DNA of 63,540 nucleotides, filler included, from Jimgerdemannia flammicorona (lineage: Eukaryota), in the NCBI GenBank assembly GCA_003990765.1. It is 2 parts of 2 records of this genome, joined end to end, with 100 filler letters (N's around TTAATTAATTAA, not from the genome) between each part and the next. Parts side by side here need not be neighbours in the genome. Positions count along the whole stretch, not along the records: positions 1 to 31,738 come from RBNJ01000382.1; 1 more part is not named here. One strand, given 5' to 3'. A program made the translations under genes and the position numbers. Each line of letters begins with the position of its first letter. Within the stretch, counting starts at the first letter, position 1. Below the pieces are notes generated by a model that saw only the letters and a list, made by a program, of their open reading frames with translations, did not search any database and had not been told where the DNA came from. Positions 1-63,540 of the stretch are shown here, piece by piece.

Positions 1-15
1 TTTTTTAAGAGGCTT

Positions 16-360
16 TTGCTCACTCTGCTTCATTCTCTCACTTGCTCTACCTCATTTCCCTTTACTCACTCTATCTCATTTCTCTTCACTTGCTCTGTCT
101 TATTTTTCTTTATTTACTCTGCTTTATTTCTCTTTACTTACTCTACTTCATTTCTTTCACTCACTCTACTTTACTTCTCTCACTTGCTTTGCTTCACTTC
201 TCTCACTTACTCCACTTCACTTCCCTCACTTGCTCTGCTTTACTTCTCTCACTTACTCCACTTTACTTCTCTCATTCACTCTACTTCACATCTCTCACTT
301 ACTCTACTTCACATCCCTCACTTGCTCTGCTTTACTTCTCTTACTCTTCATTTCTTATAG
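16..360. repeat. Degenerate pyrimidine-rich minisatellite, unit about 23 bp (ACTCTRCTTYACWTCTCTCACTT-like)
   Basis: Recurring units such as actctacttcacatctctcactt at about 280-325; the overlapping ORFs are low-complexity L/S/T/F artefacts. Confidence 0.8.
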
Positions 361-599
361 CTCATCTTCTATATGCCTCACTGCTTAAAAAGGCTGTCTA
401 CACTCCATTCTGACCACTTTGATATATCTCACTACTTAAAAAGGCCATCTATACTTTCTACCTAAGATGCTTTATATGCATTCTCCAACCTGTCTTATCC
501 CACCTCACCTTATCTCACCTCATCTTACTACTTTTGGTATATTGCATTTATTCTCCATAATAATATTTGCTAAGCTAATATTTGCCATAATGATGTACT

Positions 600-1060
600 G
601 GTAATATGAAGACTGGTTGGGAGAGTGTCTTCTGATTTGTGTTAAAAACATACTCTCTCATTTCTGAGAAGGACCTCTTGTAGCCTATCTTCAATATTTT
701 ATCCAAAAGACTATTTAGAGAGATGTCTCTCAATTTGTACTGATGATGTACTCTCTCTCCAGAGGAGAACCTTTTGCAGCCAGTCTTCAGCATCCTGAGG
801 AGGTCAATTAGAGAAGTATCCCTCAATTTGTATTGGCTACATACTCTCACTTTGGCAGAAAACCTCTTCCAGCTAGCCTCCAGTATTTATCCTTGAGGAG
901 AACTTCTGGCAGTTGGGCTTACCTATCTCACCATGGCAGAGATATTGCAAGAATGACCAGAGGCTAGTTAGGAGGGTGACTTCTGATCTGCACCAATGAT
1001 ATCCTCTCTCTTCAAAGGAGTATCTCTTATAGCTAGTCTCCAGCATCCTCCTACATCCTA
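600..1060. repeat. Degenerate tandem repeat, about 115-120 bp unit, 3-4 copies
   Basis: Recurring blocks 'ctcaatttgta...tactctc...aacct(c/t)tt(g/c)cagc..gtct(t/c)cagcatcct' near 620-700, 725-795, 820-885 and 980-1050. Confidence 0.55.
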
Positions 1061-1099
1061 TTGCATCCCTCAGCATCTCTCAGTATCCCTTGTCAGTTG

Positions 1100-2560
1100 T
1101 GTTTTTTTTCCATTCTGACAATTCCCCTCTTTGCACCCACTACTGTTAGGTTCCTTTAGTATATTATTGTGAAATAGAAGCTAATTTTATCTCTGCTGAT
1201 TTTGACCCAAGTGAATTACTGACTGCTTTGAGGCAGGAGTTGGAGGCTACTTTGGCAATTCTCTCAACCCTTCCATCTAGTGGAGTTGATCCCAGGTTGG
1301 ATTTTAGAAAACCTCTAGAATGTAATATTTTGGAAAAGTTTTTGGACTCACTAACTTATATGATCAATATAGAGTGAGGAATTGATGTACTTCAGGAGGT
1401 ATTTAAAAGTCCCTACTATGAGAAATTGTCTGAGCTATGGTATTTTTGTTTTCCTGAGAGCCCTCCTCTGATGGGTCAGAAAATATATGAGAGGAGGGGG
1501 TATAGGGGTATGTCCATCCAACCTGGATTATTTATAAGATTATTTTGCTTTTTATTTTCATTTTTAGAAAGTGAAGAAGGATTGATATAAAGTGTAATTG
1601 ACAGATTTTTTGGATCAACAATGACAATACTGGATAGATCAGCAAAATCTTAAGACCAAATTTATCCAGACTCAGTTCTATATCCCAAGTCTATAGAATT
1701 TTAAAATACTGAGAATTCTGAGGCTTGATCTTCTAGAAGATCAGACAATAATACTTTATATGCAAAATTTGGAAGAAGTAAGATGACAATATTCTGTCAA
1801 GTCTTTAGAAAAAGGGTACTAAAATTATTTTCAAACTGTGACATTTTTGAAGTCCTCTATTTTGCTAGCTGGTATTCTAAATTTGCACTATAATTATATT
1901 CTCTTGAATGCTGATATAGAGGAAGTTCTTGTCATTTGAAAGAGAATATTAGAAGATCAAGTAAGCCAGGTTTTAATAGATATTTGTAAGAAGACATTCA
2001 AAGTTTAGAAAGCTAGATTGAATAGTAAAGCTTGAGCTGAAACTAGATCTTATATATCAGCTGACTATACTTTGACCTATGCTGGAGAGATATATTACTA
2101 TATCATACCTCTTATGAATTTTAAACCAAAAATTGGATAAGATAAATAGGAGGAATATGAAATACATAGCTGTTATAGAGATGTCTTTACTTCTTTTCAA
2201 TACTTCTTGCTGGATATAGTAACAAATTTCTCTACTTCATCCAATTTTTGACCAATTCAATATTCCCTATTATTTATCTCCTGAGGAAATTTTGGGAGTA
2301 TTCCAACATTCTTGGTATCTCTGGTATTCTTGGTATCCTCAGCATTCTCAGCATCCTAGTATCCTCAGTATCCTTAGCATTTCTAGTATCCTCAGCATCC
2401 CCAGCATCTCTAGTATTCCTGATATTTCCAACTTTAGCATTTTTGACATTCTTGGTATCTCTGACTTCAGTGTCAGAGTTTTCAACTTTGGTACTAGTAT
2501 CATTATTAGCTTTGAAATTATCTGGAATAGATAGAGATTAGGTGAATCTGGGTCAATCTA
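1100..2560 (-). mobile_element. Highly decayed transposon-derived coding remnant (possibly gag-like)
   Basis: CpG-poor. The minus strand shows coding-like 9-bp repeats (D-A/T-E/G/K/R) at about 2300-2480 and stop-riddled frames. No diagnostic motif recognised. Confidence 0.3.
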
Positions 2561-3129
2561 GAATACATTTTAGACTTGGAGGATTTCAGTTTGAGCAAAA
2601 TATAGCAAAAGTCAGCAATATATTTTTTGGCTAATGTATAAGCTCTCCTACTCATACTGATCAAGATGTGACATCATTTTACTCTGTATCATTAAATATA
2701 AAGAACAATATATCTCAAAATCTGAGAGCTTGTTCTATAATTTAGCTTATAGTAATTTAGCTTACAGTATTAAAGTTCTACTAGAGTCTAATATAATAAT
2801 AGTGTTTCACTCAAATTAACTATATAATTCAATAGTTATTAGAGATAAGGAAGTTTTGAACAGTTTATCTCTGAGTATTTGTTATAGAATCTTGGACTTA
2901 GGAGAGCAAAAAAATTCATAGATATTTTGTATATTTGGTAGTTTATTTTTATATTATGTTTTAGTTTTTGAATATTTAGTAGAAGTTTGATAGATATAGT
3001 GTCCTTTTTTCAGGTTTTTTTTTCTGCCAAAGAATTATCCTTTTTGGTGGACTTATTAATTTGCACTAGCTAACTTCTAATTTAGTTTGGTTTGTCATCT
3101 GAAGAATTTACTGAGATTCTAGCTCCTGA

Positions 3130-3330
3130 GGTAAATTTGAGCTAGTTTGATTGAGTTCAAACTGATCTGAACTTATCATATACTGAATTCAAATTTGAAT
3201 TGATTTGAATTCATCCCATGATGAATTCAGATTGATTCAAATTTATCATATAATGAATATGAACTGGCTTAAATCAGACATATGGTTGGCAAATTCAAAT
3301 AAGGTTCAAATTTCCCTAACTTGATCAGAG
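3130..3330. mobile_element. Old hAT-like terminus with decayed subterminal (TTCAAA/TTTGAA/GAATT) array
   Basis: The array resembles the subterminal arrays of the hAT at 8873/13582 after CpG loss. It ends in gagcacaa, one mismatch from that element's terminal gagcacta. Confidence 0.4.
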
Positions 3331-3499
3331 CACAACCCAGAATACAGGTCTCACATTCAAACATATCCTTAAGAATACATTAGAAGTTAGGTGAAAGTTT
3401 CTCAAGAAAGCCAATAAAGATACTAAGAGAATTCCTATCTAAAGACCACATATTCTGAAGCTAAGTACTATCTATGCAGTCCATAAATACTAGTACCAA

Positions 3500-4480
3500 G
3501 AACATCAATCCATAAGGCTGGCTAATAGAACAGTATATGGTGAAAATACCAGAATCCTTATTGATACTAGAGCAGTAGTTTGCATCATCACTTAGTAAAT
3601 ATTAGAAAGAATTAGATAGGGAATTGATGAAGGAACCAAGACAAGAGTTATTATGACAGATGGATCAGTATCTATCTTTCTTGGACTAGTCAGAGATATA
3701 CCTATTATAACAGTGATCTCAGAATAATAACATTATCACAGAAGATAGCCTTTCCTTACAAGCTACCAGATTAGAGTACAAGAAGATCATATAGCATGAC
3801 TCACTTAGGCTATAAGATGAGTAATGATGACCAACTATAAGTCATTATGACCACAAGACAGATATCTTGAGAAATATAAAAAAAGGATCAAGAAACTATA
3901 ATAGCAGCAATCCAAACAAGACTCACAGAAATAGTTCAAAAGACTTACCACAAACAAATGTCTGCCACTCACCAAACCTCAAGGTTCAGGAACTACTAAG
4001 GCCCCTTAGTCTAGGAAAAGATGTTCCAAGATATCAGAAGAGCTATGAGGACTCACACAAGAAGGACTCCTAGCCTCAACCTGAGTACTGGCAACTCTTA
4101 TCATTATATTCTCTACTACTATAAAATGGAAACAAGGATCACCATTACTACTGAATGCCTTTAGATATAGCAGAAATACAAAATAGGAAACCTCTTCTAC
4201 CAGGAATTTTCTCAAGCCAGTCTCCAAGAAATATAAGATACCATTTCCATAGATATATATGAAATAAGAATAGCCAAGAAGATTCATCAGGTCTTCAGAT
4301 ATATATCATGGTCAATCCCTAACTTAGAGTATACTAGAATCTCAGACTTCAAAGAACTATCAGCCCACCATACCAATGTACTGAAGGTCATAGTGGCCAC
4401 AGAAGCCTAGTCTACCATCACTCTCAATAATAATGAAGTAGAAGAGTTCTGGTATCCTATCCTCCAGGACAATTTAGATC
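3500..4480 (+). mobile_element. Ty3/Gypsy pol remnant (aspartic protease region)
   Basis: About 3550-3590 reads RILIDTRAVVCII, a retropepsin D-T-G-A motif with GGA->AGA. Many stops and frameshifts. Confidence 0.55.
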
Positions 4481-4913
4481 AATTTATACAAGGATTGATC
4501 TCAGCATTCTAAGGCCCTAGTATTCAAATTAGACTTCTCCAAGACTCCATATTTATTCCTTATTTTGTAAAAGAGAATATTATAGATTGAAGAGCCCCCA
4601 CTATCACTGAACATGATGACATCACCAGCAATGACATCATCCTGTACAACATATGCAAAACACATAAAATGGATGAAATGTTCATAGATCTCATTTCCTT
4701 TGAGGACATCCTGACCTCTGGTAGTGATAAAGATAAAGTTTCCATAATCCTGAACATTCTGCTCTAAGTTCTTGATAATACTAAAATCTTCTAGCATTCT
4801 TTTTCTATATAACTGAATTCTATCAGTATTTTTTTTCTGTAACATTTAAATCTTCAGGCATCCTTTTCCTATACTACTGAAATCTACTAGTATTCTGAAC
4901 TTATGCAACCATT

Positions 4914-7900
4914 TGTACAGATACTTGAATTTGTACTTACAACTATAGTTTTCTGTATTTCAGTATTTTATTTAGTTATTGGAATTTATATTTAGCTTTA
5001 TAACTTAGCAACTATTGAATTATATTTTATATAAATACCCCTCTTATTTTCTTTAAAATAAAGTCAGTTTCAGTTCACTTATACTCAATTCCACACAAGC
5101 AATCTAAAAGATAACAAGATAGTTTAAAGATAAGACAGTTGAGAACTATAAGACCTTGGGAAGACACTTCAATAAGAACTTGCTTATAACAAACTTGTAG
5201 TTAGTCTAAGAGATATACCTTGAAGAGAATCTGATATATTTGAAGAACTCAGTAACTACTATATAACAACTTAGTATTCATTAGCTAGTGATTCAAGATG
5301 AATTCCTCACTTTCAAGCTGAAAAACAAACAATCACTACAATAACTACCCTGACTACAAGAGTCACTTCTACAAGAATTCAAGATAAGATAGAAATGTAT
5401 CCCCCTACATTCTATAGATATACTACTGAAGAGGTAATTCTGAGCTTTATTGAAGACTTTGAATAATTTTCTGCTATACAAGTTCTCACTATAGATGTAC
5501 AATTAGCCCTTCTATCTGTCAGCCTCAGAGGATCTGCCAGAGAAAAGTTCAATATAGCCACCATTGCAGCCAAACTTGCTAACATGAAAAACTTTCTCGG
5601 AACTATATACTATACTGAAAAGATCAAGTAAGCTCTCAAGGATCAACTCAATACTATCTACCAGAGACTCAGTAAAGATCCTAACTTATTCTATACCCAA
5701 ATCTGCCACCAGATTGTCTTGGCTGACTATAATGATACTCTCAAAGAACAAATAGCTGATTCAATCTTCCTTAAAGGAGTTCACCCTAAAATTGTCCTAG
5801 CAATCTGGTCTACCCCAGCTGCTCTGACCCTTGACCAGAAAGTGATCTTTGTATAGAAATATTAGACTGCCAGACACTCTGCCAAACACTCAATAGAGAA
5901 AATAACTAGCATTAAGATAAAGCTATCAAAGTCAACTAATATTATATCTACCACAGTTGTAAACAGACAACCATTCTCACCTACTTTCAAAGTAGCCAAG
6001 ACTGATCTAGTGGAGGAACTTGTCAAGCAGTTTGTTGAGATGATTGCACACCTTGGTGATATTGTTAGAGAAGTCTGAAGTGCCAACAGGAGACCAGTAC
6101 AGAGATTTATAGTTATTACAGAAGAATGTAATATCACATACTTCAGATGTAGAGAAGAAGGCCACTATGTAAAGAGTTGTATGATTAAAATAAGATGTAA
6201 AGCCCAACTAAGCAATACTATCAGAACTAGAGAACAAATCAATACAGTGGTCATTGAGGATATTAGTGATACTAATGATGAAGAATACTATGAGAAGTCC
6301 AAATTTTACTTTATTACTAAAGGTACCAGAACCCAGTCTAAGCTCTATGACAAGAAGAGTAATAGTAAGCCAGTTGGAAGACCAAAGAAGACCCCAGCTA
6401 TTACTATCCAAAGCAAGACCCAACCTGAGAAGATTGATCAAGACATAGAGTTAGATGAAGCTGCCTATCAAATCATTGAAGACACTACTCCAGTCTCAGG
6501 AGAAAGTAAAAGCAAGAAAGAATAGAAGCTGTACAAGACCAAGATCCACCAGTATGATATCTATATATAAGGACCTCAAGGAATAGAAGGTCAATGCTAC
6601 TTTTGGACAACTAGCTGAGGTCTCTGCCTTCAGACAGTAGTTGAGAGTAGAACTTGCAACTACTGCTAAGAATTAAGAATACAAGATTGTAGAAGCTCAC
6701 AATATACAAGAAGAATCCAAAGACTTAGATAAAGAATCTGAAGATCAGCACAAGACATCATGCTATACTTCATGTCAGATTGAAGATTGTATTTTTGATG
6801 CTATCATTGATACTAGTGCTGGAGAATACCTTATAAGTAAGAAGGCAATTGACTGCCTAGGCTGAGACATTAAAGAGTTCACCAAGATAGTCTATATCAT
6901 AGCAGATAGTATATGAGCTACTCTCCTAGATAAGATCTGAGAAGTACTTATCAAGATAGGAGAAGCTACCATCCTAGTAGATATAATTGTTACAAGTATC
7001 ACTAACTATGACATCCTTATTAGCAACCAATGACTTCATAAGACCAAGGCTATAATTGACCTTAATGCTCAGAAAATACAGATCAACTATAGAGGAAGAA
7101 AGGTATAAGTCTCTATCAATATCCACAAAGGAGTACTACTAGATATAGAGAAAGGAGATAAAGAAGACACAGAAGTCTTTATGTACTCAGTGTATAAGAA
7201 TAAGAGTAAGACACCTAAGCTCACAGATGAGCAGTGGTACAATAAGATCATTGATGGCTATGCCCCTCAAGGAAGATGCCTCCATGGTACTAGAATGTAC
7301 TGCTCTGAACATCTGAATGACAGCTGATCCTATATCAGTGAAGTCAGGAAAATCTGTCAACAGAAGCATGAGTAAGAAGCTGCTGAAGTAAAAAGGAAAG
7401 CTGAAGAAGATGACCAGCCCCCAGAGCTTCAAGCTGACAGTAATGATGAGGAGAAACAAGAACCAGACATCACTCTCAAGATCAAGAAGTTTCACCTTGA
7501 AGCCAAGATCCCAGAATATAAGACTGAAAGAACTATAGAAATGGACCTTGCCAGTATTCAAGATGCTACCCTTGAACCACAGACCACTACTTGGCACCAG
7601 AATTGGAGTCAAGTTGTCAGAGAACTATGCCAGAATTATCAAGACCAGGAGCAGTCTGGTCAAAAGCGAAATCTCAGTTGAAGGAGGAATAATTGACCCT
7701 AATTATACTGGTGAGATCTTCTTCATAATCAGGAATCACAACTCCACCACCCCATTTGAAGTCAAGAAGCATGACAGGATTGGCCAGATGCTGATTCATG
7801 AAATCAAGAAGCTCAAGATCACTGAAGCTACCAAACTCATCAAGACCAAGAGAGAAGAACAAGGCTTTGGATCTACTGGAAGAGGAGCCTATACTGTCAC

Positions 7901-8872
7901 CAAGATAACCAAACTTGAGCACAAGAAAGACAAAGACCAGAACAAGCACACATATACCATTGGAGAAAACTTTCCTCTAGAGGAATAACTTCTCAAGATC
8001 CTACATCAGAATGAAGGAGTACTTGCTACAGACTTTAGGGATATCCACAATCAAGAACTCAAGTACTATTATGAAGTTGATACTGGTGATACCAAGCCCA
8101 TCTACCAGAAAGCCAGACCTATACCACCTGCCTACAGAGAATGGCTGTGAGCAGAACTCAAGGAAATGGAAGAAGCTGGAATAATCAAGCAAGTTATTAG
8201 TCTCTGGGCTTCACCCATTATCCTCACTCCCAAAAAAGAAAACAAGCCTGGAGAGTTTGCCTCAAGACTCTGTATTGACTACAAGAAGCTCAATATAATT
8301 ATCAAAAAGGATAGGCAGCCCTTGCCAAATATTCAAGAAATCCTTACCACTCTTAAAAGTGAAGCCAAATACTACACCACCTTGGATCTGTTCTCAGGCT
8401 TCCATCAGATTGGTCTCACTCAAGATGTGAGTGAGAAATCAGCCTTCATTACACCTAATGCTACCTATATCTACCTACAAATACCATTTGGAATGTACAA
8501 TGCCCTAGTAAGTTTTCAGTAAATAATGAATAGAGTCTTCAATAATGAGATTGGAAAATGACTCTTTGTCTATATTGATGATATGATCATCTTCAGCAAT
8601 ACTGCATATGAATATGTCAACCATATACAGCTAGCTCTCAAGAAGCTCAAGGAGCATGGCCTCTACATCAAGCCCAAGAAGTGTAAGTTTGCAGCTCAGG
8701 AAATTACCTACCTAAGATATCTCATCAACCAGACTGGAATCCACACAGACTCCATAAAGATTGAGGCTGTTGCAGCCTATCTAAGACTCAGAACAACTAC
8801 AGAAGTCTATGTCTTCCTTGGACTATTCTTCTACTACAGAAGATTTATCAAAGAATACTCTAATATTATAGT
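4914..8872 (+). mobile_element. Degenerate Ty3/Gypsy LTR retrotransposon: LTR-gag-protease-dUTPase-RT, truncated at 8872 by a hAT element
   Basis: Putative LTR about 4914-5268 with TATAAATACCCC and AATAAA. Gag knuckle (Y<C)FRCREEGHYVKSC at about 6139-6180. Protease AIIDTSAG at about 6800. dUTPase at about 7480-7880. RT motifs LCIDYKKLN, TLDLFSGFHQI, YIDDMIIFS, KCKF and FLGLFFYYRRFI. Confidence 0.92.
7480..7885 (+). pseudogene. Retroelement-encoded trimeric dUTPase domain (one frameshift near 7590)
   Basis: Motif I (E<G)MDL lies in the upstream frame. Motifs II TRSSL, III GIIDPNYTGEI, IV DRIGQM and V REEQGFGSTG lie in ORF 7548..7988. Confidence 0.93.
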
Positions 8873-9305
8873 TAGTGCTCCCAAATGAATGGAATCAATT
8901 CGAATCGAATTGAATTGGAGTTGATTGGAGTCGAATCAAATTGAGGATTTTTTGATTCAAATCAAAGTCAAATTGAATCAAAGTCGAATCGAATTGGGGG
9001 TCTGATTCGATTCAATCGAATCGAATTGAGAGTTCGATTCAAATCTTACGTCATCAATCTTGTGTCATCAATCTTTTTATTTGTAATCAATTTTCACAAT
9101 TCAGCATTCCCAGCACCCACTGCACAATTCATTTTCACACTATTCATTCAAGCATCCTAATTCCTATCCTAATTCATTCACAATTCAGTATTTCTGACCG
9201 ATCCCAGCACATCCCCCCACCACTTGCCACAATCTCTGGTGTCGCTACATCTGTGTTCTTCCTGTACATCACCACCGATGGCGATCCATTACCCGATGTA
9301 CAAAT

Positions 9306-9923
9306 TCAAGCATTTCCAGTATGCCTGACCACAGTAGCTGCTATCTGATGTGTATTATCATATAGTCTTTTGCCTGGAGGAATATCAGAGATGGTTGGAT
9401 CAAGATGTTGACAAATCCTGAGAATGGTATGGTATATTTTACCATACACTCTGCAATTATAGCAACTTGTAATACATCGTCCTCTTCTTGGCTTCAGGGC
9501 TGGGGCTTGAGAGACTGGGGCTTGAGAGACCAGGGCTTGAGGGGCTGGGGCTTGAGGGGCCGGGGCTTGAGAGCCTGGGGCTTGAGGGGCTGGGGCCAGG
9601 GCTTGAGGGGCTGGGGCCAGGGCTTAAGGACTGGCTGGGACTTGGACTTGAGGGCTGGCAGGGGCTTGGGCTTGAGGGCCAGCAGAGGCTTAGACTTGAG
9701 GGTCGGCAAGAGTATGGCTGGCTAAGATAAATCTCTCAAGCACTTTCTCTATTTTCTTCTTATTTTTCTTATAGTTTTCATCAGTCTTATCATCATTGTC
9801 ATCATTTAGCCATTTGAAAACTTTGCTGATGGTCTTGTTCATTTCCTTGAAGTGCTCGGACAAGTCTTCAAGATAAACTTATAGGGATAAATAGTGAAGG
9901 TAATTTTGAAATTTGTCAGTCAT
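9306..9923 (-). pseudogene. Passenger ORF inside the hAT element: helical N-terminus, APQAP repeats, basic Cys motif resembling half a Zn(II)2Cys6 cluster
   Basis: One frame runs from ATG at 9923 to TGA at 9306 with three in-frame TAA. Two of them fall at Q (CAA) positions of the PQAP repeat. Contains KPRRGRCITSCYNCRVYGKIYHTILRICQH. Confidence 0.6.
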
Positions 9924-9999
9924 TTTTTTTTAGCTCAAAATGCAGACAGAAGTACAGCTTAGACAGCCTATTTATATGTTTTTTATCTGATACTTAGAT

Positions 10000-10440
10000 T
10001 CAAATATAGCATAATGCCGAGAGCTTCGAATATAGTAGTGTGATGCTGAGAGCTTCGAAGCATGATGCCAAGAGCTTCAAATATAGTGGTGTGATGCTGA
10101 GAGCTTTGAATATAGTGGTGATGACACAATGAGCCAATATGGAGAGCTTCGAATATAGCGGTGATACAGTCAAGCCAAGAACTTCAAATATAGCTATAAT
10201 GCTGAGAGCTTTAAATATAGTAGTGACACAGTGAGACAATATGGAGAGCTTCAAGGCAGTGACACCATCAGGAAGCTTTGGCAGACAGGTAACTTTGATG
10301 GAGCCAATATGGTGCAGAGTAGGAGAGTTTCGAAGTAGTGATGCTAGGAAGCTTCAGCGATACTAATAGTGCAAACAGGTAGCTTCAGCGGTAATGCAGT
10401 GAACCAATATGATGCAGAAGCAAGCCAAGAGCTTGGAATA
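10000..10440. repeat. Internal tandem array of the hAT element (GAGCTTCGAATATAG-containing units)
   Basis: Repeated gagcttc(g/a)aatatag...gtgatgc and ccaatatg units lie between the transposase stop and the passenger ORF. Confidence 0.75.
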
Positions 10441-10548
10441 TAGATACTTCATTATTCAGAATTCTGATATAATGATCAGGTATGTATATATATTTGGTAT
10501 TTCGAGAAACTATATTTCGAGATTATACTATATTTCGAGATCGGAATA

Positions 10549-12760
10549 CTAGACTGATTGCCATGCCTTTAAACACATATATTCACGGATCATTTCAGGG
10601 TCTAAAGCACCTCTTTTGGGTGTTACAAGATCTGTACTACTTGAAAAAACCTGCTCAATTGGAGCACTTGTTGCTGGGATAGCTAAATAGTCATGTGCCA
10701 TTTTTGCTAGATTTTGGAAATCTCTGCTATAGCTCTAATGTTCCTAATAAATTAAATTAATTAGAAAAAGACTTTGGAAATATATAGACCAAATTCGAAT
10801 ATGAAGGCCCAACTCACTTACCACCATGATAATGTATCAACTCCTGATTGAAATTTAACAATTTCACTTTTTAAATAAGCATCTACCTCCTGCTCAGAAT
10901 TTGTTATCAGTTTTTGTCTTTTATTACCATAGAATATATATTCATCTAGTTCAGCAAGGATGTCATTATCATCTTCAATTGCAGCATTGACATCGACATT
11001 GACATCAACACTGATGTCGACATTGATATCAATGTTGGAAATTGTACAATAAACTGATCCAGATGGAGGGGCATAGTTTTTGTTATAAACTGTATGAAGT
11101 GTGTTTTCAGCCTCTTGAATCCAAATGTCTTCCCAACTATGGGATGAATAATATCCTAGTTTAATCCTGGGATCGAGAACTGATTTTCATTCCAAAAAAT
11201 AAATTCGTAGTGACCAACTGATTGAATTTCAAAACTGTCTTAGCACCAAGCAAATTTCGAAATAGATTTTTCGAAATATTTACTTATTAGTACCAATATA
11301 ATAAAGACCATCTGTCATTGAATAATATATCTTCAACTTATCAATAGCTGCTGTTATTGCCTAGTAAATAATATCTGTCAGCTCATCCATTGACTCTCCT
11401 GTCTTTGGCATTCGAATATCTTTATCATCCTCTAACTTATTCAGCAGATAGTTGTAAATTGGAATAGCTATATAAATTGTTATATATTTCTGCTTAGCTA
11501 TAAGATCTGTCACCTTTTGAAAGTTTTTTAGAATTTTCATAATATCTTTTAGCATCTGCCAAATATTATCTTCAATGGTATATTTTCACAAATCTTTATC
11601 AGCCACAATTGTTGTGATTAAGGGCTATTAATAAAAATTAATTTATTAATAAATAAATTATTATAATATAAATTATAATATAATATAAAACTTACCTATG
11701 ATAATTCTAAGGCCTGTTCAATCATAAAATATGTCAAATTCCACCAAGTCTTAATATTTAGAATAAGTTTTTTTGGATTGCTGATTCCAAAAGCTTTACA
11801 TTGTACTTTAAATTGATCAAGAATGACTGAATCTTGATAATACTTGTTTGGAGTTTTGAAATTAGTTCTCCATCATCATCAGCCTTCATACAAATTAAAA
11901 AGGCCTGAGCAGCCAGATTAATAATATGAGCCAGGCAGCAAACATATTATATTGGCTGATAAAGGCCAGCATCAAACTCTATTCCAATTGTTTGAAAAAA
12001 TATATTGTTGTTGGATGCATTGTCTGTTATTATAGCCAATATCTAGAGTAAAAGATCAATAATTCGAAATATAAGTTTTCTAAAATTCCAACCTTTTTCG
12101 AAAATTCTGACCTTTTTCGAAAATCCCACCCTTTTTTGAAAAATCCTACTCTTTACTCTTTTTGAAAATCCCAACCATCCCAACTTTTTTTTTTTTTTGA
12201 CCTTTTCAAAATATGATCTACATATCTTTGTCTATATGCCAAAATCTCGAACACATTTTCCAAAGGCATCAGTGATATTTTCACCTAAATGAGATCCTGA
12301 TAGCTTGACAAAATCAATCAGCATATAGTTAAGTTGCCAATTCTGACAGATCTAGTGTGCATTAATTCCAAGAAATGCATGTATATTTGGAGATGTCCAT
12401 GTATCAACAGTGAAGGATATTCGACCTCATATATTCTATTTTCGAATACAATAAGATTAATTCAAATACTTGAATTAATATTCAACGTCAAAATATTAGA
12501 TCTTACCTGTAGTATAATTTTGATGGTATCATGCTTCTGTTGAAAGGCCAGTTTAATTTTATTTCGTATAGTTCTAGCAGAAGGCATAACAATATCTGGT
12601 TTTAAAAGGGAAAAAACATCTTTCAACTCCAAATTCTCAACAACCATAAAAGGCTGACTATTACCAATAATCCAGCAAACAAGCTTTTCTCGAAATAATG
12701 GCATGGAGAATTTTGGCTATTTTTGAATATTATAAAGTAATAATAAATTAATAACAATAA

Positions 12761-12823
<63 letters not shown>

Positions 12824-13166
12824 CAAGTTATATAAAAAACATACTTGTGAAAAAAATAACTCTATTCCTCCTCCTTCTTGATAACTCTTATGATACTTGT
12901 TAAAATATGCCCACAAATTTGTTATTGAACTACCAATAGCTTTATATGATGCTCTACAGTAGTTACATTTGATTTGAACATCTTCATTTTCCATATGCTC
13001 CTTTGTGAACTCCTTCCAAATGTTAGAGCATTCTTTTCCTTTCTCAGACCATTATGAGACCTGTGATGAAATTACACTTATTGTAGCTATACTTGTATCT
13101 GACACTAAAGCTGTTACCATAGTACATATCCTCCATAGATAGTGATGTCAAAAGTGCATCAGACAT
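10549..13166 (-). pseudogene. hAT transposase with BED zinc finger and hATC dimerisation domain, several spliceosomal introns, disrupted
   Basis: BED finger IWKEF...KCNYC...TNLWAYFNKYH; WIIGNSQPFMVVEN; FTVDTWTS; CLAHIINLAAQ; NLAKMAHDYLAIPATSAPIEQVFSS; CLKAW. GTAAG donors near 12506, 11695 and 10821. Confidence 0.93.
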
Positions 13167-13273
13167 GCTTGATTACTTTGAGAGAATGTTGTTGTATATT
13201 AAACTGCATGTGTGAATTACTACTATATTTAGATTTGAATCGAATTTCGGTTCATTGAGAGTACTACCTAAAC

Positions 13274-13412
13274 TTCAAAATGCAATAACTTGACGAAAAC
13301 ATATCCAAATTTGATATTCTTTATTGTATTGGATTCGCCTTAATAAGGCAAATCCAACAAGCTAAAATTTATTAATTTTGGACATGTTTTCATTGAGTTG
13401 TTGAATTTTGAA
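13274..13412. repeat. 139-bp nested imperfect palindrome between the transposase start and the adjacent TIR
   Basis: 43-bp outer arms (13274-13316 and 13370-13412, 35/43 match), 12-bp spacers and 14-bp inner arms (13329-13342 and 13344-13357, 13/14), all centred on 13343. Confidence 0.9.
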
Positions 13413-13582
13413 AAATTAAGGTTTGAATCAAACTTCAAATTGAATTGGACCTTTGATTCGATTCAATTGAATCAAATTGGGACCTTGATTCAAATTGAAT
13501 TGAATCAAATTGACCCTTGAATATTTCGAATCAAATCAAATTGAGGTCAAATTCAACTTGATTCGATTCATTGGGAGCACTA

Positions 13583-13955
13583 TGTGTACAGACTGAATTC
13601 ACCTTAGAATTTAGGTTCAATTGGGTTTACTTAAGTCTTTGGGGATTTATATACTGGTCTCAGTTCTGGCAGAAGTTAGCTAGACTTCTGGAGTTTAGTC
13701 AGAAACACTAGAGTCACTTAGATATCATTACTAAGACTCAGGGGAATGTGTGTGTGTGGGGGAAACTTGATTCTTGTATCAAGGACTGAACTAAAACTGC
13801 TTTATTTCAGATGGAAACTGGGGGGTATTTATACAAGTTGGTCCACAATTTCTGACTAAGTATGAGTGACTAATTTGGTAACTATAATGAGGTTTGTGAT
13901 CAGGACCTCAATTACTAGGCAATGATCAGCAGCTGTAGTAATAGTTGCTATAGCA
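13583..13955 (-). mobile_element. Probable solo LTR, related to the LTR at about 4990-5100
   Basis: TG...CA ends. The minus strand has TAGCAACTATT...TATAAATACCCC...AAATAAAGCAGTTTTAGTTCA, matching tagcaactatt...tataaatacccc...aaataaagtcagtttcagttca at about 5005-5077. Confidence 0.6.
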
Positions 13956-14094
13956 CCGATTGTTGGAGATAAGCTGGATATCATTTTCTGCATCGTTTTG
14001 CATCATTTGCATCATTTGTCATTCATATGTTGATGTCATCACTGAGTCATGTGATCACTTGTCATGCCTCATTCTATTACAGCTATATCTATAT

Positions 14095-14610
14095 TTAGTA
14101 TAGTCCAGATAGCCTCTTATTAGTATAAATACCCCTCTCTCAGACCTTAGAAACTCAGACTTGAACAGATCTAAATATATAAGAACTCCTGAACACTTTT
14201 CTACAATATCTCTTCACACAACTACTTATAGTATAGCAATATCATAAATAGTAAATAAATCTATTTAATAACTTATAAACTACTCTTAAGTAAATTTATA
14301 CTTCATTAGGTCCTGTTCTTAACTATATTACAAAATTTTCGAATTGAGTATTGTCTGTAGTAATATGCTGATTCAACTAAGCTAGTCTTAGTTTCTTGAA
14401 CTTTCTAAAATAGAACATCTAGAATAAGTTTGAAAAAGGACTTTAGTTGAGACATCAATCCAATCTTGAAATCAATAAATATAGAGGATATATTCTATAC
14501 AAAATTAATCTTGATTTTAAAAAAAATAGTCTTCCAGAATATCCAGAACTTCTAGAAAACCCTTCTAGAACTATATAATAGTACTTTAACAAAGTAACTC
14601 TCTTATATAT
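14095..14610 (+). repeat. Dispersed LTR-like repeat, copy A (copy B inverted at about 57978-58490)
   Basis: Colinear similarity over about 500 bp, for example ctcttattagtataaat and aatagtcttc(c/t)agaatatccagaactt. Confidence 0.8.
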
Positions 14611-14687
14611 ATTTAACTAGAACTGAGAGCTAATATAGTAATATGATTAAGATCTATAGACTTGAGTAGTAGAATATATATTGAGAG

Positions 14688-15107
14688 TCTTCTCTTATCT
14701 TACATATAAGTTCTCTACTCATCTCATTAGAGAGAACCAGGTTCTACCTATTATTCTGTATTTTTTAAAGAGTTTTTCTTTATCTATTACTCTATTTGAA
14801 ATAGTGAAAGCTATTCTAACATAGCCTTATATATGTTGGAGTTTTGGGTATACATCTTCAGTTATAAGTATATGATTGCTTTCTCTCTAATAATAGAGAG
14901 AGTATAGTATACAAAATGAGATACAGACTAACATAAGCTCTGCTGTATCTGACATGATCAAGCTGCTGAACAATAACTAGTCTAAGTTTGATAAGAGTAT
15001 AGTTCTTGGTGTGGGAGTGGGGGGGGAGGGGTTTGGCCTATATAGTCTAGGTTCCCTTCCAATAAAATCTGTGGAACTTGGGTCCATTAAAAAAAAAAAA
15101 AAAAAAA
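14688..15107 (+). mobile_element. Short poly(A)-tailed retroposed element, copy A (SINE-like or 5'-truncated LINE)
   Basis: AATAAA at about 15061 and an A19 tail at 15089-15107. Colinear with 57395-57825. Confidence 0.8.
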
Positions 15108-16297
15108 GGTAGTAAGATTAATTATAAAGAATATAATAATAATTAGTTCAAGAACCAAGGTGAGTAATAGTCCCTACCTGGTGAGAATCTCTAGAAGGTA
15201 ATATAGCATGTTTGACGTGTGTACTATTCGAAGCCTGCAAACTTAACCCTCCCTAGCTCAAGGGCTTTTTCCCGTGTCATCAACATGTTCGCCCTCAATC
15301 GCTTCCTTCTCGTCTTCACTTTCCGTAGGTGCCGACAATAATGCTCTTCTCCCAGGCAGCAAGGCCATTGACGGGATTTCCGACTTCCGAGAGATGGTCA
15401 GTGACAATCTCACTTGTAGACAAGTCGATTTTCAGCCCTGAGTTCGTTGACAGTGAGAATAGCATGACACTCGTTCTGCATTTGGCAAGTCGATGTTTCG
15501 GCTCTTCCGCGAGCACATCGCAGACGAGAGCGTGAGCGAGAGCCAATCCCGCCGGGATATGTTCGACCAGATGATGATCAAGAACAGGCCGGCAAGTACC
15601 CATTGATTTTCCTGACGCTCAAGAAGGTTTGTGATCTGAGTGGCCATTTCTTATGTGGAAGACTAAGTGTTGATTGTCCTTGCCCCCCTGAAGGATATAA
15701 CGATATGGAAGCCACATCTTCGTCACCCCTTGTGACAACAGATCCAACAATAACCTGGTGGGTTTGTTTCTTACCATCCTGTGCTAAGACTCCAACTTTT
15801 GGAGTGGCCACGGTTGCCGGTCTTGTTTGCTTTTAAGCCAACTGATGAGCCCCTTAAGCAAGGGCGAAAGACGCTTTATAGTTTGCTGCTGACGGCTTCT
15901 TTTGCGAGACACCTAATAATCTTTTACACGTCTGATGAGGTGTAGAGACCGTTGAAGGTTGCAACCTTCTGGCTAGGGTTGTGTACGACCCACGGTACCG
16001 ATCCGCCAATCCTTCGCGCACCTTTTTTTTTTTTTTTCTCCTTTTGTTTATCTTCTTTTAATTCACAGAAATCTATATTTTGCATTACACTCATTGGAAT
16101 GGCAATACAAAGTATATGTGAACCTTCACCTCGTCCCAGATTCTCCCCCATACTTGCCCTGCTTGCTGTGAGTTTAGCATCTCAGACTAGGATTTTATTT
16201 CGTGGTTCGTTTTATAATTACCATCTTTGTATGTCGCTTCCCGGGAAAAGGAAAATAGTTCAAGTTCAAACCTACTTTTGAAAACATATTTATTTTT

Positions 16298-17686
16298 CTA
16301 CAGATCAAAGAACTCGGCCAAACAGCTCTTTGAGCTTCTCTCAAAATTCTCCTCCAATCTACATATGCAGTCCGCCCTCGCTTTCCCTGTCTCCAGATCG
16401 CTCGGACAATACGCCAGGCCCGCCTCCCGCACTCCAATCTCATACCACCATTTCACTGCGCTTCTCGGTAGCAATAGGGTGGACCCAATCGACCGTACGT
16501 GTTCGGGACCCCAACCCGCATAAAAAAATCCGCCGGCCTCATCTATAGCGATGAAGAATTCTTGATAAGCAGGACTCTTGTAAAATCGCAGATCAAGTAC
16601 CTCGATGGCACCGGGGAGGAAATGGCAGAGGTTCCATCCTCCATGCTTGGATCCCTGTGTGATAAAGTTGACGAGGCTTTGGTTCTGGGGAATGCGGTAC
16701 TGGGGATGGGTGTCGATGAATTGAAGCGACGTATCCCATAAGCTTGGGTGAGTGGGCTCTTCTTCGCCAAGACGCTCGCGAAACGGGATTACGAACGAGT
16801 AAGACATATTGTGCCGGTGCATATAAAGGAAGGGGTCGAGGGTGATATCGCATGGATAGGAGGAAGTGGAGGAGACAAGCCAGGCATATGAATATGGCGC
16901 AAGAATAGGGTGGCTGTGAAGGAATAACAGACGATGTGATAGAAGATCAGATTCTCGTCAAACCAAACAAACTGCCAATTTCCAAAGCGATCGAATCACA
17001 TTGAACGAACGAAGAGCAATAAACTTACTCGAACACTGGTCCTGACAAGTATCTTGCCAAAAACCTACTAGACAGCTCGACATTTGCCAAATCGCCACCG
17101 CGGAACGTAAAACTGTCTGGGGCGTATGCTCTTGTCAAATTGATTCCTTGCGGGAAAAGCCACGCAGTATGCGGGATCTGCGCAAACGTGATATCAGCCG
17201 TGGTCATGGCGCCAACGTATTCCTCGAACTCTGGCATTAATTCAACGCTGCTAAGGATCACCCAAGGATAATAATGGCGATTGTTGAATCTAGAGGCCCG
17301 GAAGAGGATTTTAGTGGCATATGTTGAATGCTCCTTCGTTAAATTCTGGCGTAAATGGGGAGAAGGAAGGGGACGCACCTGTCTTCGATTTCTCTGATGG
17401 CTCTTCTGGCATTGACCCAATTAGCGTCGTTGACGAAATAAACGAAACAACCCTTTATACCTTCTTTGAGAGAGTTTTCGAAAGCAGAAGGAACTCGTTC
17501 TGGCCGTGTGGTTGGTTCATTGTCGGTTGGCACGAGCAAAAGCTCGGGTGACCGCGCCGGCACTTCATTCTTGAGCACGAACTCGCTCAGTTCGTGGGAT
17601 GTCAGATAGATATACCACGATACCAAAGTTAACGTAGCGAGTACAAATACTATGCGTCTAAAATTTTTCTTTGTTTCGAAATGCAT
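16298..17686 (-). CDS. Divergent glycosyltransferase family 15 (KRE2/KTR/Mnt1-like) type II membrane protein, 3 exons
   Basis: N-terminal TM IVFVLATLTLVSWYIYL. GT15-like segments IREIEDRFNNRHYYPWV, CDITLDPFLYM, WNLCHF and AYQEFFIAIDEAGGFFY. Introns 17290-17378 and 16914-17028. Confidence 0.85.
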
Positions 17687-17878
17687 TTTCCCATTCTCAA
17701 ACACGTTGAAAAATGTTTGTTCGTTCTTAAATGGGGTGCGAGAGAAAAGGGGTGTACAAGGCATTTGTTCGCTCACTATGACGTATTGATAGGGATCGGT
17801 GGGTTCACATCATGCGCCATGATGTCTTGAAGTAGGTCATGTTTAAGAGTTCCACACTTTATTGTTCCTTACATAGAG

Positions 17879-17917
<39 letters not shown>

Positions 17918-18215
17918 AAAAAACAAAAAACAAAAATAAACCACATGGCCAAACAGACGGAAAGGCAGCATAACAATCAAATTTAAGCCGAGTTTACTAC
18001 TAGTACTGCAGTTGCCAACATAGCTATCTAGAACAACAGTTTGTAAAGGATATGAATATATATATATATTCAAATCACAAGATGGCAGCATTCCATTAAA
18101 ATTTGGGCGCAAAGCCTGCTGAGAATACCAAAAAGCAAGATTCAACATGCCATTACAATCTCAATCGCACTTTCGAGGAAGACCTAGTAGCACCTTTCCC
18201 CTCTTACTACGTGAA

Positions 18216-19124
18216 CTATCTTCCCAACCTCCACACCCAAGCCCCCATTCCGGCCATCCCAGCCATGACACTCGCAGCCATTAATGCTGGAAACAAAAAT
18301 GTCACGCACCCCAGGAACACGATCCCGCCTTCCAGTGCCATCACGCCGACCGCGGCTCCGCACGTCAACACGGCGAACGTACTCACGATGAACCCGATGA
18401 AAACGAAGACAGGAGCCGCTGCCAGGGCCAAGCTGAAGTAGATAATAACTTTGAGGGCCGGATAGGCGTCCATATAGCTCTGAACCAGGTTCAGTGTCCA
18501 GACAAGGTAGATTTGAATCGTGTGGATTCGGAGGGCGACGGGATGCGGGGTTTCATTGAGACGAAAGCCTGTATTTTTGGTGTGGATCGAATAAGAATTC
18601 CGAGAAGATTCACGATTGCGAGATGTGTATGGTTCGGGGCGATCCTCAGCGCAGACCGTGGATGAACGTGAAGGGCTAGGGTTGTGATATGTGGGAATCT
18701 TGTGGGAATCCTCAATACGGGATGACGCTGGGAGCGGAGATTCGGGATTGGGAGACGCGGTATGGGACGAAAGCGGATGCAACGGGCCAGGAATGTGGGA
18801 GGTGGGTGGTGAATCCATGGCGTTGGAAGAGGATTCAGTGTTGTGCAATGTGGGTTTTTCGGGCTCACGTTTGTCGGAGACTGTTGTCGGGGCTGGCCCT
18901 TGCTTCACCTCCTTATGATCTGTCAGGGTTCTTGTTTGCAGGACTTCAGGGGGCGGGAGGTTGGGGATCTTTGAATCGGTTTGGTTCCACCCTATGTGTG
19001 GAGATGGTTGAGCGGAATGGAGCATGGTATTGGGTTTGGCGGTTCGCGGTGATGAGGGTTTCTGAGAGTATGGGTGGGGGTCGAGGTGGTTCTGAAGACA
19101 GGCTGCACACTTGCGGGAAGTCAT
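18216..19124 (-). CDS. Promethin/LDAF1 (TMEM159)-like lipid-droplet membrane protein with disordered N-terminus
   Basis: 302-aa ORF. The C-terminal hydrophobic region YPALKVIIYFSLALAAAPVFVFIGF...VMALEGGIVFLG matches the promethin pattern (P...P..FF...EG). Confidence 0.65.
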   Translation of the reverse strand: MTSRKCAACLQNHLDPHPYSQKPSSPRTAKPNTMLHSAQPSPHIGWNQTDSKIPNLPPPEVLQTRTLTDHKEVKQGPAPTTVSDKREPEKPTLHNTESSSNAMDSPPTSHIPGPLHPLSSHTASPNPESPLPASSRIEDSHKIPTYHNPSPSRSSTVCAEDRPEPYTSRNRESSRNSYSIHTKNTGFRLNETPHPVALRIHTIQIYLVWTLNLVQSYMDAYPALKVIIYFSLALAAAPVFVFIGFIVSTFAVLTCGAAVGVMALEGGIVFLGCVTFLFPALMAASVMAGMAGMGAWVWRLGR

Positions 19125-19450
19125 GCACGGCTCCAGCTGTAGGCGTGAGCCATTTAAAAAAAAAAAAAAAAAAAGGCGAGTGATGACGAACAGGTCTCGT
19201 CATCCTGCTGCCTGTTTCTACCTCTGCTCCTTTTGATTCTCTCCTTTTTGGGCTTTTGGGCCCCAATTGGCTTTTATGCCCAATCGGGCAAATTGGGCAT
19301 CAAATGTTGGGACATAATTAGCACCTAGGTGGTCATCCGATCACATTACGCCGCTGCCCCCAATCGTGGGAAACCTGATCGACTACTGCCATAACAATCA
19401 TTTTTTCCTCTTCAAACCTTTCCCGCACACCCACACAACCCGCAACGCCA

Positions 19451-19759
19451 ATGTCTGCCTACTTCGGAACCCCACGTCCAATGGGCTGGGTCTTCCTCCG
19501 TGATAATGCCTGGTTCGCCTTCGACGATCGCCACCAGCCGACCATCCAGCAGGCGTACGACGAGGGACGCTCGGTCGAGCTCGTGGGCGACAGGAATTTC
19601 GGACCGCATGGAAAGGTGACCGTGTACCCTTCAATGGGGATGGCGGTGGCGGCGGGAGATTGCGTGCACAATGTGCGCTATCAGGATCCGGCGAAGGCGC
19701 TCCAGACGGAGGAGGAGAGGATGTTGGAGCCGGAGAGGTGGGGGGTCGGTGCCGCTTGA
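19451..19759 (+). CDS. Small stand-alone WWE-domain-like protein (102 aa)
   Basis: GWVFLRDNAWFAFDDRHQPTIQQAYDEG fits the WWE pattern W-x7-W-x2-F/Y-x6-I-E/Q-x-A-Y. GC3-rich codon use. Confidence 0.6.
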   Translation: MSAYFGTPRPMGWVFLRDNAWFAFDDRHQPTIQQAYDEGRSVELVGDRNFGPHGKVTVYPSMGMAVAAGDCVHNVRYQDPAKALQTEEERMLEPERWGVGAA

Positions 19760-20052
19760 TGGTGAACGTAGGTTTGAGGTGGCCGTACAAAGCTACTCTG
19801 TATTTTTGACCTCCAAGTGGATGCGTCTTAGCTATTCATTTATATGTATATATTAACCCAATACTTCTGAGTATAGATTGTTATCATTGTGAAATACGCT
19901 TAATTTTAACCCATTCGGGGAGGAAGTAATGATGAGATTTGTTTGTGGCGAGCAATTTGACACACCAAGAACTCAAGAAGGGTGCCAACGTAATCTTCTT
20001 GACCACTTTCCCAGGAGCAAGGCTTTACACATGTCCTATGTCTATGTATTCC

Positions 20053-21318
20053 TTACATAAAAAATCCTTCTTCCCCCAACCTATCTTCCTTCTCGACCAC
20101 AAACCCACCGACACCCGAATACCAAGCCTTTCCCGCCACCTCCACCACTACCCCATCCATCTCGCCGATCTTCACAGTTTCCACGGGTGTACCCTCAAAA
20201 TACCCTCCACCCGCCTTCTGGGCTATTCGACTGAGCATGCTGCCAAAAACCTTCGTCTCGCCCAACGTGGCGCGTCCCCGCGCATACAGCACCGCCACGC
20301 GGGCCGATACGCCTGACCCGCAAGGCGATCGGTCGACCTGAGCGCCGGCAAAGATACAAGCGCTGAGTGAAGGTGCGGAGGGCGCGCCGTCGCCGTCGTC
20401 AGTGACAATCGTGCCGTAGAGGAAGTCGAGGTCGCCACGAGTGGCTGAACCTGGGTAACGGAACAAAGGGGCGAATCGCGGGTCGCCGGCGACGGTGCTG
20501 GAGAGGAGGGCGGCGCGAGTGCGGAGGAGGGAGAAGAGGTAGGGGGTGTCAGCAAAGTCGGGAAGTCCAAGCTGCGTGGCGGGGACGATACAGTAGTAGG
20601 CGCCGCCAAACGCGATGTCGAAGGTGACGGGCAGGGGACCTTCAGGGAGGTTAACGGAAGTGGTGAGGTCGGTCGCGATACAGAAGGAGGGGACGGAGAG
20701 GAAGCGGACAGGAGAGGAGGGGTCGCTTTTAAAGTTGTTGGAAGTGGGATGGGTGTCGGAACTAGGAATCGGTGAGGTTTTTACAAAAGTACGGACCAAA
20801 CCACACGGGGCTTGGATGTTCAGCGAAATGACCCCGGTGATGGGGTCTGGACGGAGAAGAACGCGTTTCGGAAACAGCACCGTATCCTGGGTGTCGATGA
20901 GGAAGCGGCCGAGGGCGATGGTGGCGTGGCCACACATCGTGGAGTAGCCCTCTGTATGGGTAAAAAGAACACCAATGTGTGCGTCCGGGTGGTCGGGCTC
21001 CGGGATCAGCAACGCGCCGTACATGCCATCGTGTCCGCGGGGCTCAAACATCAAGCTTATCGAACATCGGGATGATGAGGAGTGACAATCTTAAACACGA
21101 ACGAGTTGAATATCAAGAACATCTCCATTGCGCCATCAATCGTACCGTTTTCTGTACTTGTCCAACCGCTCCTTTGCGTAACGGCGTTTGTCGAGCACGG
21201 TGGCTCCAAGCAGTTCCGGATAACCCGAGACGACAATACGAGTGGGCTCTCCACACGTGTGCATGTCGACGGTCTTTACCGTTACAGCGTCAGAGTTGAA
21301 GGCGGTGTAAAGGTCCAT
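20053..21318 (-). CDS. Proline racemase superfamily protein (L3HYPDH-like lineage) with a Cys/Cys catalytic pair, 2 exons
   Basis: DMHTCGEPTR, EPRGHDGMYGA, YSTMCGHA, DIAFGGAYY and DRSPCGSG. Intron 21056-21145. Confidence 0.95.
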
Positions 21319-21483
21319 GGATGGATTAGGTTCGGTTTGTTTGTCGTTGGCGTCTGGCCACCATGACTTCGACGTTAAAACCGTCACAGCGTGGTCATGG
21401 CAACTAACGTCATGATCACAAAAACCCTGTTTCCAGCTCATTTTCTTTCGTTCTTCCCTCCACCCCCTCCCTTTGCTTGACAC

Positions 21484-23244
21484 ATGGCTGCCGAACCAAA
21501 GGTGCTTTTCGACAAATTCCTTGTCTCTTGTCCACTTACCACACTCACTCACTCGCTTCCTTGTTGATTGTGTGTCAGACTGCACTTCGTTCCGAAACGA
21601 TTCGCTTGGGCACTTTCCTCGCAGACTGCTTGACTGTCGGATGCTTGAAAGTATGTATGGATGTTGATTTCCCGGGCATCACTGGCGCTTTGTTTTAGCG
21701 GGATGGAATGCACAAGGCCCGACCTTATTGCACTTCTTCATTCGTCTTTTAGACATAAACAAACCTACCCTCTCCCTTTCCCATAGGGTTTCCGCCATTT
21801 CGAAGTCTACCTTCGTGGTCGGGAAGAGCTCTTGCTTCGCGTCTACAACAACAGCCACCGAACGGGTACGGCCGAATATAGGATTAACAAGAGTCACTTG
21901 CCGAATTCGGCGCCGCTGGCCATCGAACAGTGAGTGTCGTGATGCGTCGTGATCGCAAATGTGCCTCCAACGTCTCGTTAACGTTCATTTCATTTAATGA
22001 CACTCTTGGCTCGCTCTAGCAAGGGGGTTGTGCCCCCCAGGATCCAACGAACGTAAGTATCTGTCTTGGTTTATGTATGATTGGTTCGGCATAAACGACG
22101 GTGTATGGAAAAGACCAGAGACAGGAAAGCTTGTTGAACGGTTACAACCAACATCCTAGGAGCATCACCACCCATTCAACCTACCCTTCCTCTCCTTGAT
22201 TCCAAAGAATGACGAACTCTCCCGAGATTACGCCACCCACACCCATCAGCCCAATCGACAAAGAACTGCAAAGAGTAGGCTTTCTCGCTCTGTCGTGCAT
22301 GTGTCTGCTATTATCTATGACATGTCTCATCTGTTGTGATTGTTTTACTAACACCACAACATAATATTTTTTAGGATGAAGAGAAGACTGCATTTTTGAT
22401 AGCTGGATATGCTCGATACAAATGCCCGTATGTCTGGGTATGTTGCTTATGGGTGATTTGATGGCAATTTGCGTGGTGTGTTGAAATGTTAAGTTTTGTC
22501 GGTTTCGTGCTGGATATCGCACCCTCTCTCTCATTTTCTTGTACTTACGCCACAATTCTCGACCTCCGTCATAGTTGCGGTCAAACCATCGTAAGCTCGT
22601 ACAACTGCCAGATAACGAGGAACTCGATGCGGATATTCCGCTCAAGCTGGACACGACCGCCCTGTGGAAGACACAAGGTACAACTTTGATATATACAGTC
22701 GTTTCGGATACGGATGGGGCATACCTCGTATTCCTATCAATTCATGGTGCTGTGAACACGTTTAAAATATTCCGTAATCCACCCGTGCCGTATAGATATC
22801 AGGCTCTGGGACATCATCGCCGAGATCATCACTCTTACTCTCACACCGTCCCCGCCTAACCCCTTTGAAGTTGATACTTACTACTTCGAAACGCTTCCGC
22901 TCGAGGAGTGCGTTACAACCACGGGTGCCATGATCGATTTTTTGCAGCGGGTGTGGGTCAATGCGAAGGAAGATTGTAATTACGGAAATCGAGGTTTGTG
23001 TTTGGATTGAGAAAGATAGTGCCCGTCATATTCCGTTAGGTACGAGACGTTCTGACGTACATTTCGTATGCACTCTACCCCCCCTTAAATAATGGCCACA
23101 GTCCTTGAAGATGTCAAAAATCTTCAGATCCGTCATTTCAACGCCTTTGAGGAGTTGCATGAGTTGGCAGTGGCGCACCGCGATAACATGGTGAAGGCGG
23201 GGAGCCCGGTAGTAGAGGGCGGGATGGGATTTGGGTTGGTTTAA
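21484..23244 (+). CDS. Conserved-looking protein of unknown function, multi-exon (missed by the ORF track)
   Basis: Spliced reading MAAEPK|TALRSETIRLGTFLADCLTVGCLK|GFRHFEVYLRGREELLLRVYN...SPIDKELQR|DEEKTAFLIAGYARYKCPYVW|LRSNHRKL...WDIIAEII...NPFEVD...LEDVKNL with canonical GT-AG junctions. The exon structure at about 21870-22210 is unresolved. Confidence 0.75.
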
Positions 23245-23400
23245 TGACGAGTATTACCCGATACCAATAAATGGGACCTTGTGACTGTAATAAATGGTTG
23301 CGAGCGTGACGTCAGACGCTACGTCCATTGTGGTCGAGAACTTGGAAGCAGGCTTCCACCTTTCGTAGCCATCGACCACGACCACCACCACTCAGTGTCA

Positions 23401-25440
23401 ATGCAGAACGTATACAACTCGGTATTCTCGACCTTTCACTCCGTAAGGGAGTATCTGGCTCCCGTCCTCAAAAACTCAAAGTTTAGGGAGACCGGCTGCG
23501 TCACTCCTGAGGAGGTGAGTTGCTGGGCCTCTACCTGCATCGGTCGGTCAAACGCTTAGAACCGCAACGTACATTGCTTGTTTCCGTTACTCGAGATTGT
23601 AACTTATACATGTTTCACTTTTGTGCCGCCTGCGGCAGTTCGTCGCAGCCGGCGACTTCTTGGTCTACAAGTGCCCCACTTGGTCATGGTAACTTGAATA
23701 CATACCTTTTTTTATCTTTGAACGCCCAGGACGGGGAATATCTCGCCAATCTTCGAGTATTTTCACCGTTACTTAGAGACATGGTGCATTACATTACTCT
23801 TAGATGCAATTCACTGACATTGCATCAATTCTGCTACCCTACCATTACAGGGAAGGAGGCGAGCCGAGTAAGCATCGCGACTACCTCCCGGCGGATAAAC
23901 AATTCCTCATCACCCGAAACGGTATTCTGATAGATTTCGTTTCTCTCTTTGTAATATTTGCGAGAATTCCTTTGTCGCCATCTGCTGGTTGACTGTTTGC
24001 TCTCTACTTGCCTCAACGTACAGTACCTTGCATGCGCCGCGTCAAGCAGATGGAATATAACGACGACGACGCCGAGACGCAGCTGGATGACGGGGACGAA
24101 TTGGAGGGTGACGACTCGTGGATGTACACACACAGCTCGAGAGGTGAGCCCGGTTCCGGTGGGGTTGTGACTGGCAAAATGAGTGTGAGCTGACTTTTCT
24201 GCATGAATAGTGTCTCGTACCATCGACGAGATTGCGCGCAACATCGAAGACGATGACGCTGAGAACCCTATTCCCGAGCTAGAACGACTTGGGTTATCAC
24301 CGATGCAGCCGACACCAGTATCAGAGGAGGAGAAGGCGCCCGAGGACATTCCTGACATGGAGGATATTCCCGATATGGATGAGGAGGATGATGTGGAGTG
24401 GATAGAGGCAGATGATCCGGTAAGTTCCGGAAAGTTATAGAAGTTAAGGATGACAGAAGTAATGAGTAACTGAAGGGGATGCGATGGAAATATCGGCGGC
24501 AGGTTTACCACACGCCAGAGCACGTAGTGGATCGTGGATGTTGGATTGGGTTTACCGGAAGAAATGATTTGGCAGGGTTGGAAGGAGGTTGCAACGATAG
24601 TTATGTCGCCCAATGTCAGCGCTGTGACAATCGAATTCGGATCCTCGCTAATTCAGCGTAACCCATTTCCTATGATTGTGATGTGCAGGCAGCGTTGTCT
24701 ACATCTGCGGTGGGCAAGGGCATCGACACTGAAGGTAATGACAGGTAAACAAATGAATCTTGTACTATCACATCTGAGCAACGCGATGGTAACTAAAGTG
24801 GAGAGAGTAAAGTATGCTATTTCTTGAGCAGCGGTAAGATTCTTCAGGTGCGGACGTACGATGTGTTCATTACGTACGACAAGTACTACCAGACTCCGAG
24901 GCTGTGGTTGTTTGGCTATGATGAGGTGGGTGATTGGAATTGTGGGGAGCGCAACATAGATGTTACTTTATTACGACTATACCGTGGTCTGGTTATTTTG
25001 ATTTCACCATATATCTGACCTGAACTACACCAATCGGACGGATTCTTCAGCAACGACGTCCTCTCATGACGACGCAAATTTTTGAAGACGTTTCGCAAGA
25101 CTACGCCAAGAAGACGGTCACGATCGAGACGCACCCGCATCTCAACATGAGCCTGGCGACCATTCACCCGTGTCGTCATGCACAGGTGATGAAGAAGATC
25201 ATTGAGCGGGTGGGCGATACGGGGTTGGGAGGTGGGTCTCGGGAGAAGGAAGACAAGGATGTAACTGAGTGTGGGATTCGAGTGGATCAGTGAGTAAATT
25301 TTTGTTATACATTGATAATTGCATGAGAGTTCCAGGACAGGATACTAATTCTTCCAATATGCAGGTATCTGATAATTTTTCTCAAGTTCATGTCGTCTGT
25401 TGTGCCAACCATCGACTACGACCACACGATAAGCGCATGA
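23401..25440 (+). CDS. ATG3: Autophagy E2-like conjugating enzyme Atg3, about 9 exons
   Basis: [67 protein letters not shown], catalytic IHPCRHA and [19 protein letters not shown]. Confidence 0.97.
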
Positions 25441-25573
25441 ACGGGACGGCTGACTGACGACTGACTGACTGCCGATTTCGCGATTTCGACAAACTATCCT
25501 TACGACATGACTGTCCAAATTAAATAATTATAAACCTTGTAACTCTGTCCTCTGCCCCCATACTTACCCCATA

Positions 25574-27338
25574 ATGTTGGACGACTCCGTCGAGCAGGAC
25601 GAGCTCGAAGAGTTCCGTCGCAGGTGGAAGCAGGAGGTCGAGGCCAAGAAGTTTGTAAAGAATTCCAGTGTACAGCCTCAGTTGCCAAAACCAAAGGCAT
25701 TCCGTCCCTCTACAACGAGCGTTCTTGAGAGCCATTCGGCCGAGCCCGACGACCCGCCGAAGAGGGATCGGGACTCGCCCGTCGTGGGACAGAAGACTTC
25801 GTTAGAGTACTACATGACGGCAATTGAGAAGGAGAAGGTTGGCAATCTGAGTGAAGGTGAGAGAGCCTGTCCATTTCATGTGGGTTGCCATTGTGCATAA
25901 TCGTCATTTTCCCTCTGCTTGCCAATCCCAACTTCCTTTTCGTACCAGCCCTGACGAATTACCGTCACGCCTTCAAGCTCGACCCAGACGCAGACGACTC
26001 ATACCGCCAGCACTGGCAGCAGCACATTGCACCCCACGCCGCCGCCACTTCTGCCGCTGTCCAGAGCTCATCCACCGTGAAGCACGAGGACGATTTCGAG
26101 CGCCACGTCCACCTTGGTGATGACTACGAGAAGCCTAATGGTTTGGCGCCGAATGATACACTGGAGAACCTGTTAGCTCAGCTGCGGGGAATGCAGCTCG
26201 AATGCACGCCGTTGAAAGAGGACAAGCCCATATTCATCGCCATGTTGCCAAGTGAGCGCAGGATTTTTTGTTGATTGCTTGTCTCAAGCATTCTTGTAAT
26301 GTTCCTCTTATTACCCAAACACATTTTATAACAACCCACCTCCCTCGTTGTTTCTTTGCATCTCTCCACAGACGAAGTTCTTCTTTACCTTCTTAAACAC
26401 GTCATTGTCGACTCTGTTGCCTCCGTTGCCCACTTCGCCCTGGTCTGCAGGAAATTTTTGCTGGTCTCGCGTGACCAAACCCTCTGGCGGCACCTTTGTG
26501 AGCACGCCTACCACGACCCCAAGGACCATGAGGAGGCCCAGATTATTGCGGCCCTCGCGGACGAACCGGAGCCCAGGCGCACGCAGTTTGACCAGTTGAG
26601 GATCTATGGCGGGGACTGGCGAAGGATGTACATTGAGCGGCCGAGGCTGAGGTTCGAGGGCGTGTACATTAGCGTGTGCCATTATCTGAGGTGTGTTAGT
26701 TTTGGTCTTAGAAGTGGTTTTCTCGACGAATTGTGAGAGTGATGGGCTTTTGGGAAGACCCGAGGATGCATTTCATGTGATACGGTTCCTTGTCGATGGT
26801 ATACTAATTAACCGTATCTTGATGTCCTCAAATCTTGTTTTCACCCCCTCAGGCCCGGAAGCTCCGAAAATTCCTGGAACCAGCCCATCCATCTTGTCAC
26901 GTATGCATACGCTCTGGCTGTCTGCATATCTTTGTCTCCCGCATCCCCCACTTACCAACCAACGCCATTGCTACCAGCTATTACCGCTATCTCCGCTTCT
27001 ACCCCGACGGCACAGTCGTCAAGCACCTGACGACGGACGAACCCTCAGCGGTCGTCCGGCTTCTGCAGCCGACGCTAAAGCGCAAGAGCTTGTTCACGGG
27101 TACCTATAGCATCAAGGACGGTGGGGTCTTGGAGCTCGAGCTCCTCGACGCCGACCGGCCACGTGAGACCTTCTTCGCGACCATGCAGATCTGTAGCACT
27201 CACCGTGGTAGGCAGAACAAGCTTGAGTGGGTTGAATACTGCAGCTACAACTCGTTGCGCGAAAGTCGCACCGTCTTCCCACTCGAGATGATGAAGCCCT
27301 ATTTCTTCTCGGTGGTCAAGAGCTATCGGTGGTGGTAG
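25574..27338 (+). CDS. F-box protein, FBXO9/Hrt3/Pof7-like, 5 exons
   Basis: ELEEFRRRWKQEV, TPR-like ALTNYRHAFKLDPD, F-box LP.EVLLYLL...VCRKF, WRRMYIERPRLRFEGVYIS and YYRYLRFYPDG. Confidence 0.92.
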
Positions 27339-27738
27339 CTGCCGGAGTGGCCAAATCGATTACGTGATGTTTCCATACCGTACGGTTGGTGCACTTTCCA
27401 AGCCACAATATTTTGAGGCGGATCATTTGGCATGTGGACACTTATACGTAATTCATAATTTGGGACTATGTTGGCTTTGGGGAAAGTGAAGACACCCATC
27501 ACACCACATGCCAAACAATGAGCGCATAGTTAGGAGAATTAACTTCAATTTGTACATAATTATATGGAACATAAAATACATCGCATCACGGTAGCCAGGA
27601 CGATGGAAGGAATAATACACAAGGAACTAACAGCACTGCTGCCGATCTCGACGTGCATGCAAGTCCACACACGGATATCGTTGGGTTTTGATCGTGCTAC
27701 CCATAAAAACAAGCACGTCTGCGAACCTATGAAACTTG

Positions 27739-30487
27739 TCACTTGCGTCCCGAAGAAAGATCCCTGAAAGAGGCTATGATACAATTCTTGATTTCCTTGT
27801 AACTCACAATGAGGCACGACTGTTCATCTCGAGACATGAGCATGATTTTCTCGTCCAGGCCTGCGTCCAGCTGCAAAACCGAATCAAATTGTTGGATAGG
27901 GCACAACCAAAAAAGGAATTATTGGGAGATGGGAGAGAACCTTTATTAGACATGAATATCCTAGAAAAGGAAAGTTCGGCCTCAAACCATCATCACTTAC
28001 TTTGTTCATGCAGGTTAATACATGTACCATGTCTACAACGGGCACGCCGTTCTCATCCACCTGGTGGAAGACGTAATCCCGGAATAATTTGATCAGGTAA
28101 CGGTCGCCTGTTTCTGACCAACTGGGATCCATATCAAATCTGCCCATTGCATAAATAAATATAAACAATTTCATTGTGCGCGCACACACATTAGCGGTGA
28201 CGTTGGCTCAAATAATCTCATAAATTCTGGAGTGATCGATGACTTACTCTGGTCGCTCGTTGATGAATCCCATCTTACACAACAGTCGCACAAGACGCCC
28301 GTTCTCAAGTTCTCGACTCAACTCATTCTCAAGAAAGTCATTGTAGCTATGAAAAGGTTAATGTTAATAGTGATCATTAAATAATAGAGTGGGGCGAGCA
28401 AGACCAATGACAGAAAGTTTGCGAGGCTACATTATAAAGTGAAGTAAACTTGCACACCTCTCCCCCCCTCCCCTCTCTTCTTTTCCTCTTTCTACACCAA
28501 CGAATTGATAAATTATGTACATACTGATGAGCGCTGTTGATCTCGTGCAGGATTCTAGGCCCGATCAAGGTAACAACTTCGTCAATGGTTTTGGTAGGCA
28601 TTGGTTTGCTCAGAAGACAGAGCACCACGTTTTTGAGCTCAGCCGAGTAATGCCGCGAGATGTATTCGAACGACTTTGGCAATTGAGTGATCGACGCTAG
28701 CGAATTGCATGCCAGAGCAATCACGAGTTTTCCAAAGGCGAGAAGATCCTCTTGCTGAAAGGAGATACAAATACATAAGATGTGGCATACATGATATGAC
28801 TTATGATCGCAGATTACAACACACACAATTTAATCCAAAATTAACAAAACAGTACAGTAAGCGAAATACCTGAAATCGGGCGACATTCTGACCGCCGTCA
28901 TACTGCAGCATATCAAAGATGCCGCAGCAATTGAGACGTATTCTTGAAAGCCGCCATTGTAAAATTAACAAACAATAAGGAAATATTGGAAAATCTACAT
29001 GACGTTGGGATTGTAGCATCGGCTCACCGATTCTTGCTCGTAAGCAGGATCTTGCTCGGCTCGATAACGCGTGCAGCGAGCCCGGCCGAGTGAATGGTCT
29101 TGAGCGATGAGGTCAGTTGTGTGATAAAGCTCCACAGGGTTTTTTCCGGAATATTCACATTACCGCCGGGAGGCTGCGACGGTGTAAGTCCCGAGGATTG
29201 CGCCTGGATGGAGAAGTACTTGTTGAAAAGTGTCGACGAACATGGGTGATAATCATAGACGAAGACGACGGCTGGGTGCAAAACAAACGAACCAAGACAG
29301 ACGAGAAGCAATTGCGACGCGCGTGGTTAACAGAATGTATCGAATAAGATGAAGAGCTCCTAGCAAGATGAAATAGAACGTACAGTGATCTCCAAACGTT
29401 TTTGTTGTGAACGCTTCCCTGATCGATACAATATTCGCGTGGCGTATCCGTCGCCAACTCTCAATGGTCGACATGGCAACCTCGTTAGTAAGCCGAAATC
29501 CTATGAAACGGAGATTATATTATTATCAAACCTGCCCGTTGGGGTTTCGACTCAGACATGTGTAAAGCCCACCTTCGATTCGGCGCAACGCATACGTTCG
29601 CCCGTCCACAGTACACACAGCTTTGTAAACAGACGTCGGATATCCAAAGACCTTGGGTGACTTTTCTTGGTGTTCGTCAAGCGGATATAATGAGTGATAG
29701 ACATGGAGCTCGCTCGGGAGATTCAGTTCTTGCGCTAGAGTTCAATTATCCAAAGACGGAATCGATTTGATGTTTCAGCATAAGCTAACCATATGTGCTT
29801 TCACGCAAACACGACTGCAAAAAACAAACCATTTGCCGTCCTGAGCACAGCTTCGTTTTTTTCCAGCAGCTCCTCCCGTAAATTGTCCGGCATGAAAAAG
29901 CCATGAATGGTCTTTTGATGCGGATGTAGATTCGACACGTGCGGCAGAGGTGTCGAGTAGAGATGATATTGCAGCTGTGACAGAGAATGCCGAGGACTCA
30001 GCCCAACAATGAAGCGAAACAAGATGCGGTGATGAATTCACAAAGAGATATTACTGGCAGAACATACAGGTTGATGACCGAACACGTGCGAATTTCCGTA
30101 ATAATATTGGTCCATTTGGTTGCCCGCGTACATGTTTGTTACGCTGTACCGTGGCTGCGGGGATTGCGGTGTTGGGGATGACGGAACTCCCGACCCCTGT
30201 TGTTAAACCGCATTTAATCGTTTATAAATGTATCAATGTGATGCTATTATATGTATGATCTCCAATTTAACTTTGCAAATTTATAAGCATCGGAGGGTGA
30301 TGCCGAGGAGTACTTGCATCACTTCCAAAGCCAAACTGGGCAAATGAGTTCGTTAGAGTGGTTACTCCACCAGTAGGTATGTTGCCCTGTGGGACCAAGA
30401 AGGGAGATGCTTGCTGACTTTGGGACGGATAAAAGGCTATATTCGGATCGAACGTGGAAACGCTTGAAAGCGAGGAAAAAAAAAAAG

Positions 30488-30522
<35 letters not shown>

Positions 30523-31409
30523 GTTTTGTACACTCCAATCATCACAATCACGCGGGTAAGCCAATACAGTAACACCATACTTAAGGTCGAATTGTTGATC
30601 CATCTGGTACATCTGTGATGCACCTTAATTCGTGGAGCGTCATAACGGTGCCAATGTAAGTACAAACCACCCAAATAAAATTCGCCAAATATCGAATCTC
30701 AATGGGCAGGTAAGCATTGGTAAGAGGAGGGGTTGCGGAAGGGGAGTGGTGTTATGAAAGAAAAAGAGAGAAACCTCACCAGAAACCGTACTCGCTGCAG
30801 CCATCAAATTTTCTACCACCGATAGGAATCGTCACCCAGAAATCAGATGAAATCTTTACGGACGGAATAAAACATCGTGCCAACTACCAACGTGGCGTAC
30901 CTCCTCCCCCTTGGTTCATCTTGGGAACGAACACCGGTGCATTCACGCTTTCTGGCGAAACAGCCGACGTGAGGGACGACGGCTTAAATACCGGTGAATT
31001 CACTCGCAACTTGCCCTTGCTTTAGCAGTCAAAGAAAATGTTCGTTTAAAACGGAGGATGTCGGCTGGAACGTTGGGTGGCTTACACTCACATTTCGGGG
31101 CTATTTTGCGGCGAGGATTTATTCTGGGAGGTACGGGGTGGGCGGTTTTTAAAGAACAAGTTGTCTGCGTCTGGGACGATGAATCGATAAATAGGAGATG
31201 CACGCACTCACGATGTCGTGGTTAAACTCGCATCCCTTCCCTTCATACTTGCAATAGCCGTGGATAATGATATTGCGGCACGTCCGCTTTGAACTTGAGT
31301 TGTTTTTGACGGGGGTCGCGCCTTTCGATGCGGGCTTCTCCTCTGCGGTCGGTGCAACTATGGGTATTGCGTTTGTGGCCTGGGATGGGAGCACGAATGG
31401 GGAGGCCAT
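27739..31409 (-). CDS. PAN3: PAN2-PAN3 deadenylase subunit Pan3, multi-exon
   Basis: CCCH finger [24 protein letters not shown]2-like NAPVFVP, pseudokinase [40 protein letters not shown] and [19 protein letters not shown]. Confidence 0.97.
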
Positions 31410-31738
31410 TGTGTCCGTCAGGTCGAATGTGGGAGGAAGAGGCGGGGTGTGCGCGGGAAGGAATGCCCAATTCCTGATAAACATTCTGCTGACGTCATCG
31501 ATCGTCTCCTAATATTATTCGGTATTTATTTATTTTTTTTAATTTTTTGCAAATATAATTAATAGTTTATACTAGTAAGTTTATCACCTCTCAGATTTAA
31601 TTGTAGAAATATAAATATACAGTTTATAATCTAGATTATAATTGACTAAATTCGATAATTTAAAGTTTAATTTGATCATATAATTTAGTAATATTCATTT
31701 AATATATAATTTAAGTAGTATAAATTAAATTAAAAAAA

Positions 31739-31838
31739 NNNNNNNNNNNNNNNNNNNNNNNNNNNNNNNNNNNNNNNNNNNNTTAATTAATTAANNNNNN
31801 NNNNNNNNNNNNNNNNNNNNNNNNNNNNNNNNNNNNNN
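31739..31838. other. Artificial contig linker / gap
   Basis: 44 N + TTAATTAATTAA (stops in all six frames) + 44 N, exactly 100 bp. Confidence 0.97.
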
Positions 31839-32707
31839 AAAAAAAAAAAAAAAAAAAAAATAACTTGATACTAAGAGAAGAGTTTTAGATATTTAAAAAA
31901 TATATTAGAATATTGTAATATATATTCCTTATTCTATAATATGATATAGCCAAATTTATTTTTGACTTGATATTAATTATAAAATTATAAAAATAAAAAA
32001 AAAATTAAAAAAAGTTAGGAAAGTTGAAAAAAAAATTATATTTTTTTTATTTGTAATTTAATTTTTTTGATTTTATAATATTTTTATAGTGATTTTTTTT
32101 TTTACAGCCAAATTCAGCTACATTACAGAGTAAGATATATATATAAAGTATAACCAATTAAGTAAACTATACTAAACCAGTTTAAGAGTATTATAGTAAA
32201 AACTATTATTTTGGAAAAAAACCTATTATTTCCATAATAAGTGAACACTATAAATATATAATGTTGAGTAATATGAAAGACAGACAGCAGGATATCATTA
32301 GTTATAATATAAGTAGATTTTCTCTCCCAATATTTTGTAAATATAGCTGGACACAAACTCTCCTTTTACCATCAGTTGTTAACTAACTCTGGTCTGGGTA
32401 TCAAGAATAATACAGTGATGTTGGTGTCGTTCATGATGTACATTAATGTAGCAAAAGGTACGTGGTTGAATTTTCTGTGCAGTTTTACATCCGTTTGGTT
32501 TGGTTACAATCTACAGAATCAGTTTGACCACATTAAGAAATAATGTGTGAGTTATTATTAAGACTGATAGTTTATGATAATTTTGCTTTTATCGTACATG
32601 GCTGATATATATATTACAAAAGCATTCTCTATTGTTTTTGTTTGTATGTTTGGACAATCAACATCAGTTGAAGTTATGCATCCCAAAATTCTTCGACAAT
32701 ACCATTC

Positions 32708-35700
32708 TCATTCCTGATTCATCTTTCTGTTCTTCCTTACTGTCAGTCTACCTTTGTTCGCCGCGAAATCGGCCGTCTTTCGTTTCCGACTATTGCGCTT
32801 CATTTCATTTTTCTGTATCCTGCGCTTGGCTCGAGCTTCTGGGTCCGATGTTGCCTATGAGGGGGGAGTGCACGAGTCATGCGTAAATTTAGAGGGAGTT
32901 ACAACAATTCGCAAGAGATTTGAAAGATTAAACAACAATACCTGGAAAGCCCGTTTTGCCCTCCGCTCTGTCCGCACATCACTGACACGCTGTCGCACTT
33001 TGTTATACGCAAAGTAATATTGTGTAGTACCGGCGCGTTTCTGCACATGATCCAAAACTTCCTGACCAAGTCTTTTCAGTTCGTCTGGTATATATAAGTG
33101 AGAACGCTTGCATTGTCAACAACATTGTCCCTTAGAAATGGATCGGCCGAATTAATCAGACATACCGATTCCTTGTCCCTTAGCCGTTTCATCGTTGACT
33201 ATCCGATAAATGGGTGATATGATTGGTATCAAGTAAGGTCCAAACTCTTCAGGTTTGATGATGTTTGCCATGGCAGCAAACCATTGGAATGCATACGTCC
33301 TCTAGATTGGTAGACAAAAATTGATCATCAGCTGGCGAAAACTTGAGACATTCTGAAACATATGTAGATAATAATAAAGACCATACCTGAAGTGTATTCT
33401 TCCCCCTCGAGGAACTCGCTCGGGCCATGAAGGACAGTTTCTTGAACAACCAAAACAAGGAAAGCTTCGGTTTGGTTTGGTCCATGGCTTCATCGGTATG
33501 ACTATTGATGCTGTCCGATTCGTCATGTCCAGTAGCCTCGTCCTCTGGTACATTGTGGCCATCTTCCAGAGTTTTATCAATCTCGTCCGTGGCGACTACT
33601 TGTTGTACTTCAACTTCCTCCTCTTCGGGGTTGTCCTGTCCGTTGTCTAATTCGTCAGTACTGGTGTCCTCTTCGGCCGACATGTTATAAAAACACTTGC
33701 CGATAAACAAAAGATCTTTCACAACTTGGCTTCCAAGATCCTGAGAAAGAAATTCACTTTTAAGCTGAAGACAAAGTCGCGATGCCAATTCACGAAGAGC
33801 GTTGCGCGACAAGTAGGGATCCACAATATTCGTTCCAATCGCCATTCGTGTCCCAGGGTCAATACTGGCAAAATAGACGCCAAACAACCGGCTTGATGAC
33901 AAGCGGACCCATGCGTGAGGATGAAGGAGGTGATCATTGATCAAGAACCAAATGGGCTGCGTGCTTTGCGAATATGTGACTGAAGGGAACTGTTTCAAAA
34001 CCTTTCCGAACGTTGTCAAAGCATAATAAGAAATCTCCCATTCAACGTCGATCTCCATATTGTCATCCTGCGCTTGCTCCATATCGGATGTGATTTTCTT
34101 GCTGACTTCCAACATTTGAACGAGACGGCTAATCAGAGTCGGGATACTCTTCTTGAACCTTTCACCGGAAGCTTCGACGACGAGACCGTACACTTGACAG
34201 GCAGCTCTCTGAAGGTTCTGTTGCTCAGCCTGGTCGAACCATTTGTCCAAAATTTTATAGACGTTTGTTGTGCGAGCTGTATCCATACGCCGCAACAGAG
34301 CTCTAATCAAAGCGCCCGCCATCTCTCTACATTTTGCCGAATCGTCGTTCACCAGTCTCATCACCAGAGCCAGGAAAAACATCTCCGCATATTCCATTAG
34401 CACATCATCGCCGAACTTGATCATAATAATGTTGAGCATCTCCATGACAGATTCTCGACCGCTCTCATAGACATAGTCAAGATTCTTTACCAAAAAGTTC
34501 ATCTGATTCCTCAAACGACCGCGACCTTGTGGATAGTCCAATAGGAACTGGAGAAACACGTGACGACATAATTCTCGAACTTGATGGCCTTGGCTGGTGA
34601 TCATAATGTGAGTAATATTATCCATAAGATCATACACCTCAGGCGCAACAAATTTGCGGGAAACCACCGCGCGGACGAGCGAGAACGTTGTGCTTTGTTT
34701 GTCCGGATCCTCCAAATCAGGTCTGATGAGGTTGATGAGAAAGGTGAGCTGATTCTCTTTGATCTGTGTCGCTTTGCAATCGCGTATGCACACAGTGAGC
34801 AACTTGAAACAGCTTTGAACCAGCTCCGACGACGTTGAGCCGGAACCTTTTATCAAGGTAAACATTTGCTTGATTATCACCGATAGGGAGTCGTCTAACG
34901 AAGGCAGAGAAAGCTTGCACAATATGCCGAGAATCTTGGTGGCGAGGATCACTATCTTATTGTGCTTGGAGTATAAAACGTTTCCGACGACACCAACAAA
35001 GGGATCCAGAAGTTCGAGTTGCTCCTGATCCTTAACGTCAAATTTGCTTCGCTTCAGCGCCGAGAGGAAGATAGAAAGCCCGAATTCAACAAAACGATGA
35101 GCATTGACCTTGAAATAGTCCACCGGCTCTTTCAGGTCTCTTTTCATTTGAACATCGAAATTGAGTTCGTAATTACTCTTCTCCACCTTGATCCGCTCCT
35201 TGGGTTTCCCGAGTTCCAAGTTTTGCGATATAAGCCCATGCGAAAATATGAGCATCTCCTTCGTCTCAAATTTCGGATTCGAGTTCAGACCAATAGCGAG
35301 ACGGCGGAGGACTTCGTCGATCTTGTTGGTAACCCGAAGGCTTTCGCTTTCACTCATCAACTCCTTGATGGGCAGGAGAATAACGCCCATATTCTTGAAT
35401 TCGACGACTTTCGCCAGCAGTTCAAACGATTCGAAGCTCCGTATCGTCTTGGCCTCCTTCATCTTGTTCTTGATTTCTTCAGTTTCTTTTTCTTCCCCAA
35501 CTTCGCCGAAAACGTCGTTGATCAAGATGCCGACTATGTTCGCCAGACAGTAGTCGATGCCGCCGACCGCCATTCTCGGAACCATATCCATCAGCAATGA
35601 GTTGAGGGTGAAGCCAAGCACATGAAGCATATAACCACGCAACAAAGCACCTTGAAGCTCTTTGATTATAAACCCAAAGTATGCAGGTCCTAAAAAGTTC

Positions 35701-38700
35701 GAGATTTTGATCAGAGTTTCCCTTGTGACGTCTCTCGCTTCTTGCTGGCGACTCTTCAGAATTTGACACACGGAAGTCAGTAAGCCAGGCAGATTAACAC
35801 GCATAGATTTCTCTGGCAAGGCTCTGAGAAGTTTCGTTATGGCCAAAGCCACGGGAACTCGAATCATCACGCTCGCCTCATCCCTGCTTGTGACGTATCG
35901 ATGAAGTTCCGGCAACAATTTCGCCACAATTATGTCGTGTATACGAAGAGCAAGGTCTTTCGAGGCGATTTGTGGTGAAGCGACTATGTCCTCATTCATT
36001 TCGGTTTCCTCGGTCTCTTCTTTCATTCCCTCTTCTGATGTAGGCTCCTCGGTTTCTTTTTCGATTTCGACAACCTCTGTCGCGGGAGCTCCGTCCATGT
36101 ATTGTAACACTACTTTCTGCCTCTTTTTGATAATCGCCTCCAGTGCTTCTTCCGAAACTTCTACGTCCGACAGATCAAAATGGAAATTATCGAGGATGTT
36201 GGTGACTACACGTACCAAAACCTTTTCCGAAGCCGATTTCCTCGGGATTAACTTGAGGTATTGCTTCAATAAAGTGTAGTAATTCCCCCAAGGTAGTTGG
36301 CCAGCTATGACGCCCATCGTTATCACACTTTCGTTGATGAGATTGTGATCCGCCACCTTGTCACTTTCGAAAATAAAGTGAGCAACCATAGGTGCAAAAA
36401 TGTTTGCCAATGTCATGGGCCTTAGCTTCCCCGCCGCGCAGTCAGCTGATAAACGTGTGAGAGCGCGGACACGTCGGTGTAATTGTATATGGTATATATT
36501 ATTGAAGAAGTTCGCCTCTTCATCGCCATCAGCAAGAAGAGTCACCATGTCAGCGAACTGAGGCTGTGTCGGGCATTTTTTCACTGCATGATCGAGAATT
36601 GTGACATACTCCATTCGGACCAGCTCGAACGATGACTTCATCCCCTTTTTAATTCCCGGGAAAATGACATGAGTCAAAGAGCTGATAAATTTCTCCTTGA
36701 GGGCCGGGTCCACGGTGTCTGCGCAACGATCGATGAAACGCGTCACAGCAAATGACGCATTGTTTCGAATCGACATTTCCTCCATGTCCTGCATGCTGAA
36801 CAAGAAGTTATGGAGCAAAGGTAGCCATTGGACGTCGTCAAAGACCATATGCAACTGCTGAGTGACCTTAGCGAAAGCATCAAGCCGTTTATCATAGTCG
36901 GGCTCGTCGAGTCGCCGCGCCGAATAGGAGTTAAGATCAGCGATTACCGCGGCCACGTCGGCTAGAGAATTATCGATTCTTGCAAATTCAGCAAAAACAC
37001 TCACTAAAAGTGTCCGGCATTCGCGGGTCGTGAGTGTCGAAAACATAAGGGAGATGTAGCTGTAATATCGCATAAACAAAGGCGTTCTCGATTGAAATTC
37101 CGGAATGATGCGTAAGAAGTTTGCCATAATTTGCAAAATGTTGGCTTTGGTCTTCTCCGGAACAGCGCGGGGGCTCTTCTTGAGGCTCGGGAGCAATAGA
37201 TCTATCAGCTTGGTCGCTTGTGGGCCATTATTGACATAGGTGGCGATTTGGGATAAGATGGCAATTTGGCGCACCGAGAACATATCCTTGCCGAACTTAG
37301 AATCTTCGCTCACTTTAGCTAAAGCATGTTCAAGATGATCTAGCAGACAATTGACGTGCGGAAGAAGAACCTTCTGTGTCAGAATCCTGCTGCCTCCGTC
37401 TAGTTCTCTCTCATCTGCGCACAACTCCAGAATGTTCTCGGTGATTTCCAGCACCATCGTGAGCACTGAATCTCGAAGTTTCTTGGCGGACATGATCGAA
37501 AATAGTTTGGCCAAGAGGTCCTTGTTGTAGTCCACTAAGAATTCGACATACTCCCTCCTAGTCGTCCAAACCGCAAACAACTCCATCAATGCCGACGGTG
37601 CCTGCGTGTTCTCTATGTCCAATTTCGGCACACGCGAGTTGATAAAGGAAAAGAACATAGCTGGTAGGTAAGGCCGAAAATCAAATGTGGCGCGTATCTT
37701 GAAGAACTCGACAATCCGTTTGATGCTCAGCTGCCTCACTTCGCGAGTACGTTTCATTTGGCCAACTCCGGAACGAGTAAATGAATCCGAGTTGTCAAGC
37801 TCAATGGGTTCGGCGGCGTTGTCGATTTGATTTTGTGAGGACAAGACCATGTACATGATAGCTTTCAGGAGCTTTGGGACGAACGGAATCAGATAAGCTC
37901 CAAGTTGCCTCAAAACGTCCTCGAGAATATGAAGATAGCCGATTTGTTTTCTCCACGAAACAGCGTCAATGATATTGACACCATCCATGAACGTGAATTC
38001 GTCATTCATTATGTCCGGCAAATCGCGGATGAGGGTGAACGGCTCTAGCATCAGATCCACGAATAGAACCAACTCGTTTTCAGGACACCCAACGAGGGCA
38101 CCCAGCACAGCTGTCCTACGAGCTCCCATCCCACCCTTTGCTGAGCCTTTGCCCTTTCTCGCCACCATGCGACCGTAGAGAATCCGAACAACGATTGGCA
38201 TCAATTCCGCGCGATGAGCAAGGTTGATCTCGCTCCTGTCCCGATCTAACGCGAATGTGGACAACTCGTCTCGGAATTTTATCTCGTCGACCAGGCTTTT
38301 CAAGTTGTCGGCGTATGGTACAATCGATGACGATTTCCATGTGAGTAAGCAATCCAAGGCTAGAGCTTGCACCTTCGTGTCACCCTTCGTCAAAAGACGT
38401 AGGTAAAAATTGTACAGTTCTGGCGCTTTGAATATCGATCGTGGCGCGTTGAATTTAGCAAAGAGTTGGAGCCATACGGTAATATTTGCTTTGGCAATCT
38501 TGGGCGAATGCTCCAGGAGGTTGAGGTTGCCATGGGTATCAATGTCCATGCCATCTTTGTCCCCGTCATCATCGTCCTTGCCGTGGTCATCTTTGTCATC
38601 CTCGAGAACAGGTTCATACTCCTTTTCGACGAACTCAAGGAAAATCGGGACGAGAAGCCTCGAGTGCTGTTCAGCAACGGCGATCATTTGCGTGAGAGCT

Positions 38701-41700
38701 TTGAGGAGGAGGGAATAGTAGTTCCAGTAATCCATACGTTCACAGTCGGGATTGCAGCTCTACGTTGACGTGTATTCAAGATTTAGTTTAATGCGTGAGG
38801 TATACACCCCCGTCAAACGATTCAATGATAGGATTTCGCTGAGTAAATTCACTTACCGATACAAACTGCATCACAAAACTTTTGAAAAGATTCGACCCAA
38901 TAAACTCATCCCCTTGTACTCCTGCCCTTATATGCTTGTTGTGATTGGGACATTCGAATGACAATCCTCCGGTCTTGGGTGCAGCGCTGAATAATGCTTT
39001 CCTTGGGGCGGAGTATGCGCTGAGGACTTGCCTCGAAAAACTATTTTCCATAAGCAGCGCCTCGTTATCGAAACGTATCAACTCATTGTATATTATATCC
39101 CAAACCGTCTTTGGATCTATTTGACATACTCTCTCCAGAATGCCGATCGCTTCGTTCCAGAGTGGCTGCAGATTAATGGTCAACAATCCTATAATAAAAT
39201 GAATATTACTGTTAAAACATCTCAATAACAATAACAATAATAATAATAAGATTACCATGACAATAATAATCAACTTACCCAAGCATAATCTGGGCACTAC
39301 TTCAGCGTAAAATGCCGGTACTTTTCGTAATCCAACCAGCACGCCCAACTCTCGTAACTGCATCGTTTTCTCGCGATACATCGTCACGGTTGCTTCGACC
39401 TCTTCAACGGATACAGCAAGCGAAAGCACTTCGCACGGCTCGTCGTGTTTTGAACCTTCAGAACGTGTCAACATAAACTGATCAAAGAGACCGAGGATCC
39501 GCAGGGTATATAAACGACGTTGGTGATGGACAGAGCTGATGTTGTTTTTGAGATGGGGAAATATCATTTCCAATACGGATGTACCAAATAATGATCCGTA
39601 GCTGAGTCGCATTACAGACGTTGGGTGCAAAGATGAATACCAAACCGCAAGGAACCCAAGCGAGAATTGAAACCATACAAAAGTTACATATGTATTAGAT
39701 ATAGATCAAATTTGATCCACTGAGATATGTCAATTCCAAATGTCATCTTGGTACGAACCTCGATTTGAGCGTTTCCAAATACGCCATCACGCCTCGTAGC
39801 ACCACCTCATTCCTTCCGAATTTAAGCAATGCCTCCAACACAATTTTATCCCACAACTCCGATAGGGCTTTCGCGCCGTTCGTACCTGCGTTATGACTGA
39901 CTTTAGCAAGTGCCTCGATGGTTAAACCAAGCAGGCTTTCGATGACCATAGTGGCTGACCCTTGCACAAAAGGCGCGTTGATAGGTGATGCATCGCTTGA
40001 GATCACTGACGACAAATGATCGAGGAGGGAAGTGAGAAGAGAAGACAACGAAGGATGGATCAAGTGGTGCGGGATTGACACGTGCGGTAGAATGTTCAGA
40101 GCGGCTGAAATGATGGTGATTCGGAAAAGCTTGTTGATATCCTGCAATGAGATATTGAGATGCATATAATATATGTAGAAACACGATAAACATCTTCCGA
40201 CAGTAGTTGTTTGACCAATGGGGCCCATCCTTTATAGTACGCCATCCCGAACCGAAGGAGTGGGTAGTGACGACATAAAAACGAACCCACCTGCTCAAAT
40301 TCCACAAGATTCAACGACGCTGTTTCCTTTCCCCAATCATATTTATCTTCCACAATCTTCAACAATCCCGTGACTAATCCAGCGCCATATTTTGCCTCAA
40401 CTTTCTTGTCTGGGAAGAGGTCGTTTGAGAATATTAGCAACCCTTCCTTTGTGATCATGGACGAGACCAGCCCTGTCGATAAGTTAAGCGCGTTCGACGA
40501 CAATAAATGAGCCAGGAAAATAATGACGTGCGTCGGGTGTGTGTTAAAACTTGCAGCGGAATATCTGCAAGTGGTGATTGGAAGTAATGGTAATCAGTGC
40601 CACAAACTTGGCAATGCAACATTTGGGCGTTACTACTCACTTAATAATGTAGGGCAGCATGATCTGGGTGTATTTGTCCCAACCCAACTTGAACAAACTC
40701 ACTGCAAAACACAACACCGGAACGGGATCCTGTATAACATCAAGATAATCAGGGCGTGACTATGAAAACCATGACTCTTAGTTGCAAGTAACAATAATTG
40801 ATTTACCTTGAATTGGAACACTGTGTCCAGAATTATTTTTCCCCCAACCAAAACGTCTTCTAGCTTCGCGTACATGAGGAGAGCCGAAGAAGTTTTCAAC
40901 ACCTGCTGTACCAAAAATGGCGAAGGTGTGGAATCGGCGCCGAAAACAATCTGCGCAATGGTTTGTGTTCTCGCGAAAATTGGCTTGAAATCTATTGCAA
41001 AGCATGTTCGCGACCATGCAACGGTCAATGGTTATGATTCTGTGCAACCTGTGGATTCCTTAATAACGTCGCATAAAATCTTCCATTCTCACCTGATATG
41101 CGACTCGCCTTCCTTACCGACCCACAGATTGCAAGCATAGCCATCATTTCGCCCATCCGTATCAGTGCGTCATCCGCTATTTTACTCGGCTGTTTCTTCG
41201 TCCTCTCGGCAACGGCAATTTGAACATCAAGCTCCGCGAGAAGCATGTCAACAAGTGGGGCAAAGTGCTCCCGTTTCGAATGATGTAGCAATAGAATGAA
41301 AGTTTTCGATAGCATGCGAAAAGTGGTGTTTTGTGCTTTAATTTGAAATAGAGATTGGACAATTTTGTGTTAACTCGCTAATACACCATGCCAAAAAAAC
41401 AAGCACATGCTGCCGTGGAAAACTGGAGAAGGAGAAAATTATCTTACAGATGCTTTCACTAGTGACCGACTCCTCTATCATTTGTTGCACCAGCACCTGC
41501 ATAATCGCAACCCCCCGCGAATGAAGCCTGTTATCCACTTGCTGTTATAACCGTTAGTCACAAACAAGTTGTGCTCGTGAGGGTGAGTATAAATCTATGT
41601 CAGATGGTAGTCTTATACAAAGTCATCAAGTTTCATGCTTCATGACCCACCTTTACTGCCTCGAAGAATACCATTGCCAACCCTTCCACATATTCTTCCG

Positions 41701-42869
41701 TTGGCATCGCTCGCAGCGACTCAAGCATGTAGTGTACAATAGTGGTCAGGTCCTTGCCCCGCGCCTTTCGGATGAGGAATGCAAAGGCTTCGGCAGCAAA
41801 GTGGCGGATGTATGGTTTCTGATGATGTTCTCCGAGCAGTGGAGCAAGGAGGCTAGATAACAGGAGAAGGGAAGGAAAGGGAAATCCGAATTTTTGAGCA
41901 CATGCAAATCGAAATATATTCCTGCCTGGGATTGATCCGCGCCAAATTAATAAAATAAGTGAAAAATTCACATACCGGAATGTTAAACATAAGTCTGCCA
42001 CAATTTGCTTTGATAAATATTTGAAAAGGTACGCTATGCAATTGAAACATGACTGATCAACAGTAGAAAAACGTAAGAGGTCGTAAAAGGTTAGCCACTA
42101 TAACTCGACAACCCATTTGTGAGTTTTGCAGACAAGCAGTTCAAATTTTCTAAAATACCTCTAATGTCTTTACATCTTGATTATTTACAAGTGGCAAAAT
42201 GACGGAAAAAATCTGTTCAAAGTACGGGTAGAATTCGCCTTCGAGATCTTTTGCTAGCTTGGTAACAAGACTGAGGGAAAACAGGGAAAATTAGCCAGCT
42301 TTCAATTTATGATGCATATTCTGGTGAAAAACGGCAAGATACCCACTCCAACAGTGGCTCAAGCGCCAGACTATCCCGAATCCTCAAATGAGTCTCAAGC
42401 GCGGCAGCAATCTTTTCTTTGTGGTATAGGAGCTGTGCAAGCGACTGTACGTATTTTTCTGTTTCGCGAATGAACGCGACGAATTGGGAGGTCAAATTCA
42501 GCTCTTTCCAGGATTGAAGCGCCTCGTTGAAAAAAGTGTTGTGCTCCTGAGGTTACGGTGTCAAAGGAATAATCAGTTTCTTTAATGCATTTCGCCTAAA
42601 GTGGAAGTTGAGAACACTATCTCCGAGATAAAACAGGAACAGGAACAATACTGTACCCCTGGCTCCTCTTCAACTTTTCGGATGCGGTGGACGACATCAA
42701 TTTTGAGGCTCTCGACGCGAACCTTGAATGGTTGAAACTATCCGTGCAACAAATGATTTTAGCAGGAGGCAATTGGATGATATTAACGGGTACTTTATTC
42801 TGGCTCTACCTTGTATCGGTTCACGCCCTCTCCGTTGTTCAGATCCTTCGTAGCAATGGCGTCCTTCAT
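32708..42869 (-). CDS. UTP20: U3 snoRNP/SSU processome HEAT-repeat protein Utp20, multi-exon with a very large internal exon
   Basis: N-terminus FQPFKVRVESLKID, WKELNLT, HQKPYIRHFAAEAFAFL. The 1828-aa ORF has FRDEL, DEPDYDKRL, FFNNIYHIQLHRRVRAL, LLRGYMLHVL and FLLDYPQG...YVYESGRES. Basic C-terminus. Confidence 0.96.
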
Positions 42870-43033
42870 TCTGTAATGGTTCAGTGATGGTTCCGAACAC
42901 GGAATACTCGCGTTCAGAAAAAGAAGAAAAAATAATTAACACAGTCATATGATGACGTCGTTTGCCACGTGTCCTGCCTAATGGAATCACTTTTTGAATT
43001 CGTACGTTTGTGGCTTAGCTCATCCTGTAAGCC

Positions 43034-44797
43034 ATGGAGTTCCCTCAACTGGGAACAAACTGCGTTCAGCTCGACTGCGAACAACTCGGTATGCCGCTTA
43101 TCTCTCACCGCAGACGGCACGCCTCACTACCACTTGAAACCTTTTCTTACCCAATTTTTTGCCATTTCTTCACCCAAGAGACTTCCTCCCCTTCATATGC
43201 CAACTTTGCGAGCAAACATTTTGGTGTGCCTTGGAGATATCTCAACTACGTGTTAACGGCAGTCTGCCTGGATTGCTGGAAGGCTTTGGTAGTCATTGCT
43301 GACTACCTATGTTATTATTTCAGCTTGCAACACCGGTTGCCAACGGATCACAAGTGCGAGCTCTGGGAGCAAGCAAACAAGGTATATATAAATTCGGTTT
43401 TCTTATTCTTGAATCAAACGGGAACATTATCAATTGTCAAGCGACTGATGTGTTGTTTTTGCTCAGAATCTACAAAAATGCCCAACCTGCAACTCGTTTG
43501 TCTTTATCCCCAAGCACTTGGGAAAGGAGACCATCTCCACTCAAGAAACGGTATCTATTGCTGAATGAGCGAATTTTAAGATATTCATGAAGTTTATTGC
43601 GTGAACATATCTTTCATCAGTTGTTTACTTTTCGATTGGGGTACGTGGACCTTTCAACAAACAGCTCGAACTACACCTCGCCTCCGCGTGCCAGAACTAC
43701 GTGTTCTCGCCCTCGGCAAAGATCGAGCCTGTGCAATGTCATTTAGCAGGCTGCGGCGATGTAGAGAAGTACGTGGGTGGCGTGAAATGCGAGGGTTGTA
43801 AAGAAAAATTTTGCCTGAAGTAATTATCGCTCTTATTTATTATTGATTTTGTTTGAAGAGTGACTCTCGAGAAAATTGATCGAAATTTATGAGATCTCGC
43901 AACCCACTAATCAATTCCTTGGTGGAAATCATGAATGCCACCAGACACCGAAGCCCCCTTGTACATGCCTGCTCTTCGCTCGACGCCCTTGAGGTACAAA
44001 AGCAACGGAAGCGGCAGGCGGCACAGGAACTATTGGCCCAAACATTCTTCAAAAAGACGGCAGCAGACGGGACATCTGCTGCAGACTTAGCGAAGAAGGC
44101 TAAGGCAGCCTCGACCCCAAGGCCTGTGAAAGGGAGTCGGACGGTGGAAGTGATAAAGATGAAGGCGAGCGCGCGGGTGGGGGGTTTTTTTCTTTCTTTT
44201 CTGTTTTTCTTGTTGATCTAGCGACACATTCTCACCAATATAACACTGATGGCAGGGTGACGCATCTATCCCGCAAGCGTCACGTTTGTATCTGCACGTG
44301 CGCTTCCCTGTGGAAGCTGGGCTACCAAATAAATCCATGTTCATGGATAAGGTGGGGTCATTTTGGATCTGGCTTGTGGGTTCCATCAACATTAATGGAT
44401 CAACCCCAGGCTTGATACCTCTCTTTTGACTTCCTTTTTGATACATGAATCGCATCGATTATAGAATTGGACTGTCGGCCGGGCGCTCGACAAAATCGCA
44501 GACACAGGCAAAATCCTGAACGTGAACAATCGCGTCGCAGAAGACGATGGGGAGGTGAGTCAGGAGAAGCGGGTTTGTTTCTCCGCATTGTTGATGAATT
44601 TTTACGATAGATGATTGATTGTCTCTTGCTTTCCGACAACGCAGCGCTTGCACTTGTACAAACTCTCCGATACCACTGGCGACGTGGAGCAGATAGCCAA
44701 TGGCCAGCGGCTGGATGCGGTGTTAGAGAGTGCGGATGAGGTGATGTTGGAGCGGTGGAAGGTGTGGGGGGATAAATGTAGTGGGTTGCGATCATGA
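43034..44797 (+). CDS. AN1-type zinc finger protein (Cuz1/ZFAND1-like), multi-exon
   Basis: Spliced MEFPQLGTNCVQLDCEQL|DFLPFICQLCEQTFC|LQHRLPTDHKC, a second AN1 with RHRSPLVHAC, MKASAR|GDASIPQASRLYLHV and VGRALDKIA. Confidence 0.9.
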
Positions 44798-44954
44798 TTA
44801 ATAGAATGAGGGCGTTGTGGTGGGCTGATTGGGCGCAGTCACTTGGGGTAAGTCGTGGTTCAACAAATCGGACTGGCAGTCCCGTTAGGCTCGTTTCGGA
44901 ACTTCATTATTGTCCGCATGTCCACCACGCTCCCTGGGAGTCTGACCCCGACCA

Positions 44955-46281
44955 ATGCTGGAACTCACCACACCACGCAAACGACCCAATACTGCTCCCG
45001 CCATACCCTCGCCGAGCCACCCCCTGGACGATGTTGACAAGTTCGAGCCACCACAATTACACCCGAAAACCAACCCAGCCCTTGGATTCTTGCCCGATCC
45101 CGCGACGAACGACACGGGGTTGCAGTCTTCGTCGGTTCAAGAGTTGTTGCTGTTCGACTCCAAGTTTTCAAGGCAGCTCAGAGATCGGACGACCACCACC
45201 GTGGAGCGCACGATGACGGAACAGGCTGATGAGACGCGGGGTTGGAATGCCAAGAGTGGTGAAAAGAGGGTCATCGTGCACAAGGTTCTGCCGTCGGATA
45301 CCTTGGCAGGCGTGGCGTTGTTTTATGGGATCGCGGTATGCTCATTGTAGAGTTTGGTGTTTTGCTTATGCGAATCTATTCATATATTGGGCTCTTCCCT
45401 AATGAGCGACCTTTACCCTTGCCGTCTGACAGATTTCGACTTTGAAAAGGGTCAACAAGCTCTGGTCCAACGACTCCATCCACATGCGTGTAGAGCTCTT
45501 CATCCCGCTGGACGAGTGCGCTGCCCTACGAGAAGACGGGACGGTCACCGTGGACGACCAAGCTTCGCGCGTCACCATCGTGAAAAAACGGCACATATAT
45601 GGCATCTCTTCGAACGACTCAGGTACTCCAAGCACATCGTCGTTCGACCAACAACTCAACAACAACACTGGCGTTGTCCCCGCGGCTACATTGCTTGCGT
45701 CGACCATGCCTCTGGCGGATCCCGCCGACCTCCATCTACCAAACACAACCTCGATACTTCCATACCCAAACCCGCGCCGCTCAAACTCGTCACTCTCAAC
45801 CGTCTCCACACTATACCAAATATCCTCTTCCCTACACGCCCAGTCCTCCTTTCCGACCACCCATACCACCACGACCGTCATCACGGCTTCGATACAAACC
45901 CTCCCCGCCGCACAATTTTCCTTTTTTCCACCCACCCGAAACTCCGACATTATCAAGCACCGCAGCACGCATATGCCACCTTTCTCATCCCCTTCGTCCG
46001 CCACATCATCGACGCGCCCGTCCGACGAGTCCTCGTCGCGATCATCGGCGACCTCGACATCGTCGGTGGGATCGTTATCGAAGCGCAAGAAGCGAGGAAC
46101 GATGAACCAGAACCCGGCATCAGAGGTCTCCGTTATGGGAACGATCATGGAGCGGCTGGATACGTGCGGGATACCGGTGTACAGGACGCGGAGGAGGAGC
46201 GAGGATGGGGATGGGGTTGGGAGGAAGGCGCGGAGTAGGGACGGGGTGGAGGAGGATGGGGTGACGTGGTTTCGGATGTAG
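44955..46281 (+). CDS. Non-secreted single-LysM-domain protein, 2 exons
   Basis: LysM split by intron 45336-45432: VHKVLPSDTLAGVALFYGIA|ISTLKRVNKLWSNDSIHMRVELFIP. S/T/P-rich tail, no signal peptide. Confidence 0.9.
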
Positions 46282-46552
46282 AGGGGCTGAGAAAAATGAT
46301 TTGGGGGGGAGGGGAGGAAATGGAAGAGAGAATAGGTAAAGAAAGTGTGGTTTGAATTGTTATAGGTATGTAATAAGATTAGTTTGTAAATAGGACACAA
46401 GGTAGATATAATTACATTTTAGCCCAGTATGGAATTTTGGAGGATGATAAGTATATACGTGACCGAAATTAATATCCCACCCACCCACCCTGCTTGACCC
46501 CCCCCCCCCCCACCACTCTCCACTCTCTTTATACTACTGCGCTCGACAAACA

Positions 46553-48238
46553 ATGCCTATACCCACCCCCAACGAAGAGGATACAAACTCATTCATTCGC
46601 AACGCTCGCTTTCGCCGACCCCTTTTTACATTCTCTCAATCTGATGCACTCCCTTACGACCCTTTCATCCCCTCCCCATTCACTTCATCCCTGGACAACA
46701 CCGACGACCTCGTGCGCCGGGAGAACGAGCGCCGCGTGGACTCTCACCTGCTCCGTGTCCGCCGTGCTGCCCAGAGGCGAGGCGGCGTTGACTTGTTGTT
46801 CGAGGGGACCACCGTAGAGGACGACTCGCTCGAGGAGCCGACCGACGAGGACGAAACCGGCGACGACGTCCTGGGCGACCTTCTGGGTTACGCCGCTTTT
46901 TCGAGGCGTGTCTCCGCAAGGCCGTCCGCCACCGCTTCCACCTCAGCCATCGCAGATCTCGATGGTAACGGTGACCCGACCAACGATCCGTCGAGCAGGC
47001 GTGGTGGTGCCTCGCTCTTCGTTAACGACAACGACGTAGCAGATGTGTCCGGAAACTCCGCCACTACCGCCAATCCTTATGGGCATCCCATGTCTCTTCC
47101 GCCTGCCTCTCCCTTCGCCTCCGAGCAAATTTCCTCACTCCTCTTTGGTGCACTCAACACTGTGCTCTCGTACCGCCGCTCCTCCACTGTGCCGTTTCCT
47201 GCCCTGCCCCCCCCCGACCCTTCTTCCTCGGCGCCCTTGACAGTGGCTCCCACATCCCGCCGCTCGATGTCTTCCATACGATCATTTGAGCATGAAGGGA
47301 ACAATGAGAATGATCCAGAAGAAGAGGATGGGATGGATTTCGAGACCATGCTTCGTTTGCTGAGCGAGTCTATCGAACGTAGGACCCACGGGAACACCGA
47401 CGAACGAGGACATGAAGATGATGTGGACGGGGTTTTTGAAGGCGAAGATCCGGCCGTCGGTTTGAGAAACAGCCAGCGAAGGATGTGGGGCTGGGAGGCC
47501 GACTTCGACGACGACGACGACGAGGACACGGAGGATGATGAGGACGATGAGAACGAGGACGAAGACCAGGACGAGGGCGAGGATGGAGAACTGGACGACC
47601 GTGCCCTCGACGACTCCGACTCCGACTCCGACTCTATGGACTCGTACCCGCACGATGCCGCCTCCTCTCCCCGCTCCCCCATCCCCCAGTTCCGCGCCCG
47701 CCCGAACCTTTTCGCTTCCCAAACCCCCCCGAACCATCGCACCCAGCTCCATCCCGACAGCACCCCTCTTATGACGGCCCCATACCGTACACGATTCTTC
47801 GGCCCCCCGCCGGACCCGAACGGCGAGCGCCAGGAATCTCATGCGCGCCTCCACCAACACCTTGCGCAGCACCATAACTCACACACCCAGGACGACCGAC
47901 GTGTACTTCGGCACCGCGGCGTGCTACTCGACCCCGACGGCGTCCGGGTGTTTGGCGAGGGAGCCGCCGACGATGACGACACGGTTTGGAGCAGATTTAA
48001 AGGGAGGTCGGGCACCGGCACGGCGCGGTGGGGGTCCAGGGACGGACAAGAGGGCGGGGACGATGCGTATGAGGAGGATGACGTCGTGCACGCCGATCGG
48101 CGGGACGAGTTTTTGAGGAGGAGGAGGATCGCGGGAGGGTTGAGGGCTGGGTGGGCTGGTATCGAAGCTACAGGCTCGACACCGGATAGGGCGGATAGGC
48201 AGGTCGCAGGGTCAGAGGGTGCCCTTGTAGGGCGATGA
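46553..48238 (+). CDS. Hypothetical acidic, largely disordered protein (561 aa, single exon)
   Basis: Long GC-rich ORF with D/E tracts, preceded by a pyrimidine-rich leader and tatatac. No recognisable domain. Confidence 0.75.
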   Translation: MPIPTPNEEDTNSFIRNARFRRPLFTFSQSDALPYDPFIPSPFTSSLDNTDDLVRRENERRVDSHLLRVRRAAQRRGGVDLLFEGTTVEDDSLEEPTDEDETGDDVLGDLLGYAAFSRRVSARPSATASTSAIADLDGNGDPTNDPSSRRGGASLFVNDNDVADVSGNSATTANPYGHPMSLPPASPFASEQISSLLFGALNTVLSYRRSSTVPFPALPPPDPSSSAPLTVAPTSRRSMSSIRSFEHEGNNENDPEEEDGMDFETMLRLLSESIERRTHGNTDERGHEDDVDGVFEGEDPAVGLRNSQRRMWGWEADFDDDDDEDTEDDEDDENEDEDQDEGEDGELDDRALDDSDSDSDSMDSYPHDAASSPRSPIPQFRARPNLFASQTPPNHRTQLHPDSTPLMTAPYRTRFFGPPPDPNGERQESHARLHQHLAQHHNSHTQDDRRVLRHRGVLLDPDGVRVFGEGAADDDDTVWSRFKGRSGTGTARWGSRDGQEGGDDAYEEDDVVHADRRDEFLRRRRIAGGLRAGWAGIEATGSTPDRADRQVAGSEGALVGR

Positions 48239-48999
48239 GGGGCGGGGTAACCGATCTAGAAGTACAAATATAAGAAGGGGGAGAGGGTTATTTTCGATAT
48301 TGATAGATGAACGATCTTTGACAAGGACATCTAGACATCCAGCGGCGAAAGGGCTTTCAAAGATCGCATATGCAAATTGTATGAAGCCTTGATAACACAT
48401 AGGACTAACGCCCTGGCTTGTTATTTTACATCCACTCGGCACCTTTCCTCTCCGTCCTTCCACATTCTCTCATAGCCTTTCTCTCACTCACATTGTTCGC
48501 GGCTGATTTGTTCCTGATTTCCTCTCCCTAATATGCGCGGTATTCCTCCCATTTTGCGAGCAATTACTGTCCATACAAGTATATCTTTTGGCCTCGTGAG
48601 CCATATAAATGGCAAGCCTTGTGAGTCAACCTTGCGCGTCGTTACTCGCAGGTCGACTTAGCGCGAAACAGTAAAAGTCGCTCGTTGTGTTATAGAGACA
48701 GGGTAGGTTATCTATGACGGTGAAGTCTGAGCCGGATCCTAGGGACGATTTTGCGGTTTATTTAATCTTAGGATAATCATGGTGCTCGCGCTCGTTGGTT
48801 TTAGCAGCTTGGATACACATTTAAAACCTCGCGATGATTTGATATTAACTGATGAAATTAGAAGAACGAACAAAAATTTGATGCCCATGCAAGTGTGTCT
48901 ATCTAAGTAAGGTTTTATATCATCGAAAGCCATAACGTAAAGTTGAGCCCGACTTCCATTCTGCTGATCTGCACGATCGCAAGCCGCGATTCTGCCTGA

Positions 49000-49043
49000 T
49001 TCCATACGTCGTGGATCTCGCTTCCATACGTCGTGGATCTCGC
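49000..49043. repeat. Perfect 22-bp tandem duplication just downstream of the GPI2 stop
   Basis: ttccatacgtcgtggatctcgc x2. Confidence 0.9.
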
Positions 49044-49072
49044 CTGTGCAAAAGGGCACACCCGTGTCTCGC

Positions 49073-49778
49073 TCACTCGTCCGCAAGATTTCGCATGTGC
49101 TGCAACTTTGGGCGGGCCTCGTCCCATGGCCCGTGAATCTCGCTAATTAAAATGCAACAGTGAGATTGTTCACTTCAGCCTCCAAGAATCACACCGGAAA
49201 GGTGAACCCCCCCAAAAAGAAGGAAACCAGCGCCTTTCCGATCCCAGCATTCACTTACTTTTTGTATCTCTGGATCCAAATCAGCCAGTACGGACAACAG
49301 AACGTGATGAACGCCGAGGCCAGTATGTACAGAATCATGACGGCCTTGGAGATGGGTAAAAAAAGTGCTGTGGCCATCAGGAAGAGCAGGATCGTTAAGA
49401 TCACATTGCCTTTGGATGTCTGGCTCTGTGGAGTGATCAGGATAGGGTGGTGAATCTTTAGAAAATGTCTGGAAGGTAGAGGAAAATTGCAAGCCTTAAC
49501 ATCGCTCGCAATGATGGCGCATTTGATTTTCTGGCCTTTGCGGTTCTAACCTCTCCGAGACCAATTTTTCCAACCTCTACACCTACTTTGAGATAACGCC
49601 TAAAGATAGGGAATAACGCGAACCATTCGACCGCAAAGGACATGAGCCCGAAGACATGAGAGTTTGTCCCTAATCGACCTAATCGAGAGGCTAGCAGGAC
49701 TGATGCAAAGATGGCAGCGTTGGTAGACACAGAACCCGGGAACCTAACGAAGTTGAGTCGGAAAGCGTAGCAGGCCTA

Positions 49779-49809
<31 letters not shown>

Positions 49810-50794
49810 GCATAGCAAACCCGGATATGCGTGTTTGCGTAAAATAAAAAAGGATTTCATCCATAAACACTCATTATGGGGCATACATGCGTCTCAATAA
49901 TTGCTCTTGATAGCTCACTTTATGTTTGTCCTGTTGTTGGATCCGTAATCGTGGAAAAGCATATTCGCCATAAACAGGCACACGGTTAGGGCCCAGATTG
50001 TATCATCAGAAGTGTCCTTAGTCAATGTCTTGAGAATCGGTGAGAGTCCCAGCAATGTCAAAAAGAAGAGGAGAGCTCCCTTGGCCGTCTTCTTTCCTGA
50101 CGCGGGAAGTAAAAAAATGCGAATAAGGTTTCGAGTTTATATAGAAGAAAATGCGCGAAAGAAAACGTGGTATCAGCAGATAAAACTAACGTTTATTTCG
50201 ATAGCTCGGCTCCGTTTGCACAATGCTCCAATCCCAAAAGATATACCCGGCCGCCGTGAGCACGGATCCAATCCATATCAAGGAGCGCGCAGATAGCATA
50301 CCGTTATAGAGGTAAATGAAGACGGCGATGAAGACGACGATGGTGCTGATGTGTTGAGATATCACGCCAGATTCGTAGACGACTGTCCAGTAGTCGTAGC
50401 TGCGTACGTTGACTTTGAGGAGGGAGAGGTCGCGATTTGATTTGATGTAATGTGATGAGGGTTTCTGGTGAGGTGAACAACGCAACGCAAGCGAACATGG
50501 GGGGACCGCGCACCATTTTTTTGTAGCTCATCGAGGAAGGTATTATCTACGAAGTTGTCCGGATAGTCCTGCTTGACGTACATCAGTTTTCGCCAAGGAG
50601 GTTTGGTCGGGAACTCTGGTTGTTCCGGGGGTGGGAGCTATTGTAGGTGGGTCAACATGATGGTCAAGGTTACGAAAGCCACCTTTAGCGTTTAGCCCTA
50701 CCCAATGCTTGTCCCGCTCAAGACCACACTCGGGACAGGCGGCCTCATCGTCGAGGAACTTGCGGCCGTCGTTTGGACAATAGGCGTAGGCCAT
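49073..50794 (-). CDS. GPI2: GPI-GlcNAc transferase subunit Gpi2/PIG-C, multi-exon, with a Cys-rich first exon
   Basis: WRKLMYVKQDYPDNFVD, LSPILKTLTKDTSDDTIWA, STNAAIFASVLLASRL and YKNEIHGPWDEA. Confidence 0.95.
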
Positions 50795-51461
50795 GAAGGT
50801 AGGTAAGTAATAGAGGAATAGAGTACAGTCACATCTGGCAAGCCACCATTTGACCATTTGGGTAAATCTAATTATATCGGGCGGGAGGCATTCTTCCGTT
50901 GCTTGACCCTCGGATCAGAGAACCAATATTATTTGTATTAGGTACTTGGACCGTAATATAGCTTTGTTCCTATCTACAGTGTCCCGAATGATCACCGGAT
51001 GCCAGTATTGAGTCCGAATTTTTATTTTATTTTTTTTCCTGGCAATAAATAACGGAGGCTTAGAGGCAAATTGTCATATTTAAAGTCGATTTTGTGAGAC
51101 ACTTAATAATTAGGTAATACAAATAAATATATGTATTGAATGAAATAGAGTGTATATGTATTATATTTTTAATAGACCTACTTGTTGGTTTTTAATACAT
51201 TATAATATACTGGCTCAATAAAGATAAATTACAAGATAGAATAGCTATACAGATTGGCTTGAGACCTCAGTTACTTTGTCAAAAAGTAACAAAATATTCA
51301 ATAGTTTATCTTAGATAAATCTTCAGAATTATCTTAAATAAATATAGTTCTCTTCTTAGAGCTTAGTTGTAATAGTTCTAGTTTTTTTTTTAAAAGAAAG
51401 TAGCTAAATCTAGAAAGTTTTAATAAGCTTAAAGTAGCTCAAAAAAAGAGATATTTATAGA

Positions 51462-54400
51462 CATCTCTTTCCAGTACCATTCAGGTTACACAACCTTTGG
51501 AAGGCACTTACAACATTATTTTTGGTGAAAAGAGACTAATAACATGGCAACCGACAGGCAACCTGAGGTGCATACTGGGCAGGGTGGCCCAAGCACTTTC
51601 GACTGGCAGTAGATGGGAAGGGATCCAGGCCTGGGGGGGGGTATGAGGGGCCTACTGGCAGGTGAACATAGAAGGGGTAGAGGAGGTGGCAGAGGATCAG
51701 GATCTGGAAGGGCAAGCTTCGCGGAGATGGTGAAGGGGAGATAGCAGGCATCGGGGCTGGAGGGCTGGCTGAGAAAGGGCAAGGAGACCGAGAAGGTGAT
51801 AGTGCAAGGGGGAGTGGCCCTTGGAAGGGGGGGCAGTGGAGCTGGGGGAGTAGTAGCTGGGGGGAGTGTGACTGCTGATAGTGATGAGACTGTCAATCTG
51901 GAAAAAAATCCAGATGTGATGGCTGATGGTGAGGCTGAGTGGCTGAGGCTTAGAAGACAAGAGGACTTGGTGAATGGTGTGATGGGTCTGGTGGTGACCC
52001 TGTTACTCAAAAAATCAATCTCAGCATTCGCAGTCACACTATGCTTCCGGGGCCTGGCGGTGATGGTGAAAATAGTGCTGGGGCTCATCACTAAGCAGGT
52101 GGCAGGAGCTGCATCTGTGAAGTTTTTGAAGGAACTAGAAGGAGTGGAGGTGGGTTTTGAGAAGACAGCACCATTAGAGGAGGTGCTGAAGGTTAGATTA
52201 GTGGTTGGGGAGGTATGTGTTCTAATGGCGTGGTGTCTGAAGTGGGACCCCAGGGTGGTCCAACTACTAGTGAAAGGAGTACCAACAGTGATGGTGATGG
52301 AAACAAGAAAGAGAGTTGAGGATTTCATAGCAGAATATGGAGAGGTGGTGGATATCAGGTTCAGGGTCTGGGAAGGGACCTCGCTCAGGACTGGTGATGT
52401 GGATGGGAGGATTCAGCTGGCTGGGAAGGAAGCCACTGAGAAGGCAAGAGACTGGCCTTCGGCGATGGGCTGGAGAGCGATCCTATATAAGGTAACAAGG
52501 GTGAAGGGAAGTGAAGAGGAGGAAGAAGATTTATTAGAAGCACTAGAAGAGCTGGGTGGTGCTGTAGAGAGGCAAGCGAAGGCTTGAGAGGCTTTTGTAA
52601 AGTTGACACACTTGGAGGTGGTGGATGGAAAGCAGATTCGAGTGACCAAGGAGTAGTGGGAAAGGGCTCAGGGGTGTAAGAGACAGAAAGAGCTGCTGGC
52701 CAAGCTGGATAGCAGACCACTGGGGAAGACAAACAAGGTGAAGGGCACAGGGGGAGTCGAAGTGAGTGTCTGGGCCAGCGAGGGGGAGGGGAAAGACAAG
52801 AAGGAGGCAGGGGAGGACAAAGAGAAGGCTAGGAAGGACCCATATACTGATGGTATACTGGAGGTTTGGAAGGAGGACTGGGGGGGCTCCCCTACCCCTA
52901 CCCCTCTCATCAGGCATGGCCCGGCTTCCCATAATAGGGTGGTAGAAGATGTGTCAATGCTAGGGGCCCAGAGGGTGCAATTCGGAGTTCCAGAGGTGGC
53001 ATATGGGGGACAGATGGTGGTGGCTGGCGAGGAGGAACTGGTGGATGTCCCGGAGGTATAGGATGAGTCTGCAAGTGCTGGAGCTAACACCACAATGTTG
53101 GATGGAGGGAGGCCAGCAACTCCGGGGGGGGAAAGAGGTGGGGAACTTGCTTTGGATGTGCCAGATGATGAATAACCTGGCGGTGGAAGAGTTGGGGGAG
53201 GTGGACTTGCAAGTGATGAGTGATAAATATTGGGCAGGGATACTGCAGGGGGATGGCGTAATGAAGGCATTGAAGGTGGAAATTCTTGTGGTGTATCTGG
53301 AGGAGGAAGGGTATGAGGTGGATAAGGAGAGAGAGGCAGAGATGGTGGTCATTGCTGGAGAGCGGGCTGAATACTACTGGAACAAGCATTATGGACTACA
53401 GCTCTGGCAGGAGGCATGCATCAAATACCGAGAGGAGTTCAAGGAGAAGGCAGATGGAGAGATGAATGAACTGCTGGCTGGATTGGAGGCTCAGAGAACA
53501 GAAGAGGAGGAGGTGGCCACAGAATATGATCTGGACATGGTGCAGGAGGAGATGAGTATGGAGCAGTAGAGACTGATTGACAACATAACATATTTCATCA
53601 TTATGAACAGTACAACCAACATTTTCTCTTTAAATGTGAATGGGTTACGGTGCGCTTCTTGACATAGGAACATTTTTACTTGGATGAAGGGATTGGAGGT
53701 CAATCTCTTCCTCTTGCAGGATATCAGGTGCGAAGATGACTCTGATAGGATGGAATGGACAAAGGAATGGAGAGGTGTGGCGATTTGGAAAGGCAAGGTT
53801 GGGATTTTAGTTAGGAAAGGTAGAGGGGAGATACAGAATGTGAGGAGCTGAGGGGAGAGACTGGTCTGGGGTGAGTGGATTCGGGCAGGCTGGGAGCCAG
53901 TTACAGTTGGCTTCTGCTACTGCCCTGCGGTATGGGGTGAGAGAGTAGATTGGGTGAAAGGCTTACAGGAGAGTAGATTACTTGCAGAGGCTGGGGTGGA
54001 TATGCTTGGGGGAGATTTCAATATGATTCAGGATATACTGTTGGATAGAACAGATGGTGGACAAGGTGCTGAGAGCAGGAGTGGAGGACTGGTGGCATGG
54101 GAGGAAGTAGAAAGACTAAGTGCACTTGTAGATGCTGGAAGGGAATGCTGGGGGAATAGGAGGGTGTATACACATTGGGCAGGGGGCCTGGAGACTAGAA
54201 TCAACTGGATTTCGATAGCCAGCTGCTGGGGCCTAGATGTTTGGAAGTCACTGGAGGTGGAATGGTGTCTATGGTCGGATCACTAGGGGCTTTTGGGACA
54301 GGGGTGCTTTGGGGGTAGGGGGGATGGGCCTGGACATTGGCACCTCAATTTCTCTTTGTTAGATGACAAGACCTGGTGGAATGAGTGAGCTAAAGACATT

Positions 54401-57343
54401 TAGCTAAGGATGGAGAACTGGAGGCAGGAAGGGGCCTCAGTTGGGACTCGATGGATGAGGATGAAGGAGATGGCCAGGATTTACTGGAGGGAGGCTGGCA
54501 AGGAGGCAGGGAAGCAGTAAAAGCAAAGAGTGCATTGGGCCTCCACTAGATTGATAAGGCTCCTGGAGGAGTGGGCAAAGCTGACGATGTTGGAGAGAGA
54601 AGAAGATTGGAGATTAATGAGGGCGAAAATGGAGGTTGGGAAACTTCAACAGGTGCTGTGGGAGGAGGAAGAGGCAAGGGTACAGAGCTTGGCAGCACGT
54701 CTTCACTGGCAGGATCTGGAGGAAGGAGAGAGGCCTTCTAAGCTACTTACTAGGGCCCTTAGGGCAAGGTGGGTATAGCAATGGTGGGAAGGGGTATTAG
54801 ACTCTGATGGTGTACTGGTACATGGTGTACAGGACATTCTTGGATCACTGAAGGAGAGATAGAGTGGATTGTGGAGTGAGGAGGAGAGTGGGGCAGATGC
54901 TGCTACAATTGAATGAACATTGGAGGATTGGCACCCACCACAAGTTGAAGGGCTAGGGGACCTAGTGATGCCTGTACAGAAGGATGAGATCCACCAGGTT
55001 CTTGCTGCAACAATGCCAGGTATGGCACCTGGGGAGGATGGTCTGCCCTGGGACTTTTGGAAGCAAATGGTTGGAGTCCCAGGGGTAATGGGAGAGATGA
55101 TGGCATTGTGCGACCTTATTCTACAGACAGAGAGGTGGGTGGGGGAGCAGGACCTGGGGCTGGTGATGCTGCTTTACAAAAACAAAGGAAGGCAGGAGGA
55201 TTGGAAGAACTGACAGCCAATAATGTTGCTAGATATGGACAGAAGTTGGTAACTAAGGTGGTGGTGGCAAGACTACAGAAGGTGGCCCAGCAAGTTGTGA
55301 GTATTGAGCAGAGGGGATTTGTGGGTGGTCAGCTCATCAGGGATGGCACTGCCTGGATACATGGCATTATCGAAGGGGTAAGGGCCTGTAGACTGGATGG
55401 GTGTCTAGTCTTCTTGGACCAGGAGAAGGTATATGACCAGGTGTGAAGAGTCTGGCTGGTGAAAGTTTTGGATAGAATGGGGGTTCCATATCAATTCTGA
55501 TCAGCAATGGTCAGCCTACTGGAAGGGAGTAGGGCTGCACTCATGTGTAATGGACATAGAGGGGTAGTATTCCCTTTGGGTAGGGGGGTGCCCCAGGGGG
55601 ACCCATTGTCCCCATTTTGTATGCTCTTTCTCTGGAACCCCTTATGGACAGAATTAGGCAGAGGATAGCAGGGCTATCTGTCTTTGGCATAGGATGGAAA
55701 GTTGGAGCCTTTGCTGATGACATGGTGGTGGGTTTGGGTTCAATTGCTGATGTTGAGGAGCTCAAGAAGACTGTGGAGTGGTATGAGGAGTACTCTGGAG
55801 CTAAGCTGAATTGGCATAAGTGTGAAATGATGGTGCTAGACAATGGCCTGGTGGGAGGGGAAGTTATAGGAACAATCATCCCCACTGGTGAAGTAGTGCA
55901 GTACTTAGATATCTACTTGTCAGTCTATGGGTCAGTTCTGCCCAGGCTTTGGTGGGAGAAGAGGATTGGAATCTGGGAGGAGGCCCTGTGGAGTTGGGGA
56001 GGAAGACATTTTTCTCTGGCAGGGTGGGTCTCGATTTTGAATGTCTACTGGCTGCCTAAGTTATGGTATCTGGCATATCATCTGGACTTCCTGGCCTGGG
56101 TGGTGAAGAGACTGATGAAGTCAGTGAAGAGATGGATTTGAGCTGGCAAGCAGAGTCAGATTAGTTGGGAGACCTTGTCCCTACCAGTGGCAAGAGGCAG
56201 TCTTGGGCTGGTTGACTTTCCAAAATGGTTACACTGCTTGAGAGCATGGTGGCTGAAAAGGGCAGTGGAGTTGAGAGAAGGTGGATGAGTTCCTCTGCTA
56301 CAGAAGATCTGGGAGAGGCGGGTATCGCCAAGAGGCTCAACTGGCAATCTCCTCTCCTTGGTTGGGCTTCAGAACACTGAACAACTGTGATATAAAGGAT
56401 TTTGGTGGGGGATTGTAGAAGGGGTATACTGCATTAGTATTTGTTGATAGGGGAATAAAGGAGAGGAGGATTGGGACCTGGCAATGTGGAGATGGGATCA
56501 TATACTGCTGGGCGACACTCCTTTAATTGAGTTCAACATTAGTGATGGTATAGAATACCAAAGGGGACCAGGCCAGGATCTGTGGCCTAGCGGTTGGCAA
56601 GGAGTTGGAATTGGCGAAGAGTGAAACTGGCATGGTGTTTGGACCTGGAGTGCTACAGTGAGAACGTGGCTGCCACCAAAGTACTGAGTGGTCTGGTGGT
56701 GCATGTTGCAGAGGAATGTTATGCTCAACTTTCGCTCAGGGCACCTTGTCATAAGGAGTTGCTTCGACTATGAGGAGTGCCATAATGTAGGACAGGAGGG
56801 GGGTTATGTACAGATGCCAGAACATTGGCTAGGAGAGTGTGAGGTATTGGGGGATTTTTGGCGGACAATTGGGGATTGCTTGGGGGTACAGGGTAGGGGT
56901 GATGAAGTATGGGAGAAGTGAGAGGACTTGAGAGATAGATTGGTAGGAGGGATAGGGAAGGAGTGGCTTACTTTGGGATGGGCTTTGGCTATTTGGGTGG
57001 GGCTGGCCAGTCATTGGCTATTTGTTTTTGAGGACAGGAGGAGACAGAGCTTGGGGGACCAGTTGCTATGGTGGCATAGGCTTATGGATGATACCTTAAC
57101 AGGCTGGTGGCTGGGTTGGGGGATGTGGAGTGGTTAGAGGTGCCACTTAGTAGAGAAAATCTGTGGGCAAAGTGGGGAGAGAGTTGGGGTAGTTAGCGAA
57201 AGGGTGATTTTCATTCGCAAAGAGGTAGGGAGGGGCCCCCCTGTGGGGATTGGATAGTGGGTGGGAATGATGTATAATTATTCATAGACTGATAATAAAG
57301 GCAGAGTCCAAGTAACTATAAAAAAAAAAATAAAAAAAAAAAA
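51462..57343 (+). mobile_element. Full-length but inactivated L1/Tx1-like LINE (ORF1 about 51544-53569, ORF2 about 53603-57257)
   Basis: APE motifs IFSLNVNG, LLQDI, GGDFN, WSDH. RT motifs PGEDG, LDQEK, GVPQGDP, FADDMV, YL(D<G)I. Terminal zinc finger, AATAAA and poly(A). TSD agatatttataga (51449-51461) / agatacttataga (57344-57356). Confidence 0.95.
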
Positions 57344-57394
57344 AGATACTTATAGATTTAAATAGTCTTGAAGGATTTCTAAAGAAAATATTCT

Positions 57395-57825
57395 ACTTCC
57401 TCCCACCTCATGTATAAGTCCTTTACTCACCTTGACTGGGAGAACCAGGTCCTACCTACTGTGTTGTGCTTTGATAAGGATTTTTCTTTGCCTGTCATTC
57501 TCTTTGGGGTGGCAGGGGCTATTCTATTCAGCTCGGATGTGGCCTTGTACATATATTGGGTTCTCAGGTGTGTGCTTTTGGTCATTGGCATATGGTTGGG
57601 TTTCCCCTAGTGGTAGGGAGAGCATGGTGTGCAGAATGAGGTGTGGGCCAACTTAGACCCTGCTGCACCTAGCATAGTTGAGCTGCTAGATAATAGCTAG
57701 CCTAGATTAATGGAGAGGCAGTACTTGGTGGGTGGTGGGGGAGTGTTTTGGCCTATATAGTTTAGGTTCTCTTCCAATAAAATTCTGTGGGACATAAGTC
57801 CATTAAAAAAAAAAAAAAAAAAAAA
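57395..57825 (+). mobile_element. Short poly(A)-tailed retroposed element, copy B
   Basis: Colinear with 14688-15107. A21 tail and possible short TSD attcta. Confidence 0.8.
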
Positions 57826-57977
57826 TTCTAAGTTATATTTGAGTAGAGAAAGAGGATATTTATACAAGATCTGAAATAAAGATCCAGAAGAATATATATT
57901 AGAAATAAAAAGAAAAGTCAAAAAAGTAATTTTTAGTAAAGATAATTAATAGATTTTTATAATATTTTAAAAGATTC

Positions 57978-58490
57978 TATATAAGAAGATTACTTATTAA
58001 AGTAACTATTACATAGTTCTGAAGGATTTTCTAAAAGTTCTGGATATTCTAGAAGACTATTTTCTTAAGGTCAAGATCAATTTTATATAGAGTACATCCT
58101 CTATACTTATTGATTTTAAGATCAGATTGATATCTCAACCAAAGTTCTTTTTTAAACTAGTTCTAGATATTTAGATTTTTCCATATTTTAGAAAGTTCAA
58201 GAAACTAAGGCCAGCTTAGTTGAATCAATATATCACTACAGATAATACCTAATTAGGAAATTTCATAATATAGTTAAGAGTAGGATCTAATGGGGTATAG
58301 ATTTACTTAAGAGTAGTTTATAGGTTATTAAATAGATTTATTCACTATTCATAATATTACTATACTAAGAGTAGTTGTATGAAGGAATATTGTGGGAAAG
58401 TGTTCAAGATTGTTCTTATCTGTTTGAGTCTGAGATTCTGAGATCTGGAAGAGGGAACATTTATACTAATAAGAGACTATCTAGATAGTC
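57978..58490 (-). repeat. Dispersed LTR-like repeat, copy B
   Basis: The reverse complement matches 14095-14610. Confidence 0.8.
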
Positions 58491-58499
58491 TTTGATGAT

Positions 58500-58930
58500 A
58501 TTACCATTAATAATATTATCTCTGATAAAGTAGTTATCTAAGAAGAGTTGTAAGCACACAACCTCCAAGCCACCAAAATCACATGGCATCCTCAGAACTA
58601 ATTTGGAAACCACATGCAAGACTACAAAACAAGAGATCATCTGGTTATATGAAATATGCCAGCAAGCATAAGAACCTACCACCAAGATACAAGAATACTA
58701 GAAGAAGTACTACAACCATAAGACTGACTCTGAACCACTATAACTAGTTTGGTATACTATACTATTATAAAAGGAAACTAAAAGTACCAAACTCAAATCA
58801 AGACAAGAAAAACCCTATCTCATCTATCAAAAGGTTCATGAACTATATATATCAACTCAAGACCAAGATATACTGTAACTATACAAGACCTCATTACTTA
58901 GCAGAAGCAAAATGCATTTGAACAACTCTG
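58500..58930 (+). mobile_element. Probable Gypsy integrase C-terminal remnant
   Basis: About 58790-58825 reads KLKSRQEKPYLI, interpretable as a decayed GPY/F motif (KL.P.W.GPY.I). QKKYYN-like segment upstream. Confidence 0.4.
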
Positions 58931-59192
58931 TTCACTCTATCTGTATCACCTCTGTTGGAGAGTGACAGATGCTTCATCTGAACTCAAGAAAGCTGACATC
59001 ATCAAAACCAATCTCAAGTTATCTACATGATAGATATTACTACTAGAAATTGCCTCAGATTACAGAAAATATCATTTCCAAGAGGTTCAAATCCCTAGCT
59101 GTGACATTGAGAGCCCTTGCTCTAGACAAGAATAGCCAGTCCTCGCAAATGCACCAGTAGACTAAAAAAAAAGAGAACCAAGACTTGTTATC

Positions 59193-62100
59193 TTTTTTTT
59201 TTTTTTTTTTTTTTTTTATAGTCACTTGGACTCACCCTTTATTACACCCATCTATTCCATATAAGTATAGTGAACCCACCCCCTATCCAATCCCCCTAGG
59301 GGGGCCCCTCCTCCCTACCCCTTCTCGATGAAACACTACTCTATCAAATATAATTCCCACCCTTCCACCACTCTGTTTGCATATCCTTGCCACCAAACCT
59401 CGCCATCACCCCCCTGAAGGACTCCAACCTAGCCACCATCCAGTCATCAGATCCCCCAACAGCTCCTTCTACCTTAAAACCTTCTCCTGCAGTCTCATCT
59501 ACTATCTCTCCTCAAATATAAATAGCTAATGTCCTGCCAATCTCATCCAAACTGCTAACACCCACCCAACAGTGAGCCAACTATTATCTACCCCCCCACT
59601 AGCCAAGATCTTAAGACCTCCCAGTGATCCCCCACACCTGCCAGCCTGTGCTCCACACCCAGTCTATTCCCTATTTTAACCCAAAAGTCCCCCAAAACCT
59701 CACACTCTCCCAGCCAATGTTCTGGCATCTGCACCAAACCCCCAGCTTGCCCTATATTGTAATACTCCTTACAATCAAAATAGCCACCATCCACCAGATG
59801 CCTGGTGTAGAAATTCAGCATGACATTCCTCCACAGCATTTGCCACCACACCACCCAGAACTTGGGGGGAAGCTACTACCATATCTCAGCACTCCAAGAC
59901 CAGATGCCTGCCCAGTCCCACTCCTCGTCGATTCTGACTGCCTGCCAACTGCTTGGCCAAAGATCCTGGCCAAGACCCTGCTGACACTCCACTCTATCAC
60001 CAATATCAAAAGTAGCAAGTAGAGCACCCCCCAGTAGCAATCTATCCCATTGCCACATACTAGGTCCCCACAACACCTCCCCCTCATTGCCTTGCCAGCG
60101 CAGACCAATTCTGTGTACTCTATTGACCACTTCCCACCAAAAGCCCTTAAACCTCAGCCTTCGAATTCCATTAAGCCCTATCAAAGAGAGTAGATCTCCT
60201 AAGGACCCTTAGGGGGAGGTTCTCATCTCCCACACCTTCTGCAGCAGAGGTACCCAACCCTCTCCTCACAGTTCAGCTGCTCTCTTCAACCACCAGACTC
60301 ACAAGCAGTGCAACCTCTTAGGGAAATCTACAAGACCAAGACCTCCCCTGACCACTGGTGTTGCAAGAGTATCCCAACTGATCTGGGACCTCCTCTCTGC
60401 CCAAATCCAATCCCTAACCACCTTCATCAGCCTCTTCACTACCCAAGCTGGGAAGTCTAGGTGGTAGGCCACATACTATAGCTTGGGGAATCAGTATATA
60501 TTCAGAATTGATACCTGCCCTGCTAGAGAGATATGGTGGCCTCTCCAATCTCGAAGGGCCTCTCCCCAAACAGCCACCCTGCTCTCCCACCACACTCATG
60601 GCAAGACCGAGCCATATACAGAGAGGAAGATGCCCAGATACCATACCACCTCACTAGTAAGGACAATTGTTCCAATGATGTCCCCACTCACCAGCCCATT
60701 CCCTAGCACCATAGTCTCACACTTATGCCAGTTGAGTTTTGCCCCAGAGTGATCCTCATACCACTCCACCATCTTCTTAAGTACCATGACATCTGCCACA
60801 GACCCAAGACCAACCACCATGTCATTCACAAAGGCTCTCACCTTCCACACTATGCCATAGATAGAGAGCCCTCCCACCTTTCAGCGAATCCTATCCATCA
60901 ATGGTTCCAATGAGAGGACATAAAGAATAGGGGACAGGGGGTTCCCCTGAGGAACCCCTCTTCTCAAGGTAAATGTCAGACCACAGTGACCATTACACAT
61001 TATTGCTGCCTGACTACTCTCTAACAAACTCAACATAGAAGTCCAAATCCTAGAGGAATACCAATATGATCCAACACCTTGTCCAGCCAAACCCACCAGA
61101 CCTGGTCATAGGCCTTCTCCTGGTTCAATAAGACCAACCTCCTATCCAGACCACAAGCCTGGGCCCCTTCAATGACACCATGTACTCACGTAGTCCCATC
61201 TCTTATAAGTCTGCCTCCAACAAAGCCCAGCTACTCCTCCCCCAGCACCTGTTGAGCAACCTTCTGCAGCCTTGCTATAATCACCTTAGTCACCATCTTC
61301 CTGTCTATGTCCAAAAGCATGATTGGCTGCCAGTTCTTCCAGTCTTCTTGCCTCCCCTTGTCTTTGTACAATAAAGCCACCAGCCTGAGGTCCTGCTCTC
61401 CAACCCACTCACCACTCTGAAGAACAAGATCACAGAGAGCAGTCATCTCACCTAAAATGCTGAGGACCTCAACCATCTTCTTCCAGAAGTCCCACAGGAG
61501 TCCATCCTCCCCTAGTGCTGTTCTATTTTTTGTTGCCACAAGGATGCTCTGGACCTCTGCACCTTGCACCAGCAAGGCCAAGTCACCCAGTCCAGCTACT
61601 TGCAGCAGCCTCCATTCCTCTAATATATCTTCAATAGCTGCCTCATCAGCACCCCCTTCTTCCTCACTCCACAAATCCTGCTATCTCTCTTTCAAAACCC
61701 CTAATATTTATTGTGTGCTGTGTACCATGTCTCCATTGACATCTAGGACTCCATCCCACCGATGTCTCACCCTCCTAGCTTGAAGCAGATGGGACAAATA
61801 TCTAGAAGGCCACTCCCTCTCCTCAAGCCCCTGCCATCTTAGCCTAGCAGCCATACCTCACATATATACCTCCTCCTCTTCTCTCAGAACCTGTTGCAGT
61901 TCCATTATCTCCAGTTTAATCTATGCTAACCTCCAATCCTCCACCCTAGTAGAAGTAAGCAAACCTGCCCAATCCATTTGCAATCTCCTCAGCCTATTGG
62001 AAGCACACCTCATGCACTTCCTCCTCTGTCTCCCAGCTTCTCTCCCAGCCCCTCCCCAATAGACCCTCACAGCCTCTTTTAATCTCATCTAACAGACACC

Positions 62101-63540
62101 TACTGACAAACCCTCACACCTCCAGCAGGAAACCTTTGCCTGAATGTCCTCTACCCATGAATCCCACAACCTCTTCTCCACCAGCAGAGAGGAGTTAAGG
62201 CACCAATGTCTGGGTCCATCTCCACTCCCCCCACACTGCCCCTGCCCCAATAGTCCCCAGTGATCAGACCATGGGCACCATTCCACCTTCAATATCTTCC
62301 AGACATCAGACCCCCAGCATTCTGCTGTCAGAATCCAGTCAATCTTTGTATCTAAGCCATTCACCCAATACATGTAGACCCTGGAGTTGCCCCATCATGT
62401 TCTGCCCATATCCCCTAAGGAGCTTAGCCTCTCCACCTCCTCCCAAGTATCCAGGCCTCCACTTCTCCCTCCTGTACTCCTCCCACCATCAGTTCGGTCC
62501 AGATGCTGATCCTGAACCATATTAAAGTCCCCCCAAGCACATCAACCCCTTCCTCCAAGAGAATACCCCCCTCTAGCAGCTCCTCAATCCATGCAATCCT
62601 CTCTCCCCTAACTGCAGAGTAGTAGCAAGAACCAACCCTCACCAACTCTCACCCCAGCCAATGCCAATTTCCCCAGACCAAGCGATCACCCCAGCTCCCA
62701 ATACCCCCCAAGTCTTCTCTACCCTTCCTTACCAGAATTGCCACTTTTTCAAACCAAGCAGTAACTCTATTTCCTAGTCCACTCAACCCGATCATCCTCA
62801 TCCTCATACCGAACATCCTACAGTAAAAAGAGATCGGCCTCCAATCCCTTGAGCCAATTAAAAATGTTCTTATGCTGCCCAGATCCCCTTAGCCCATTCA
62901 CATTCAAAGAGAAAATGTTGGTTGTACTGTTCATAAGAAATAATGTTATATACTGATCTCATCCTCTACAAGTCCTCATTTGGCTCCTCCTGTACCAAGT
63001 CCAAGTTATATTCAGCAGCTAGTTCCTTTTCTTCAGCTTCCTGCACCACCAACCCTCCCAGAAGTTCTACCATTACCCCATCTTCTCACTCCTCAAAGTC
63101 CTTGTGATATTCTAGATAGGCCTCCTGCCAGAACTGCAAACTATGCTGCTCTGCCCAACAATATGCTACCTGCTCACCAGTGACCACCGCCAGCTCAACC
63201 CTCCTCACCTCATCAACCTCATACCCCTCCTCCTCTAGGAAAATTGAAAGAATCTCCCCCTTCAGTGCCTCCACCACTCCCTCACCTCACAAAATCTGTG
63301 TCCAGTGCTCCTCAGGCATCACCTGCAGGTCCACTTCCCCCAAAGTCTCAGCTGTGAGGTTATCCATCACCTTACTCATCCACAGCAAGTTCCCCACCTC
63401 CTTCCCTCCTGGAGTCCCCAGCCATCCTATGTCCAACATTGTGGTATCAGTCCCTACACTGGCAGCCTCATCCCACTCCTCCTCAGGGACATTCACCACA
63501 GTAAGTCACTCTTTGGCTTACTTGTCCTTTTTGTCAAAAA
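59193..63540 (-). mobile_element. Second L1/Tx1-like LINE of a related subfamily, 5' end beyond the window (ORF2 about 62934-59283)
   Basis: Poly(T) at 59193-59217. Same ORF2 start MNSTTNIFSLNVNGL, plus WSDHWG, GVPQGNPLSP, FVNDMV and terminal PPxGIG*. Confidence 0.95.

Follow-up and report, generated by a model that had tools for sequence, protein, structure and literature searches.

Copy A of a short retroposon in the genome of Jimgerdemannia flammicorona (assembly GCA_003990765.1) differs from a second copy mainly by transitions and is itself shifted toward A/T, which raises the question of whether a fungus outside Dikarya mutates its repeats in the manner of RIP. To our knowledge, RIP-type defence does not extend beyond Ascomycota, apart from weaker signals tied to CpG in some Basidiomycota, and the usual picture of early-diverging fungi is one of reliance on RNAi and heterochromatin. 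CpG-type deamination decay of methylated transposons is familiar from Basidiomycota, animals, and plants. It is the non-Dikarya host that makes the pattern worth a genome-wide test. Here, we analysed one stretch of 63,540 nucleotides (hereafter, the window), in which a CpG-poor transposon island, a gene zone, and a second block of repeats follow one another.

Host and repeat content of the window

An open reading frame of 1836 codons on the minus strand (33249–38759) encodes UTP20, and the part of it that was searched (residues 88–1180) was 100% identical to a J. flammicorona protein. One relative stood at 80% identity, followed by proteins from Mortierellomycotina, Glomeromycotina, and other Mucoromycota at ≤56%. 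The host is thus a member of the Endogonales and not a Pezizomycotina ascomycete, in agreement with the Mucoromycota affinity assumed in a first-pass annotation of this DNA. Its genome measures ~240 Mb, with >77% repeats, according to two reviews (PMC10386755, PMC7928374).

Copy A (14655–15107, plus strand), recognised by reading the sequence, by nhmmer, and by composition, is a ~450-bp, poly(A)-tailed, SINE-like element at the edge of the CpG-free transposon island. Its body (14655–14999) has a GC content of 29.9% and zero CpG and gives way to a 3′ tail (15000–15088) of 50% GC, with an AATAAA motif at 15061–15066 and a poly(A) stretch of 19 bases at 15089–15107. Copy B (57351–57825, plus strand), for which MAFFT alignment added to the same lines of evidence, belongs to the same family and is less decayed: its body has a GC content of 44.3% and a single CpG, with AATAAA at 57776–57781 and poly(A) at 57805–57825. 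Homology between the two was firm in nhmmer from position 14690 of copy A onward and weaker back to 14655.

Short, tailed by poly(A) behind an AATAAA motif, and devoid of coding capacity, both copies have the makeup of a non-autonomous poly(A) retroposon or SINE. An Rfam search over 57300–58600 (E up to 1) returned no match to a tRNA-, 5S-, or 7SL-derived head, and ARAGORN found no tRNA anywhere in the window; we therefore speak of a SINE-like non-autonomous poly(A) retroposon and leave its family unassigned. Comparison of the flanks of copies A and B by eye revealed no convincing target-site duplications. Neither nhmmer nor a transition-collapsed self-BLAST uncovered a third copy or an LTR pair within the window, both returning only three known repeat pairs and some tandem arrays. 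Among JGI metagenome contigs, a 32-base retroposon pattern had zero matches and a 19-base pattern four loci, which were alike in the pattern alone. Because no third copy was found, the differences between A and B carry no polarity of their own.

The other two pairs emerged from comparing the window with itself (self-BLAST). Repeat X adjoins retroposon copy A in one place (14104–14609, plus strand; GC 26.9%) and recurs in inverted orientation downstream of copy B (57978–58485, minus strand; GC 27.2%); its two copies are separated by 67 transitions and 12 transversions and are 94% identical when written in a purine/pyrimidine alphabet. The third pair is a LINE-like non-LTR retrotransposon. Its first copy (53039–57348, plus strand), a degenerate element of 4.3 kb, holds a reverse transcriptase fragment (55584–56138) and ends in an A-rich tail at ~57318–57348, immediately 3′ of which retroposon copy B begins. 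It has a GC content of 50% and a CpG observed-to-expected ratio (o/e) of 0.15; upstream of it, CpG-poor sequence and metagenome cover reach to about 50.9 kb. The second, inverted copy (59189–63498, minus strand) shows a poly(T) stretch at 59193–59217 on the plus strand and a weak reverse transcriptase fragment (60884–61105) that scores 20.2 bits, below the Pfam cut-off of 29.6. Pfam recognised nothing but such reverse transcriptase fragments in the stop-free pieces of the LINE frames. The two copies are 66% identical (85% in the purine/pyrimidine alphabet) and differ by 14.7% transversions, and they are probably old subfamilies. Together they form an inverted pair spanning 53039–63498, and the 1.8 kb between them contain retroposon copy B and repeat X.

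The sense strand of the LINE (51000–57348, plus strand; 59189–63498, minus strand) is G-rich and C-poor, with a GC skew of ~+0.4, while A and T each account for about 25%; in copy 1, G accounts for 36% and C for 14%. We considered whether C-to-T loss had produced this strand, and rejected the idea since, at 26% A and 24% T, the strand has no surplus of T. The skew appears to characterise the family as a whole.

Copies A and B differ by transitions on both strands

When A (14660–15090) was aligned with B (57360–57805) in MAFFT, 67.9% of the 421 aligned columns were identical, and the differences comprised 114 transitions and 21 transversions. At 81 sites, A/T in copy A stood against G/C in copy B, and at 33 sites the opposite was true. 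In the purine/pyrimidine alphabet, identity rose to 91.8% over 437 columns, arguing that the differences are not alignment noise. The first-pass annotation had described exactly this—two copies separated mainly by transitions, copy A pushed toward A/T, and many of the changes outside CpG—and on all three counts the alignment bears it out; the two strings it quoted from copies A and B were also found in place. Only 18 of the 114 transitions fell in doublets that read TG in one copy and CA in the other, as a decayed CpG would leave them, and the other 96 were distributed as 32 CpA, 32 CpC, and 32 CpT. From the nine TG/CA doublets we estimate that the ancestor of both copies had roughly 18 CpGs, which each lineage lost on its own. 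Within the body of copy A (before 15000), 78 of the 154 G:C sites of copy B, about half, now read A:T.

Such a spectrum might in principle be laid down during retrotransposition, by an APOBEC-like enzyme acting on first-strand cDNA or an ADAR-like enzyme acting on RNA, so that the copy was mutated at birth. The elements are indeed poly(A)-tailed retroposons and their changes transitions, and copy A shares with APOBEC3-type hypermutation a dense set of transitions in a retroelement copy, including G-to-A runs in G tracts. However, both strands were equally affected, unlike in APOBEC3-type hypermutation: G-to-A changes (43 of ~119 G) and C-to-T changes (29 of ~81 C) occurred at the same rate of 0.36 per site and were intermixed, without strand-specific runs (39 runs seen, 34.4 expected). 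Strand symmetry and the runs test together led us to reject strand-specific editing of cDNA or RNA. Moreover, repeat X and a satellite described below share the spectrum without evidence of retroposition, and we regard editing at retrotransposition as very improbable.

Context preference is weak and CpG loss is confined to repeats

To describe sequence context, we computed the fraction of C sites changed by 3′ neighbour, taking each copy as the reference in turn. For the retroposon body, the two references gave 0.69 and 0.50 at CpA, 0.60 and 0/7 at CpC, and 0.33 and 0.23 at CpT; for repeat X, the corresponding values were 0.44 and 0.49, 0.40 and 0.33, and 0.16 and 0.10. The effect of the 3′ neighbour reached p = 0.0004–0.007 in these four site sets. 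Part of the CpA excess consists of CpG doublets; once these were removed, CpA still equalled or exceeded CpC in three of the four sets and exceeded CpT in all four. In the LINE pair, the context effect was almost absent. The dinucleotide preference is weak, in the order CpA ≥ CpC > CpT.

The transposon island (1–15216) has two CpG in its first 8000 bp, with a CpG o/e of 0.01 over 1–8000 and 0.31 over 8001–14100, and the LINE copies lie at 0.08–0.15. The gene zone (15217–50900), our single-copy comparison within the window, has a CpG o/e of 1.05, and its AT-rich spacers (2,950 bp; GC 31.7%) keep a value of 0.97. CpG loss is thus clearly repeat-specific. The statement in the first-pass annotation that all repeats are nearly CpG-free holds once it is graded (o/e 0.01–0.31), and its placement of CpG-rich genes from about 15.2 kb onward was correct.

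The products expected of CpG decay are unevenly spread. The o/e of TpG plus CpA is 0.86 in the body of copy A and 0.70 in repeat X, against 1.07 in single-copy spacers and 1.23–1.29 in the LINE copies; A and X are enriched in TpA and depleted in TpG/CpA. A landscape with CpG depleted in repeats and normal in genes, and with a TpG/CpA excess in the LINE copies, is what decay of 5-methylcytosine (5mC) would leave. Its CG-only form is contradicted by the 96 of 114 transitions outside doublets, and by 27 of 31 polarised changes outside CpG (see below).

Is the transition excess special to repeats?

Three unrelated non-coding repeats in the window are rich in transitions: the retroposon (114:21), repeat X (67:12), and a 23-bp satellite of 14 units without CpG (22–345), in which we counted 42 transitions and 4 transversions against the majority unit, some of them common to alternate units and hence not independent. 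This agreement supports deamination as the underlying process. The satellite is also pyrimidine-rich, and its alternation of A and G at positions 1 and 6 of the unit hints at a higher-order unit of 46 bp.

As a single-copy yardstick, we set the codons of UTP20 against the relative at 80% identity and counted the amino-acid differences that a single base change can produce; these are non-synonymous changes under selection rather than neutral sites, and they make an imperfect control. The yardstick yielded 139 transitions and 88 transversions, or, per possible path, a kappa of 3.9; the gene-based transition share used for comparison was 0.66. Measured against this share, transitions were in excess in the retroposon (114 of 135; p = 1.4e-6), in repeat X (p = 1.6e-4), and in the satellite (p = 7e-5). 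K2P kappa was 16 for the retroposon pair, 13 for the repeat X pair, and 3.3 for the LINE pair. That the transition excess is repeat-specific can accordingly be argued only indirectly, through a kappa of 13–16 set against 3.9 from a baseline under selection; the "repeat-restricted" in the title of the first-pass annotation is likewise not to be read directly off the sequence.

A plainer account would be that the genome as a whole experiences AT-biased, transition-rich mutation, that copy A owes its state simply to age or to descent from an old, AT-rich subfamily, and that CpG loss alone is specific to repeats. Composition gives this account some weight: the most decayed repeats have a GC content of 27–30%, similar to that of the single-copy spacers that keep their CpG (31.7%), so that these data do not show the push toward AT in itself to be peculiar to repeats. 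Likewise, a k-mer screen covering 1,239 fungal genomes found that repeats mirror non-coding DNA in composition in most species (PMC12543289). Against ordinary mutation stand the kappa values of 13–16 and the raw 42:4 count in the satellite, compared with 3.9 in the gene and 3.3 in the LINE pair, as well as the depletion of TpG plus CpA in copy A and repeat X relative to the spacers.

Metagenome contigs give a direction to the changes

Polarity came from one soil metagenome (word share 0.10), whose contigs were matched at 80% likeness to positions 43541–63540. Nearly all of the 6,234 matching contigs lay on repeats, with a summed depth of 44–820 there and of about 0 on genes; by likeness, 414 contigs fell at ≥99%, 1,122 at 95–99%, 2,457 at 90–95%, and 2,241 below 90%. 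The LINE/retroposon family is represented by contigs in the thousands and the neighbouring single-copy genes (43.5–50.8 kb) by nearly none: it is a very high-copy family in a soil organism of low abundance. Depth peaks over retroposon copy B and repeat X (57548–58214).

The comparison held 2,022 variable places (1,520 transitions, 502 transversions), and we polarised the best-supported 40 of these, at which every contig differs from the LINE copies of the window, bearing in mind that a soil metagenome may mix strains or species. Among the best 40 of 2,022, 31 were transitions with A/T in the window and G/C in the family, three were transitions in reverse, and six were transversions; a mere four of the 31 A/T-ward changes stood in CpG context. 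After removal of CpG sites and one CA/TG doublet, two of 29 transitions ran toward G:C (27:2), whereas a share of 0.317 would be expected if the GC content of the spacers is taken as the equilibrium (p = 0.0016). The LINE copies in the window hence carry private G:C-to-A:T changes, mostly outside CpG. This shift, beyond the 31.7% GC equilibrium at the best 40 of 2,022 places, speaks against ordinary AT-biased mutation, which we consider the main rival to our preferred reading and a possible but, on the whole, unlikely sole cause.

The 3′ tail of copy A was spared

Heavy mutation in copy A ends inside the repeat. In its last part, about 90 bp long (15000–15088, plus strand), 3 of 37 G:C sites were changed, compared with 78 of 154 in the body (Fisher p = 7e-7), and the tail is G-rich yet spared. 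This rejects a uniform, in-place decay of copy A.

Two readings offer themselves. The CpG-rich flank begins at 15217, about 110 bp beyond copy A, and the tail lies within about 200 bp of it; adjoining this presumably unmethylated flank, the tail may have stayed outside the silenced domain. The position of the boundary, near CpG-rich sequence, supports a link between mutation and chromatin. Alternatively, the machinery that copies the element may require this 3′ end, which would then be conserved in source copies; on that reading, A and B would have diverged largely in source lineages. A conserved tail fits divergence built up in active source copies, and to that extent favours the ordinary-mutation account over decay in place. 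Spectrum, contexts, strand symmetry, CpG contrast, and direction are what the data show; some of the A–B differences may date from active source lineages rather than from the place where copy A now lies.

Comparison with RIP and related systems

A genuine RIP-like defence would be a homology-triggered, probably sexual-phase deamination of cytosines in duplicated DNA, here with a loose context and outside Dikarya. With RIP as known from Neurospora and other Pezizomycotina, the window shares G:C-to-A:T change on both strands of repeats, heavy in the body of copy A, as well as some CpA preference, with the CpA rate the highest of the three contexts, and an AT-rich, TpA-enriched end product. Differences between repeat copies are, as RIP would require, predominantly transitions of the G:C-to-A:T class, though transversions are not negligible. 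The composite RIP index was positive in three of 27 repeat windows, among them, weakly, the very places of interest (maximum +0.19 at 14001–15000; +0.06 at 58001–59000).

In the other 24 windows, however, the index was negative, and the substrate index (CpA+TpG)/(ApC+GpT) was raised to 1.3–1.9 in most repeats, the opposite of its lowering under RIP. The strong CpA-to-TpA preference of canonical RIP was not seen: CpC changed at almost the rate of CpA. The 3′ tail of copy A was spared, G-to-A and C-to-T changes did not group by strand, the decayed repeats were no richer in AT than single-copy spacers, and the LINE copies, at 50% GC, showed no AT shift. Efficient RIP should leave few long repeats that are nearly identical, and 1,536 of the 6,234 contigs were at least 95% like the copies in the window (from a soil metagenome, which is not the genome itself); a genome of 240 Mb with >77% repeats, as given in PMC10386755, is equally hard to reconcile with it.

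In the literature, RID has been described from Ascomycota alone (PMC13297926), the 1,239-genome k-mer screen reports RIP-like signatures only in that phylum (PMC12543289), and RIP was not detected in chytrids (PMC6572847). A precedent outside Dikarya is Zoophthora radicans (Entomophthorales, Zoopagomycota), for which a RIP-index hint is reported together with the authors' own caveats (PMC11105155). Like ours, that report concerns a non-Dikarya fungus rich in transposons and hints at repeats degenerating by changes of the C-to-T type; it is built on dinucleotide indices alone, whereas our evidence is drawn from alignments of copies and the index in our repeats is negative for the most part. Among the literature matches listed, no paper dealt with RIP-like or non-CpG decay in Endogonales. 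In sum, we think a homology-triggered defence of the RIP type quite improbable. The pattern within the window looks more like transition-biased ageing of silenced repeats than like a new RIP.

Decay of transposons by 5mC deamination offers a better match. Shared features are the complete loss of CpG in repeats next to genes that keep it, the TpG/CpA excess of the LINE, and a change that is gradual and bounded by chromatin. Most changes here fall outside CpG, unlike in CpG-type decay, with methylation as the presumed cause. Decay under Dim-2-type methylation, in turn, extends to all cytosine contexts, as do the changes here. One review ties Dim-2 activity to C-to-T change in the methylated repeats of the ascomycete Zymoseptoria (PMC13297926). 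Phycomyces, a member of the Mucoromycota, is described as having DNMT1 together with a homologue of Dim-2; its methylation is mainly CG and low in non-CG contexts (PMC7862722, PMC13297926), and this sole Mucoromycota methylome quoted differs in that respect from the largely non-CpG changes seen here.

A proposed model of repeat ageing in silenced DNA

We propose that copy A inserted long ago or else comes from an old subfamily of the retroposon. Cumulative deamination of cytosines in silenced, probably methylated, repeats is our preferred cause for its state, and we give it about an even chance of being right. We infer both that methylation is the agent and that the changes arose where copy A now sits. 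Under this model, the retroposon would lie in a silenced, CpG-free transposon island bearing cytosine methylation, where deamination on both strands would have converted about half of the G:C pairs of its body to A:T. CpG would be lost first and completely, CpA and CpC more slowly, and CpT most slowly, and all of this would be superimposed on a genome-wide AT-biased mutation pressure. The process would be a slow decay linked to chromatin rather than a burst triggered by sequence duplication, and the tail would have escaped through its presumably unmethylated flank or through conservation for the copying of the element.

Of the three mechanisms put forward in the first-pass annotation, a homology-directed, RIP-like system fares poorly given the negative indices, weak context, spared tail, and abundant copies, while a heterochromatin-directed process or deamination of non-CG 5mC would appear to fit better. 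A broader claim is that Endogonales direct non-CpG cytosine mutation, favouring CpA and CpC, at repeats or heterochromatin and so degrade silenced transposons, as a functional analogue of RIP or of Dim-2-dependent mutagenesis outside Dikarya, and this in a genome of which repeats nonetheless make up >77%; this we find unlikely. If transition-dominated non-CpG decay in Endogonales were real, cytosine-directed erosion of transposons would also shape Mucoromycota genomes, and the pattern would point to non-CG methylation or a deaminase in that group. If ordinary AT-biased mutation were all there is to it, the window would still provide a usable picture of transposon ageing in a 240-Mb, repeat-filled genome. 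The extreme transition bias distorts Kimura-type dating of these repeats.

Further features of the window

The transposon island also holds a degenerate retroelement on the plus strand, in which a dUTPase (7539–7985) stands just upstream of two reverse transcriptase pieces (8151–8519 and 8562–8885); it sits in the zone of intermediate CpG loss. Long A runs occur at 12762–12821 (60 bases), 17879–17940 (62 bases), and 30476–30519 (44 bases), two of them within the CpG-rich gene zone, and may be the tails of other retroposon insertions. Two N runs of 44 each (31739–31782 and 31795–31838) lie within an AT-rich spacer and represent either gaps in the assembly or withheld letters.

Downstream of copy A, an ATG-led hydrophobic frame at 15285 may be the start of a gene; the nearest open reading frame (15468–15833) matched no Pfam family. 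The first recognised gene past copy A is a Glyco_transf_15 mannosyltransferase (16298–17417, minus strand), and the gene zone continues on the same strand with an open reading frame carrying a promethin domain (18216–19199) and a proline racemase family protein (20053–21090).
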